From Eledone cirrhosa (lineage: Eukaryota), in assembly GCA_964016885.1 (NCBI GenBank), contig OZ024743.1:5022001-5086000 (forward strand): a stretch of 64,000 nucleotides of DNA. The letters run 5' to 3'. How positions within the stretch are numbered: the first letter of the stretch is position 1; every line of letters starts with the position of its first letter. The notes under the pieces were generated by a model that worked only from the letters and a program-made list of their open reading frames with translations, did not search any database and had not been told where the DNA came from. Shown here piece after piece: positions 1-64,000 of the stretch. A program made the position numbers and the translations under genes.

Positions 1-54
1 ATTTTCAATGTTTTATGTATAAGGTATATATATATATATATATATAAACACAAA

Positions 55-370
55 TAATGGTTTCTGATTTAGGCACAAGGCCAACAATTTGGGGGGAGGG
101 GAAGGGAAAGTCAATGAAATCGACCCCAGTACATTACTGGTACTTTATTTTATCGACCCTGTAAGGATAAACACAAATAATTGTTTCTACTTTAAGCACA
201 AGGCCAGCAATAACCCAGTGCATTACTGGTACTTTATTATATCGACCCCGTAAGGATGAAAGGCAAAGTCAACCTCGGCGGGATTTGAACTCAGATCGTA
301 AAGGGACGTAACTCTATACTGGAAAGCATGGCGTCCGATCCTCTATCGATACTGCACATCCACCGCCCTT
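55..370 (-). mobile_element. tRNA-derived SINE, two nested copies (partial copy inserted at tail of a full copy)
   Basis: Reverse complement carries B box GAGTTCAAATCC, core GCCTTTCATCCTTACGGGGTCGATA and tail GGCCTTGTGC..GAAAC.ATTATT; TAAACACAAATAAT is repeated at ~45 and ~168, flanking the partial copy. Confidence 0.85.
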
Positions 371-548
371 AATAAATACGGTACTTAATTACACATATAA
401 TACAACAAAATAACTCGAATAAATTTCATATACGACTGAAACTATCAAAATGGAATATTTTATTCGTAATTTAAAGATAAACAATATGTACCGTGGAGAG
501 TAAGCTAAAATATTCGGCCGCCACCATCGTTGACCCCCCCCCCCTCGA

Positions 549-554
549 GCTCTC

Positions 555-625
<71 letters not shown>

Positions 626-717
626 CTCTCTCTATCTATCTATATAAATATCTATCTATTTCTATATCTATATAAATCTATCTCACTCTCTCTCACACAC
701 ACACACACACACACATA
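549..717. repeat. (TCTA)n/(CT)n/(CA)n compound microsatellite
   Basis: Seen directly. Confidence 0.95.
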
Positions 718-989
718 CTGACCATCTCTGTATAAGTCAGTGTTTAGTTAGATATTAGATCGACAGCCCACTTATCAGAAAGCTACTATGCAGTCAGTTG
801 AACTGCTAGAAATAGCCACCGAAATCAAACGGAAATCCTATCCTCGCAGGATAAAAGTGTAGGGTCTCTTTTTCATGTTTCGTCTCATTAAACTGTACCA
901 AAACAACAGATTTCAGAGATTTAGATAAACTGATGATCTTATGTGACGATATCTAGGTAATTCTGATGGTAAATGTTCCTCTTTATATA

Positions 990-1182
990 TAATTGTTTCT
1001 ACTATTGGCACAAGCCCAGCAAATTACCCAGTACATTACTGGTACTTTATTTTATCGACCCCGTAAGGATGAAAGGCAAAGTTAACCTCGGCGGGATTTG
1101 AACTCAGAATGGCAAGGGCCGTAACTCTATGCGTCAAAGCATGGCGTCCGACCCTCTACCGATACTGCCAATTCACCGCCCA
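990..1182 (-). mobile_element. tRNA-derived SINE, full length
   Basis: Same A box (TGGCAGTATCGG), B box, core and tail; flanked by TTATATATAAT direct repeat. Confidence 0.88.
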
Positions 1183-1517
1183 TTATATATAATGGAAGCA
1201 ATTTGTAAAGTTAAGGCATGTAACTTAACAGGTTAGGGTGTTGGACTCATGTCCATTAGGTTGTGGGTTTGATTCTCAGATCGGGTGACACGTATGTGCA
1301 GGGGGCCGGAGGTGGGGAATATTGTACTCTCAGTTGCTTAACGTCTATGGAACCGGGGAAAGTTCCGTGATTCGGACAAGCATTGAAAGACGGACGTAAA
1401 ATGATAAATCCCTCAATGTATAATAAATATTGATAAATGGTTTTGTTAATTCTTAAAACAAAGTTCTAATCTGTTACTAAAGAAATATGGGTATGGCCAC
1501 TTTTCGCTCCCCTAGAC

Positions 1518-1672
1518 CAGGATTTCCCAAACTTTTTTAAACGTGGAACCCTTTTTGGTTCGGAAAGTTTGAGGGGAACCCCAAAGTCTAATACTGTTAT
1601 ACGGTCGTAAAATAAATATATTCCTCTACCTTTTTTTACGGAAGCCCAGACACTCCTTTGCGGAACCCACTA
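1518..1672. mobile_element. hAT (Charlie-like) MITE
   Basis: Starts CAGGATTTCCCAAAC; flanked by CCCTAGAC/CCTTAGAC (7/8 match, 8-bp TSD); homologous to 58139-58305. Confidence 0.7.
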
Positions 1673-1950
1673 CCTTAGACATACTAATGTCTTTTTTTTT
1701 TTCCAAGACAGTGAGGTGTGATTTGAGGAGATTTGACAGTTATTTCTAACAGATTGAGTGACAGCGTAGAGGCCTCCACAATGTACACACTTTTTTTTTT
1801 GTTATATCATTACAGTAGTAACATGAGAAGATAGCAGTGAGCTTACTTAACGTTTTATGTTGTTGGTCAATTCAAACGGAAAGGTAGGTATGCAAGAGTT
1901 ATTCCCCTTGGGTCTCGATTATGTTTTGTTTACATGTACGAACAAAGACA

Positions 1951-2366
<416 letters not shown>

Positions 2367-2504
2367 TTGTCCGTCAAACAGTGATTATGCTAACTTGCAG
2401 TTGACCCCTGCTTCTGCAGTTCAACAACTAATTAGTCTTGGATTTTTAGCTTCAATTCTCTGTTGAGCGATCACAGAGCCGCATGATCGTTATATATTAT
2501 ATAT

Positions 2505-3080
2505 CGATCACTTTTGATATATAACAATGGGGACCTAACCCCGGAAATCGACCGCCATGGTCATGCACTCCCTGTGGAAATCCCCTTGGTGTCACTTCTC
2601 TAACTCCTGGAAGACGAAGCTCCATATCTACAAAGCATCAGTCCTCTCTGTTCTCCTTTATGGAGCAGAAACGTGGCCCTTCACAAAGACCCTAGCAAAA
2701 GAAGACCGGCGGCTTCGATGGCAAAGAAGTGAGGACCATCGAGAACATCAGATGCTACCACCGTGTTTCCATGAAAGAGGTGCGCGCGAGCATGCATCAG
2801 CCCGCAGCCTCTCGTGTCATAGCCATCTGCCGTATGCGCTGGACATGTCTTCCGCCACCGGCCAGATCATCCTACCAGATCATTACTCTCGTTCGGTGCA
2901 GCAGCTGCAGGCTGGAAGAGGCCCCACGCCATTTGACTGGATGTCATCAAGGAAGATCTCGAGAGGCTCGACGTCACCTTCGAGAATACAGTGGGGCTGG
3001 CATGGGACCACCAGTAATGGAGGGCACTGGTGGATCTGGTTGGTTCTACACATGATGTCGCCTCTAGGGTGACACTAGTC
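2505..3080 (+). mobile_element. RTE-clade LINE 3' fragment (degenerate)
   Basis: TKLHIYKASVLSVLLYGAETW is the typical post-RT motif of RTE-type ORFs; frameshifted. Confidence 0.7.
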
Positions 3081-3272
3081 TTATTGAGCAAAGAAGAGGA
3101 TATATGTATATAGAGGTGGAGAAAATACAACACGAACACAGGGAATGCAAAAATACGAAGTCTTTTTAGTATCACGCCTAGAAGAAAGTAGAGGAGGGTA
3201 CATACATACATATATATGCGTGTCTGTATGCGTATATATATATGTGTGTATGTATGTGTGTGTATATATATA

Positions 3273-3367
<95 letters not shown>

Positions 3368-3490
3368 ATATATTTTAGTTATTGTTCGCCCTAGGCTGAG
3401 GTATCTTGTCTCTAACGCGAAGAAATACCTATGATTCCTAGCAGACAACTGACGATGGATATTACCCTCTTTCGACCGTAACTTTTTCAT

Positions 3491-3591
<101 letters not shown>

Positions 3592-3622
3592 GCGTGTGGG
3601 TGTGGGCGTGTGGGTGTGAGTG

Positions 3623-3847
3623 TATAAGGGAAAAAAATCGAAAATGCAACTGAAGTCTTTTAAAGAATATGCATTTGTTTCCTTTACCGGTTTGACAGTT
3701 CTTATGCTTTTCAAAAGTAGAATGAGATGGAGGATTCCTCCATTTCATTCTACTTTTGAAAAGCATAAGAACTGTCAAACCGGTAAAGGAAACAAATGCA
3801 TATTCTTTAAAAGACTTCAGTTGCATTTTCGATTTTTTTCCCTTATA
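3623..3847. repeat. Near-perfect ~225-bp palindrome
   Basis: Arms are reverse complements around ATGGAGGATTCCTCCAT at ~3735; nearly the same peptide appears on both strands in the ORF track. Confidence 0.9.
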
Positions 3848-3900
3848 TTTTCACTCGTGTAGGATATCTCGTTTTTTTTTATTAAAAAAAACCTCATTTT

Positions 3901-3968
<68 letters not shown>

Positions 3969-4005
3969 ATTAAATAAATGGAAACTATATTTATAAAACC
4001 ATATT

Positions 4006-4071
4006 TATTTCATTATATATATTTCGGGGATATCATATTAACAATATGCTATGCCTTCCTCAGACAAAATA
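4006..4071 (-). ncRNA. Minimal type-I hammerhead ribozyme motif (family B)
   Basis: Reverse complement of the 4171-4236 motif. Confidence 0.72.
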
Positions 4072-4170
4072 CAATATAAACAGTTTTATAGACAAATAGA
4101 TTCGACATACCGTTATAACACCGACTTCCATTTGAAGAGGTTTAAGCTGTCTATAAAACTGTTTATATTG

Positions 4171-4236
4171 TATTTTGTCTGAGGAAGGCATAGCATATTG
4201 TTAATATGATATCCCCGAAATATATATAATGAAATA
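4171..4236 (+). ncRNA. Minimal type-I hammerhead ribozyme motif (family B)
   Basis: TATTTTGT-CTGAGGA-[stem II]-GAAA-TATATA-TA-ATGAAATA; 8-bp stem I with 2 G-U; palindromic stem III ATATATAT. Confidence 0.75.
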
Positions 4237-4364
4237 AATATGGTTTTATAAATATAGTTTCCATTTATTTAATATTGTAAATATACTCCAAATATTTGTC
4301 GAGTGCTTTTATATCAGTTATAAATATTTACTAGTTGTAACCCAACAATTTTAAATATAACTTT

Positions 4365-4399
<35 letters not shown>

Positions 4400-4472
4400 A
4401 AAATGAGGTTTTTTTAATAAAAAAAAACGAGATATCCTACACGAGTGAAAATATAAGGGAAAAAAATCGAAA

Positions 4473-4522
4473 TACTTATTTGATATATGAATAGTTTTAT
4501 TGTTCTACAATATTACTCATCT

Positions 4523-4562
<40 letters not shown>

Positions 4563-4612
4563 AGATGAGTAATATTGTAGAACAATAAAACTATTCATAT
4601 ATCAAATAAGTA
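4473..4612. repeat. Palindrome with ~50-bp arms centred on (TA)n
   Basis: TACTTATTTG...ACTCATCTCC-(TA)n-GGAGATGAGT...CAAATAAGTA. Confidence 0.88.
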
Positions 4613-4683
4613 GCACTCAACTGATTGTAGAAGTGGAGTATATATAAAGAAGAAATTAAAAGATGGTTAAAAAAGTTCCATAT

Positions 4684-4751
4684 ATTTTATTATGCGCATT
4701 TCGAAAACAACATCATCCTGGGACAAAAATTGTGTTCTCATCAGATAAAAT
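4684..4751 (-). ncRNA. Minimal type-I hammerhead ribozyme motif (family C)
   Basis: Minus strand: ATTTTAT-CTGATGA-GAACACAA..TTGTTTTC-GAAA-TGCGCA-TA-ATAAAAT; perfect 7-bp stem I; stem III palindrome ATGCGCAT. Confidence 0.8.
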
Positions 4752-5624
4752 TAGGTAACATGATATGAGGCCTAAAAACACTTGTGAACAAGAAAGTGTC
4801 CAGTCAACATATGAGAAAAATATAAGAGAAGAGAAAAAATAGGAAAAATAAACGAGAATCTATAAATATTTCAAAAGGACAGTTCTTCGACTAATTACTG
4901 GTTTGTTTATTTTTTTTTTTGGGGGGGGGGGGGGGGGGAGCTAATATCTCTCAAGATCTTTAAAAGCAAAGGAACATTCAATTATCCGTAATAAAATTCA
5001 TACTGTGGGTAGCAGTAGGTAAATAAATAAAAATTGTATAAATGTATTAATAAAAATATATAGATAAATTTACTACGCCTGTAACATTACAAATATGTGA
5101 TAAATATCTATATATACTTAGGGTACCAGGTAGAGCACTATATCTATATATATATACATTGGGTCTATACATTGGGTCTATGAACATGTAAACCTGTCAA
5201 ATATATGTAATTCCTCTTAGATTGAAAGACTACAAGTATAGAATTTAAGAAAATATGAAATTCAGAAAAAGAATATATATTTCCATTTATGTTTAGTCTA
5301 TTGAATAAAGAAAATGTAATTTTGTACAAAATATTAATTTTTACACACACACAGACACACGCACACACATACATACATACACATATATATATATATATAT
5401 ATGTTTTGCAAAGTTTCTGATATGAAATCGTGTGTTGAAACAAATATTGTTATATTTGGAGGGGGGGGGGGGGGGGTATCATATTGTTTTAATATTGCCA
5501 GAAGTAATAATAAAACACACTCACTGTTTGGTTTGGATTGGTTTTCCCAAACAGTGAGTTTGTTTTATTATTATTTCTGGCAATTTTATAACAATATAAC
5601 CCTCCCCAAATATAACTATATATA

Positions 5625-5683
<59 letters not shown>

Positions 5684-5807
5684 GTTAATAATAAATGTGA
5701 AGACTAAAATCCGTAGAGGGCTCGATAAGTTTCAGAAGATCCCATTCAGGGTGAAAGCAGTGATTCTTTGCTTAAACTGCTATTTTAATAAATATATATA
5801 TATGTGG

Positions 5808-5877
<70 letters not shown>

Positions 5878-6819
5878 AACTAAGGAAAATTAACAGAGGG
5901 TAAGACAACGGATGAAAACAGGGCAAAACAAAATCAATTTTTTAAGGGAAACCTTAAATTGTTGTGGTTTTTAAAATAAAAATACAAACGAAAAATACAG
6001 AACTCCAGGGTCATCGGCCCTAGAGGTGGACTTTAGCAGTTTCGACCCCTACCAACGGTACTACTAGTACACCTTGGGTCACAGCGTCTGACACAAGATA
6101 AACGCCAGTGAAATAAGGGACATATATTCATGTATATATGCATATATATATATGTGTGTGTGTGTCACAGTCGAGGGTATAGACCAACATACGGAATGAC
6201 GAGATAACATATGTTGTATGTGGGTGGAGTGTATAGGAGACCGTGTGAATGTGTGAGTATGTAAATAGATGCATGTTTATTTATGTATGCACGTGTGTGT
6301 GTTTGTGTATGCGTGCGTGTGTATGTGTGCGTTTGCATGTGTGTGTGTGTGTGTGTGCACGAAAGCGTTCTTTGCCTCTGTACCTCATTTAGTTCTGTAT
6401 GTGCGCTCTCCCTTCAATCCACATGTTAATTCTCTCTGTACCACAATAACTCTCTCTCTCTCTTCTCTCTCTTTCTTCTTCCCTCCCTCTCTCTCTTTCT
6501 TCCTTTCTCTCTCTCCCTCTCTCTACTACCCCTCTCCATATATGATGTATTATGTCTAAATTAGGCGCATGGCCAAAACTATGGGGACGCGATTAAACAG
6601 TTAAATTGACCCCAGTACATAACTGGAAGGATGAAATACAAAGTTGATTCAGCAGGAAACGAACACAGGACATAAAGATCCAGAGCTAATACAAGGTCGA
6701 TGACGACGACGACGACGACGACGACAAAGAAGAAGAAGAAGAAGAAGAATATCTCGATCAGTGATAAACAAGTAGATATTGGCGACACATGAAAACGAAA
6801 TCATAATCATTATAATTCG

Positions 6820-7233
6820 GGAGGATTGGCAGTACCGGTAGAGGGTCGGACACCATACTTTGCAGCATACAGCCCTTTATGATCTGAGTTCAAATCCCGC
6901 CGAGGTTAACTTTGCCTTTCATCCTTACGAGGTCGATAAAATAAAGTACCAGTCACGCACTGGGGTCGATTTAATCAACTTTCCCCGCCCCCAAAATTGC
7001 TGGCCCTGTGCCTATATAAGAAACCATTATAATTATTATGAAAGTGTCGGTAGAGGGTCGGACGCCATGCTTTGACGCATAGAGTTACGGCCCTTGCCAT
7101 TCTGAGTTCAAATCCCGTCGAGGTTAACTTTGCCTTTCATCCTTACGGGGTCGATAAAATAAAGTACCAGTAATGTACTGGGTAATTGCTGGCCTTGTGC
7201 TAAAAGTAGAAACAATTATAATTATTATGAAAG
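6820..7233 (+). mobile_element. Two tandem SINE copies (second 5'-truncated, inserted in tail of first)
   Basis: B boxes, cores and tails present; 19-bp TSD ATTATAATTATTATGAAAG at 7026-7044 and 7215-7233. Confidence 0.88.
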
Positions 7234-7537
7234 AACTACTATTATGTTAATGTAATTATTATACCCCTGTCATCATACACGCAAGTCTGTGTGGCTCCGT
7301 GGGTTTGAGTTCACGTCTCGCGTATGGCAGCTCGGGAAAATTTCCACTGTAGCTTCGATGTGAAGAAGAAGAAGAAGAAGAAGAAGAACTTAGTGATTCA
7401 ACCACCTTCACAAATCATTTTGTAATCAAGGAATTATTCTGTTAAATATTATTTTACTGTACGCTCCTTCATTTTTGACGGGTGCAATGCAAGTATATAT
7501 ATATATAAGTGGTTACACAACAGTTAGTTCACCATAC

Positions 7538-7575
7538 CGAGAACAATTGTTTCACCTTAGCGGATTCTCAGCTCG
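7538..7575 (-). ncRNA. Degenerate minimal hammerhead motif
   Basis: Minus: CGAG-CTGAGA(N7 missing)-ATCCGCTAAGGT-GAAAC-AATT-GTT-CTCG; stem I CGAG/CTCG; stem III palindrome ACAATTGT. Confidence 0.5.
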
Positions 7576-8232
7576 TAATCCTCAGCCTCTACCTAACTCG
7601 TCCCATGGACTGAGTGCTCTACCACTACGGATATTACCTTCCAGTCTTCTACCACTATATGTGTCATCTATTTTTTATCATTTATTTTGTTTTGACCTGT
7701 TTAGCTTGACTTGGTTTTTGGCTTGGGTGGTTAATGCCTTCTTGACCACCTTTTCAGTTTTCTATGGCTTCTTAACACATTGTTTAGCTCTGCTTTTTAA
7801 CTATTGAGCACTTTGCCAGTATCATTTCTGATTTTTGCGTTTCGCTTCGCTTTTTCCTGCCCGCCGAAAATGCGATTCTCGCTGAATCTTTATTTGTATA
7901 TATATATATATATATATATATTTCTACTATATTAAGCATTAAACTAATATATGTCTGCTTTGTTGTTTCTGTTTACTTTTTACATTATATATATATATAT
8001 GTATACTGAAAGGGGGAGAGAGAGAGAGAGAGGGAGAGAGAGAGAGGGGGAGAGAGAGACTAGAAATAGGTAATAACTTAACCACTACCATGCCAGTCAA
8101 TACATCGATCTCCATCGATCAATCGATCCTCTGAAACGATCGTAAAACAATGAAATAACTATCTACCTACACCTGACTTCTGTTTTTAGTGTTCTATGCA
8201 CAAACACACACACACATACACACACACATATG

Positions 8233-8308
<76 letters not shown>

Positions 8309-8602
8309 AAATATACATGAACTGTTTAGCGACAACCACTTTCAGCATGAAACTGCCGAAGTTATTTCTTAGACCTAAGACGAAGGATCACCTACAAATG
8401 TTCATACATGCATTAATATGTGCGCACGTGAGTGTGTGCGTGAGTGTGTGCGTGAGTGTGTGCGTGAGTGAGTGTGTGCGTGAGTGTGTGCGCGATACGT
8501 GAACAAATGAAGATGTAGCTGCACACACAATGTCATCACGACCCTCTGTGAAGACAGTTCTCTTCACTTTACCATTTATTAGACCTCTGGTTATTATTAT
8601 TT

Positions 8603-8791
8603 GTGGTGGATTGGCAGAATCGGTAGAGAGTCGGACGCCTTGCTTTGCAGCAAAGAGTTACGGCCCTTTATGGTCTGAGTTCAAATCCTGCCGAGGTTAA
8701 CTTTGCCTTCCGGGGGTCGGTGAAATAAAGTACCAGTAATACACTGGGATAATTCCTGACCTTGTGCCAAAAGTAGAAACAATTATTTGTG
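8603..8791 (+). mobile_element. tRNA-derived SINE
   Basis: A/B boxes, core, tail; TSD ATTATTTGTG (8596-8605, 8782-8791). Confidence 0.88.
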
Positions 8792-9053
8792 ATGTGTACG
8801 GCGTTAGAATTATAAAATCGTTAGAGCGTCGGACCAAAATCCCTAGTGTTCAGCTAGAAGGCTTTATGTTCTAAGTCAGAACCTTACGGTTCGCATGACT
8901 CGCTTTTATACCCATATTGTCATTCAATAAAATCACTCGTGAATTATTGTCGTCTTCGTTTACCTGACCTTACCTGTGCCCCCCTGCACAAGGTAAAGCT
9001 GTCCTTGGAAAAATTACTTCGTTCCCTCCTCCCCAGAGTATTTTCATTTGAGT

Positions 9054-11029
9054 TTGTTGTCTGGTGGTATAACAACTGTACAGTAGGTATCTTTATTGTT
9101 GTCTGGTGGTATAACAACTGTACAGTAGGTATCTTTATTGTTGTCTGGTGGTATAACAACTGTACAGTAGGTATCTTTATTGTTGTCTGGTGGTATAACA
9201 ACTGTACAGTAGGTATCTTTATTGTTGTCTGGTGGTATAACAACTGTACAGTAGGTATCTTTATTGTTGTCTGGTGGTATAACAACTGTACAGTAGGTAT
9301 CTTTATTGTTGTCTGGTGGTATAACAACTGTACAGTAGGTATCTTTATTGTTGTCTGGTGGTATAACAACTGTACAGTAGGTATCTTTATTGTTGTCTGG
9401 TGGTATAACAACTGTACAGTAGGTATCTTTATTGTTGTCTGGTGGTATAACAACTGTACAGTAGGTATCTTTATTGTTGTCTGGTGGTATAACAACTGTA
9501 CAGTAGGTATCTTTATTGTTGTCTGGTGGTATAACAACTGTACAGTAGGTATCTTTATTGTTGTCTGGTGGTATAACAACTGTACAGTAGGTATCTTTAT
9601 TGTTGTCTGGTGGTATAACAACTGTACAGTAGGTATCTTTATTGTTGTCTGGTGGTATAACAACTGTACAGTAGGTATCTTTATTGTTGTCTGGTGGTAT
9701 AACAACTGTACAGTAGGTATCTTTATTGTTGTCTGGTGGTATAACAACTGTACAGTAGGTATCTTTATTGTTGTCTGGTGGTATAACAACTGTACAGTAG
9801 GTATCTTTATTGTTGTCTGGTGGTATAACAACTGTACAGTAGGTATCTTTATTGTTGTCTGGTGGTATAACAACTGTACAGTAGGTATCTTTATTGCTGT
9901 CTGGTGGTATAACAACTGTACAGTAGGTATCTTTATTGCTGTCTGGTGGTATAACAACTGTACAGTAGGTATCTTTATTGCTGTCTGGTGGTATAACAAC
10001 TGTACAGTAGGTATCTTTATTGCTGTCTGGTGGTATAACAACTGTACAGTAGGTATCTTTATTGCTGTCTGGTGGTATAACAACTGTACAGTAGGTATCT
10101 TTATTGTTGTCTGGTGGTATAACAACTGTACAGTAGGTATCTTTATTGCTGTCTGGTGGTATAACAACTGTACAGTAGGTATCTTTATTGCTGTCTGGTG
10201 GTATAACAACTGTACAGTAGGTATCTTTATTGCTGTCTGGTGGTATAACAACTGTACAGTAGGTATCTTTATTGCTGTCTGGTGGTATAACAACTGTACA
10301 GTAGGTATCTTTATTGCTGTCTGGTGGTATAACAACTGTACAGTAGGTATCTTTATTGTTGTCTGGTGGTATAACAACTGTACAGTAGGTATCTTTATTG
10401 CTGTCTGGTGGTATAACAACTGTACAGTAGGTATCTTTATTGTTGTCTGGTGGTATAACAACTGTACAGTAGGTATCTTTATTGCTGTCTGGTGGTATAA
10501 CAACTGTACAGTAGGTATCTTTATTGTTGTCTGGTGGTATAACAACTGTACAGTAGGTATCTTTATTGTTGTCTGGTGGTATAACAACTGTACAGTAGGT
10601 ATCTTTATTGTTGTCTGGTGGTATAACAACTGTACAGTAGGTATCTTTATTGCTGTCTGGTGGTATAACAACTGTACAGTAGGTATCTTTATTGCTGTTT
10701 GGTGGTATAACAACTGTACAGTAGGTATCTTTATTGCTGTCTGGTGGTATAACAACTGTACAGTAGGTATCTTTATTGTTGTCTGGTGGTATAACAACTG
10801 TACAGTAGGTATCTTTATTGTTGTCTGGTGGTATAACAACTGTACAGTAGGTATCTTTATTGTTGTCTGGTGGTATAACAACTGTACAGTAGGTATCTTT
10901 ATTGCTGTCTGGTGGTATAACAACTGTACAGTAGGTATCTTTATTGTTGTCTGGTGGTATAACAACTGTACAGTAGGTATCTTTATTGTTGTCTGGTGGT
11001 ATAACAACTGTACAGTAGGTATCTTTATT
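9054..11029. repeat. 42-bp tandem array, 47 copies (TTGTTGTCTGGTGGTATAACAACTGTACAGTAGGTATCTTTA)
   Basis: 1976 bp = 47x42+2; units nearly identical, one T/C polymorphic site; no spacers. Confidence 0.97.
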
Positions 11030-11309
11030 CGATAATAACGTTTATTTAATTATTTGTGATAAATTGTGTGAATTATTATTATTAGAATTAGGCCAAAAGT
11101 GGTTTAAAAAAACAAATGGCAACCCTGATCTAACAACGTCGTTAGAAACCTGGTTTTATATAATTTATTCACAATTATCATATTTTATCGCATTACTGTA
11201 TTTGCATTTACATTTGTTTTCGTTGTTTCTTATTTCTTCATTCTGATTATTATACTTTTTGTTCTTTTTCCTTTCCATAAATCTTTTTTGTTTGAACAAA
11301 AACAAGCCC

Positions 11310-11664
11310 ATGGAAGCTAAGAAAAGAAAAGTCGCTTTGGAGTGCCGAACTTTTAAGAAGAATATCAGTTGGAGTTACAGTGCGACGAATCTTTGAAATC
11401 GAAATTTCAGTTTGAATCCACTGCTGACTTCTGCCAAGCAGAAAATATAAAAACATCTTGACTAATGTGAAACTGATGATATCATTATTTGGAAGTACAT
11501 ATGCTTGTGAACAACTTTTTGCCAAAATGAAATATACTAAAAGTCATTTAAGAACAAGGTTCCGTGAAGACCACCTGGTTGATGTTTTGCACCTGTCATC
11601 GACAAATATTTCACCTGATGTGGAGAAGTTATCGCACAATAAGCAGAAACAAGTGTCTCATTAA
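11310..11664 (+). pseudogene. hAT transposase remnant (N-terminal start fused to C-terminal dimerisation region; GTF2IRD2/SPIN-like)
   Basis: MEAKKRKVALECRTF followed by SLFGSTYACEQLFAKMKYTKSHLRTR...QKQVSH. Confidence 0.8.
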
Positions 11665-12374
11665 ATCATTTACCATTTCTAACTGTATTTCGTTTGTAGC
11701 AAGGAATTTGCTTTTTTTTTTGTTGATTGTGGTAGTAGTTGTTTTTCTGTTATTCCTGCAGTAAAATAAGGAATTTGCTTTTATTTTTTGTTGAATGTGT
11801 TTGTAGTTTTTTTTCTTTTCTTTTTTTTTTTTTGTTATTCCTGCAGTAAAATAAGGGGCTTTGTTAAAATAAAATTATATTAAATTCCTTGTTTTGCTTT
11901 AAACCTCCAGAAAATTTATTTACATATTTAATAACATGGCCCTCCTCCATGACACTGCATAGCTGTTTGGCCCTCTCTCTCCAAAAGGTTGCCGACCCCT
12001 GTTCTAAGTCAAAATTCTTCTGGGGATGAAGTAGCAATCAAGTACTGAAGTCAATTCAATTGACATTCTCCTCCTACTAAAATCACTGGTCTTGTGTCCA
12101 ACGACGGCACCTGGGTACTTGGTATCTTAGGTTACCTATGTGTCCTCTTCTCTCAAATTAAATAAATTCAACTTATAGTCTGGTAAATTGACAAACCTAG
12201 TATTTGACACGTTTTGCTCTGATCAGTCTAAGAAAATTAGTAGACCTGCATTTTCTACTACACAAGCCTCACTCGCTCTCGCTAAATCATAAAACAGATC
12301 ATAACACCATACGACCCTCTCCACCGCTTTCGTTATTTCCACAACGCTGCTATGGAGCAAAAGTGTTTAGTGAT

Positions 12375-12563
12375 TTGGATTAACAGTATCAGTAGAGGGT
12401 CGGACACCATGCTTTGCAGCATAGAGTTACGCCCCTCTACGGTCTGAGTTCAAATCCCGCCGAGGTTAATTTTGCTTTTCATCCTTATGGGGTCGATAAA
12501 ATAAAGCATCAGTAATGCACTGGGATAATTGCTGGCCTTGTGCCAAAAGTAGAAACAATTATT
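12375..12563 (+). mobile_element. tRNA-derived SINE
   Basis: B box, core, tail. Confidence 0.85.
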
Positions 12564-13179
12564 TAAGTTAATAATACAAATATGTATAATTATATAAATT
12601 TATGTAAAACCGTTCTTCTTTGTGGTGGGTGAGAGATGTCTTCTCTTGTAAAAATTTCCCCATTTTGCCTCATTTCTCCCCGTTTTGGGGCACTTTTTTC
12701 ATGGTACTCCCCCCTTTGGGTGTTTAGAGGTTGACAGGTCTGTTGAAGGTTCAGTAATGTGCCTCTCTGAAGTTTGCACCTTTGACGGTTCCCTAGTTAG
12801 CCTTAATGGTAGTGCCGTGTCTGTTTGTTCCTAAATTAGAAACAATTATTTGTGATTTGCATAAACATAAAGTCGCCAGAATCAGTAACAACGGTCTGGT
12901 TTGTTTACTGTACGATTTGAAGAGATAATCTACACTATATGTAGATGAACTGGGAAATGAGGGATCTTTGTCGAGGGCCACCTAGAGATAGGCATTTGGT
13001 TTTAACAGCGAAAAATATATTAAAGAATAAAATTCTTTTGTCCAGAAGATGTGGGTTCTTTTGACGATGAATCCACCGAAGAAATGCTTACGGGTGATTT
13101 CAGTAACACTGAGAAGTAAGTATATGTGTGATAGACGAGCAGAAATGTGGGATACTCTGCCTCAACCTAAGTGAATTCT

Positions 13180-13425
13180 CACTTTTGTAAGTGGGTAACC
13201 CTAAATATATGTAATGTTTTATATTATATTTTGTTTTAATTATTGTGTGATTTATTTCATGTAATATTAAAATTTCAGTCTCTTTTTCTTGTATAACATC
13301 ATTGCCCCTACCCTCGTTTTTTATATAAATTTATCCAGCCTCACATGTATTGTAACCCCTATGTTTATAATGTTTATTGTATTATATGTGTAAACCCTTG
13401 TAGCTAATAAATAAATCATTATTGC
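13180..13425 (+). mobile_element. 3' UTR/tail of a diverged Tx1-related element
   Basis: T-rich tract then AAACCCTTGTAGCTAATAAATAAATCATTATT, matching the LINE 3' end at 21900-21943. Confidence 0.5.
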
Positions 13426-13532
13426 AATCATTATTACTAATGCGTAACCCGTTATTTTAGGGACAGAATAATATTTGGTTTCTGCACGAATCATTAACAA
13501 AACGGTGTTTGTTGATTATATGTACTTGTATA

Positions 13533-13597
<65 letters not shown>

Positions 13598-13706
13598 ATA
13601 TAACAAAGAGGGTGTGGTAAGATACCAGGTGGATCATAATACACCAGAGTACTTGGGGTAGTAGGGTGTGTAATATGAAAAGATTCAAGACCCCGACGGC
13701 TGAGCT

Positions 13707-14020
13707 AATGCTCGGTTTGTTTGTTTGTAAACAAACAAACAGCCCGAATTACGCCGTACAGTGTTTAGGCAACCACGTCACCTTTTTGTTCAACACTGAC
13801 ACAGGAACGATGTACTAGTTTCAAGCTTAAGGAAAGTATATACTTTCAGACGTTCAACCATCTGGCAGGAAGGTATACGATGCTGACGATAGCTAATAAG
13901 CTTGAAACTAGTACATCGTTCCTGTGTCAGTGTTGAACAAAAAGGTGACGTGGTTGCCTAAACACTGTACGGCGTAATTCGGGCTGTTTGTTTGTTTACA
14001 AACAAACAAACCGAACATTA
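13707..14020. repeat. Inverted repeat (~123-bp arms, ~67-bp spacer), Penelope-like pLTR remnant
   Basis: 13707-13829 is the reverse complement of 13897-14020; contains a hammerhead. Confidence 0.85.
13877..13919 (+). ncRNA. Minimal type-I hammerhead ribozyme motif (family A)
   Basis: ACGATG-CTGACGA-TAGCTAATAAGCTT-GAAAC-TA-GTA-CATCGT; perfect 6-bp stem I; AGCT/AGCT stem II; palindrome ACTAGT; GUA cleavage triplet. Confidence 0.82.
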
Positions 14021-14196
14021 TAATAAATGTTCGTAAACCGATACGTGCATATATATATATGTGTGCATGTATGTATATATATACATACTACTGCACGTCT
14101 GTATACATATATGTATGTACGTATACATACATGCCTATATATATATATATACATACATATGCATACATATATATGTATATATATTGTTATACTTGG

Positions 14197-14650
14197 GGAA
14201 CTTCCACTCTCGAGTTCTATAAAGGATTAGTGGTGGACAAGTGCGACGACGCACTCAGCGAGGCTCTGGGCGTAGACGAAGTCGAAATGTCTAGTCTTTT
14301 CCGGAGGACTTTCAAACCGGGGACTATGGATAACTTCCAGAAATCCCTCGCTTGGCAGTGCTACCGGAGGGCACTGCCGGTTCGAGATGAACTCTACAAG
14401 CACGGAAGTACTGTCAGACGGACCTACCCGAGATGCGTCGAAACCGTTCTGTTCTGCACGATTTTGTCCAGTGTCCATGTGAAGTGACATGTGAAGTGTT
14501 GTTGCGTGTAGGACGGATCTGGCTATTGACCGAGTCCATAGTGAGGATGGCCCCGTCGCCTTCTTTTGGCTGGGAAGAGCAGGCAGTTGTCTGGTGGCGG
14601 TAGCGAAAGAGGCTATGTTGTGGACCAGGTTCAGAGGACTGAAGACAGAA
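14197..14650 (+). mobile_element. Tx1/L1 ORF2 3' fragment
   Basis: GTSTLEFYKGLV...MDNFQKSLAWQCYRRALPVRD homologous to ORF2 at ~26870-27350. Confidence 0.9.
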
Positions 14651-14975
14651 GTTTCTTTCTTACCGCATTGTCTAAAAATGCTCCGCAAAAGTTGGATCAA
14701 TTCAGATGACAGCAGTTATCTCCCTTACTTGCAATTCGAGATTTGAACATCTCAATGGGAGTTTCGTCGATGAAATTGTTTCAGATGATTAAAGTATTTT
14801 CCACTCGCCATTTTCTCAATATATATATATATATATATGTGTGTATGTGTGTTTGTGTGTGTGTGTGTGTGTGTGTAGTCGATGTTGCGCAGCAGAAGCT
14901 GAAGTCTAATGACTGAATCTAGTAAAAATGTACAATAAAAGAGAATATTTTCTCTTTCTCATATATGCATATATG

Positions 14976-15020
<45 letters not shown>

Positions 15021-15363
15021 TAACTTCACGTTACACTCCCTGGATAAATATATATATATATTATTTAGGCAGCTATTTTTCCTAAAGTTCTCTGATAACA
15101 CTTGATTAATAAGCATCTACCATCTAGCATCTGCTTTCACGTACGCTTATCCCACTTCACGTAATCTCCTCTCATCTGTACAGAACTAGAAACATATAAA
15201 ACATATTGATTACTAATAGTAAAAGAAGGAAATTGTCTCATCAACACCGAAAAGATATAAACATTTATCATATATCATAAATAATTATCATATATATTTT
15301 ATGTTTATATATATATTACACGTTCGTTGGACGAGTGTCGGGACAAAGGATACGTATGTGTGT

Positions 15364-15402
15364 ATACATAAAATAATGTAACATAAAAAAGTATATATAT
15401 GC

Positions 15403-15440
<38 letters not shown>

Positions 15441-15477
15441 ATATATATACTTTTTTATGTTACATTATTTTATGTAT
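15364..15477. repeat. Palindrome centred on (TA)n
   Basis: ATACATAAAATAATGTAACATAAAAAAGT ... ACTTTTTTATGTTACATTATTTTATGTAT. Confidence 0.85.
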
Positions 15478-15693
15478 ATTTTATAACAACTGATAGTTTG
15501 CTATATTTATTATTGTCTTCATTTCCATTGCTGTAAATATGAGCATATCTGAAGTAATAAGAGCATCTATTGGTTAAAAGTCTTACTCTTTACACAAGAA
15601 TCAAATAAACTATGCATCCATGCATCCGTTAATCCATTCATATATATAAACATGCTTATGTATATATATATATTGTATTATATTATATTATAT

Positions 15694-15820
<127 letters not shown>

Positions 15821-16690
15821 GTATGAATTTATCATATTCTTATGTGTGACCGCCCCATTCACAAATAACGTATTATATACACTCTAGGTACAAGTTTCTG
15901 CAGTCCCACGTTCACATCTTGTCTCATTGAGTGTGTAATGAGAGCATCCGGGGTCATAATGGATATATTTCCTCATTAACTATAAATATTTTCGAATTCA
16001 CAGAAACCTAACGGAGATATTGTTCAATATCGACGCGATGGTCCAGGTTTGTCAAATTATCATGAGTCAGTTTTCTCGTTGCTTTGGTCCTTGCGGCTGG
16101 CTTACCGGTTGCAATCTTCAATTTGCCAAGCTGTCTACACGTAATGTTATTACTCTAAGGTAAAATACCTTATTGAGTGCTTAGCTGTACATTCCGATTG
16201 CAATCGTTAGCTTAACTGCAGCCAGAGCTTCGATTATGCTGTACTTCCATTTGTATATATATATATATATATATATAACGAAGGAACGGCTTGAGCTCTG
16301 CCCTCGGGGTCTTGAACATTTTCATATATATAGACATATATATATATAAATACATAATCGGAGAAAGCTAATAGCGATACTCCGGCCAAATCCCAACTCA
16401 CTCAACAAACATTAAGAAATAACTGAGTATATTCCTAATTAAACGTTCGGTGTGCTAACTAATTGTATTGTGTGGAAAATTGGCTGAATCATTTCATATG
16501 AGATATATCAAATATATCCCTTCCCAGACGGACGTCTTGTTTCATTATAAGATTTCTACAAGTTGGGTGAAATTATACCAATTTATGTAGAAGCTTGTAT
16601 AAGATCAACAGATACTTGAAATAACAACACAATCGGTACAGTATATGGAAGGGATATATTAGGTTAACGCTTGATATAGCAGGAAGAGGA

Positions 16691-16726
16691 TCTTAATGTT
16701 TCGGACGCTAGTCCTTCATCAGAAGA
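16691..16726 (-). ncRNA. Minimal hammerhead motif (slightly degenerate)
   Basis: Minus: TCTT-CTGATGA-AGGACTAGCGTCC-GAAAC-ATT-AAGA; GGAC/GTCC stem II; TCTT/AAGA stem I; stem III ACAT probably from ACGT. Confidence 0.6.
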
Positions 16727-16778
16727 AAGAATATGGTAAGATACCAGGTGAACCATAACGCACCAGAGTACTCAATAC

Positions 16779-17400
<622 letters not shown>

Positions 17401-17437
17401 TTTATTTTAAAACTTTTTCTTTATTCGCTAAACCTTG

Positions 17438-17475
<38 letters not shown>

Positions 17476-17554
17476 GTCTGACTCTGGAATCAATATCTCA
17501 TCAGACTCTTGGTTCATTAATGATAGGAGATATCTGGTATCATTACCGAGCCAA

Positions 17555-17641
17555 GAGTCTGATGAGCTATTGATTCCAGAGTCAGGGCCGATCGATACAG
17601 ATTGAACCTTCAGCTGATCAATCGCGAAACGCGCGTCACAC
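17555..17641 (+). ncRNA. Type-I hammerhead motif with long stem-II loop
   Basis: GAGT-CTGATGA-GCTATTGAT..(42 nt)..ATCAATCGC-GAAAC-GCGC-GTC-ACAC; stem II 8/9; palindrome ACGCGCGT; GUC triplet; stem I 3/4. Confidence 0.72.
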
Positions 17642-17721
17642 ATACATATATATCAAGGTTTAGCAAATAGAGAAAAAGTTTTAAAATAATTTTTTTAAAG
17701 TTCGCTGTACTTACTATATGT

Positions 17722-17805
17722 ACCTTTACCGCACGGTTTCAAATCCCAAAATAAATGGATAATCCAGGCGGACTTCCATTAAGAAGGGGACTCTCGTCAG
17801 AAGGT
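17722..17805 (-). ncRNA. Type-I hammerhead motif with long stem-II loop
   Basis: Minus: ACCTT-CTGACGA-GAGTCCC..GGGATTT-GAAA-CCGTGCG-GTA-AAGGT; perfect 5-bp stem I; near-palindrome ACCGTGCGGT. Confidence 0.75.
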
Positions 17806-18122
17806 TCTTCTCGCTCGGAGAATATAAAATTCCCGAGTTCAAATCACAAACTGGCGCCATACAAAACTATTCCCGGATGAGAGTGAATGAGGAAGGAACC
17901 AATTTTGTCTAGTGCCGTGTGTAAAGACAGAAGGCAGGGCGGACAGGTCAAGGTCCTGCCACTAGAAATAGCAGCAGTTCAAACGACCAAAATGTTATCT
18001 CAACCTTAAGGGAGATTAATAATAATAAAGTATGTGTAAAAAATACATATAGGGATACAAGTATTATCCAACCGTATCCAATGTGGTTCTATGGCAGGTT
18101 AAATAAATTAACGAGCCAAAAC

Positions 18123-18199
<77 letters not shown>

Positions 18200-18387
18200 C
18201 TGTAACGTAGCGCTTCGAAAAGAACTATTAGGTGCTGTATAACTAAACACATTGAAGCTGCTGCCCCAGCATGGCCGCAAGCCAATGACATAAATAAATA
18301 CATAAATATATTTGTGTGTGTGTGACTATATACACATATACACATACATACATATATATATATATATATCCACACACATATATACTG

Positions 18388-18466
<79 letters not shown>

Positions 18467-18481
18467 ATTATTATTATTATT

Positions 18482-21400
18482 ATGGAGGTCGAACCACCCG
18501 ACCTTCACAAGACCCGGGAGGTAAGTAAACCTTCCCTCTCTTTCTCTCTCTTAGCTTACCAATATGGCCATATTAAGAGTAGGAAGTTTAAATGTTCGCG
18601 GCCTGGGGTCACCCTGGAAGCAGGGTCGCCTGCTCAACGACCTCCGGTCGCTGGAAATGGATGTGATTGCCGTAAACGAGACCAGAATTTCCGACACGCG
18701 CGCACTAGCCTCCATTTTCGACGACTATCAGATCTACGCATCTGTTAGCAGGCCGGGAATGGGGGGGTGGGGGGAGGGCAGTGCTGTTTAGGAAAGGACT
18801 GGATCTCGAGGTAAGGTCGATCTTCCGGGACCCGGACGGTAAGTTGGTGGTCTTGGATGTGAGCAGTAGCGAAGGTGGTGCCTTTAGACTGCTGGCCGTC
18901 TACGCCCCTACAGGAGCCGGACGACCTGACTTCTTTAGGCGCCTGGGGACCTTTCTGGGTACGTCTCGCCCTTTACTGTTAGCGGGGGACTGGAATGGCA
19001 TCTTAGACGCACGCTGGGATTGTGTGGGAGTAGCCGATAGGAGCAGGAGGGATCATCAACAACAGATGGTGGGGGGTTCTCAAAAGAGAGATTAGAGTAA
19101 CTTCGATAGAGTTCAGCAAAGAACTAGCGTTAGAGAAAAATAGAAAGGAGGGGGATCTGGTAGATAAGTTAGACGAGGCTATTTGTAGTGGCATCGCAAC
19201 TGACGTGCTAGCGGCGAGAATGGCATTAGACCATTTCTTCAATGCCAAACACGAAGGTTGCATTGTCAGAGATAAGGCGCGTGCGCTGAGAAACGAGGGA
19301 ACTAAAGTTGTTCGATGGGCCCGCGTGGCGGAGGCGCAGCGTGGTAATAAAACCACAATTCGGTCTTTGGCGGACCGAGACGGACACGAGATAACCGATT
19401 CCAAGCGGATGTGTGAGGCCTTTCGCCAGCACTTTGCTCGGTTGTTCAGGGAGAGTGGCGAGTCAGAGAGAGTAGCGGATTTCAGTCCCTACCTTGACGG
19501 CTTGCCGCGCATCTCGACGGTCGACGCTGAGCGCTGCGAAAGGCCGATTACTTCAGCCGAAATTCAGGACGCCCTTGTCGGCTGCATGAGGCGCAAGTCA
19601 CCCGGTTTGGATGGCCTGCCCTACGAGCTTTACATAAATATGCCAGACTTGTTCTCCGAACTCCTCGAAGCACTCTACTGCAACTGGCAGCAGAATGGGA
19701 GTATTCCCAGTTCTGTAAGCAGGGGAGTGGTGACGCTGATAAGGAAAGACGAGAACAAGAGGGATACATTAGACAACTTCAGGCCCATAACTCTTCTCAA
19801 CACAGAGTTTAAGATTTTGGCCAAGGTGTTAGCAAAGAGATTGGCGCTTGTCGTCGAGGATTTGGTTGGGGAGGCGCAAACTTGCGCAATCCCAGCCAGG
19901 TCCATACACGACAATCTCCACCTCATGCGATACATCATAGAGAGGGTAGGGTGTAAACCTGGCTTCGGTGGGGCACTGATCAATTTAGATCAATCGAAAG
20001 CATTCGATAGGGTCGACCATCGGTATCTGGAGTTTGTCCTCAAAGCAGCTGGCTTCGGCCCTGTCTTTAGAAGCTGGATCGTTGCAATGCACAGCGGCAC
20101 ACGCTCGGTGGTCAAGGTTAATGGCCACCTCTCGGAACCATTTCGGCTCTCCCGATCGGTCCGTCAAGGGTGCCCTCTCTCTTTCCTTCTGTACGTATTG
20201 ACTCTCGAGCCTTTACTGCGGAAGCTGGAGCTGTTGCAGGGCATCCCGCTCGAACCGGAACGTGGAAGGGCGGTCTCGGCTTATGCGGACGACATCACCG
20301 TGATGGTGTCGAACACCTCAGAAATCGAGGTGGTCGGCACCTTATTGAAGGAATATGAAAGGTTGACAGGAGCCAAACTTAACCCGGAAAAGTCGGTGGG
20401 CTTGCAGCTCGGAACCTGGAGAGGCAGGCCCATGCCGTCCAACAGCGTCGTGGGGCGCTGGACGGACGGACCGGTAAAGTTGCTCGGGGTTTGGTTCGGA
20501 CCCGACCTCCAGGTGGAAAAGAATTGGGACGAGGTAACGAGCAGAGTAACCAGTCTCACCCAAAAATGGGCTGGGAGGAAGCTATCACTGAAAGGTCGCG
20601 CGGAGGTGGCGAATGCGTACATCGCGTCCGTCATCTACTACCGCCTAACCGTCGTGCCTTGCCCCCGTCCGCGCCTCGTCAAGTTGGAACGACTCCTCTT
20701 CAAATTCTTGTGGAGAGGACAAGTTCCGTTGGTGAGGCGGTCCATCTGCTGCCAGCACCCTCTACGCGGAGGTATGAGGGTGGCTAATGATGCGCAGACA
20801 TGCGTTGAGGCTGCGACATCTCCAGATATTCTGCCTCAATGGTGAACAGGTGTGGTCGCCGTTTATCAGACGGGCCTTTCCGTAGCTCATTTCTTTGACT
20901 GAGCTGCAGTCCTGGGTCAAGAAGAGACCGAGACTGGGTGACTGGCACCTGGAATGTTGCCAGGCACTCACTGCCCTCTACCAAGCGGGCAATGCGATCA
21001 GTGGAACTTCCACTCTCGAGTTCTATAGAGGATTAGTGGTGGGCAAGTGCGATGACGCACTCGGAGAAGCTTTGGGCCTCGACGAAGTCGAACTGACCAG
21101 TCTGTACCGGAGGACTTTTGAGCCGGGGACGATGGACAATTTCCAGAAATCCCTCGCTTGGCAGTGCTACCGGGGGGCACTGCCGGTTCGGGATAAACTC
21201 TACAGGCACGGAAGTGCTGTCAGACGGACCTGCTCAAGATGCGCACAGAACGACGAAACCGTTCTGCACGCACTTGTCCAATGTCCGTGCATTACTGATT
21301 GTGGAGTTATGTCGAACAGCTACTGTCACGTGTGGAACGAATCCGGCTATCGGCCGAGTCCATAGTGAAGATCGAGCCGCCACCTTCCTTAGGTCAGGAA

Positions 21401-21943
21401 GAGCAGGAAATTTTCCTCTGTCTGGTGGCAGTTGCGAAAGGGATTATATGGTGGACCAGGTTGAAAGGACTAAAGACAGATACTTTTCTCTTCGGCCAAT
21501 CCCTCATCAACTTCTTCAAGTTTCACCTGGAAAGGAAGGTGAGGGTGGAGAGAGAAGTGCTGCCCCCCAGTACATTTGCTAAAAGGTGGGTGAATGTGGC
21601 GAGAATGGCTCGTGTGAATGGGCCTACTCTGACCATGCGCCTATAGGCTGGCTAACTTGAGGAGAGGGGTGCTCTCCCTGGGTGCCCTAGAAGCGCAGGG
21701 TGGTTCAGGATTGGTGGGGTACCCAAATCACCCCAGGGTCGTCCACCCCCTATCGGGGAATTTATTTTGTTATATTTATGCATAGTTTATTTTATATTTT
21801 TATATTTTCATTGTTAAATTAGTCTTGCCATTGTGCACTTTTACTCGACCTTATTGTAAACCCCCACTGTCCCTGTCTTTGTATTGTCCCCTACATGTCG
21901 GCCCTGGTGGCTAATAAATGAAATCATTATTATTATTATTATT
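18482..21943 (+). mobile_element. 5'-truncated, degenerate L1/Tx1-clade LINE (last codons of ORF1, broken ORF2, 3' UTR, (ATT)n tail)
   Basis: Colinear with 24019-27790; ~340-bp deletion near 19050, several frameshifts, in-frame TAG near 20883; preceded by (ATT)7. Confidence 0.95.
19205..20845 (+). pseudogene. Reverse transcriptase segment of degenerate ORF2
   Basis: KSPGLDG, FRPITLLN, DQSKAFD, QGCPLS, YADD motifs; reading frame broken at both ends. Confidence 0.9.
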
Positions 21944-22155
21944 GACGAAAGTGGATGTACGTTTTTTGAAGCTCCGTGAGTAAGCAATGTTTTGAGGATT
22001 AATTGTAGAGAATTGTTTATTTTTTGTACCGCTGAAGCATTATAAGACATTAATTTGTATCCTGTGAAGGAATAACTCATAATATTTGGGCCTTTTGGCC
22101 CAAATATTTGAACTTTATTTTGAAAAAAAAATAATAATTTTTTTCTCAAAAAAAC

Positions 22156-24066
22156 ATGGCGGAGCCACGCCCCCTAGAGGCGGGTCTGCTGTCGTGCAAC
22201 GGCGACTTGAGCGTTGAGAGGAGAGGTGAGGCGAGGAGCGCCACCAACACGAATGTGAGCAGCGACAGTGCCAGCACCAACGGGCCGAGCGGCGCGGAAG
22301 GTGGTAACAGCGACAACACCAACACCAACAAGCCGAACAGCGCAGAAGGTGGTAATAGCGAGAGCACCAACAAAACGAACAGCACAGAGAGTAATAGTAG
22401 CGACAGCAGCAGCACCAACAAGGCCAACAGCACAGAAGGTAACCACGACACAGGGGAGAACAACAACAGCAATAGCAGCAGCAACACCAACAAGAACAAC
22501 AACAGTGACAACACCAACAAGAACACTTTCGCTGCTGTGGCAGCGGCTAAAAGGAGACCATGCTACAGCATCGACTTAACCAACAGAGAGGAAAAGTTGG
22601 CCCAGGCCTGGAAAATCATAAATCAAGAGCAGACCTGGGCAAACTTAACTGTCCCGGCAGAAGCCATTGAGGCAGTGGAAAAAAGAACGGTGCATTTCAG
22701 ATGCATCTCAGTAGAGACAAAGAGGGCAGCGATAATCGCCCAAGCTGACATAGAAGCCGCACTGAAATACATCAGAGAGGACACAGACTTCATAGAGAGG
22801 GGCAGGCAATACGGCACCGTTTCGGTGCTGTTCAAGTCTGAAGCCCTCGCTGTGAAGCATTCAATGACCCCTTGCAAAACCAGCAAGGTCATAATGTACC
22901 CCTCCCACATGGGAAAACGAATAGCACGTGTGCGCATTCCCAGGATTCCACCAGGACTTGATATGTGGTGGCTCCTGGGTTGCGTAATCGTGGAAGGAAC
23001 GGATACAGTCCCGGTAGAGGCAACGAGAACTGCCAGGGACGACTGGTCCGGGGTTGATCTGGAGATACTGCTCCAAATCAGACCCGAAAACGTGAAAGCA
23101 ATCCCGGACCACATCCGCCTCCAAAACGGGAGGGTGTTGCATATAATGACTGAGGGCAAAAGTCCGCATTGTTTCCTTTGTGGGGAAACGACACACTTGC
23201 GAGCCTTCTGCCCTCAACTGCCGAAAAGCGCAAGGGGTCGAAAGATTCCACTGCTGGCGACGCCGGGACAAGGACCACCAGCAACACCGTCAACAATGGA
23301 ACCACCAAAATTGCACACCCAGGGGGGAAACGAGGAAAGCTCTCCCATTCCCCCTCCCCCCAAAAATACACACACGAACAAGAACATAAACACTCACTCA
23401 GACACAAACACGCTCACAGCCACAGACCCCTCATCCTCCAGCAGTGAAGATGAGGGAAAACCAAAGTCCCCCAAAATACAAAAAACAAAACACAAAAAAA
23501 AAAGAAATCCACAAAGCACAAACACCCCCACAAAAGAAAATACACACACCACCCACACAAACATTTTCCCCACAGCATCACCAACACAACCACCAAAATC
23601 CCCCAAACGCAAACAAGCTAAACAGACACAAGAACAAATAGACACACAAACATCAGAAACTACAGACACCCCACCCACAACAAACGCAGACACAATAGAA
23701 ACAACACTAACAAAGCTATCACCACCACAATCACACGAACAAATAAAACCCGAGCAACAAAACATTAAAAACTTCGTGCTTGCCAGAAGGGCCAACACGG
23801 AATTGATGGCCCATGTAGCACGAAGCACAAACATCGAAAAAGACGGGGAAACATTTGAAGCGAGCACATTTCGCGTACCAGATAATTTGCTTCTGATGCG
23901 AATGTCGCTCGCTTCATACAAAGAAATTCGAAAGAGCTTTCCTCGGGATGTGGGAACCCCGAACGTAAAACCCACGTCAAGACTATTAAAGGGGTTCCCA
24001 AAAGAAACCCCACAAACCATGGAGGTCGAACCACCCGACCTTCACAAGACCCCGGAAGGTAAGTAA
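22156..24066 (+). CDS. LINE ORF1 protein (636 aa) with CCHC zinc knuckle
   Basis: ATG-initiated open frame; CFLCGETTHLRAFC (CX2CX4HX4C) at ~23170-23211; low-complexity N- and C-terminal arms; directly upstream of ORF2. Confidence 0.9.
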   Translation: MAEPRPLEAGLLSCNGDLSVERRGEARSATNTNVSSDSASTNGPSGAEGGNSDNTNTNKPNSAEGGNSESTNKTNSTESNSSDSSSTNKANSTEGNHDTGENNNSNSSSNTNKNNNSDNTNKNTFAAVAAAKRRPCYSIDLTNREEKLAQAWKIINQEQTWANLTVPAEAIEAVEKRTVHFRCISVETKRAAIIAQADIEAALKYIREDTDFIERGRQYGTVSVLFKSEALAVKHSMTPCKTSKVIMYPSHMGKRIARVRIPRIPPGLDMWWLLGCVIVEGTDTVPVEATRTARDDWSGVDLEILLQIRPENVKAIPDHIRLQNGRVLHIMTEGKSPHCFLCGETTHLRAFCPQLPKSARGRKIPLLATPGQGPPATPSTMEPPKLHTQGGNEESSPIPPPPKNTHTNKNINTHSDTNTLTATDPSSSSSEDEGKPKSPKIQKTKHKKKRNPQSTNTPTKENTHTTHTNIFPTASPTQPPKSPKRKQAKQTQEQIDTQTSETTDTPPTTNADTIETTLTKLSPPQSHEQIKPEQQNIKNFVLARRANTELMAHVARSTNIEKDGETFEASTFRVPDNLLLMRMSLASYKEIRKSFPRDVGTPNVKPTSRLLKGFPKETPQTMEVEPPDLHKTPEGK

Positions 24067-24095
24067 ACCTTTCCTCTCCCATTCATCCTGCCAGC

Positions 24096-27000
24096 ATGGC
24101 CATAAGAGTAGGAAGTTTAAATGTTCGTGGCCTGGGGTCGCCCTGGAAGCAAGGTCACTTGCTCAACGACCTCAGGTCACTAGGAATGGATGTAATTGCC
24201 ATCAGCGAGACCAGAATTTCCGACACACGCGCACTGGCGCCGATTTTCGACGATTATCAGATCTTTGCATCTGTTAGTCGGCCGGGAATGGGAGGTGGAG
24301 TGGCTGTGCTGTTTAGGAAATGTCTGGATCTCGAGGTAAGGTCAATCTTCCGGGATCCTGACGGAAAGTTGGTGGTCCTGGACGTGAGCAATAGCGAAGG
24401 TGGTGCCTTTAGACTGGTGGCCGTCTACGCCCCTACTGGGGCCGGTCGGCCGGACTTCTTTAGGCGCCTGGAAAACTTTCTGCTTACGTCTCGCCCTTTA
24501 CTGTTAATAGGGGATTGGAATGGCATCTTAGAAGCACGCTGGGATTGTGTGGGAGTATCTGATAGGAGCGGGGGGTGCAAAAGCCTCAAGTACCTGATCA
24601 GCCAGTTTCAACTGTCTGACAGGTACCGACTAGATTTCCCTAATGCGCCAGTATGGACCTGGACCAATCGCATAGGGTCATCTAGATCGTACATAGATAG
24701 GATTTTCATTAGGAAAAGAGATAGAAATAGTGTAGGATGTCCACATTTTAAAACGGTTGCCTATTCAGATCACAAGCTTGTGATCTGTATGGTCGACCTA
24801 GATAAGACACGTAGGTTAGGACCTAGCTACTGGAAGCTAAACATGTCGTTTCCGGCACGTAAAGCTTACAGGGACCGGGTCAACAACTTAGTTAAGCAAA
24901 AGTTGACAGGGGGGGTTGTCAACAACAGGTGGTGGGGGGCACTCAAAAGAGAGATTAGAGCAACCTCGATAGGATTTAGCAAAGAAGTAGCAATAGAGAA
25001 AAATAGAAAGGAGGAGGGGCTGATAGCTAAGTTAGACGAGGCTATTTGTAGTGGCATTGCAACAGACGTGCTAGCGGCGAGAATGGCACTAGACCATTTC
25101 TTCAATGCGAAACACGAAGGTTGCATTGTCAGAGCTAAGGCGCGTGCTCTGAGGAACGAGGGAACCAAAGCTGCCCGATGGGCTCGCTTTGCAGAGACGC
25201 AGCGTGGAAATAAAACCACAATTCGGTCTTTGACGGATCGAGATGGACACGAACTGAGCGATTCCAAGCGGATGTGTGAGGCCTTTCGCCAGCACTTTGC
25301 TCGATTGTTCGGGAGGATGGGTGAGTCGGAGACGGCGGCGGACTTCAGTCCCTACCTCGACGGCTTGCCACGCCTCTCGACGGCCGACGCTGAGCGCTGC
25401 GAAGAGCCGATAACATCAGCCGAAATTCAGGACGCCCTTGTCGGCTGCTCGAGTCGCAAGTCACCCGGTTTGGATGGTCTGCCCTACGAGCTTTACGTAA
25501 ATATGCCAGACTTGTTCTCCGATCTCCTCGAAGCGCTCTACTGCAACTGGCAGCAGAACGGGAGCATTCCCAGTTCTGTGAGCCGTGGCGTAGTGACGCT
25601 GATAAGGAAAGACGAGAACAAGAGGGACACACTAGATAATTTCAGGCCCATAACCCTGCTCAACACAGAGTTTAAGATTTTGGCCAAGGTGTTAGCGAAA
25701 AGGTTGGCGCTTGTCGTCAAAGATTTGGTTGGGGAGGCGCAAACTTGCGCAATCCCGACCAGGTCCATACACGACAACCTCCACCTCATGCGATACATCA
25801 TAGAGAGGGTTGGGTGCAAACCTGGCTTCGGTGGGGCTCTGATCAATTTAGATCAATCGAAAGCATTCGATAGGGTCGACCATCGGTACTTGGAGGCTGT
25901 CCTCGAGGCGGCTGGCTTCGGCCCCGTCTTCAGAAGCTGGATCGCTGCAATGTACAGCGGCATCCGCTCGGTGGTCAAAGTTAATGGCCACCTCTCGGAA
26001 CCGTTTCAGATCTCTCGATCGGTCCGTCAAGGGTGCCCTCTCTCCTCACTTCTGTACGTATTGACTCTTGAGCCTCTACTGCGGAAGCTGGAGTTGTTGC
26101 AGGGCATCCCGCTCGAACCGGGACGTAGAAAGGCTGCGTCCGCTTATGCGGACGACATCACCGTGATGGTGTCGGACACCTCGGAAATCGAGGTGATCCG
26201 CACCCATTTGGAGGAATATGAAAGGTTGACGGGAGCAAAACTTAACCCGGAAAAGTCGGTGGGCTTGCAGCTCGGCACCTGGAGAGGCAAGTCCATGCCG
26301 TCCAACAGCGTCGTTGGGCGCTGGACAGACGGACCGGTAAAGTTGCTCGGGGTTTGGTTCGGACCAGACCTCCAGGTGGATAAGAATTGGGACGAGGTGA
26401 CGAGCAGGATAGCCAACCTCACCCAGAAATGGGCTGAGAGAAAGCTATCACTGAAAGGGCGGGCGGAGGTGGCGAACGCGTACATCGCGTCCGTCATCTA
26501 CTACCGCCTGACCGTCGTGCCTTGCCCCCGTCCACGCCTCGCCAATTTGGAACGGCTCCTTTTCAAATTTTTGTGGAGGGGACGGGTCCCGTTGGTGAGG
26601 CGGTCCATCTGCTGCCAGCACCCTCTTCGTGGAGGGCTGGGCATGCCGTGGCTAATGATGCGCAGACATGCGCTGAGGCTGCGACATCTCCAGATATTTT
26701 GCCTAAACGGTGAACAGGTGTGGTCGCCGTTTGTTAGACGGGCCTTTCCGCAGCTCATCTCTTTGACTGAGCTGCAGTCCTGGGTCAAGAAGAGACCGAG
26801 ACTGGGCGACTGGCATCTGGAATGTTGCCAGGCGCTCACTGCACTCTGCAAGGTGGGCAATGCGGTCAGTGGAACTTCCACTCAAGATTTCTATAGAGGA
26901 TTAGTGGAGGGCAAGTGCGATGACGTACTAGGAGAGGCTCTGGGCGTCAACGAAGTAGAACTGACCAGTATGTTCCGGAGGACTTTCGAGCCGGGGACGA

Positions 27001-27515
27001 TGGATAACTTCCAGAAATCCCTCGCTTGGCAGTGCTACCGGGGGGCGCTGCCGGTTCGAGATAAACTCTACAGGCACGGAAGTGCTGTCAGACGAACCTG
27101 CCCGAGATGCGCGCAGAGCGACGAAACCGTTCTGCACGCACTCGTCCAGTGTCCGTGCATTGCTGACTTGTGGGGTTATGTCGAACAGCTATTGTCGCGT
27201 GTAGAACGGATCCGGCTATCGTCCGAGTCCATAGTGAAGATTGACCCGCCGCCTTCTTTTGGTCAGGAAGGGCAGGCAATTTTCCTCTGCCTGGTGGCAG
27301 TAGCGAAAGAGGTTGCATGGTGGACCAGGTTGAAAGGACTGAAGACAGACACTTTTCTCTTCGGCCAATCCCTCATCAACTTCTTCAAGTTTCACTTGGA
27401 AAGGAAGGTGAGGGTGGAGAGAGAAGTGCTGCCCCCCAGTACATTTACTGAAAGGTGGGTGAATGTGGCGAGAATGGCCCGCGTGAGTGGGCCTACTCTG
27501 ATCATGCGCCTGTAG
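24096..27515 (+). CDS. LINE ORF2 protein (1139 aa): APE endonuclease, reverse transcriptase, C-terminal zinc motif
   Basis: SLNVRGL, SET, GDWN, IDRIF, SDH (APE); YWKLN (L1/Tx1); QGCPLS, YADD (RT); CPRC..H...C. Confidence 0.96.
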   Translation: MAIRVGSLNVRGLGSPWKQGHLLNDLRSLGMDVIAISETRISDTRALAPIFDDYQIFASVSRPGMGGGVAVLFRKCLDLEVRSIFRDPDGKLVVLDVSNSEGGAFRLVAVYAPTGAGRPDFFRRLENFLLTSRPLLLIGDWNGILEARWDCVGVSDRSGGCKSLKYLISQFQLSDRYRLDFPNAPVWTWTNRIGSSRSYIDRIFIRKRDRNSVGCPHFKTVAYSDHKLVICMVDLDKTRRLGPSYWKLNMSFPARKAYRDRVNNLVKQKLTGGVVNNRWWGALKREIRATSIGFSKEVAIEKNRKEEGLIAKLDEAICSGIATDVLAARMALDHFFNAKHEGCIVRAKARALRNEGTKAARWARFAETQRGNKTTIRSLTDRDGHELSDSKRMCEAFRQHFARLFGRMGESETAADFSPYLDGLPRLSTADAERCEEPITSAEIQDALVGCSSRKSPGLDGLPYELYVNMPDLFSDLLEALYCNWQQNGSIPSSVSRGVVTLIRKDENKRDTLDNFRPITLLNTEFKILAKVLAKRLALVVKDLVGEAQTCAIPTRSIHDNLHLMRYIIERVGCKPGFGGALINLDQSKAFDRVDHRYLEAVLEAAGFGPVFRSWIAAMYSGIRSVVKVNGHLSEPFQISRSVRQGCPLSSLLYVLTLEPLLRKLELLQGIPLEPGRRKAASAYADDITVMVSDTSEIEVIRTHLEEYERLTGAKLNPEKSVGLQLGTWRGKSMPSNSVVGRWTDGPVKLLGVWFGPDLQVDKNWDEVTSRIANLTQKWAERKLSLKGRAEVANAYIASVIYYRLTVVPCPRPRLANLERLLFKFLWRGRVPLVRRSICCQHPLRGGLGMPWLMMRRHALRLRHLQIFCLNGEQVWSPFVRRAFPQLISLTELQSWVKKRPRLGDWHLECCQALTALCKVGNAVSGTSTQDFYRGLVEGKCDDVLGEALGVNEVELTSMFRRTFEPGTMDNFQKSLAWQCYRGALPVRDKLYRHGSAVRRTCPRCAQSDETVLHALVQCPCIADLWGYVEQLLSRVERIRLSSESIVKIDPPPSFGQEGQAIFLCLVAVAKEVAWWTRLKGLKTDTFLFGQSLINFFKFHLERKVRVEREVLPPSTFTERWVNVARMARVSGPTLIMRL

Positions 27516-27963
27516 GCTGGTGAATTCGAGAAGGAGAGGGGTGCCCTTCCCGGGTGCCCTAGGAGCGTCGGGTGGCTCAGGACTGGTGGGGTGCTTGAGT
27601 CAACCCTGGGTGGTGATCCCTCTTATTGGGGAACTTTCATTGTTGTATTTTTATTGTTATTTTGTTTTTGTTTTTTTTGTTATTTATACTTACTCGATCT
27701 CTATGTAAACCCCCACTGTCCCTGTCTATTGTGTTGTCCCCTATATGTCGGCCCTTGTGGCCAATAAATGAAATCATTATTATTATTATTATATATATAT
27801 ACAGTATATACACACACACACACATATATATATATCTATATACATACTCACACACACACACACGCTCGCGCGCGCGCGCATACACTTACAGCAAGGCACG
27901 CGTGGAGATATCTACATATATTTATATTCAGGCCCAGAAATATATGGAGCATCTGGCTAGCTG

Positions 27964-28738
<775 letters not shown>

Positions 28739-29271
28739 AGTAGACCTCTGTGATTAAAAACTGCCATAAGGTTTGCATTCGCCTCTTCCCTTGGCTTAGT
28801 CTTGTAAATAGTAGGGCTGGTGCCACTTTAAACATTGGCCCCATTACTGCTTACAGATGTACAAGGGTACTCGATGGCACGTGCCCAGCCGACGTCCAAC
28901 ATTCAGCTAATGGTGCTAGAACGACGTTTGTTCAGAGACAGCAGGCGAAAATGATTTTACGTCCACTTTTTTCAGAGTGCTGGAGATTAACTAGATATCC
29001 TGACCTCCATCGAAATCTATCGTGACTCACTATCGATTGATGATAATTTTACCTTATTTGGTCAAGATAACAAAAGACTAAATTCTCCCCCACTATCATC
29101 ATCATCATCACAACCATCACCAATACCTACACCAACACTACCACTTTTATTTATCTCGCATTTCCTAATAGATAGAACCATTAAGTGCAGATTCGGCAAT
29201 ATAATAAGCAATACGTTATGCTGTATTCATATTACCGTCAAAGACGATATACAATAAAACACGAATAAAAA

Positions 29272-29920
29272 TAATAATGGTTTCTGATTTAGGCACAAGG
29301 CCAACAATATTTTAGAAGGGGAACGTTGATTAAATCGACTCCAGTGTATTACTGGTACTTTATTTTATCGACACCGTACGGATGAAAGGCAAAGCTAACC
29401 TCAGCTGGATTTGAACCTAGGACTTTTAAAGTTGTAATTAAATACGAGCCAAGCATTCTGTCCGAGACATTACCGATACTGTTAATCCCCCCTCCTTTAA
29501 GGATTTCTAATTTAAACACAAGGCCAACAATTTATGGAAAGACGAAAGTCGTTTATATTGACTCAAGTACTTGATTGGTACTTTATTTTATCGAACTCGG
29601 AAGGCAATGTTAACCTCGGCTGTTTTCAACTGAAAACATGGTGGCATAACTAAACGCCGAAAAGCATTTTATCCGACGCTCTAACGATTCTGCCAATCCA
29701 CCGCTATAAATATATTTTTCTCATTGGCGCAAAACCAGAAATTTTGGGTATGGGTGTATTTGATTATATTTATCCCCAATATTTAACTGGTACTATATTT
29801 TATCGACACCGAGAAGATAAAAAAAAAGAACAGGTTTACTTGGCTAGAATTGAAATCAAAACATAAAGGGAGCTACCTACTTATTGTAAAGTATTTTGTT
29901 ATTCGCTCTAAGGATTCTAC
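29272..29920 (-). mobile_element. Cluster of three diverged SINE copies, same orientation
   Basis: Repeated GGCACAAGGCC..CTGGTACTTTATTTTATCGAC..GAAAGGCAAAG blocks. Confidence 0.75.
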
Positions 29921-29959
29921 CATCTATAATTCGATCATAAGCTTAAAAACGGAGGCGAC

Positions 29960-30800
29960 AGAGTACTTTGTAGTCTCTCTAGGGTATGAAGATATAATAG
30001 ATCCGGCATGGACCAAAAGAAAGGGCCTAGGAAGTTTCCAATTCAGACCATACTACACCAGGAATCAGAAGATAAAGAAGAAGGAAGTGAAAAATCACTA
30101 TGCAACCTCGGTGCGATGTGGCCAACAGAGACAGTGTGTGTATTGGGAGGAGTTTATGGTTGAGCAGAAGATCGGATGGAAGAAACTTTAGTCATGTGAG
30201 CAATGACATACGTCCTAGCCCCATAAACCTAAAACATTGGAAAGTAGAAGAGAGATGCAAATGTGGGAAGGCTGGAACGATGAGACACCTACTGTCTAGT
30301 TGCCCACTAGGCCTGAAGAACAGATACACATAATGGTATAACTAGGTGCTTAAAGTACAGGCTGGTGCAAGGGAAGAGAGGGTGAAGAGGATGAACCACG
30401 GTGAGAGAGGTCGCAAGTTGTAGCAAAGGGCAGGATGAAGATTTGTAAAGAAGAACACTGCAAGCTACCCCCTGTGAGAAAGAAGACTGACCCAAAATGG
30501 AAGGGGATTTGAAATGTCTTAGTTGACGGCAAATAACACTTCTCTCTTTGTTATCAAGAAGAGATATAGCAACTTCTTGGGGTGCAATGTAGTAAAAATA
30601 TGACCAGGGTTTAACTCAGAAGCCTTGGATTGGCGGCAAAAGAAAGGAAACGCCTTTCAAGGTTATTATCGAAGGTAGCTGACAAGTGAGTCACTACATC
30701 TGGTTCAAAAGAGAAGATGAATGGCACCTAACAGATTAAGATGGATGGAGACGTCTCGCTAAGAGTCACAATATCAAACTCAAAGATTGTGCTGTTGTCC
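29960..30800 (+). mobile_element. Degenerate RLE-type non-LTR retrotransposon 3' part (Hero/NeSL-like)
   Basis: QQRQCVYWE..KIGWKKL and DIRPSPINLKHW..CKCGKAGTMRHLLSSCPLGLKNRYT resemble the zinc-knuckle region of such ORFs; many stops. Confidence 0.6.
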
Positions 30801-31129
30801 AGGGGTTTTGTCGCCTACATCGGTGGATGACTCCGAGTAGTTTTGGTGTCGCAGTGGAAAGGTGGAGATTTATCTACTTGTCAACCGTAACGGAGCACAC
30901 CTCTGATCAATGAAGTTTCAGACTTCATACATAGTGCATCAAGCATCGCACTATGTATTCCTTTTTGAAAGCTGTAGGGTCTGATTTAAGGGAGATGAAG
31001 GTGCCATTACTAGCAGTTTGAGATGAGGGATTATGTAGAGTCTCTTTTGATGACGCTGAAATCATGCTGCTGCTATTGATCTTGATGTTAATGATCACAG
31101 TGTTGGAACTGATGATGACATCTTAGTTA

Positions 31130-31460
31130 AAAAGTAAGCTTGGCAGCCACGAGATTCCGAATTCGATCACACTGCGCGGCAACTTTCACAAGTGTCTTTA
31201 CCACAGTCTCAGATCGACCCAACCTTTGTATATTAGATTGGGTAGACGGAATCTGTGTGGAAGAAGTCCTCCAAATGGATTGTATATATAATTCAAAAAG
31301 CTAACCTTGCCTCATAGTGTATCACGCTGAATCTCCCTGAGAATTATTTTAATGGTATACGAATCTGTAGAATACTCAGTCACTTACATGTTAATTTAAC
31401 GACAAGGCTGGTCCGTTGATCGAACAACTGGAGCACTTGTTGTCGAAACTAAAAGAGGTC
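31130..31460 (+). mobile_element. Second SINE-like family (other copies 39335-39508 +, 45590-45760 -)
   Basis: tRNA-like head remnant; shared GCTGAATCTCCCTGAGAAT..CTCAGTCACTT.CA.GTTAATT..GTTGATC..ACAACTGGA block in three places. Confidence 0.6.
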
Positions 31461-31979
31461 AATTTACTCGTATAATACATGGTCCCGTGACTCCCGTGGG
31501 AGTGGTACGGCCGTTGTATGTCAATACGGCGTTTCTATGGCGTTTTTAAACCTGGCGAAATCCATCTCCTCTCCAGGTCTGAATACAGAAGATTTCTTCC
31601 AGAGAAAGATAAAGAGAGAGAAAGAATGGAAATGAGAAAGAGATATAGAAGAATTGAGCTGAGTATAATATTGGTAGGTGTTTTATCAATCTGGAATGGA
31701 TGAAAGGCAAAGTTGACCTCGGTGGGATTTGAGAGTCGAAATGAATACCGCAATTTATTCTATCCGACTTTATAATGACTCTGCCAATTCGCCGCCTTTT
31801 ATTCGTATAAAGTAGGCGATAAGATGCAGGCGAATCAAATGTATGATCCAGGTTCGATTCCTATTCGTTACAATTCACTTATCTCTTTAATATGTTGTAA
31901 GTAAAGACATCGTAGTCACAACTTCATGAACAACTCACAACCTCCTCCGTCGTAATCTAAAATATATGATAGAAGACGA

Positions 31980-32017
31980 TGATGATGGCGGAGATGATGA
32001 TCATGATGATGATGTTT

Positions 32018-32049
<32 letters not shown>

Positions 32050-32130
32050 GATGAGGATGAGGATGGTAGAGTTGGTGTTAGTGGTAAGGTTGGAGTGGAG
32101 GTGATGGTAGTGATGAAGATGGAGGATGTA
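31980..32130. repeat. (GAT)n/(GGT)n degenerate microsatellite
   Basis: Seen directly. Confidence 0.9.
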
Positions 32131-33401
32131 TGTTTTTGTTAGATGATGTTGTTTACCCGTATGCCAACTCTGATTGAGCAAGCATATGATCAAAAACATT
32201 ACATCCATGACCATCCTGTCGGTGTTTTCTTTCTTTTTATTTTAAGATTGTCGGGTATGGTTGAAGGAATATTCTGTTGCTTTTTCTAGCAGGTGGAGCG
32301 ACCACATAGAGCCTTCCTTGTTACCTTGGTGTGTAGGGGTGGGGGTTAGTGGCAGGGAATGGAGGATTACAATGGTGGGGAGGATGGTTTTGATGGAGAT
32401 GGTTAAGATGGTGCAGAGGTCGAATTGTCAAAAAAGGTTGAGTAGAAATGTGTGAGAGAGATTACGGTAACAGTTTCCCACAGTTGTTAAAAAGAAAAAG
32501 AACAATGAAGCAAAAAAATCAACAAAAACATTCAAAAAAACACAAACAACAAGGTTGGATGAGGGTGTGACACACGCACATATACACACACATGAATATA
32601 ATAGACACATACACACCGGCTGCGACTGACGGAGCGAAGATCTAAACAAATTAGGCAACATTCTCTCTGTTAGCGCCTGCCCACCTCAAGCAGCTTGTTG
32701 CCAATAGTGTAACAGATATTGTCTCAAAACGTAAACTGAATAATACAAAGACCAGTTTAGAGGAAGTAGTGGGAGGAGGAAGTAATAAGCAAAAGAGAGA
32801 GAGAGGGAGGCGTTATTGTGAGTGTCTATGAATGTATGAACAGGAGGAGGAGGAGGAGGCTGTGAGTGAGAGAGAGGGTGAGATCGTAAAATTGTGTGTA
32901 CGCGCGTGTCTTTATCTGAGTGTGTACGTGTGTATGTGTGACTATACGCTTGTATGAATAGAGGAGAAGGAGAGAGTACCGCTCGCGCGCAGGCACGAGT
33001 GTGTTTAAAGTTTAAAGGGGAGGTGGGAGAAGAGAGAGTGTGTGTGTGTGTGTAAAGTGTAACTCATTGAGCGCGTGCTTGTGTGTGTTGGTGTAATGAG
33101 AGAGTGATAGAGTGTGTGCATATGTGTGTGTGTGTGTGTCTGTGTGTGTATATGTGTGTGTGTGTCTGTGTGAAGGTTGTGTTGTCGCCAGAGGAACAAC
33201 AAGTTCACCCCCCCCCCAATCACCACCACCACCACCACCACCACTTTCATTAACATCTCTAATATCACCGCCGACATTCACACGAGAAAAAAAAAAATGC
33301 CCGTGGCATCCATCGAGTCAGCGATCCAGTTTCGATTCCCACTTGAAGTTAATCTTCTTCTTCTGCTGTTATTACTACTACTACTACTACTGCTGCTGCT
33401 G

Positions 33402-33443
<42 letters not shown>

Positions 33444-33535
33444 ATTTCGTTTCTTTTGACGACCGACTTCATCTACGTCGTCTAATTCATTGGAAATATT
33501 CATGAAACTAGATGTAATTTCAATATTATTGTACA

Positions 33536-33762
33536 GGGCGGTGGATTAGCAGTATCGGTAGAGCATCGGACAACATGTTCACGACATAGAGTTACGGCTC
33601 TTTACGTTTTGAGTTCAAATCCCGCCGAGGTTATCTTTGTATTTCATCCTTACGGAGTCGATGAAATAAAGCACCGGTTTATGCACTTGGGAGTCGATTT
33701 AATTAATTTTCCTCTCCCCTAAAATTGTTGGCCTGGTGCCTAAATCAGAAACCAATATTGTA
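33536..33762 (+). mobile_element. tRNA-derived SINE, full length
   Basis: A/B boxes, core, tail; TSD TATTGTACA. Confidence 0.88.
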
Positions 33763-34470
33763 CAACTATTACACCCTTACATTCTCTCTCCGTCTCTCCC
33801 CCCCCCCCCCCCCTCTTTATTTCTCAATCTCTCAGACTTTCATGCAATAACTAGCTATATATTTATATATCAAGCTCTCTGTCTGAATTGACAATCGATA
33901 TAGCTAAATATACAACTTTTCATTGGTACTGTTCTACGTAGGTAGGAATGTATATAGAAACATATACATACAGAGAGATAGACAAACAGACAGACAGATA
34001 TCCTCGTTTGTCCATCGTTGATATCATTCAGGATACGACAGAGAATGACTAAAAAGGATATATTTTTTCTGCCAACACGCCCAAGGTTCTAGGTTATCAG
34101 GGCCCACTTCCCTTAGGCTGTCTGCTCTTGACATATACACACTCAGAGCCAATGTTCGTCCAATAAATCCATTCTGTAAGCGATGCAATAAAATATGTAA
34201 GGTGTTTCTAAAGAATATCATGTTTAAATTCCGAAAATACGACGTTGTTTCTTTCTTGGGGAAAATGGCAATAATTTAACTTTATATACATTTAAGTAGT
34301 TTGGTAAAGTTGTTAGAATGTCGGATAGAATGCTTTACGGTTGTCGTTCGGACACTCTGCTCTCTAAGTTCACCTCTCACCGAGGTCAACTTTGCTTTTC
34401 ATCCTTTCAAGATCTATAAAAAAAAAAGTAATAGACAAGTACTGGGGCCGATTATATATATATATATATA

Positions 34471-34533
<63 letters not shown>

Positions 34534-35504
34534 TCTACCTCTATGCTATACACTTGTATGGATAGATAGATATATAGACGAAAATATGTCGTCGTGATAC
34601 GAATGTTTTCTGGGGCACACTAAAAAACCAAATCTGACACACACTATACCAAAACACTGAATAAACACATGCAATCAGTTGCTTCGTGCTCTTCCACAAG
34701 TAAACATCTCGTTAAATACCATAAAGGTGTGTCAGCATGTTTGAATCGTTAAATCCTGATTGAGTCGTAGAGGGACATAGAGATTTACGGCGTGTCTTGA
34801 GCATTTAAACCTGGCATAGCCCATGACTCTCCAGAGAAAAAGAGATGGCAGGGAGAGAGAAAATGTGAGAAAGTGATATTGAGGAAAATCGATTCAAGTA
34901 ATGAGTCGGTACTTTATTTATCGACCTCGAAAGGATATGAGGAAAAGTTGTCCTCAACGGAATTTAAACTCAGAGCGCAGTGAGTCGGAACGAACACCAG
35001 GAAGCATTCTATCTGACGATCTATGTATACAAATGTATATGAGTGTATGGATGCATATAGGTGTGTGTGTGTGTGTGTGTATATAATGATGGTGAGGATA
35101 ATGGTTTCTTATATAGGCACAAGGCCAGTAATTTGGAGGAGGGGAAAGTCGATTAAATCGACCCACGTTATTTCATTGACTCCGTAAGGATGAAAAGCAA
35201 AGCTAACCTCAGTGGGGTTCGAATTTTATTTTTGGCCACGAGGGTAGAGCGTTTACAAAAGGAACACTATAAGGTTGGCACAAGGCGTTGCATGTAAAAA
35301 TTAGAAATAATAAAAACAAAAACAAAAAGAAGTAACAAATGAATTAAAACAAAGAAAATTCCCCCCAAAAGAAAAAAAACTACAAAATCCTGACCATTTA
35401 GGCAAGTGCCTTCTCCCAATTACTCTCCTCCAATCTACAGGTGTATACTCAGAGTAGGTCCATTCATTCGGACCATGATCGCAACAAATTTGCTGGAATA
35501 CAGC

Positions 35505-35760
35505 CAGGGGCGGTGGAAGCATTTCTGAATTGGGGGGGGGGGGCAAATTTGGACAATTGTAGTGATTAATTTAGCTCTTTCCACTATAAAATGGTAATTA
35601 AAAAAACTTCGATATGCGATAAACATAACATGTAAATAAATTGTAGTGCATATCCAAATAGATGTAAGTTTTGGTAGTTTGGGGAGAAAAATATAATTAT
35701 TCGGTGGCGAGCATCCACCCTGTCTCTCCCACCACCACCCTTCCATTTCCACCGCCCCTG
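35505..35760. mobile_element. MITE with 14-bp TIR CAGGGGCGGTGGAA and 5-bp TSD (hAT5-like)
   Basis: Perfect TIRs; ACAGC on both sides; homologue at 49100-49573. Confidence 0.8.
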
Positions 35761-36128
35761 ACAGCACCTCCCACTTTCACTTGGTTTTCCTTACCATGTA
35801 GAACATGAAAATGTTGATGAGTGTTTGGCCAAGGACGAAAGTGTCTGTCTTCTAATAATCAATATTTATACAGAGTTCAGCGTATATTAAAAGATCTAAG
35901 ATAAATTTAATGTAAATATAACGCCTTTTAAAATAAAATTGCTTTGAAAATGATCAGGTGTTTGTCACTCCCACGGTGAAGAAAAACATACATATATGTA
36001 TATATACATATTACGAGTCAAAGTCCAACGGCTGAGCTCTTGCCGTGGATAACTCGGATTTTAAATTATAATACTTACACTCAACTTTCTTAAGTAGCGA
36101 GTATTAAGCTGGCAACTCCCAATCTATC

Positions 36129-36159
<31 letters not shown>

Positions 36160-36389
36160 TTATCAATATGTATATATACACTTCAAAGACAACAGAAGGC
36201 CACATTCTAAATATTCTTTTAATATTGCAAAAGTCACAAAACGTATTTCTATGGACTGCTTACATCATCAGATCAGAACGTAAGACTTTGGAGACGTCAT
36301 CAGGTGTAAATTGCAAAGATTAGTCAATCAGTTGCAGAATTACGGCGAACATAAACAGAGAATACACTAGATTCGGAGATGGCACGCCG

Positions 36390-37390
36390 TTCATTGTTAC
36401 TGCACGGATATGTTGCCAGGAAGCTCCAGAATGAGAGTAATATAGATAAGCAAAGTAGTCTACCAACAACCGCTATATTGGCTCCCACTTTGAAGGATAT
36501 GCTTTTGCAATCCAAGAACAGGAAATCAACACAACATACCTGATTCACAAAAGAGATAGGGATGCAGGCAAAACACCTGGATGTGACAACAAATGCAGAC
36601 TCTCCAGAATTAACATCGAAGATGTCATCCATGCCATAAGCAGCTGTCCAAAGATGTCATCACAGTACTATCTACCTATGAGGCATGATGTAGTGGCCAA
36701 AACACTGTACAATGCAATCCGTAGAAAAGACAGCCCCTATAATAAACACATTAAAAGCTACAGCAATGTGGAAGACGAAAGAGTACTGGTGGAATGTTCC
36801 AGTAAAAACCCCAATAAAATGCAGGCATAACAGACCAGATATTATGATATGGGACAGGGAGAAGAAGGCATGCACAGTAGTGGAAATTAGCTTCCCAGCA
36901 GATGCCAATATAATATCAAAGATTAGTGAAAATGAGATATTTATGCAGAACTAATGAGAAATCTGCAGATACTCCACCCTGATTACACCTCCAGATTTAT
37001 GCCTGTGATTATTGGGGCACTGGGGTATGTTAGTAACTGCCTCAATACAAATCTTGAGAAGCTGGGCTTCACAGGAACAGAAAGAACACAACTAGTTAGG
37101 AAATTACAAGTACAATCCATTAATGGGACAGTAAAAATATGTAAAACATTCCAAAAATTCTACATCTAATTACTTCATATACACTCGTACAAATACAAAG
37201 CATATGCACATGCACACATACAACTCAAAACATCCACATCCACACATACATTAACATCCATACGTGCACACACATGTATGCATGCAGACATGCACACATA
37301 TCTATTGACTTGATGATGTTTAAATTCCAATGAGAGAGTCTTGTGTCTATGTTAGAAACTTTCTCTCTCTCTATTGGTAAAAATTTATAA
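36390..37390 (+). mobile_element. 5'-truncated RLE non-LTR retrotransposon (R4/NeSL-like)
   Basis: EGYAFAIQEQEI, CRL..EDVIHAISSC, RHDVVAK, HNRPDIMIWD..VVEISFP, PVIIGALG: zinc knuckle plus PD-(D/E)xK-type restriction-like endonuclease; frameshifted. Confidence 0.85.
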
Positions 37391-37680
37391 AGTTATAAAA
37401 CCAGAAGAACATATATACATACGTGCGGGAGGGTATATGCATATAATATATAATCTATGTTTTTAAATTAAATTAGTTGTTTCATTTTCGTTTATCTTCA
37501 CGCGTGTTGGGCGTGTATCCTCACATCGCGTGACTGGAATCAAATTCCAGCCATACTATCTCGGGGTGTGCTATAGTTTCAATATAAGCATATCTTCGTG
37601 TATAGAATGTCATTGGAAGCCGTTGAGCACAGAGTCAAACCGATTCCGTGATCATTGTAATTTACCTGCGCGCTACACAC

Positions 37681-37839
37681 ATGTATGTATGTATGTATGT
37701 ATGTATGTATGTATGTATGTATGTATGTATGTATGTATGTATGTATGTATGTATGTATGTATGTATGTATGTATGTATGTATGTATGTATGTATGTATGT
37801 ATGTATGTATGTATGTATGTATGTATGTCTCTCTCTCTC

Positions 37840-37908
<69 letters not shown>
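37681..37908. repeat. (ATGT)n + (TA)n microsatellite
   Basis: Seen directly. Confidence 0.95.
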
Positions 37909-37911
<3 letters not shown>

Positions 37912-38717
37912 AATATGATAATAAGGGCGCTGCGGAGTTGCAAATGGGTTACATATGAAAAAAGTTTGTCCTTCATCAGTGATCTTCCAACTATCATAGG
38001 CATTTCATCGCTTTAAAGACCATATACCTCCGGTTGGTGCGAGCAACGGCTAAAAAAAGTCGTTGGGACACGTAAATAAAGGGGACGTAGGGTGAACAAA
38101 CAAAATGGTGAGGCAACAGAAAGTGAGGAATAAGGAGACAAGTCCCAGATTTCTATGAATTTAAGTTCGGTGAAATCGTGAACGAGAGAATAAAGACCAT
38201 CAAACCTGGTTGAAATGTGAGCAAGGAAGGAATTTCGCACAGGTCTAACGGGAGGAAAAAGGGGTCTGGTCTGCGAATTCGGTAAACATAAGTTCTGTGA
38301 AATCGTGGACGAGAAGCGATGAAATGCCTATGATAGTTGGAAGATCACTGATGAAGGACAAACTTTTTTCATATGTAACCCATTTGCAACTCCGCAGCGC
38401 CCTTATTATCATATTTACACATATTTTTTCCTCTGCTGCTACACCGTCTTTTTCGTTCTATGTATCTTTACCCTTTCTAGCAGTCTCTCTCTCTGTTAGC
38501 CTCTTCCTCACCTCACCCTTCACTCACTCATTCTCTGTCACTACCTCTCCTCCTCCTCCTCTTTCTTCCCGTTTGACCTGTGAGTAACTCTTTTCTCTCA
38601 CATTCTCGGCCAAGCTGGTCGGAATTTTTTCTCTCTCGTCCACGATTTCACAGAACTTATGTTTACCGAATTCGCAGACCAGACCCCTTCTTCCTCCCGT
38701 TAGACCTGTGCGAAATT

Positions 38718-38720
<3 letters not shown>
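37908..38720. mobile_element. (TA)n-bounded repeat with two interleaved inverted duplications (37908-38013/38314-38419; 38228-38313/38634-38720); homologous to 55037-55420
   Basis: Arms matched by eye; similar peptide RNSFLAHISTRFDGLYSLVHD at both loci; PLE-like rearrangement is inference. Confidence 0.7.
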
Positions 38721-38753
<33 letters not shown>

Positions 38754-38851
38754 ATACTTGGGGAGGGTTATATTGTTGTAATAATATTGCCAGAAATAAT
38801 AACAGTTTGGTTGGTTTTCGCTTCTGTATCTTTTATATCTTTTATATCTTT

Positions 38852-38900
<49 letters not shown>

Positions 38901-39944
38901 ATCTGTTTCTTTCTCTTGTCTACTACGATCTCCTGTCACCAAGCCATTTATTTGGCCTTTCGGTCGGAAGCACTTGTAAGCGGCGGACAAGATTTCTTCG
39001 CTCCGTACTCTGCCACATTTCATCGACGAAAGTCAATTTTTCCCTGCTTCTGGCTTCTTGTATTTCACACATGCACTGTATATTGTCCGTTTAATTTTAG
39101 TTGTAATTTTTCACGTATTTTGGTCAAAAGGTACTGCAAATTTTCCTGTCTATTCTCATGCATCTCACCAACAAAGCGAGCTCCGATCTGTTGCGCAAAC
39201 TGGCATTGCAAGTGCAGCACCACCTTAACCCTTTAGCATTTAAACCGGCCATATGCGGCCAGAATCCTCTCACCTCTTTCTCTTCAAGCCCAGTCTACTA
39301 AAAAAATTAGTTGTACTCGTTATTCAAAGTGCCAGCTTTGTCATACTCTGTGTCATGCTGAATCTCCCGGAGAATTATGTTACGGGTTTGTGGAATTATG
39401 GGGCACGGGTTTGTGGAATGCTCAGTCACTTGCACGTTAATTTCACAAGCCGGCTGTTCCGTTGATCATATCAACTGGAACACTCGTCGTCGTAACCGAC
39501 GGAGTACCAGTTTTATTTATATATATACACATATATGTGTGTGTGTATGTGTGTGCGCGCGCGCGCGAGTGTGTGTGTAAGTGTGTGTGCGAGTGTGTGT
39601 AAGTGTACGCATGTAATAAATTCTAAACTAAACCTACAAATTGAAAGATGAGGAATTGATAGGACAGTATTAAATATGAGTTAGAAGTGTCGCTTTATAA
39701 AATGCAACCAGAGAAAACTCTAAAAGGAGCTCGTGTTAAGCTACTCAGAGCTGTTATGCTAGCCACCTAGTACGGAACGTAACACCAGCAATATAATGTA
39801 ATTTATATTTTGTACGAATACTTTGTTACACCTTACACGTCATTCTATCTGTCCAGCAATGCCTTCACCTGCCTACCGTAAACACCTGAACTGTTCCTAG
39901 ATATACCACCAGTTATTAGAACAGCATGCGCCTATAAGTGTATG

Positions 39945-39986
<42 letters not shown>

Positions 39987-40241
39987 GAAGGAAATTTAGT
40001 CCAGAATTAGCCGTCGAAACGGCTTGAGCTCAGCCGTCGGGGTCCTACTCGTTCCTATATATATATATATATATATAAGGAACAAGGTGGTGTGTGGTTA
40101 CTGGTAAAGTGTATTTAGAAATGAAAGGAAAGTACAAACAAGGGACAAGTCCCCTCTTCAGTTGTCTGCTAGGGGTCTCTGACGTTTCAACGCATTAAAG
40201 ACAATACGTCTGTCCCCAGTACATCAATAAATTTGGAAGTT

Positions 40242-40305
<64 letters not shown>

Positions 40306-40929
40306 TATACAATATTTGGTTAATTTTCAAAGAAATTGGCAAATTTTAAATGTGAAAATATGTTTTTCTTTTTGTGGGTAAGCCTCTATAATGTTGATAA
40401 CTATAATTGATAGTTAAATAAATCCTGTAAATTTCCTCGTGAGACGGATAAAAGTGGATAGAAACGCCTGTGAGAATCGAACCATGCATTTACCGTGTGT
40501 CGGACGACCGCATTTAACCAAAGCGTATCTTTAGCAGCTTTAAGCTAGAAGTGTAAACATTTGTTTAATTTATGTAGCAGTGGGTCACTATTACACCGGC
40601 TGGCAACAAAAAGATTAATTTAAAAATTAAGGGCAGGTTGTATGATATTCCTGCGTGGTAGTGGAACGTGGGAATTGGTGCTGAAAAGGTGTAAGAACTG
40701 AAAATATAAGAAGCCAGCATGCTCCGTTGAATGTCTGATTGTGTGCCTGTACGATGGAGCACAAATGAGCTGAAAGAAAAATGAGGTACAAAACAAATCA
40801 GATGTAGTATGCAACGTTTTGCCGAGATGGATATGTGACGTGTTTTGATGACGTCAGGTAAAGAAGTGCCAACTGAACTAAGTAGAAGGAAACCATGGAA
40901 GAAGTAGACCAGGTAGAACCTAAAAAGAA

Positions 40930-41148
40930 TAATAATTTCTACTATAGGCACAAGGCCGGCAATTCTGGGTGAGGGGAAAGTCGATTAAATCGACCCCAGT
41001 TCATTACTGGTGCTTTATTTTATCGACCCCTTAAGGATGAACGGCAAAGCTAACCTCGGCGGAATTTGAACTCAGAACGTAAAGAGCCGTAACTCTATGC
41101 TGCAAATCATGTTGCCCGATGCTCTACCGATTCTGGCAATCCACCGCC
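40930..41148 (-). mobile_element. tRNA-derived SINE, full length
   Basis: A/B boxes, core, tail on minus strand. Confidence 0.88.
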
Positions 41149-41293
41149 TGAAATCAATTTTCAAGAATTTAAACGTCAGAGATATGACGACTGCAATAGT
41201 GAGAATACGCTTTACTGGAGAAGACCAATCCAAGCATTAAAAAAACGATCATAAACACTGGGAGAGTAACGAGTGGATTTGGTGCTCACAAAG

Positions 41294-41386
41294 GATGTTG
41301 TACTCACCTTTAATCATCTAGTCTATGTTGTACTCACCTTTAATCATCTAGTCTATGTTGTACTCACCTTTAATCATCTAGTCTAT
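41294..41386. repeat. 30-bp tandem repeat x3 (ATGTTGTACTCACCTTTAATCATCTAGTCT)
   Basis: Three identical units. Confidence 0.92.
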
Positions 41387-41610
41387 CCAAAAGAGTAGAA
41401 CGGGTAGAGTGGAAATAGCAGGTTAACAATCCTGTGATATAGTGCATTGGTGAGGGAAGATATAGCAATTAGTTGAATAGCGACACTCTGTGACAGTGTA
41501 TTCTTGGATGTGGTTGAGTGTGTGTGTGCGTGTGCGTATGTGTGTGTGTATATATGTGTGTGTGCATCTGTGTGTGTGAGTGTGTGTGTCTGTGTGTGTC
41601 TGTGTATGCA

Positions 41611-41667
<57 letters not shown>

Positions 41668-42965
41668 CTGTGTCTGTGTCTGTGTGTGCGTGTGTGTGCG
41701 TGTGTGTGTGTGTGTGTGTAGCAGCTGCTGCTGCAACATGAGTAAAAGTTCTAATATGGGTGGCACTTGAGCTTTATGCAACTGATGTGTGTTTTGGAAA
41801 AATCGTCAGGGCCTTGTGTTATTTGTTCCAGGTCCTTGCATTCAGAGTTTAAATCCCACTGTAACCTACTTAGGTGGTAGACTTGATCGGTAACCTTCGA
41901 TAGCCAGGTTTATCAAACCTCTTCTTACAATTTCCCGGCCGTACCTCTGGTTTCAATAAACATCCTAACTACCAATCTTGGAGACCTTGAAAAAAATCAA
42001 GGGTCATCGACACCGCCTTTCTTCCTGACAAAGATATAAAATAAAGAAAATGACTAGTCTTGGGAAAGCAGGTTTGTCAAGGTAATAAACAGACAACGGC
42101 CATTTCCATGTATATTTCCTACTACTAGACACAGAGGGCGCTAGAGAGGGAAATAATGTCGGGAAGCGTCAAAATAAGGAGATAGATTTGTTAGCTGTAT
42201 ATTGTTATTGTGTTTGTATAAACTCTAATGGGCCCTGATAGAGCAGGTATAGGATCAAAGGCGTTCCTGTCAGATCATCACTTGCTAGATGTACCTATGA
42301 CTACATTATTTTATGTATCCTCCTCTTTTCCAGATATAGGAATGAGATTTGGCTGCAATTTCTAAGAATTCGAACATGTGTACATGTGTGAACGCATACT
42401 TATATATGTGTATGTATGTGTGTATGTGTATGTGTGTGTGTACACGTGCGAATGTGTGCGTTTCTGCATGTGCATTTGGGTGTGCGTATTAATGTGAGCT
42501 TGCATGTATGCGCATGTATTTACATGTATTTGTCGGCGTAAATGTGTGTGTGGGTGCGTGAACGTAGATACATTTGATAAAGGGAGTAAATTAATCGTTC
42601 AAACCTGGTCACAGCAGTTATGGGATTAAATTCAGAATCAATTAATAAACACAATAAATGAATATCAATGATATTATAGAATCATAATTATACAGCAATA
42701 TAGCCTCCTTCCTTTCCTGTAATTCCGGAGGGTGTCGGGGGGGCGCCGTTATGACATACGGCATTTTGGGGGCACTTTTTAAAACTGGGTGGAGCCCATC
42801 ACCTCTGCAGATCTGAATAGAGCAGATTTCTTCCAGAGAAGGATAGAGAATGAGCGAAAGAATGAAAGTGAAAAGGAGATATAGAAGAAGGATCGGATCG
42901 TCCAGTACTCGACTGATACTTTTCTTATTGACCTCGAAAAGATTAAAGGCAAATATGAACTCAAC

Positions 42966-43945
42966 GAGACTGGGCACCTGGCATCTGGAATGATGTCAAG
43001 CGCTCACTGCCCTCTACCAGCCGGGCAATGTGGCCAATGGGAATTCCACTCTAGAGTTCTATAAAGGACTAGTGGTAGAAAAGTGAGACGACGTTCACGA
43101 TGTGGCTCTGGGCGTCGACGAAATCGAACTGGCCAGTCTTTTCTGGAGAACTTTTGAACCGGGAACAATGGACAACTTTCAAAAGTCCCTGGCTTGGCCG
43201 TGCTACCCGAGGGTACTGTCGGTTCGAGATAAACTCTACAGGCATGAAAGTGCTGTCAGACGGACCTGTTCAAGATGCGTGCAGAACGATGAAGCCGTTC
43301 TGCACGCCCTCGTCCAATGTCCGTGCATTACTGATTTGTGGATTTTTGAACAGCTATTATCGCCTGTAGGACAGATCTAGCTATCGACCAAGTTCAGGGT
43401 GAAGTTCTTTTGACCGGTAAGGGCAGGCAGTTTTCTTCTGTCTTGTGGCTGTAGCGTAAGAGGTTGTGTGGTGGACGTGGCTGAAAGTACTAAATATAGG
43501 CACGTTTCTCTTCAGTCAAGCCCTCATCAACTTTTTCAAGTTTCATTTGAAAAGGAAGGAGAGGGTGGAGAGGGAAGCGCTGTCCTAAGTACATTTGTTA
43601 AAAGGTGGGTAAATGTAGCGAGGATAGCCCGAGTGAATAGTCCTACTCTGACCATGTGCCTGTAGACTGAATAGTTTGGAGAGGTGAGGGGCGCTCTCTT
43701 GGGCTGCTCTTGGAGAGTAGGGTTGTTTAGGATTTGTGGGGCTCCTAAATCACACCTACGTGGTACTCCCCATCCCCTATTGGGGAATTTTCATTGATAT
43801 ATACTTTGTTGTTTATTGTTACCTGTTATCTTTTTTTTACTCGCTTTTTTGTACCCCACCCCCACTGTCCCTGTTTTTTGGGGATTTATTGTCCGCTATG
43901 TAATGGCCCTTGTGGCCAATATAGAAATAATAATTAGTATTATCA
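42966..43945 (+). mobile_element. 5'-truncated older Tx1/L1 copy (ORF2 end, 3' UTR, tail)
   Basis: RTFEPGTMDNFQKSLAW, RWVNVARIARVNSPTLTMCL; ends GGCCCTTGTGGCCAATATAGAAATAATAATT. Confidence 0.9.
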
Positions 43946-44213
43946 TTATAGAAGAAGAAGAAGAAGAAGAAGAAGAAGAAGAAGAAGAAGAAGAAATATC
44001 ACCATTATCATCATCATCATCATTGACTGAATCGTTAGAGTCGGACAATATGCGTTGCGGTATTTATTCCGACTCTAGTTCTCGACTAAACTTTGCCTTT
44101 CATCCTTCCGGATAAAGTACCAGTGAACTACGGTGTTGGATATATTTGACTTTCCCTTACTCTTAAATAGTTAGACTTGTGCCTAAAATAAAAATCATTA
44201 CTATTATTATCGT

Positions 44214-44406
44214 GGTGAATTGGCAGTATCGGTAGAGCGTCAGACACCATGCTTTACAGCATAGTTACGGCCCTTTACGTTCTGGGTTCAAAGCCCGCCG
44301 AGGTTAGCTTTGCCTTTCATCATTACGGGGTCGATAAAATAAAGTACCAGTAATGCACTGAGATAATTGCTGGCCTTGTGCCAAAAGTAGAAACAATTAT
44401 TATCGT
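44214..44406 (+). mobile_element. tRNA-derived SINE inserted in tail of an older SINE (44025-44205)
   Basis: TSD ATTATTATCGT at 44203-44213 and 44396-44406. Confidence 0.88.
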
Positions 44407-44427
44407 AACACAATTTTTATTTTTACA

Positions 44428-45418
44428 CTAGCAGCAGTACCCAGCGTTACCTGGGTAGGTAAAATAATATCTGCTTTGATGAAAAGGTGTTGATCTTAGC
44501 GACTGCTTCTCGATTACTCATCTATGGCCACACACAGGCCATGCGGGGGAGGGTGGTGATGACCTCTATCACTGATAAACGCGGGTGACTGATGAAGGGG
44601 CATGCTGGGGGAGGGAGGTAATGACCTCTAACACTAAGCCACATTTCCTCACGTTACTTGATTGGAAACCGATGAATTCTCAAATACACAACTAAAAGCT
44701 CAGACGACGTCAGTGGCCATCGTTTTGCCTTTGACCATCTATAAGATGTGCAATGATAGGTTCTATCGTAGTATAAAAGTTGAACCAAATAAATTGATTT
44801 ATGTGTGAGGTGGAGCCGAAGTTTCGAATTTGAACGAAATCGGTTGAAAAATGTGGGAGATAGAGCCGAAAAGGCGGAAATTTGAGCAAAAAGGTGGTAT
44901 TTTCGAATATTTAAGCGGCTGCCACGTCGTTCCTGAACAAAAAAATCCAAAATGTAAAGCCACTTTAAGACGTGAAATAATCAGATCTAGCGTATTGTAA
45001 AATTTGAACAAAGTAGGTTGATTAATGTAGGAGCTAGAGCCGGAAAAGTGGAAATTTGAGTCTAAAAGTGGTATTTTTTAATATTTAAGCGGCTACCACG
45101 CCGTTCCTGAACAACAAATGCAAAATATAAAGCCATTACAGGATGTGCAATGATAAATTCTATTTTGCTTTAAAATTTGAACGAAATCGGTAGCAAAATG
45201 TGGGAGCTAGAGCCAAAAATCTTATTTTTCGATGCCTAAAAAAAAGGTGACCCCCCCCCCCCCTCATCGATTTTTATCTGCCGAATAACCCCGGAATAAA
45301 AAAAAACGATACGCTGATATATAGAAAACACTCCCCGATGACTAATCTATGAGCCTGTAAAGTTTCATGAAAATCGGTCGTAAGATGTAGGCCCCTATAG
45401 GTAATACACAGACACACA

Positions 45419-45453
<35 letters not shown>

Positions 45454-45474
45454 TTAATTTTATATATATACAGA
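44428..45474 (-). mobile_element. Non-autonomous Helitron with internal ~174-bp tandem repeats
   Basis: Minus strand A|TC..., subterminal hairpin TACCCAG-GTAACG-CTGGGTA (44438-44457), ...CTAG|T; repeats start ~44827, 45001, 45174. Confidence 0.8.
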
Positions 45475-46771
45475 TTTTATTTTTCAATCCGCATTTTAAC
45501 CTCCACATCCTACCCTCTACAGACAGACTAACAGACTTAAATATATACATACACACATAAACACACATGTACACACTCACGTGTGTTGGACCTCCGTTCG
45601 TTTTGAACAACGTGTGTTCTAGTTGTTTGATCAACAGTTCACCTGCTCGTAGAATTAACGTGTAAGTGACTGAGCATTCTCCAAACACGTTTACGATTAA
45701 CGCAATTCTCAGGGAGAATCAACATGACAGTGTGTAACAATATTGACCCTTTGAATTACAAATACTCTCAGGTCTTGAATAATTGTCAACAGCCCCCCAC
45801 CCCAGCTTATTCATTTTAAAGATTTTTCCACCACCCCCACCTCACTTTTATCCCCCTCCCCGCTTCTTAAATGTTACTAATCTATCTTCAGGAAATTATA
45901 TTGTAGGTATTCATATCGATACAGTAGCTAGAGAATCTAATCATTTTATTTTACACTAAAAAAAACATTATATATGACAAAAAAGAACATTGCAAGAAAA
46001 ACCATATTTACTGATTTCCCAACCCCCAGTTTATAAGAACTCCCGATTCCTCCCCCCTCCCCCCTCCAGCCTTATAAGAATTTAAGCAAGTGTCCAAAAC
46101 CCCCTTATCCCGCTTATTCCACCCCCTATTATTTGGGACCCGAGAGTACAACTAACATTAGACGGCGGAGTGAACTGGAGCAACATGAAATAAAGTGTCT
46201 CGCTGAAGGACATAAAGTGCAGCTGGGAATCTACCTCACGATCTTACATACCTAAGCCGAACACCTTAACCACTAGGCTACGCACCTTCACACTACACTG
46301 CACACAATCTGTTCCTCCTTTCGTGACTTTCATCCGATGTCCTTGTGAGCAATAAAAGAAACCATTATCATTACCTGTAATGTCATATTCATCCGGCACC
46401 CTTGTCACTAATAAATGAAATCATTGATATTATTTTTTACAAAATTAAGGACCCCAATTTATTTATTTATGTTCATATCTATAACCCTAACCCTTAAACT
46501 TCTTCCTCAACTTTCTTTCTTTTTTCCGCATTAACTCCCTGGCTGTCGTAAAGCAATGGCGGTGGCGGTGGAGGTGACGGGACGTCATAATGTGTTGCTT
46601 GCTGCAGTGAAGTATGGCTGTAGTGGTGCGGAAAGGGGAGCTATAGAAAGGGAGAGGGGGGTAAAAGGGGAGATCCCTTCAGCCCACCCCCGAACAATAA
46701 GCGCAGTGTGGGAAAGTGGTCCCTAACCGACTCCCACCATGATTTTTATTTGTTTATATATTTGTGTTGAA

Positions 46772-46779
<8 letters not shown>

Positions 46780-46850
<71 letters not shown>

Positions 46851-46886
46851 TTACCACTACTACTACTATTACCACTACTACTACTG

Positions 46887-46949
<63 letters not shown>

Positions 46950-46950
46950 T

Positions 46951-46991
<41 letters not shown>

Positions 46992-47024
46992 TTACCACTA
47001 CTACTACTGCTACTACTACTACTG

Positions 47025-47072
<48 letters not shown>

Positions 47073-47073
47073 T

Positions 47074-47123
<50 letters not shown>

Positions 47124-47125
47124 TT

Positions 47126-47180
<55 letters not shown>

Positions 47181-47181
47181 T

Positions 47182-47224
<43 letters not shown>

Positions 47225-47246
47225 GCTACTACTACTACTACCACTG

Positions 47247-47303
<57 letters not shown>

Positions 47304-47321
47304 TTACCACTACTACTACTG

Positions 47322-47369
<48 letters not shown>

Positions 47370-47370
47370 T

Positions 47371-47429
<59 letters not shown>

Positions 47430-47430
47430 T

Positions 47431-47480
<50 letters not shown>

Positions 47481-47498
47481 TTACCACTACTACTACTG

Positions 47499-47540
<42 letters not shown>

Positions 47541-47541
47541 T

Positions 47542-47585
<44 letters not shown>

Positions 47586-47586
47586 T

Positions 47587-47639
<53 letters not shown>

Positions 47640-47640
47640 T

Positions 47641-47699
<59 letters not shown>

Positions 47700-47700
47700 T

Positions 47701-47750
<50 letters not shown>

Positions 47751-47751
47751 T

Positions 47752-47807
<56 letters not shown>

Positions 47808-47808
47808 T

Positions 47809-47852
<44 letters not shown>

Positions 47853-47853
47853 T

Positions 47854-47894
<41 letters not shown>

Positions 47895-47895
47895 T

Positions 47896-47936
<41 letters not shown>

Positions 47937-47937
47937 T

Positions 47938-47972
<35 letters not shown>

Positions 47973-47990
47973 TTACCACTATTACAGCTA
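46780..47990. repeat. 1.2-kb (ACT)n array with recurrent ATTACC interruptions
   Basis: Seen directly; explains poly-T/L/V/S ORFs. Confidence 0.97.
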
Positions 47991-48219
47991 TTACCTGCCA
48001 CTGCTACTTGCCTGCTGTCTTCATCTGTATGCTTCAATGTTTCTTTGTATTTGTGCTGGCCTTGTGGCATACTCAAGAAATTAATATTATTGTCAATGAA
48101 ATGGAGTGGCAAATACGGAAGAGCATCGACCGAAATGCCTTGTGATATATATATTCCGGTCCCTTGCATTCTGAGTTCAAATCCTATCGGAATTGACTTT
48201 GCTTTTCATTTTTCTGGGG

Positions 48220-48402
48220 GTCGATAAATTGACGGTTAATATCTTATATAACAGAGAAAGATGTCGATAAATTGACGGTTAATATCTTATATAACAGAGA
48301 AAGATGTCGATAAATTGACGGTTAATATCTTATATAACAGAGAAAGATGTCGATAAATTGACGGTTAATATCTTATATAACAGAGAAAGATGTCGATAAA
48401 TT
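48220..48402. repeat. 43-bp tandem repeat x4.2 starting in a truncated SINE core
   Basis: GTCGATAAATTG at 48220, 48263, 48306, 48349, 48392. Confidence 0.92.
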
Positions 48403-48542
48403 GGTTGCAATTTTATCGTTCTGCGAGTTTAGTGGTTTTCATTAAAACAAAGAAAAAGATAATATATCTGTTATTGTATTTTTTATATTGTGAAATGATT
48501 GTTTCGATTTTTCTTTATTCTTCTCTTTGTACATACATACAT

Positions 48543-50422
48543 GATGGCTGCAACTCGATTTCAAGTAATACCATCGCTTGATACTTAAACATGAGCATCA
48601 CGGGTGTGGCTTTTTAGTCCTGCTAGGGCCAGCCATGCCATGCATCGCAAAAAATGTCACATATCAAGCGATGCCTGTGTTTGAAGCATTTTTAAGCGAG
48701 GAAAGGGCTTGCACGGGGCCAATCCATACATACATACATACATACAAACATACATACATACATACATACATACATACATACATACATACATACATACATA
48801 CATACATACATACGCACGTATGAGTAGAGGGATGTACATCGTTATGTTGAGGTATATTGTAATTTGCATATATTTACATATGTATGTACACTCAAAGCTT
48901 TTGTCAATGCTGTTGTACTTTAACATTGCCAATGTGACATATAAAGGAACTGTTGTAATCAATAATAGATTCAATCAACCATTAACATCCTTATCTCAAA
49001 TGTGTGGCTAAAAAGGATTATTATTTTTGTTGTTGCTGTTAAGTGCCTTTGTATACATATATTGTATACATACATGGATTGTATACATATATATTTACAC
49101 AGGGGCGGTTGGAAGGCATTTCTGAATTGGGGTGGGGTGAGAGAAACAATTCGGTCAATTTAATTACAGTGATTAGTTTAGCTCTTGGCACTCTAAAATG
49201 GTCAGAAAATTCAATTTGAGTCCAAGCAGATCATATTACATTTACAGCTTTCAATAATTATAAAGTGATTATAGCAAAATGACCTATAAATCTGTCCCTG
49301 AATACAGATACTAGCAATTGGAAAATAGTGATATGTGGAGAAAAAGTTATGACATGACAAAAAAATTTACTTTGAAGGTAAACATAAAATATTATCAAAT
49401 ATCAACCAAGATATAAAAAACTTCGATATGCGATAAACATAACATGTACATAAATTGTAGCGCATTTACAAATAGATGTTGTTTTGGTAATTTCGGGAGA
49501 AAAATATAATTATTGGAAGCGGGGGGGAATAATGCCCCCCCCCCCCCCGGCTCCACCAGTTCCACCGCCCCTCTTACATACATAGTATTGGAAACCAATT
49601 CGTGTCTGTGTACGGCCACTTAACACAAACGTGTTATTGGCGTTGCTGTCGTTGATGCCGCCATAGATGGCTCATCAAACCAGAAAGTAACTTACATGTC
49701 ATACCACGTAGTGTGTAGGTAAGTTTCCACCTCTTTAAGTTTGATTGGTGTGGCATGCTTGGTGGTGCTGTGTTAGCCCACCTGCAGAGTGACACACTTT
49801 GGTATTGATGCCACATGCAAAATCAAAGTGTATGGGGTACTCAAAGGTGTTATTTCCATGAGTATAACGTCTGCTATGGTATAGTGTCCCAACTTTTGAC
49901 ATGTATATATGTCCGCATACTTCGCTGGTAAGAGTCTTTTTCTAACCCTGTTCTGAGTACAGACTAATATCGCCTACATACATATATTATGGCTGCAAAC
50001 TCGATTTCGAGTAATGGCAAAGCTTGATACTTAAGCATGAGCATCACGGACGTAGCTTTTTAGTCCTGCTAGGGACTTGCCCATGGCCAGCAATATCATA
50101 CATCGCAAAATATGTCACATATTAAGCGATGCCTATGCTTGAAGCTTTTATAAGTAAGGAAACGCTTTGTACGCGGCCAATCCCACTCTCTGAACACACC
50201 TACATACTTACCTACATACCTACATACAAACGTACATATATACATTATGGCTGCAAACTCTGCTAAAAGTATTGCAATTGTTTGTCAGATTGCAGGAAAT
50301 GATGCACTTTAAGGCTACGGCCAGCCACACGAACCTGTAACAGATCCTGAACAAGCAATGCCTGTGCTTTGAAGGTTTTTTAAGTGGGGAAAGGCCTTGC
50401 ACTCGACTAATCCCACTCTCTG
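48543..50422 (+). repeat. Three diverged ~180-200-bp direct repeats (48543, 49989, 50247) associated with (TACA)n
   Basis: Each begins ATGGCTGCAA(A)CTC and ends ..GC(G/A)ATGCCT.TG.TTGAAG..TTTAAG..GGAAA.G..TTG.AC....CAATCC. Confidence 0.7.
49100..49573. mobile_element. Longer member of the CAGGGGCGG-TIR MITE family
   Basis: TIRs slightly mutated; TTACA at 49095-49099 and 49574-49578. Confidence 0.78.
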
Positions 50423-51196
50423 AGCAGCAAAAACTCTACCCGAAAAGGAGAACTGGTCAACATCATCGGATGCTTCCAAAGTCGCAGGGGTTTTTTTTTC
50501 AGAGTTTCCCTCTCTTAGAAAGGTGTTGTGACAACAACTGGGGGTCTTTCACTCCTATGTGAAAAAAAAATTATATTTGGATAACTGTTTACTCTGCTGA
50601 GTTCCTCCGCCCTTTGCCTGGTCTTGTATTTCATCCCGCCAAGTGTTCAAATATCACCCTCCTCAACAAGCAAGCTTGGTGTGGTTGCCGGTTTAGTCAC
50701 CGACGACCCGATCATGAGACAGGTTGTACTGGGTTACACGTTACCAGTAGCACTCGAGAGCGTCACCCAAAATGTTCGTAAGCCAAAACTGTTTTTTCCA
50801 TACGAAATGTTGAGGGAGAAATACAGCGAGAGAGGGAGAGAGAGAGAGGCTGTGTGTGAAAGACAGATAGATATCACCATAGTAACTAACTACACAGCAA
50901 GCGATGTTTTCCCGCCGATACTTGTCGCCAACCGTTGTTGCAGGCTTGCGTGTTCGTTACTTGAGACGCTGTTTGTCACCCGAGACGTTTTATGTTCGGA
51001 AAAATTATTCGTGAACCGAGGTTCCACAACAAATGTATTAGTGTACGTCTATAAATGGGTGTACATGCAATGTAATAAATACATAAACAGGATTGCCAGA
51101 TCAATTTCCTGTAGAGGGAATCATTAACACCAAAATGCTGTGAAGTTCTGTCTGTTTCCAATAGCAAAACAGTTTTTAGTATTAATACCCACACCA

Positions 51197-51401
51197 AGGG
51201 CGGTGGATTGACAGTATCGGTAGAAGGTCGGACGCCATGCTTTGCAGCATAGAGTTACGGCCCTTTATTATCTGAGTTCAAATCCCGCCGAGGTTAACTT
51301 TGCCTTTCATCCTTACGGGGTCGATAAAATAAAGTACCAGTCACGACTTTACCTTCCCCTAAAATTGCTGGCCTTGTGCCTAAATAAGAAACCACTATTA
51401 A
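51197..51401 (+). mobile_element. tRNA-derived SINE, full length
   Basis: A/B boxes, core, tail. Confidence 0.88.
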
Positions 51402-51588
51402 TGTCCACACCAAGAAATGGACATCATCTGATACAACACACTCCAGCTCGTATTTCAACGTTGCACACTTTACATAAAAGTTTTAGCGGTATCGTATTTT
51501 ACCTTTCTCAAATTTAAAAAGATCGTTAATCTGCTCCTTATTAAAAAAAAAAATTAACGTACGTTTTGACCACTGCTTATTATATAAA

Positions 51589-52060
51589 CAGACCTGTCAA
51601 ATCTCCCCGTCCGACAGGGAGATCCCCCCACTGACTCTGGGTTGGGTGAGAGATGTCTTCTCTTGTGAAATGGGTATAGCTTTCATTATGTAAAATCGGG
51701 GTGGGCGGTGGATTGGCAGTATCAGTAGAGAGTCGGACGCCATGCTTTCCAGCATAGTTACGTCCCTTTACGATCTGAGTTCAAATCCCGCCGAGGTTGA
51801 CTTTGCCTTTCATCCTTACGGGGTCGATAAAATAAAGTACCAGTAATGTACTGGTTAATTGCTGGCCTTGTGCCTAAAGTAGAAACAATTATGTAAAATC
51901 GCTCCATTTTACCTCACTTCTCCCCGTTTTGGGGCACTTTTTTTCGTGGTACTCCCCGTTTTATTTGGCAGGTCTGTATACATTCATATAGTTAACATGG
52001 TACTCCCCGTTATATATGGCAGGTCTGTATACATTCATATAGTTATATTTGGCAGGTCTG
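51589..52060. mobile_element. MITE (TIR CAGACCTG(T/C)CAA) with triplicated right end, interrupted by a SINE; relative at ~12620-12742
   Basis: CAGACCTGTCAA at 51589; TGGCAGGTCTG three times 51966-52060; shared internal block with 12627-12715. Confidence 0.6.
51702..51901 (+). mobile_element. tRNA-derived SINE, full length
   Basis: 14-bp TSD ATTATGTAAAATCG at 51685-51698 and 51888-51901. Confidence 0.9.
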
Positions 52061-52454
52061 TATAATTTCATATAGTTTTCAAATAATCAAGATTTATTTT
52101 GAAAAAATACTTAGCTTGTTCAGACTTTGGCAATATTGAATATAAGATGCAAATGTCACATTGTCATGAAATGTCACATTGTCATGTATAATGAAAGTGG
52201 CACTGTATACTGCAGGACCACCCAGACTTCTAGCTCGTCACTAATTGCTGCCAACGAGTTTTGGTTGATTTTATTATATCAGGAAGCCCCTACGTATAAG
52301 CTCGGCCTGCTAGAAATAACAGCCAAATATCCCTCATTTCACAGCCTACCGTTTTAATTCATCTATAACTTTTACTGATCTGCTAAAATTATCATTGATA
52401 TTAGTTTTTAAATAAAATTAAGATTTTTAAGTAGCTCTAAAATATAATTATTAT

Positions 52455-52820
52455 TATTATTTCTGATATTAGCACAAGGCCAGCAATTATTGGTGGGGGT
52501 ATTATATTGACCCCAGGGCTTGACGAGGAATTTATTCTAACCCAGGAAGGATGAAAGACAAATTGATCTCGGCGGTATTTCATAATAATAACAATGATTT
52601 CTGATTTAGGCAGAAAGCCAACAATTTCGGGGGGGGGGGGGGGGGGGGAGTCGACTAAATCGACCCCAATGCATTACTGGTGTTTTACTTTATCGACCCC
52701 CGTAAGGATGAAAGGCAAAGCTAACCTCGGCTGGATTTGAACTCAGAACGTAAAGAGCCGTAACTCTATGTTGCAAAGCATGTCGCCCGACACTCTACGG
52801 ATTCTGCCAATCCACCTCCC
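52455..52820 (-). mobile_element. Two SINE copies (one partial, one full)
   Basis: Core and B box on minus strand. Confidence 0.82.
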
Positions 52821-52829
52821 GAAATCAGT

Positions 52830-53215
52830 TTTCATTGTGGTGTCGGCCCAATAGTCGGTTCCGTCCTACACGTGACAATAGTTGTTCGACAAAACTCCAC
52901 AAGTCAGTAATACTTTGACTCTGGACGAGTGTTTGTAGAACGGTTTCGTCATTCTGTGCGCGTCTCAGACCGTTCGATATAACAGCACTTCCGTGCTTGT
53001 AGAGTTTGTCTCGAACTAGCAGTGAATTTCCAAAAGCACTGCTAGGCCAAGAATTTCTGGAAATTATCCATAGGCTCCGGACCGAAAGTCCTTCGGAACA
53101 GACTTGCTTGTTCGTTCTGGTCAACGCCAAGAGTCTCCCCGAGAACAACGTCGCACCTACTCGCCACTAGTCATCTATAGAAAACTAATGTGGAATTTCC
53201 TCTGACCACATTGCC
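52830..53215 (-). mobile_element. Old Tx1/L1 ORF2 3' fragment
   Basis: LVRDKLYKHGSAV..AQNDETVLQTLVQ..DLWSFVEQLLSRV. Confidence 0.85.
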
Positions 53216-54138
53216 TGATAATATTACAAATGCCAGGCGCTTAGTCCCTATGACTGTCTTGTGATGGTGACGGGGTGTTTTTTTATTTTTATTTTAGAGG
53301 CATAATTTTCAAATATAATTGCAATATTTGAGCCGAAGGCCCAAATATAGTGGAGTCGCCTTTTCTGCGTGCAATGTATGGCGCACTGTTTACAAACATG
53401 ACAAACATTTTGCCAAGGAACGTTATGCAAACAAGTAAAATCAACAAAACTTATGGAGTAAAAGTATGCGTGACGACTACTTGAGAAACCAATAATAATA
53501 ATAAATAAAAATATAAAAAAATAGCGTGCAGTTCTGAAAAGTAGCATAATCCGCTACTTGTAACCAAATCCGGTAACCCAGTACGGGAACACATAACATT
53601 GTTTTTGTTTTGTATCGTGTTTGCTTTATTTTGTCTTGCGGTTAATGTTTTTTTACACCCACTACCATTCCACTTCATAAATGTCCCAATTTAACTTCAC
53701 ATTGTGAGGTCATCGGTACAGCAGTCTCCTGCATCGGACATTATCTCAGCTGGTCCCATACTCCCTGTTCACCGCCTGCCAATCGACCTTTCCGTAGCGT
53801 TGTCATACTTTACTTGCCACACTTGCTCACACGTGTCCTTAGTCCATCTTCCCATTCACTGTAGTCATTCCGTGAACAAAGAATAACACTAAATCAGAGT
53901 TCAAAAGTATAAATACACACAGAAGAGAACTACAACAGACGAGGGTACGCTTTCTTTTATTTCTTTCCTTGTTTCAATCATTAGACTGCGGTCATACTGG
54001 AGCACCACTTTCATTCCTCACCCACCCCCATTCCTTAATTTTTCAAATTCGGTACCAAATTTATCGATCCCTTTTGTCGATCCTCTAGTTTACGGAACAT
54101 AAATACAGATAGATAAAAAACGTAAATCACGTCACACC

Positions 54139-54230
<92 letters not shown>

Positions 54231-54491
54231 GTTTTCTGCAGTTGCCATCTGCCAGATTCCACTTGCAAGGATTAGACACCCTGATGCTATAGTAAAAGAT
54301 AATTGCCCAAGGTTCCACGCAGCGGGGGGACTGAAGTGACAACCAGGCATTTGCGAAATGAAGACCTTAACCACTCAGCCATACTTGCGCCTACATGTGT
54401 CTGTATGTGTGTGTTAAAGGTTTGACCTAACTCCGAATTCAGCGGTTTCAAGATGAAAATACGTCTATTTCTCTATTACGTGTTTTCAGCC

Positions 54492-54646
54492 GATAGGGTG
54501 GGGCACTGCTGGGATACCACACGTCATTAGATAGGGTGGGGCACTGCTGGGATACCACACGTCATTAGATAGGGTGGGGCACTGCTGGGATACCACACGT
54601 CATTAGATAGGGTGGGGCACTGCTGGGATACCACACGTCATTAGAT
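54492..54646. repeat. 38-bp tandem repeat x4 (GATAGGGTGGGGCACTGCTGGGATACCACACGTCATTA)
   Basis: Four identical units. Confidence 0.93.
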
Positions 54647-54970
54647 TCAGTAGTTGACTTAGACGAACTAGACAGCTGCCTAGAACGTAGATTTTAGAGA
54701 TGCGCATTACTGAACCTTAGGTGAAATTTATATAATTAAATTTTATATATATATAAATATATATATATAAATATATTGTTATACTTTGGGAGGGTCATGT
54801 TGCCAATAAGAAACACACGCACCAGTTGCTTTCACTTCAATTTATTATATATTTATAAATTTACAAATTTATAAATTTCTGGTTGGTTGGTTGGTTCCCA
54901 AAGTATAACAATATCGGTTTCAACACACGATTTCAGATAAAGAATCTTGCTAAACAAATTCAGAAACGAA

Positions 54971-55040
<70 letters not shown>

Positions 55041-55568
55041 ACTTACGTTTACCGAATTCGCAGAGCAGACCCCTTCTTCCTCCCGTTAGACCTGTGCGAA
55101 ATTCCTTCCTTGCTCACATTTCAACCAGGTTTGATGGTCTTTATTCTCTCGTTCACGATTCCACCGAATTTATATTCATAGAAATCTGGGACTTGTTTCT
55201 TTCTTCTTCATCACTTTCTGTTGCTTAAACCATTTTGTTTGTTTACCCTAGCGTCCCCTTTATTTACGTGTCCCAACGACTTTTTTTAGCCGTTGCTCGC
55301 ACCAACCTGAGGTATATGGCCTTTAATGCGACAAAATGCCTACGACGGTTGGAAGGCCACTGATGAGGACAAACCTTTTCATATGTAACCCCTTTGCAGC
55401 GCCGCAGCTCCATTATTATCATATATATATATATATATGCAAAAGTTCTATTTAAATTGTTGGGATACAACAAGCAAATATTATTATAACTGATATAAAG
55501 CACTCGACAAATATTTGGAGTAGATATACAATATTAATAAATGGAAACTATATTTATAAAACCATATT

Positions 55569-55633
55569 TATTTCATTATAGATATTTCAAGGATACCAAG
55601 TTAAATCATGGTATGCCTTCATCAGACAAAATA
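55569..55633 (-). ncRNA. Minimal type-I hammerhead motif (family B)
   Basis: Reverse complement of the 55784-55848 motif. Confidence 0.75.
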
Positions 55634-55783
55634 CAATATATAACAGTTTTACAAATAGATATGGACGTACCCTTTCAAAAAGGTGACCGTTGTTTTTGGA
55701 GGCCATCCGGATAGCCTCCAAAAACAACGGTCACCTTTTTGAAAGGGTACGTCAATATCTATTTGTAAAACTGTTATATATTG

Positions 55784-55848
55784 TATTTTGTCTGATGAAG
55801 GCATACCATGATTTAACTTGGTATCCTTGAAATATCTATAATGAAATA
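55784..55848 (+). ncRNA. Minimal type-I hammerhead motif (family B)
   Basis: TATTTTGT-CTGATGA-AGGCATACCA..TGGTATCCTT-GAAA-TATCTA-TA-ATGAAATA. Confidence 0.78.
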
Positions 55849-55888
55849 AATATGGTTTTATAAATATAGTTTCCATTTATTAATATTG

Positions 55889-55919
<31 letters not shown>

Positions 55920-56314
55920 ATAATTTCCTGCGATCAATAATTAAATCACAGCGTTTCGAAAATATCTAAAATGCTGGACAGTGTCATATGGTGTTATGAC
56001 ATGTCACATGATTTGGCGTGGGGGAATATGAACAGTGTAGTGGAAAATGCAAGCATATTAATTTTCCTGGTGTCGTCTGATAAAGAAATGTTAAAAGCTA
56101 GGTTCATCAGCTTACCAAATTGAAAATATTTTATTGGGCAAAATGGAGTGCTTAACTAGAAGAAGAGGGCACATATTGTAGAGCCTAGGGCTCTAAATAC
56201 CCAGGTGCCGGGGTCGTCTTGAATACAAACAGATACCGATGCCTGGACTTAATCAATATGCACAGATTAATCAATGAAACTCATACTGTTCAGTTATGAA
56301 ATTTGTCATGGTGC

Positions 56315-56425
56315 CAAATCCCGCCGAGGTTAACTTTGCCTTTCATCCTTTCGGGGTTGATAAAATAAAGTACCAGTAATACATTGGTTAATTTCTGGCC
56401 TTGTGCCAAATGTAGAAACAATTAT
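56315..56425 (+). mobile_element. 5'-truncated SINE
   Basis: Core and tail only. Confidence 0.8.
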
Positions 56426-56849
56426 AAATAATACAGCTTATACTCGAAATGGGAATTTTTCAAAAATCTAATCGTAAACTGTATGTATATTTTCGAACGT
56501 GAAACAAAATGATTGATTTTCTGCTTGAACCAAGGAAACTATATTTCCTCTCGTCTTATCATTGCTGCATACATTGAACAAGATATTTAATTTCACGTTG
56601 CTCCTTCTGCCAGGAAAATGTTCTAATCAATTCACATGATCTAATACACGGTAAATGATGGCTAAAAGACTTAAAACACTAAAAAAATGTTTAAAATGGC
56701 CATTACAGATGTTTCCCAGACACTGGCTCATGGCACTTACCTAAAGAAATTGTGCAATTCTAAATTCTTTTTTAAATAAGACCTGGATCATGAAAATATT
56801 TTTTACTGTATAAAGAACAAATTCAAGTTATAAATGGTTAATTGATAAA

Positions 56850-56926
<77 letters not shown>

Positions 56927-57024
56927 GCAATGAAATATCTATGATCGTCGGCAAATCACTGATGAGGGACTTATTTTATTATATGTTATCCATGTGCTAC
57001 CAGCAGTATTTTTCTCCCCATTTT

Positions 57025-57091
<67 letters not shown>

Positions 57092-57190
57092 TTAACTATA
57101 TTCTTAACAAAATCGTAGAAATGCTTGCCAGCATTTCTACGATTTTGCGTTTCATTTCGCTTTTTCTACCAACCGAAATACGATTCTCGC

Positions 57191-57258
<68 letters not shown>

Positions 57259-57264
<6 letters not shown>

Positions 57265-57626
57265 GAGTCAAAATTATGTTAACACCAGTATGGGAGAAAT
57301 CATTTATCCAGAATTTACTGAACAGTCTCAACCTGGTCCCCAGCAGGATCAATACACAAAAACCAGCGATCAACAGTACAATTTAGTGCCTTGACACACA
57401 TTTCGCGGGGAATACTTGATATGACACCTTGTATTGCGTCCTTGAGTTCATCGATGTCTGTAACTTTTTTGCTATACACGCACTCCTTTACCATGCCCCA
57501 TAACCAGAAGTCACAGGGTGTCAGATCAGGTGAGTGTGCAAGGCCAAGCCAATGGTCCACCGCGACCTATCCAACGATTTGGAAATGTTTGATCGAGAAG
57601 TGTTAATATAATTTTGACTCACCCTG
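57259..57626 (-). mobile_element. Internally deleted Tc1/mariner element in (TA)n/(GA)n
   Basis: ~27-bp TIRs (CAGGGTGAGTCAAAATTAT.TTAACAC), TA flank; transposase C-terminus SPDLTPCDFWLWGMVKECVY. Confidence 0.85.
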
Positions 57627-58138
57627 TATATATATATATATATATATATATAACATAGTTAATATAATGTTAAAGCTTCCATTGGGGGAATACAAGTTTG
57701 ATAAACTATTAGAAAGTTTCCCTCACATCATCTCCCTAACTGCAGTTTCTTGAATTAAGAAACAATATTAATTATCCCAATATTGGAAGAAATTCTATCA
57801 GAGAGATTCTTTTGATATAGAAACATATTCAATAGTATACGAACATTGACCTTATCAAACAGCATGATGAGTTGAATAACGCGAACATCATTCGACTACC
57901 AAATGAATGAGTGTGTATCAGAACAATATGACAGGTTCGTAGTGATGCTAGAAATAACGTACATTATACCCGCCTACCAACTCAATGATTAAGGAGTAAC
58001 ACATTTCAGACAGGTATTTGCCACTAATATACTTGGCCATCTCAATGAAAAGAATGAGAAGAACATTTAAAACTAATATTTGAAAGTTTCGCTCAAATCG
58101 TCTCCCAAACTGCAGTTTCTGGAATTAATTGCTTAAGA

Positions 58139-58305
58139 CAGGGTTTCCCAAGCTTTTTTAAACTCGGAACCCTTTTTAGTTCAGAAACTTTTAGGGGAAC
58201 CCCAAAGTCTAATACTGTTTTATGGTCGTAATATAAATATACTCCTCTACCTTGTTTCAGGGAACCCCAGACACTCTTTTGCGGAACCCACTTTGGGAAC
58301 CATTG
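58139..58305. mobile_element. hAT (Charlie-like) MITE
   Basis: CAGGGTTTCCCAAG / TTTGGGAACCATTG TIRs; TSD GCTTAAGA/GCTTAAGC. Confidence 0.78.
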
Positions 58306-59909
58306 GCTTAAGCTATAGTGACGGATTGGCAGAATCGTGTTAGCATATTGGATTACATGCCTCAGTATTTGATCCGACTGTTTGCACTCTGATTTCAAAT
58401 CCCACCAAAGTAAATTTGCTTCTCGTCCTTCCAGAGTTGATAAATAATGTACCAGTCCAGGGGCAATGGTTTGACTAAATTGTTAAAGAGTCTTTATCTG
58501 TTCTGCCTTTCTTCGTTCTGAGTTCAAATCTCGCCTCCAGTCACATGAAAAGCAATAATGCTTCAGCCAGTAGTTGCAACTGGCAGATGGAAATAGCAAT
58601 GGAAAATAAAAAAGAAGCCAATCGTCTGATCCAACCAAGAAAACAATGTTTCCATTTGTCTTTTTATTCTTGATACTATATGCCAATCATAGCTCCTGGC
58701 AGAAGGAGCAACGTAAAATTAAATATTTTGTTTAATGAAAATACTAGAGGGAATGTCGTTTCCTTGGTTCAAGCAGAAGATCAGCTCCTTTGTTTCTTTT
58801 AAGCTAACAATGGGTCATAAACATTCTTCCAATCACGCATTTACATAAATGCTGCACTATACCGCATTGCACTGCACTCCAGAGCGTTTTGCGCTGTATT
58901 TTTCTCTGCACTGCCCTACACCTGTTAAACTGAAGCAAACAACATAAAAATCAAAGCCACTTCTTTCAGTACCTGTTAACCCTCGGTCGAGATTGCTTGA
59001 CACCTGATAGCCAGCTGATACACCCCACTTGTCTCACCACATCCACACACACACACCACCACCACACCATTACCCATCCACACACACATATACACTCAAC
59101 ATCCGTCCATTGCATATGCCACCCTATAGCGACGTTTATCCATCTATCCATATATATACCCATTCTTTCAGTCAGCCAGCCATCTCTCCGTCCACCATTC
59201 CCACTGCCTCACCTGTAAAAGTGTATTTCGGAAGCTAGTGTATTATTCAGTAAAGCTAATTTCGGATTTTCTTTTCTTGTGGGATGGGGGACTAAGACGT
59301 GTGCTGTACATTTTTGGTTTTGTTGTTGTTTCTATTTATTTTGTTTGTTATTACTTTTTATGTAAGTTACCCTGGGTAGTTGGACATTTCCCTCTTTTCC
59401 TTAATATTAACAGTACATATTCCTATAGCCACCACCATCTCTCTTTGTTTTTAGTGTTGTTGTTGGTGGTGGTGGTGGTGGTGGTGGTGGCGATGTTGAA
59501 GGTGGTGGAACTTGCCCTCACCACCACCATGGCATAGTATATAAGCATAAGCATGGCATCTATTTCAGTAGTCTCCTTCCTTCCATTTTAACACCTGTGA
59601 TGAGGTGCGTGCAAATCAGCCAAACCCAAGCCAACCCAGCCCATCCCTCTATATGAATCAGCTAAGTCTGGGGGGGGGGGCATAGCGAGCGTGCCAGCAG
59701 GCCGATGAAATTCATCCGGACACGTGGGACTTGAAGGCTTCACCTGTCGTTGAATGACTTGTGTTCTCAGCAAGGGTCTACTGAAGGGCTTGTTTATTTC
59801 TTAGCTCTCTGTTTTTACTTTGTTGTTGCTTTGTTGTTGTTTTTTTTTTTGGTGGAGTGGTGAGGTATAATATTTTTATGGATGGTCAGATCACTACCTT
59901 TCTTCTAGC

Positions 59910-60123
59910 CTCTCTTTCTCTCTCCCTTTCTCTCTCTCTCTCTCTATCTCTCCCCCTCTCTCTCTATCTATCTATCTATCTCCCTTTCTCTCTCGCTCTC
60001 TATCTCTATCTCTTTCCCTTTCTCTCTCTCCCTCTCTCTCCCTTTTTCTCTCGAACACATACACTCTCACTCTCTCAAACACATTCTCGCTTTCTGTCCT
60101 TCTCTCACATTCTCTCTCTCTCA

Positions 60124-60192
<69 letters not shown>

Positions 60193-60352
60193 GGTCTGTT
60201 AGGTAAAAGGATGAATAAGTGATTAAGTAAAGAAGAGATGAGAAGAAGAAGAAGAAGAAGAAGAAGAAGAAAATAATGATGATGATGGTTCAGTGTGTTA
60301 ATATTGAGATAAAACCGAAATATTTCCAGCAGCATCAGCAACAAGAACAACA

Positions 60353-60396
<44 letters not shown>

Positions 60397-60573
60397 CACT
60401 GCGACTACTGCTGTTGCTGCTATTGATGATGATGATGATGATGCTGTTGCTGCTACTACTACTACTACTGCTGCTGCTATTAGTACTACTACTACTGCTG
60501 CTGCTATTAGTACTACTACTACTGCTGCTGCTATTAGTACTACTACTACTGCTGCTGCTATTAGTACTACTAC
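59910..60573. repeat. (CT)n, (GAA)n, (ACT/GCT)n microsatellite cluster
   Basis: Seen directly. Confidence 0.93.
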
Positions 60574-61150
60574 GGTATGTGAGGGCGTATCAGTTCCAAG
60601 AAAGAATAACGATTTCAAAGTGAGCGCATCGTAGATCAAAGTGAGATTCGCAATTTCAAAATGACCCATCACTTCAATGTGGGGATAGTGATTTACAAAG
60701 CGAGATTATGCCACTTTAACAAAACCTAAACTTACTTGATTTAAGGGAGAATAGTTAGCAGTCATGGCTATTTCTAGTCGAGGTGGGTTGCAGGGGATTC
60801 CCGGCTCATTCAATATGGAGAAGGCTCAATGCCATTGGAATGACAGAAAGAGAGAAGAACGTTGTAGTTCGCAGGATGGGAGAGGCAGCAGAAAGGGCCT
60901 TTTGTTGGCTTTGGAGCAGGAGAGAGAAGATAAGATGGAAGACAGAAGGCGAAGATGGGTAGTAATTTGGCCACCAGTGGTGATCCACCACCAAGAGAGT
61001 GTTACGGTTGAGGATCTAAACACCAAATGTTGGAGACTGATGAAATAAATATCCTCTGGTCAAGGTTATGTTCTCCGAAGGTGAATGAATGTGAGGCATT
61101 TTCTTAAAGATGTAATTATGCCTACAATTATCCAGTAACTATACATATGT

Positions 61151-61201
<51 letters not shown>

Positions 61202-61669
61202 TAAGAGGAATTCCAACTTTGTCTGATTTACTCGTTTTATTTACAATCCTTTAAAATTTATAATGGTATTATAATGAAATAGTATGATAGAATATTAAAT
61301 TCTAAGTGTTAATTGAACAAGTACTTTCATGCTTTCACAATCTTAAGGTTCATAATGTGTGGTGACAGTCAAGTTTGCAATTTTCAACTGTAATAAGATG
61401 GGTAAATTTTCTACCTTTTATACATTTTATACAGGGAAAAGTAGCTCCAGAATCCTAAGTCTTGCAAACTGTATTTCGACCAATCAGTGTGTAGTTTCAC
61501 TGTATTGCTAAAGCTGATTGGTTTAAGCGTCATGGCTGGTTGAGCATGTCTAACGACCAATAATTAATCATATCCAAAGCATCAATTGTTTTGCTATTTT
61601 TAGAAATGATGAAAATAGCATTTTCTATTAATCATCACCATCAACATCACTTTTATTATTATTATTATT

Positions 61670-64000
61670 GACGAAAGTGGATGTACGTTTTTTGAAGCTC
61701 CGTGAGTAAGCAATTTTTGAGGATTAATTGTAGAGAATTGTTTATTTTTTGTACCGCTGAAGCATTATAAGACATTAATTTGTATCCTGTGAAGGAATAA
61801 CTCATAATATTTGGGCCTTTTGGCCCAAATATTTGAACTTTATTTTGAAAAAAAAATAATAATTTTTTTCTCAAAAAAACATGGCGGAGCCACGCCCCCT
61901 AGAGGCGGGTCTGCTGTCGTGCAACGGCGACTTGAGCGTTGAGAGGAGAGGTGAGGCGAGGAGCGCCACCAGCACGAATGTGAGCAGCGACAGTGCCAGC
62001 ACCAACGGGCCGAGCGGCGCGGAAGGTGGTAACAGCGACAACACCAACACCAACAAGCCGAACAGCGCAGAAGGTGGTAATAGCGAGAGCACCAACAAAA
62101 CGAACAGCACAAAGAGTAATAGTAGCGACAGCAACAGCACCAACAAGGCCAACAACACAGAGGGTAACCACGACACAGGGGAGAACAACAACAGCAATAG
62201 CAGCAGCAAAACCAACAAGAACAACAACAGTGACAACACCAACAAGAACACCTTCGCTGCTGTGGCAGCGGCTAAAAGGAGACCATGCTACAGCATCGAC
62301 TTAACCAACAGAGAGGAAAAGTTGGCCCAGGCCTGGAAAATCATAAATCAAGAGCAGACCTGGGCAAACTTAACTGTCCCGGCAGAAGCCATTGAGGCAG
62401 TGGAAAAAAGAACGGTGCATTTCAGATGCATCTCAGTAGAAACAAAGAGGGCAGCGATAATCGCCCAAGCTGATATAGAAGCCGCACTGAAATACATCAG
62501 AGAGGACACAGACTTCATAGAGAGGGGCAGGCAATACGGCACCGTTTCGGTGCTGTTCAAGTCTGAAGCCCTCGCTGTGAAGCATTCAATGACCCCTTGC
62601 AAAACCAGCAAGGTTATAATGTACCCCTCCCACATGGGAAAACGAATAGCACGTGTGCGCATTCCCAGGATTCCACCAGGACTTGATATGTGGTGGCTCC
62701 TGGGTTGCGTAATCGTGGAAGGAACGGATACAGTCCCGGTAGAGGCAACGAGAACTGCCAGGGACGACTGGTCCGGGGTTGATCTGGAGATACTGCTCCA
62801 AATCAGACCCGAAAACGTAAAAGCAATCCCGGACCACATCCGCCTCCAAAACGGGAGGGTGTTGCATATAATGACTGAGGGCAAAAGGCCGCATTGTTTC
62901 CTTTGTGGGGAAACGACACACTTGCGAGCCTTCTGCCCTCAACTGCCGAAAAGCGCAAGGGGTCGAAAGATTCCACTGCTGGCGACGCCGGGACAAGGAC
63001 CACCAGCAACACCGTCAACAATGGAACCACCAAAATTGCACACCCAGGGGGGAAACGAGGAAAGCTCTCCCATTCCCCCTCCCCCCCCCAAAATACACAC
63101 ACGAACAAGAACATAAACACTCACTCAGACACAAACACGCTCACAGCCACAGACCCCTCATCCTCCAGCAGTGAAGATGAGGGAAAACCAAAGTCCCCCA
63201 AAATACAAAAAACAAAACACAAAAAAAAAAGAAATCCACAAAGCACAAACACCCCCACAAAAGAAAATACACACACCACCCACACAAACATTTTCCCCAC
63301 AGCATCACCAACACAACCACCAAAATCCCCCAAACGCAAACAAGCTAGACAGACACAAGAACAAATAGACACACAAACATCAGAAACTACAGACACCCCA
63401 CCCACAACAAACGCAGACACAATAGAAACAACACTAACAAAGCTATCACCACCACAATCACACGAACAAATAAAACCCGAGCAACAAAACATTAAAAACT
63501 TCGTGCTTGCCAGAAGGGCCAACAAGGAATTGATGGCCCATGTAGCACGAAGCACAAACATCGAAAAAGACGGGGAAACATTTGAAGCGAGCACATTTCG
63601 CGTACCAGATAATTTGCTTCTGATGCGAATGTCGCTCGCTTCATACAAAGAAATTCGAAAGAGCTTTCCTCGGGATGTGGGAACCCCGAACGTAAAACCC
63701 ACGTCAAGACTATTAAAGGGGTTCCCAAAAGAAACCCCACAAACCATGGAGGTCGAACCACCCGACCTTCACAAGACCCCGGAAGGTAAGTAAACCTTTC
63801 CTCTCCCATTCATCCTGCCAGCATGGCCATAAGAGTAGGAAGTTTAAATGTTCGTGGCCTGGGGTCGCCCTGGAAGCAAGGTCACTTGCTCAACGACCTC
63901 AGGTCACTAGGAATGGATGTAATTGCCATCAGCGAGACCAGAATTTCCGACACACGCGCACTGGCGCCGATTTTCGACGATTATCAGATCTTTGCATCTG
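61670..64000 (+). mobile_element. Second young Tx1/L1 copy with complete 5' end (runs off window)
   Basis: Near-identical to 21944-24273; preceded by (ATT)5; ORF2 start at 63823. Confidence 0.95.
61881..63793 (+). CDS. LINE ORF1, frameshifted in a poly-C run at ~63081-63089
   Basis: 411-aa and 299-aa ORFs together reconstruct the 636-aa ORF1; shift lies in a homopolymer (possible sequencing error). Confidence 0.75.

Follow-up and report, generated by a model that had tools for sequence, protein, structure and literature searches.

Predicted hammerhead motifs in the pseudo-LTRs of an abundant, probably Hydra-clade Penelope-like retrotransposon of Eledone cirrhosa

Hammerhead motifs and other repeats of the window

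The window analysed here, a 64,000-nucleotide stretch of the Eledone cirrhosa genome (assembly GCA_964016885.1, contig OZ024743.1, positions 5,022,001 to 5,086,000), holds three insertions of one repeat family, all of them bounded by (TA)n and each carrying a type-I hammerhead motif in what we interpret below as the terminal pseudo-LTR (pLTR) of a Penelope-like element (PLE). These features, a sister-family motif lying close to the first insertion and the copies of another short repeat are:

3958..4363, unstranded: insertion 1, head-to-head 5'-truncated pLTR arms between (TA)n tracts (boundaries approximate)
4006..4071, minus: mirror of the 4171 hammerhead on the inverted arm (core 4063, H17 4014)
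4171..4236, plus: type-I hammerhead of the CTGAGGA subfamily, predicted cut after 4228
4171-4178 with 4229-4236, 4179-4185 and 4186-4216, plus: stem I, core and stem II of this hammerhead
4217-4220 and 4220-4227, plus: its GAAA and its palindromic stem III
4229..4363, plus: conserved stretch 3' of the cut site, comprising the pLTR end and an optional tail of ~80-86 nt
4683..4752, minus: sister-family hammerhead with stem III ATGCGCAT and the same stem I and AUA site
16993..17183, minus: insertion 2, a single 5'-truncated pLTR arm in a (TA)n tract, with a short end
17041..17105, minus: type-I hammerhead of the CTGACGA subfamily, H17 17049
55435..55896, unstranded: insertion 3, head-to-head pLTR arms, the left one long (~+142) and the right one short (~+56)
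55569..55633, minus: mirror of the 55784 hammerhead on the inverted arm (core 55625, H17 55577)
55784..55848, plus: type-I hammerhead of the CTGATGA subfamily with a rare stem-III C, H17 55840
~177-378, 989-1191, 7043-7220, 12376-12565, 44202-44401, 51196-51400, 51703-51892 and others: copies of a SINE-like repeat

The letters given for these loci in a first-pass annotation are borne out: the cores read CTGAGGA at 4179 (plus), CTGACGA at 17097 (minus) and CTGATGA at 55792 (plus); the invariant CTGA.GA, GAAA and AUA are all present at the 4171, 17041 and 55784 loci; and the stem I pair 2.2:1.2 is G-U, A-U and G-U, respectively. The variation described there in the stem-II loop and the middle of stem III agrees with the letters, while stem II proper was found to vary too. 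The shared architecture consists of an 8-bp stem I, the core CUGANGA, a stem II of 3 bp, a C·C mismatch and ~6 further bp, GAAA, and a stem III formed by an 8-nt palindrome (3 bp with a 2-nt loop), with the predicted cut site H17 at 4228, 17049 and 55840. Core CUGANGA, GAAA and UH are found in all five window copies; both mirror copies (4063 minus and 55625 minus) are identical to their partner arms, and the five copies thus represent three insertions. Two unpaired oppositions, A·C adjoining the core and a distal G·A, characterize stem II of the 4171 type, and the stem-III C at 55784, a rare variant (4 of 341 places), breaks the palindrome. A type-I hammerhead descriptor matched the window 8 times (5 matches being this family, mirrors included), as compared with a mean of 0.03 and a maximum of 1 match in 100 block-wise dinucleotide shuffles of the window. 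An Rfam scan of the window gave no hammerhead family match at E up to 1, its matches being confined to hairpin and microsatellite entries below gathering scores; Rfam misses these motifs, which constitute a hammerhead variant to be added to descriptors.

Left and right arms of insertion 1 end ~+56 and ~+135 past the cut site, and insertion 3 has a hairpin at its inversion junction (55665-55752). At 3827-4612 and 16779-17692, TA tracts show a double fold-back arrangement, L-(TA)n-L' R'-(TA)n-R, in which the outer flanks recur in inverted form as L' and R' (~40-95 nt); hairpin self-priming at a (TA)n break may have produced it. Flank inversion was considered as a rule of this element and rejected: truly inverted flanks occur in only 2 of 84 family insertions, so that fold-back is not its routine product.

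The window is also rich in repeats of other kinds. More hammerhead motifs, belonging to other repeat families, lie at 13883-13913 (plus) and 17727-17800 (minus), with further CTGATGA cores of other families near 17559 (plus), 55359 (plus) and 16725 (minus); several of the other-family hammerheads sit in palindromic insertions (13706-14020, 17474-17589). A two-ORF non-LTR retrotransposon, which we take by its motifs to be L1/Tx1-like, occupies 22138-27515 and retains an intact 1,150-aa endonuclease-RT ORF; related copies are found at 18482-21942, 42965-43950 and 61653-64000, and the ORF1 regions at 21927-24273 and 61653-64000 share 99% identity. A minisatellite at 9054-11029 comprises 47 copies of 42 nt (99% matches) and is open in several frames. 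The dispersed SINE-like repeat listed above is ~200 nt long and has more than 12 window copies.

The full element, its abundance and its relatives

An endonuclease-domain search of the 3.0-Gb genome found 150 places, 80 of which were examined as loci. In 70 of the 80 loci, picked by the endonuclease protein, the hammerhead tail lies 1.1-2.9 kb downstream. The full element is arranged as pLTR-ORF-spacer-pLTR and measures ~4.1-4.3 kb, including a spacer of ~1.6 kb (range 1.5-2 kb); at one locus (L034) an inverted hammerhead, a sense hammerhead and the ORF are followed by a second hammerhead 4,146 nt on, and partial tandems (pLTR-ORF-pLTR with an inverted 5'-truncated copy) are seen at L034, L032 and L112. 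The stretch 3' of the cut corresponds to the 5' UTR of full elements, the ATG standing 187 nt after H17. The 742-aa ORF combines RT and GIY-YIG domains, and ORFs of 732-745 aa counted from the native start are intact in at least 4 of the 80 loci (L111, L112, L114, L116).

The motifs read in this ORF are RWR (RIRWR), DKT (KSDKT), YRDD, VY..YVG, CxCx5C (CNCRNKSNC), CxxC (CDLC) and CxH (CRH); CCHH is lacking, the GIY-YIG core has one cysteine only, and the RWK of the Hydra criterion appears here as RWR, with R for K. Placement in the Hydra clade is based on these motifs, held against the diagnostic set of section 11 of PMC8557442, and on by-eye comparison with sequences of its supplement. Pfam and PDB profile searches produced no match for the element's own ORF; among 40 aligned proteins compared with Pfam, one matches GIY-YIG and one, weakly, RVT_1. 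Among named proteins, one of Argonauta hians comes closest (39%). As judged from sequence, the motif is explained as the pLTR end of a new Hydra-clade family. No published account of it was found in the literature searched, Repbase and Dfam lying outside that scope, and the main text of the Octopus vulgaris repeat paper (PMC13282606) mentions neither Hydra nor a ribozyme.

The family is remarkably numerous. Exact motif patterns matched the genome 50,497 and 18,156 times (68,653 in all, reversed controls giving 0), a count to which sister families and each arm of an inverted insertion contribute, and a 25-nt piece of the downstream tail has 37,393 exact matches. For each window variant, dozens of copies 92-100% identical were present among the best 40 candidates scored.

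Several relatives share the genome with this family. The ATGCGCAT sister family, represented in the window at 4683..4752, yielded 1,445 first-look candidates and accounts for roughly half of the first 100 matches to one motif pattern; its variant flanks a Hydra-type 800-aa ORF (L333, 1129-3591) that is 54% identical and has a long asparagine-rich linker. Other, more distant Hydra-type ORFs (34-48% identical; L040:668-2688, L047:7414-8142, L339:2551-4662) indicate several Hydra families in this genome. A GGACGTACTG variant was tentatively tied to the L339 ORF; this link was rejected, the hammerhead being on the other strand and beyond a TA tract. One group of 23 matches (L341-L363) represents a stub in which stem II has collapsed and the cut site is deleted, often together with G12A or C3G. 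Its interpretation as a self-mobilising, ribozyme-dead lineage was rejected: by reading, ~18 of the 23 copies share flanks on both sides, with ~400 nt upstream in common, so that these stubs have mostly been copied as passengers inside another repeat. These passenger stubs serve as a natural control for the selection discussed below. Recurrent internal deletions between short repeats, removing GAAA and stem III, are seen at L255, L271 and similar matches.

Evidence for selection on structure, and predicted folding

The first-pass annotation treated the three loci as independent copies and read their pattern as selection on structure. Each locus in fact stands for a subfamily of near-identical copies and not for an independent trial; taken alone, the three window copies are weak evidence for selection, with 12 of 66 columns varying (a core of 12 columns would stay clean by chance with P = 0.07) and with the 30 nt downstream of the motif likewise identical at all three. 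In a larger sample the proposal is supported at the level of subfamilies, i.e., of source elements, and fails for inserted stubs. This core-blind sample was drawn from the first 100 tail matches in genome order (101 copies), from which we removed 7 copies whose truncation lies within or below the hammerhead; 94 copies from 77 insertions remained, and a variant seen in at least 3 insertions was regarded as shared. None of the 12 core columns carries a shared variant, as compared with 13 of 34 stem columns and 12 of 15 unconstrained ones, 25 of the 49 others in all (Fisher p = 0.0008, core vs. all others). Phylogeny is not taken into account in these tests, and for 8 of the 15 unconstrained columns, situated upstream, the variation is inflated by indels (4 of 7 without them). 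The free position N7 takes all four bases in the 77 insertions.

Private variants behave differently from shared ones. Their rates per site and insertion are 0.015 for the core, 0.009 for stems and 0.020 for unconstrained columns, so that the core mutates as often as the rest, an outcome named in the first-pass annotation as speaking against selection; its argument stands for the shared variants, which spare the core. Since private mutations hit the core as often as other positions, selection acts on source elements, whereas inserted stubs drift and are likely decaying neutrally. The core is nevertheless intact in 78 of the 94 tail-picked copies. The 25-nt non-ribozyme tail is as conserved as the core, and conservation could therefore partly reflect protein binding. 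The success of the CTGAGGA (4171) subfamily, which multiplied despite an A·C opposition next to the core, also counts against the selection reading. Rare variants common to both arms of an insertion (8 non-core, 0 core) are uninformative in this respect, with ~1 expected.

Pairing is retained across the sample. In stem I, pair 2.2:1.2 is A-U in 42 and G-U in 26 insertions and pair 2.3:1.3 is U-G in 49 and U-A in 21; in stem II, pair 10.2:11.2 is A-U (33), G-C (28) or G-U (8), the first opposition (10.1:11.1) is A-U (59), U·U (5), G-U (4), A·C (3) or A·A (1), and the C·C mismatch is fixed (68 of 72 insertions). Covariation was assessed on 17 variants (16 of 23 stem-II clusters and the 17041 copy; the excluded clusters were 4 of the sister family and 3 with indels). 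Two-sided change is observed at 7 of 9 stem-II pairs, and 96.9% of cells are paired, as opposed to 34-52% in slid controls; stem I and the stem-III ends, imposed by the search pattern, do not count as evidence in this test. The paired percentage and the covariation score were reached by 0 of 500 shuffles, which do not model kinship among variants, and the number of two-sided pairs by 29 of 500. In a large natural data set of this kind, selection on source elements, visible as a fixed core and compensated stems, can be told apart from the neutral decay of copies.

The predicted folding is less straightforward. RNAalifold recovers 8 of 9 stem-II pairs unaided and shifts stem I to another register, in which the cut site is buried; the minimum-energy fold of the 4171 type is not a hammerhead, an alternative fold also wins at 55784, and single-copy z-scores are weak (0.89, -1.41 and -2.27). 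A monomer that does not favour the hammerhead fold is expected for dimer-type motifs. Self-complementarity of the inner stem-III pairs is kept at 325 of 341 places, ATGCGCAT included, in a sample biased by the queries (the palindrome is broken in the 55784 variant). In cofolding, pairing through stem III is predicted for a typical copy (L004) and for the sister family, but none of the three window copies gives a hammerhead dimer. Natural hammerheads with an AUA site exist; our literature search on AUA triplets found nothing relevant. Dimer-type cutting of the sort proposed in PMC4209133 is suggested by a palindromic stem III, and on its sequence features the motif is likely a working self-cutting RNA.

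End sites, insertion and comparison with known systems

Among 361 ends of family copies, the 3' end lies ~+56 past H17 in 204, at +135/142 in 139 and elsewhere in 18, and (TA)n adjoins 318. Short AT-alternating stretches of the element's 5' UTR coincide with both end sites and could anneal to a TA primer. The 86 inverted pairs comprise 70 of short and long arms, 5 short with short, 1 long with long and 10 unclassified, i.e., short and long arms are combined in 70 of 76 classifiable inverted insertions (p = 3e-15). Copies almost always continue upstream through the predicted cut site. Matches without A at H17 (326) compare with 186 and 120 at the neighbouring positions, each figure being below 1% of ~37,000, and many of the matches listed as lacking this A are point mutants or belong to the passenger lineage. 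A template of cut RNA would start copies right after H17; since copies do not start there, the template is likely uncut or re-ligated RNA.

By analogy with the biochemistry of the Anolis element PAc (PMC11167929), we infer a mechanism in which the endonuclease would cut (TA)n on both strands and each DNA end would prime reverse transcription at one of two internal starts downstream of the ribozyme; the cDNAs would extend across the ribozyme sequence of an uncut or re-ligated RNA, terminate early and be joined head to head. With its palindromic stem III (3 bp, 2-nt loop), the ribozyme would cut slowly and would require either dimer formation or the element's protein. Cutting might release unit-length RNA from tandem or read-through transcripts, a step that could be selected over many transposition rounds though not needed in each. 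In Anolis Poseidon, the tail is delimited by two internal RT starts, cutting and extension take place on both strands, and the hammerhead cuts with protein assistance and is dispensable for insertion in vitro (PMC11167929). The role of PLE hammerheads is unsettled, as they are universal in canonical clades, yet dispensable for insertion in vitro; the present family shows copies that do not begin at the cut site, the general picture being already in print.

Overall, the motif is very probably a hammerhead in the terminal pLTR of a Hydra-clade PLE, with core and pairing conserved across subfamilies, likely since source elements need it, and with the window copies as truncated, likely decaying stubs. 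Three other explanations have to be weighed against this one. A hammerhead-shaped RNA might have been kept as a protein-binding or folding signal, or through overlap with a promoter, with no need for cutting. Such a role would suit copies that read through the cut site, the equally conserved adjoining tail, the fixed C·C mismatch (68 of 72 insertions), the weak monomer folds and the unaffected in vitro insertion of hammerhead mutants reported in PMC11167929; we still consider it improbable, given that the conserved set coincides with the catalytic positions while N7 is free for all four bases, that the stem-III palindrome survives a four-letter change, and that an Anolis PLE hammerhead does cut with protein (PMC11167929).

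The copies in the window could also belong to a non-autonomous retrozyme or circular-RNA family instead of being stubs of an autonomous element. The 37,393 tail matches far exceed the long ORFs seen, no ORF is tied to the CTGAGGA subfamily proper, and retrozymes derive from PLE pLTRs (bioRxiv 10.64898/2026.07.22.740005). However, the window copies are single or head-to-head, not tandem non-coding monomers, and they match the 3' end of full ORF-bearing elements with variable 5' junctions, which leaves this origin with little to recommend it. Least credible of all is mere shared ancestry of a young repeat family free of structural selection: the ~88-90% identity of the three window copies, the chance of 0.07 for their clean core and the private mutations falling freely on the core would fit it, but it is already largely refuted by a stem II rewritten with compensation across families whose ORFs are ~54% identical and by shared variants at 0 of 12 core columns.

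Returning to the pLTR hammerhead of a Hydra-clade PLE, a bolder version, which we hold to be rather unlikely, is that this lineage has made a dominant element out of the minor Hydra clade, its ~69,000 hammerheads being of an undescribed type (AUA / U15.2-A16.2 / C·C). Its ribozyme would be selected in source elements while the cut is almost never seen in copies, and each double-ended insertion would use one short and one long RT start. Taken together, this would imply an asymmetric pair of RTs that inserts both ends in a coordinated manner, with uncut or circular RNA as template and a dimeric ribozyme gated by protein. If this is true, the question of what PLE hammerheads do becomes directly testable.

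The closest known systems include the Hydra clade, e.g., Hydra-1_Obim (Craig et al., 2021; PMC8557442), in which pLTR hammerheads are described as universal and TA targeting and inverted stubs are in print. Both have a single ORF of RT and C-terminal GIY-YIG, the motifs RW[K/R], DKT, CxCx5C, CxxC and CxH without CCHH, (TA)n targets, a pLTR hammerhead, inverted 5'-truncated copies and an optional tail at one end. Hydra-1_Obim is a different family with another hammerhead sequence. Stem III is AC..GU in all 26 Hydra rows of supplement S2 of that paper and AU..AU (U15.2-A16.2) with an AUA site here, and the long stem II with its fixed C·C mismatch is a further departure from the published Hydra hammerheads. 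The first stem-II opposition might be taken as a weak pair comparable to the U·U in several of these rows. The unit of ~4.1-4.3 kb with its 1.5-2 kb spacer exceeds the size of less than 3 kb given for Hydra elements generally, a descriptive and not diagnostic figure, and the tail has ~80-86 nt vs. 30-40 in Hydra (PMC8557442); the present family runs to tens of thousands of copies.

The minimal hammerheads of metazoan PLEs, which act weakly and as dimers (Cervera and de la Peña, 2014; PMC4209133), have in common with ours the type I topology, a long helix II, a small palindromic helix III suited to dimers, many sequence families per genome and head-to-head pairs 100-700 bp apart. They differ in helix I (2-5 bp vs. 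at least 8 bp here), in position 10.1:11.1 (G-C, with an unpaired base between 9 and 10.1, vs. mostly A-U here, also U·U, G-U and A·C, a fixed G-C being absent) and in the fixed internal C·C mismatch of helix II, a feature of the present family. In Poseidon PAc of Anolis carolinensis (Frangieh et al., 2024; PMC11167929), two tail-defining 3' end sites downstream of the hammerhead, an AT-rich target and, in the insertions described there, no ends at the ribozyme cut site are likewise found; PAc belongs to another PLE clade, and its hammerhead overlaps the start codon, whereas here the ATG comes 187 nt past the cut and the end sites lie in the 5' UTR. Penelope elements of Adineta vaga (PMC3846280) are not of the Hydra clade, have few copies and show target-site duplications; they nevertheless share with this family a tail on one inverted pLTR, palindromes at inversion junctions, a long spacer before the 3' pLTR (Pen1) and asparagine-rich ORF stretches.

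Follow-up and report, generated by a model that had tools for sequence, protein, structure and literature searches.

An ATT-targeting lineage of Tx1-like LINEs probably mobilises the abundant tRNA-like SINE of Eledone cirrhosa. The likeness of the tails, the target sequence and strand, the length of the duplications and overlapping periods of activity together point to this lineage as the mobiliser. By analogy with better-known elements, we also lean, less firmly, towards a step in which the LINE ORF2 protein (ORF2p) recognises a hairpin that both 3′ tails could form; that one LINE family, here called A, was the source of most SINE copies is held with lower confidence than either the lineage or the hairpin step. 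The analysis covered a 64,000-nt stretch of DNA (the window; contig OZ024743.1 of assembly GCA_964016885.1), 990 kb sampled as 99 evenly spaced stretches of 10 kb each, and roughly 200 targeted loci.

The SINE family and the Tx1-like LINEs

The repeats of the 3.0-Gb genome comprise L1/Tx1-like, Dong/R4-like, RTE-like and Penelope-like elements together with the tRNA-like SINE, which gave 27 hits spanning 4,508 bases in the window and 196 hits covering 30,817 bases (3.1%) of the 990-kb sample. The element is short, non-coding, present in high copy number and flanked by target duplications. Its short type, about 185 nt long, is without the 28 nt just before the tail of the long type (about 215 nt); 59 short copies lie at a median of 6.2% from their consensus and 22 full long copies at 14.1% from theirs. 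Since the short-type 3′ end has at least 150,743 exact occurrences genome-wide and one 171-nt SINE stretch occurs in 1,594 identical copies, the family has spread recently. The head carries motifs like the A and B boxes about 65 nt apart, and neither ARAGORN nor Rfam found a tRNA or other RNA family in the element. The body appears to resemble the Deu/Nin domain; a literature search on the body motif returned primer matches only. Contigs of four sequencing runs contain both the SINE and the LINE, which is uninformative on mechanism. The features of the window are as follows.

6809..6817 and 7026-7034, plus strand: 5′ and 3′ copies of the 9-nt target duplication of the first SINE, read from the sequence
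6819..7025, plus strand: long-type SINE of about 207 nt with pol III box-like head, conserved body and 3′ tail (30 local matches in the window)
7001..7013, plus strand: hairpin in the first SINE tail, stem 7001-7004/7010-7013, loop 7005-7009 with one change
7026..7044 and 7215..7233, plus strand: 5′ and 3′ copies of the 19-nt target duplication of the second SINE, the 5′ copy directly behind the last base of the first SINE
7045..7214, plus strand: short-type SINE, 5′-truncated, at the 3′ junction of the first SINE
994..1182, minus strand: short-type SINE, 11-nt duplication at 1183-1193 and 983-993
8606..8781, plus strand: short-type SINE, 10-nt duplication at 8596 and 8782
44214..44395, plus strand: short-type SINE inserted in an older SINE's tail, with its 11-nt duplication at 44203 and 44396
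51699..51887, plus strand: young short-type SINE, 14-nt duplication at 51685 and 51888
18482..21925, plus strand: family B LINE, older and 5′-truncated, in (ATT)n, its tail being the site of the intact family-A copy
21944..27775, plus strand: family A LINE, intact, full-length, L1/Tx1-like, with (ATT)n on both sides
22156..24066, plus strand: ORF1 of the intact LINE, 636 aa, CCHC zinc knuckle
24096..27515, plus strand: ORF2 of the intact LINE, 1139 aa, with AP-type endonuclease, reverse transcriptase and C-terminal zinc motif (Pfam PF03372, PF00078, PF13966)
27750..27762, plus strand: hairpin in the LINE tail, its CTTGT loop (27754-27758) lying between the stem arms 27750-27753 and 27759-27762 and 17 nt ahead of the junction
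42965..43929, plus strand: family E, old 3′ fragment of the same LINE lineage with the same hairpin
61670..64000, plus strand: another family-A LINE, running past the end of the window and preceded by (ATT)n

A preliminary description of this DNA had located SINEs at the first of these places, and a long-type (about 6819-7025) and a short-type copy (7045-7214) do lie there. All five duplications that it quoted are present at its coordinates (7026/7215, 8596/8782, 44203/44396, 51685/51888 and, on the minus strand, 983-993/1183-1193), and the LINE tail at 27738-27790 reads as it was given. The SINE tail that it quoted matches the long-type composite but not, letter for letter, the copy at 6820. 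Elsewhere in the window, positions 9000-11050 hold a 2-kb tandem array with a 39-nt unit and long open frames on both strands, and the second family-A copy has an ORF1 frameshift near 63116-63120. Two short isolated LINE-tail-like pieces at 46340-46430 (loop, A-rich spacer and ATT, with no LINE body upstream) are possibly extreme 5′ truncations or another non-autonomous element.

We call the LINE lineage Tx1-like because of its domain layout and site specificity; the name does not derive from a tree that includes named references. The lineage has two ORFs, an AP endonuclease, a reverse transcriptase (RT), a C-terminal zinc motif, a relationship to L1 and family-specific targets, and among AP-endonuclease clades only Tx1 and R1 are said, in the accessible part of one survey, to have site-specific members (PMC6007223). 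The best solved relative of ORF2 is human L1 ORF2p (E 4.9e-57), with R2 at E 2.9e-22. Atlas look-alikes of ORF1 carry zf-CCHC and ZCCHC3-like domains (score 0.90-0.93), and Pfam returned no match for ORF1; as a lead only, the middle of this ORF (22156-24066) is like ZCCHC3-like RNA-binding and zinc-knuckle proteins (Atlas 0.90). Cluster look-ups and Atlas returned no Tx1 name. In an RT tree of 36 rows, which contained no named Tx1, all genome families formed one clade (100/99) among unnamed relatives and apart from RTE-like and Dong-like elements. Within it families A and B group with F and G (98/98) and C and D stand apart (99/97), so that ATT targeting is likely the older state.

Families A to D target (ATT)n and the old family E short ATT/AAT runs. 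The best 30 family-A copies share 99.6-100% identity along 1.65 kb, and each terminates in ATT repeats. From 40 5′-end hits, 20 full-length copies outside the arrays and other than the window copy were chosen, and 20/20 are flanked on either side by 3-20 ATT units. Exact ends of families A and B add up to 2,579. Family F occupies one minisatellite position in 29/30 copies, which are 99-100% alike and have the loop CTAGT (L240-L269; e.g. L175:6080-6330, minus strand), and family G occupies (ATCT)n with 15-nt duplications (L106, L123, L128, L138, L164). Clear LINE duplications measure 15, 15, 17 and about 21 nt, and are unmeasurable inside pure ATT tracts. Seven copies of the intact LINE form a head-to-tail array with 5.8-kb spacing and short ATT runs between them (L055-L060, C1:423385032-423420172); smaller LINE head-to-tail arrays occur on C2, C3, C4 and C10.

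The 3′ tail and its putative hairpin

SINE and LINE have a 3′ element of about 25-37 nt in common, of which the short SINE type has only about 25 nt. The preliminary description had aligned the two tails with gaps; the similarity is real, but the tails align better without gaps when anchored on a CTTGT loop, the stem around it being swapped. Stem, loop and stem read GGCC-CTTGT-GGCC in family A, AACC-CTTGT-GGTT in family C, TGCC-CTAGT-GGCA in family F, and TGGC-CTTGT-GCCA or -GCCT in the SINE; the stem is followed by an A-rich spacer that ends in GAAA plus two bases. The loop-to-junction distance is 16 nt in the SINE (202/213 ends) and 16-17 nt in the LINEs. The CTTGT loop is common to the SINE and the ATT families, whereas family F mostly has CTAGT and family G has CCTGT in four of five copies.

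With ATT removed, the last 40 nt of the long type scored 8 against the window LINE tail, compared with a mean of -9.4 and a maximum of 4 in a null set of 4,734 genomic windows upstream of ATTAT in which SINE-tail-like hits were masked. Against seven related families the long type scored 0-10, and against five Dong-like or RTE-like ends -4 to -12. The tail match first described therefore stands for the long type, but its CCCC is absent from the short type, the source of four of the five quoted duplications, which scored 1 by plain alignment with the window LINE (null maximum 3). A profile built from the seven LINE tails only gave 18.7 for the long type and 15.8 for the short type (null maximum 9.4), and just 5 of 364,165 positions sampled elsewhere reached 15.8. 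A loop-and-stem scan of the 990 kb and the window returned 99 SINE hits and 34 others, about 20 of which are tails of the LINE lineage.

Another LINE with a closer tail had been named in the preliminary description as what would overturn the pairing. Two Dong/R4-like and three RTE-like types were surveyed in the 990 kb (CR1/L2 and I-like 3′ ends were not recovered), and all five fail on both tail and target. That a family outside the sample, another L1/Tx1, a CR1/L2 or a Nimb element, is the true partner seems scarcely probable: a SINE-tail profile run over the 990 kb gave 10 hits outside SINEs, all weak or fragmentary, with no better non-SINE tail, and the hybrid of LINE upstream motif and SINE stem has one match genome-wide. 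On the other side, our reading covered 990 kb plus targeted loci, and Deu/Nin-type SINEs elsewhere use CR1, L2 or CR1-Zenon, according to the accessible parts of two papers (PMC3747384, PMC11481361). Since that hybrid has only its single match, no living family is the exact donor; a LINE carrying the exact SINE stem was sought genome-wide and not found.

Across 10 distinct tails, three of the four stem pairs show two-sided changes and 90% of the cells are paired. None of 500 shuffles reached this level, a count that is not a probability because the 10 rows are hand-picked and related; slid controls paired at 17-60%, and the covariation concerns four pairs only, in a structure read from the same sequences. 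Folding, proposed earlier as a check, bore out the LINE side and not the SINE side: three LINE tails have the hairpin as their predicted best fold, as against 0/4 SINE tails. Tail folding energies were no better than those of shuffles (z -1.14 to 0.38), and the predicted pair probability of the hairpin within the whole SINE RNA is 0.03-0.10.

These folds bear on an alternative with the same partner and relaxed recognition, in which the tail would be a remnant of an ancient capture, and ORF2p of the Tx1-like lineage would need an A-rich end and a few AUU bases but no hairpin. Apart from the disfavoured SINE hairpin, it could draw on the outer stem pair, formed in 98/213 SINE copies and thus mismatched in about half, and on crocodilian SINEU, which has been assigned to Tx1 with poly(A) and without a common tail, in the accessible text of that study (PMC4494074). 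We nevertheless regard it as unlikely, given the two-sided stem changes and the persistence of loop, spacing and pairing, both across LINE families that are 60-90% alike in ORF2 and differ in target and in the SINE through the 28-nt deletion just upstream. A further repeat, at L093:5925 and L119:7635 (minus strand), has an end like the A-rich spacer without the CTTGT hairpin.

Target site, strand and timing

The duplication test kept those 127 of the 196 SINE hits whose 3′ end was present and which lay away from locus ends. Target duplications flanked 62/127 copies, compared with 71/587 mismatched flank pairs in the 990 kb. The 5′ copy of the duplication, which is pure target DNA, starts with ATTAT in 39/57 non-simple cases, in line with the bias first read by eye in the window. 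Among the youngest SINEs, taken as the first 30 of the 1,594 identical copies, an exact duplication of at least 12 nt was found in 12/30 as against 1/870 mismatched pairs; duplications measured 9-22 nt in 17 of them and 8 nt in 4, with none in 9. In 16 of these 17 the duplication begins at the first base past the tail, and the base preceding it is C in 11, T in 5 and G in 1. After 191 SINE ends the sequence was RTTAW in 165, AATAAT in 1 and poly(A) in 0, and the targets of families F and G followed 0/191 and 1/191 ends, respectively. The SINE insertion site is Y|RTTAW.

The ATT that follows the SINE tail is mostly duplicated target. The ATT end that the preliminary description had counted as common to SINE and LINE thus holds as a target of the same ATT type, not as tail; an ATT run as part of the common tail is rejected, since duplications start at the first post-tail base. 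At least four ATT units followed 24/213 SINE ends versus 41/65 family-A-like and 15/23 family-D ends, and the SINE target is looser than that of the young LINEs. SINE and LINE duplications overlap in length, both measuring about 10-22 nt from the first base past the end.

An RTE-type or other untargeted LINE might instead copy the SINE, the ATT bias then reflecting pairing of the SINE RNA end with nicked DNA. RTE-like elements are abundant here and one such family has ATT runs in its 3′ UTR; in RTE pairs, as far as the accessible text of one study goes, the 3′ microsatellite is linked to the first duplicated base (PMC6007223), and a few SINE copies do show one to three bases between tail and duplication. 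However, alignment of RTE-like ends with the SINE tail yields scores of -7 to -12 (the end of the third family being its stop codon region), and RTE-like elements finish in ATG, TA or mixed repeats; no T-stretch lies ten bases upstream of SINE insertions, and SINE duplications of 18-22 nt occur, longer than the 7-15 nt that the same text gives for RTE. The tail match would also be left unexplained, and we consider an RTE-type partner very improbable. In an RTE-like family with C-terminal C2H2 fingers, the ATT runs of the 3′ UTR serve as landing sites for SINE and LINE (L101, L112, L114, L124).

Within 30 nt of a family A or B tail, 251 SINEs genome-wide lie on the same strand and 1 on the opposite strand; for one Dong-like tail the figures are 0 and 149, counts that are only roughly comparable because the two SINE motifs lie at different depths in the element. 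Strand follows from the ATT bias and so is not independent of it. Dong/R4-like elements are common and share AAT/ATT tracts with the SINE, which could make them its mobilisers in the same microsatellite, but their 31/31 ends are followed by AAT repeats, the opposite strand, and their tails are unrelated to the SINE tail. With no same-strand case against 149 opposite, mobilisation by Dong-like elements is rejected and keeps next to no probability. At 12/31 Dong-like ends a reversed Tx1-like tail follows, the lineages meeting tail to tail on opposite strands of AAT/ATT (L098, L108, L125, L146, L165).

SINEs were also described as landing repeatedly in the tails of older SINEs, and the sample agrees: a SINE or LINE tail is present in the 5′ flank of 28/127 SINEs versus 166/5,260 ATTAT sites. 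At L127 the order is long SINE, LINE fragment, short SINE, and one 17-nt site, with two to three changes, recurs between them; at L228 the duplication made by a family-D copy at the 5′ edge of a SINE measures about 21 nt and starts with ATTATTA. Tandem SINE arrays with the same short spacer between units (L149, L105, L120, L167, L171; window 56-364) could reflect repeated insertion or tandem duplication, and some SINE arrays may have arisen by the latter.

Activity of the two partners overlaps, with 1,594 identical SINE copies alongside LINE copies that are 99.6-100% alike. Most SINE copies are older than family A, and the youngest SINE subfamily alone overlaps with it; the age comparison suggested in the preliminary description thus gives overlap for the youngest SINEs, whereas the bulk (medians 6.2% and 14.1%) predate the family. 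Its proposal that the Tx1 family of the window mobilises the SINE is accordingly retained for the ATT-targeting lineage and given up for that family alone.

The proposed partnership and known systems

SINE and lineage resemble each other at the 3′ end beyond chance, less strongly so for the short type; they also insert with the same signature, and their periods of activity overlap. In the mechanism that we propose, the SINE would be transcribed by pol III, as its box-like motifs suggest in spite of the lack of a tRNA match, and the LINE ORF2p would bind the SINE stem-loop, with specificity residing in the loop, by analogy with zebrafish L2 in the accessible text of its report (PMC4176376). The AAT strand would then be nicked and the RNA copied by target-primed reverse transcription. 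This mode of copying is established for such LINEs. Each insertion would restore the site behind the element, which would account for stacked SINEs and head-to-tail LINE arrays alike. The SINE tail was likely taken from an ancestor of the present LINE families; one family after another (old E-like, followed by C, D, B and A) may then have carried a SINE wave in turn.

A hairpin common to SINE and LINE in an animal Tx1-like lineage would support an old specific 3′ recognition in the L1 group that was lost in mammals. The partnership would also name the likely engine of a SINE occupying about 3% of the 3-Gb genome and account for its stacking in microsatellites. Near-identical copies of both partners and an intact LINE make the claim directly testable, and the sister families, whose tails are laid out alike but whose loops and targets differ, offer natural controls.

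Shared-tail pairs are common for CR1, L2 and RTE (PMC3747384), as the preliminary description held of stringent pairs; in the accessible parts of two papers the L1 clade accounts for 3/58 catalogued pairs, from maize, sorghum and Chlamydomonas, none of them Tx1 or molluscan (PMC3747384, PMC3472496). Bivalve SINEs use CR1, CR1-Zenon, L2 and Nimb, in the portion of the study available (PMC11481361). The literature searched contained no Tx1 pair with a shared tail; repeat databases (Repbase, Dfam, SINEBase tables), supplements and subscription papers may already record one. We tentatively suggest, rating it slightly short of likely, that this is the first stringent-type animal Tx1 LINE/SINE pair, in which a still-spreading SINE keeps a five-base loop unique to the ATT families of a site-specific radiation, has a stem pair swapped relative to all living partners, shuns sister families whose loops and targets are different, and uses looser sites than its partner. 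If that is true, the strictness of targeting would be determined by the RNA and not by the endonuclease alone.

The closest parallels, each drawn from the accessible text of the source, differ in informative parts. Crocodilian SINEU and Tx1-Mar (Kojima 2015, PMC4494074) likewise tie a SINE to Tx1 by common target preference, with tandem SINE insertions around the duplication; however, SINEU has U1/U2 heads and poly(A), and no LINE with its 3′ end was found, whereas the Eledone SINE has a tRNA-like head, no poly(A) and a shared 3′ motif. ZmSINE2/3 and the monocot L1 element LINE1-1_ZM (Ohshima 2012, PMC3472496) also have a short 3′ hairpin in which the loop is conserved and the stem varies with compensatory changes, but that LINE is a plant L1 that is not sequence-specific and about 50 nt are shared, compared with an animal, site-specific lineage and 25-37 nt here. 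UnaL2/UnaSINE and ZfL2-1/ZfL2-2 appear alike in that the loop is read specifically and the stem is exchangeable; in these L2-clade elements loop-specific, stem-tolerant recognition was demonstrated experimentally for zebrafish L2, whereas for the Eledone pair it is proposed and the SINE hairpin is weak (PMC4176376).

The Tx1 elements Kibi, in (TC)n, and Koshi, in (TTC)n, are likewise AP-endonuclease LINEs of microsatellites in which related families occupy different targets; the accessible text names no SINE partner for them (PMC4494074), and the lineage here targets (ATT)n, (ATCT)n and a minisatellite. In octopuses, tRNA-Deu SINEs and L1-Tx1 LINEs are similarly abundant or recently active, and the accessible parts of these accounts name neither partner nor target site (PMC8967140, PMC13282606). 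The repeat content found here matches the description that the same sources give for octopuses.

Follow-up and report, generated by a model that had tools for sequence, protein, structure and literature searches.

A young L1/Tx1-type LINE in the ATT repeats of Eledone cirrhosa, with a probable role for AUU repeats at the two RNA ends

Three copies of a LINE in a 64-kb window of the Eledone cirrhosa genome (the whole stretch of DNA that was analysed) each begin directly after a run of ATT units, and two of them stand head to tail. This raises the question of whether the element selects ATT repeats as its target or carries them along in its RNA, and how such tandems are built. The reading favoured here, at a probability of about 0.6, is that of a young L1/Tx1-type LINE in ATT repeats, which likely nicks short ATT runs and whose RNA would pair with the target through AUU at both ends. 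The following features were annotated in the window.

18461..18481, + strand: (ATT)7 tract, 5′ of the older LINE copy
18482..21925, + strand: older LINE copy with broken ORF2, 5′-truncated at element position 2076
21926..21943, + strand: (ATT)6 junction, joining the 3′ end of the older copy to the 5′ G of the intact copy
21944..27775, + strand: intact full-length LINE of subfamily A, 5832 nt
22081..22108, + strand: perfect palindrome (hairpin) in the 5′-UTR
22156..24066, + strand: ORF1 (636 aa), with a CCHC knuckle at residue 339
24096..27515, + strand: ORF2, 1139 aa, with APE endonuclease (7-226), RT (509-753) and zf-RVT (974-1026)
27763..27775, + strand: terminal AATAAATGAAATC, with a polyadenylation-signal-like hexamer 7 nt 5′ of the ATT run
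27776..27790, + strand: (ATT)5, 3′ of the intact copy
61655..61669, + strand: (ATT)5, 5′ of the third copy, in an unrelated flank
61670..64000, + strand: third copy (L061), the 5′ part of another full-length subfamily A copy that continues beyond the window end

The coordinates of the (ATT)7, (ATT)6 and (ATT)5 tracts upstream of the three copies, as given in a preliminary description of this DNA, were exact, and its placement of the intact copy inside the tail of the older one and of the copy at 61670 in an unrelated ATT tract was likewise seen in the window. The older copy, with 86-89% identity to the intact one, carries an internal deletion of ~330 nt (about element positions 2633-2963). The third copy shares 99.6% identity with the intact copy (20 substitutions), its ORF1 is frameshifted, and its 3′ end beyond the window again adjoins (ATT)5. 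At both 3′ ends within the window AATAAATGAAATC is located directly 5′ of the ATT run, starting at 21913 and 27763. The + strand of the window has only five (ATT)≥5 tracts, four of which touch the LINE copies.

The element is an L1-superfamily (L1/Tx1) non-LTR retrotransposon with an APE-RT-zf ORF2 and a CCHC-type ORF1. ORF2 matched PF03372, PF00078 and PF13966, each above the cut-off, and catalytic-type motifs are present. In a structural search of the PDB the best relative was human L1 ORF2p (8sxt and others; E 5e-57 over EN and RT) and R2 proteins followed with E 3e-22 or weaker, so that in this comparison, which did not include RTE, CR1 and Jockey references, the RT is nearer to L1 than to R2-type elements. 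The knuckle of ORF1 has the form CX2CX4HX4C, its look-alikes in the Atlas (0.90-0.93) are clusters of zf-CCHC and ZCCHC3-like RNA-binding proteins, and a Pfam search with ORF1 gave no match, hence no Transposase_22. Members of the Tx1 clade are recognized by an ORF1 of RRM/CCHC type instead of Transposase_22 (PMC5203782), and the ORF1 of the intact copy, being of CCHC type, agrees with this. The Tx1 label, a putative placement made from layout and ORF1 type, fits the domain layout; the sequence searches returned no named Tx1 sequences for comparison. Dong belongs to the R4 clade, whose elements have a C-terminal restriction-like endonuclease and no APE, and membership in the Dong/R4 clade is excluded by the N-terminal APE domain of ORF2. 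Kibi targets TC repeats and Koshi TTC repeats; the flanks found here are (ATT)n rather than (TC)n or (TTC)n, which excludes Kibi or Koshi proper.

The family comprises about 320 near-identical copies, both ORFs being open in 24 of 55 sampled, and ~95% of the copies of the youngest subfamily are full length. The region of the 5′-UTR hairpin (22040-22160) folds better than expected (z -5.3); the palindrome is identical in sister subfamily B, and two further sister families have similarly placed hairpins. Folding of 21926-22060 was no better than that of shuffled sequences (z 0.86), and for the 3′ end the folding gave no support for a strong structure (z 0.88 and -0.05). The possibility of a ribozyme at the 5′ G was considered as well, but Rfam gave nothing near the gathering score on 21600-22200, a search that a divergent ribozyme could escape.

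Genome-wide, 310 of the 316 full-length 5′ ends of subfamily A lie directly at the joint ATTATTATT/G, as do 225 of 239 in subfamily B, and the two further sister families likewise start at ATT/G. With a background frequency of 0.00014 for an (ATT)≥3 run ending at a given position, and with four of five window tracts touching copies, the association is far above chance. At the 3′ side, 1009 of 1201 ends run into ATTATT, as expected from the preliminary description, which had the element finishing in ATT and not in poly(A). A Tx1 family has been regarded as microsatellite-specific when a single repeat type occurs in >20% of its flanks (PMC4494074), a level exceeded here by the 5′ flanks of both subfamilies, by the 3′ flanks and by the 5′ flanks of truncated copies (16/37). 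The ATT association noted in the window is thereby confirmed for the whole genome, which contains at least 67,123 tracts of this microsatellite.

Do the copies choose these tracts or import them? The tracts largely predate the insertions and belong to the tails of other elements, namely sister LINEs, SINEs and a LINE of R4/Dong-like type. Among 57 full-length copies sampled on C1, a script assigned 23 to a position after a Tx1-type tail and 9 to one after a SINE tail, although one of the latter (L192) looks misclassed by eye. By source, the upstream tracts were own tails in 3/28 and sister-family tails in 10/28, i.e. 13/28 for the whole clan; the earlier proposal that the family creates its own next target needs correction in that own tails are a minor target. 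Full-length copies are also found ahead of sister-family heads, and in 7 of 97 cases copies meet R4/Dong-like (AAT)n tails tail-to-tail on the opposite strand. Duplicated flanks extend up to about 17-18 nt and begin with ATT in several copies, and interruptions of the ATT run are duplicated on both sides of L147, L134, L173, L131 and L114. Part of the apparent 3′ tail is duplicated target in L147 and L131. At L171, no empty-site joint was found among the 15 joints listed out of 629.

The older tracts, together with the interruptions shared by some duplicated flanks, argue for targeting. It is highly improbable, by comparison, that no real target choice takes place and that the tracts are imported by an RNA with ATT repeats at its two termini that can insert wherever the DNA is AT-rich: against this speak the copies located just after another element's tail, those in front of sister-family heads and those meeting R4/Dong-like tails tail-to-tail, as well as the interruptions duplicated on both sides. 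It would account for SINEs with a similar duplication signature inserting at a single ATTAT, and for the truncated copies without ATTATT at the 5′ junction. The preliminary description had regarded truncated copies mostly lacking an ATT flank as evidence against targeting, and on the strict rule (ATTATT no farther than 25 nt from the 5′ junction) 21 of 37 indeed lack it; yet the other 16 represent a ~24-fold enrichment over background positions (1.8%).

By eye, 7 of these 21 copies (L138 included) appear ATT-linked, and a search 10-16 kb upstream of 13 of the remaining 14 (all but L189) revealed no displaced 5′ part; distances are approximate at L174 and L074, where the upstream sequence has no overlap with the locus. 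Of the 14 truncated copies searched in this way, L123 alone had a displaced 5′ part, and it was removed from the truncated set. Eleven loci that were rearranged internally, chimeric or affected by a deletion across a tandem junction stand outside the truncated count (L099, L120, L129, L130, L141, L146, L149, L187, L194, L205 and L209), L149 being entered as full length.

Full-length copies behave differently from truncated ones, as ATTATT is present within 25 nt upstream in 85/85 sampled full-length copies versus 16/37 truncated copies (Fisher p 6e-14). This difference bears on a second alternative, in which the endonuclease alone is responsible: it would cut both strands sequence-specifically in long (ATT)n with variable stagger, the RNA would start at the G and lack a leader, and all flanking ATT would be duplicated target. 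The clean duplications sharing interruptions in full-length L147, L134 and L173 are in line with this, and so are L131 and the last unit of the C1 array, where the element passes directly into GTT with no ATT of its own. The truncated copies L140 and L117, however, have 17-nt duplications with non-ATT ends, and the duplication of L126 likewise ends in non-ATT sequence, which argues that the second cut is not bound to ATT. Moreover, the left side is longer than the anchored target by one ATT unit in L131 and by two in the C1 array. Taken together, we regard this alternative as rather doubtful. Among 27 full-length copies whose right ATT run is broken within four units, the break was not duplicated on the left in 22, yet the left side ends in ATT/G. 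A strict duplicated-break test was passed by 2 of 18 informative truncated copies versus 5 of 27 full-length copies, so that a stagger of 15-18 nt is supported by a handful of clear cases.

The favoured reading, with targeting and AUU-ended RNA, can be set out in five steps. The APE domain would nick the (AAT) strand, for which one or two ATT units can be enough. RNA reading beyond AAUAAA into AUU repeats would then pair with the nicked strand and prime reverse transcription; 3′ ends do vary, with extra ATT units in some copies and none in others. The other strand would be cut about 15-18 nt downstream with no strict sequence requirement, as indicated by the duplications of the truncated copies. 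Full-length RNA would start within the upstream ATT tract of the donor, giving a cDNA that ends in (AAT)n and could anneal to the ATT run of the target, which would result in the fixed ATT/G joint. Each insertion would finally be flanked by ATT tracts that can be reused by its own and by sister families.

The case for the RNA leader and for an AUU 3′ end is built on DNA junctions. An (AUU)n leader would best explain the exact ATT/G joint, as in melanogaster-type R1, and its annealing may be the reason for the dominance of full-length copies. The 5′ ATT beside full-length copies is probably in part RNA-derived, which accounts for the precise joint and does not refute targeting. The extra ATT units on the left side were observed at two loci (L131 and the C1 array), and slippage after insertion could produce them as well.

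Tandems are common, as the preliminary description had suggested from the window: on C1, 55 full-length 5′ ends included 13 adjacent head-to-tail pairs, and 25 junctions of exactly six ATT units between copies occur genome-wide. The largest array, also on C1, contains 10 copies. That tandems arise mainly by unequal crossing-over, segmental duplication or assembly error is unlikely, even though all nine junctions of this array are (ATT)5 and two tandem pairs are identical (L111/L112, which differ by at least 21 substitutions from every other copy, and arr02/arr03), pointing to local duplication there. The units of the array differ by 0-42 substitutions, are spread over different parts of the tree and follow an age gradient (rho 0.94), and many tandems join different subfamilies or families (in the window, at L127/L128, and at L007 and L008). 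Newer copies stand ahead of older ones at L128, L007 and in the C1 array. Tandems grow chiefly as further copies insert at one end or the other, and local duplication also contributes to some extent.

A wider picture is possible, but we offer it tentatively. A clan of at least four Tx1-type families with differing 5′ ends, all starting at ATT/G, might share AUU at both RNA ends, a pool of ATT landing pads that it builds and reuses (shared also with opposite-strand Dong-like elements) and ~95% full-length, base-precise insertion, and might mobilise a SINE. Clan tails make up as much as 14% of the counted (ATT)≥5 tracts. The abundant tRNA-derived SINE of the host has a similar 3′ end and duplications starting with ATTAT; the similarity of its tail to that of the LINE is modest, the terminal 30-nt window tying for the top score among 2322 with three windows of one other region. 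If true, the model may identify what drives a major SINE and many of the ATT microsatellites of this genome.

LINEs that target repeats are already known, every component of the model has a precedent, and this is not a new class, while no ATT-targeting LINE of the L1/Tx1 group was found in the literature searched. Tx1 elements that insert into microsatellites include Kibi and Koshi of teleosts as well as crocodilian families targeting (TTCC)n/(TTTC)n, and in the parts of that report that were available no repeat leader, full-length excess or mixed-family arrays are mentioned for them (PMC4494074). Like the Eledone element they are APE-type LINEs of the L1/Tx1 group, but here the target is (ATT)n in an invertebrate-type genome; the model, if true, would extend microsatellite targeting by the Tx1 group to (ATT)n. 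Drosophila R1 (R1 clade, 28S rDNA) forms tandem arrays separated by duplicated target and made by insertion into it, and in melanogaster-type R1 the precise 5′ joints of full-length copies are ascribed to an RNA that begins with target sequence, with ordinary duplications at truncated copies (PMC2718515); the fourth and fifth steps above draw on this precedent. The Eledone element forms such arrays as well, and its DNA junctions fit R1-like 5′ joining, which would be a likeness in mechanism; clade and target differ, the target here being a dispersed microsatellite common to several families. If the model holds, it would show that R1-style use of a target leader for exact 5′ joining also occurs in the L1 superfamily. 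Dong of silkworm, mosquito and snail targets (TAA)n and is listed among APE types in PMC3812793. It shares the microsatellite with the present element but has an R4-clade build in place of APE, and the Dong-like element lies tail-to-tail on the opposite strand. Human L1, whose copies are mostly truncated, provides the closest structure (ORF2p) but has a poly(A) tail and a Transposase_22 ORF1. Its duplications, given as 15 bp in PMC4245944, are of comparable length. If the model holds, the Eledone element would offer a natural system in which to study why the majority of LINE insertions are truncated but these are not.

Three major copies of an L1/Tx1-type LINE are found in the window (contig C4, 5022001-5086000), and the coordinates assigned to them in the preliminary description were all correct. 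The copies and the reading frames of the intact one are as follows:

21944-27775, + strand: intact LINE, subfamily A
22156-24066, + strand: ORF1 of the intact LINE, 636 aa, with a CCHC knuckle
24096-27515, + strand: ORF2 of the intact LINE, 1139 aa, with APE, RT and zf-RVT domains
18482-21925, + strand: older LINE copy, truncated at element position 2076, with an internal deletion, 86-89% identical to the intact copy
starting at 61670, + strand: third LINE copy, full length, 20 substitutions relative to the intact copy

For the 636-aa ORF1 product no Pfam match was obtained. This LINE clan has also left older 3′ remnants, 76-79% identical, at 42965-43943, 14197-14674 and 52825-53284. The window also contains a 42-nt minisatellite (9054-11029; 47 copies, 99% matches, three frames open) and, at 2539-3072, a remnant without ATT tail that resembles the C-terminal part of another LINE, which by its motif we take to be RTE-like.

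Genome-wide occurrences were determined with exact patterns as whole counts over the 3.0-Gb genome (1796 contigs), whose repeat content appears octopod-like. The 29-nt 3′ end common to these LINEs occurs 1201 times and is directly followed by ATTATT in 1009 cases. The 5′ end of subfamily A, i.e. the intact window LINE and its near-identical copies, occurs 316 times, 310 of them with ATTATTATT joined directly to the first G of the element, and the same joint is present at 225 of the 239 5′ ends of the sister subfamily B, which is about 86% identical to A and differs at the 5′ end. Since the 3′-end query and the A 5′-end query were free of any ATT run, they did not select for ATT flanks. Insertion into ATT repeats, as proposed from the window, is borne out: this young L1/Tx1-type family shows a genuine and strong preference for ATT across the genome, and targeting as such is given a probability of about 0.9.

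Most subfamily A copies are complete: the A-specific 3′ marker occurs 334 times genome-wide, so that with 316 5′ ends about 95% of the copies are full length. From the first 100 LINE 3′ ends listed on contig C1, 97 were taken as a sample, and 31 of these copies scored as young A. Of the 31, 27 are full length; the remaining four include two pieces of 29-31 nt that are not assignable. Both ORFs are open in 24 of 55 subfamily A copies, and dispersed copies are a median of 36 substitutions apart (55 copies compared). One locus, L205 (= L020), is chimeric, with 1.46 kb of subfamily A (98%) at the 3′ side fused to the 5′ part of a sister family, with template switch or recombination as possible origin. 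Three subfamily B copies (L100, L107, L141) break at positions 131-147, the 5′ UTR hairpin, possibly an RT stall site or a deletion hot spot.

The ATT tracts beside the copies are largely targets rather than cargo. Five full-length copies carry an identical interruption on the left and right flanks, and therefore this part of what had been described as an (ATT)n tail is duplicated target; L134 has ATT units at its 3′ end in excess of the duplication and L131 has none. For the tracts upstream of the 57 full-length C1 sample copies, script-based classification yielded 5 own-type tails, 18 sister-family tails, 9 SINE tails (one apparently misclassed) and 25 other tracts. With exact patterns, Tx1-type tails made up 13 of 28 countable upstream tracts, 19 T-preceded tracts being left out, compared with 9263 of 67,123 tracts genome-wide (13.8%, all 7300 sister-pattern matches being counted as LINE ends; p 3e-5). 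The notion that the family makes its own next target thus holds for 3 of the 28 tracts (own tails alone, p 0.05), but 10 are sister tails, and the target pool is common to several families. On the 3′ side, 7 of the 97 copies meet the (AAT)n tail of an opposite-strand LINE, 13 a SINE head and 9 a head of their own or a sister family. At L006, L014, L028, L084, L112, L168, L169, L170 and L173, insertions that appear to be independent have repeatedly hit a single ATT tract within another dispersed repeat, marking it as a hot-spot target.

Truncated copies, whose flanks the preliminary description had set as a test of its proposal, were drawn from 122 loci, which comprised 74 full-length and 48 other copies; removal of 11 rearranged copies and one split by a later insertion, and addition of the older window copy, left 37 truncated copies, a set that mixes the C1 sample, loci chosen for having no listed 5′ end and some loci from an ATTATT list. 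By the strict rule (ATTATT ≤25 nt from the 5′ junction), 16 of these 37 and all 85 of 85 full-length copies are ATT-linked against a background of 1.8%, but 21 truncated copies are not. Seven more (L073, L076, L080, L096, L126, L138, L190) appeared linked to ATT by eye. Neither ATT nor a duplication was found at the junctions of 14 of the 37, which may reflect a subsequent deletion or target DNA that was lost. Clear duplications in truncated L140, L117 and L126 are 15-17 nt long, with AT(T) at the start and non-ATT sequence at the end. In a strict automatic test the break was duplicated in 2 of 18 informative truncated and 5 of 27 informative full-length copies, which leaves few cases to define how long the stagger is.

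In 22 of the 27 informative full-length copies the right-hand ATT run breaks early while the left one still meets the first G cleanly; therefore, a fixed stagger of 15-18 nt cannot yield the full-length joints. L162 and L164 have six ATT units on the left and two on the right, and in L131 and at the C1 array ends the left flank exceeds the target by one or two units (anchored on a shared GTT). An endonuclease acting without any RNA leader is considered unlikely. The simplest reading of these junctions is that the full-length RNA probably carries an (AUU)n leader; its cDNA would end in (AAT)n, which could anneal to the ATT run of the target. The full model, with pairing at both ends, is moderately favoured.

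The head-to-tail tandems described from the window recur on C1, where 13 adjacent pairs were found among 55 subfamily A 5′ ends, nine of them within one 10-copy array. This array (C1:423,361,000-423,421,000, L153-L159) comprises ten full-length copies over 58 kb with an age gradient and finally abuts, tail-to-tail, the inverted 3′ end of another family member; every junction is (ATT)5 and the units are 0-42 substitutions apart. Unit distance from the youngest dispersed copies grows from 5′ to 3′ (rho 0.94), which fits head-side additions. The tandem of the window and the arrays on C2, C4 and at C1:181 Mb have the older unit farthest upstream, which fits tail-side additions. Two tandem pairs are identical in sequence, so local duplication is also at work.

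Other elements share the tracts. Heads of two further sister families were observed (L007, L008, L020, L103; and L081, L119, L120, L145), both with the first G directly 3′ of (ATT)n and a hairpin ~140-190 nt inside; the family downstream of L007 and L008 has an ORF1 33-34% identical. At L005, L009, L011 and L018 a near-intact opposite-strand LINE (463 aa open) lies downstream, tail-to-tail over a common ATT/AAT tract; it matches the R2 C-terminal region weakly (E 0.005) and is, by its motifs, presumably R4/Dong-like. An abundant tRNA-like SINE (e.g. window 51703-51900, L219, L225; duplications of 10-18 nt starting with ATTAT) has a 3′ end resembling the last 25 nt of the LINE, followed by ATTAT; this likeness is modest only. 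A duplicated 10-mer, mostly with an ATTAT start, was found in 27 of 65 SINE head-tail pairs, many of which adjoin these LINEs, compared with 4 on average when the pairs were shuffled. The SINE is a candidate passenger of the LINE family; its partner could be another LINE instead.

The preliminary description is correct in outline; added here are that truncated copies have less strict junctions, that the RNA probably has a leader and that several families draw on one target pool. Its reference to Kibi, (TC)n, and Koshi, (TTC)n, as microsatellite-specific Tx1 families agrees with the available part of PMC4494074, which also lists crocodilian (TTCC)n/(TTTC)n families; ATT may be among the targets of further Tx1 families in its figure 3 and supplements. 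An ORF1 with RRM/CCHC is consistent with Tx1 (PMC5203782, in part), and an octopus annotation, in the part available, reports L1-Tx1 as recently active and gives no target (PMC13282606). No ATT-targeting Tx1 family was found in the literature searched, which included parts of PMC4758252, PMC8967140, PMC9115989, PMC9004415, PMC3747384, PMC4245944 and PMC7265360; most subscription papers, Kojima and Fujiwara 2004 and Repbase lie outside this search. Dong has (TAA)n as target (PMC3812793, in part), the same microsatellite as here. A leader of target sequence was proposed by Stage and Eickbush for melanogaster-type R1, whose tandems they explained by insertion into a duplicated target (PMC2718515); the DNA junctions of the present family fit such a leader.
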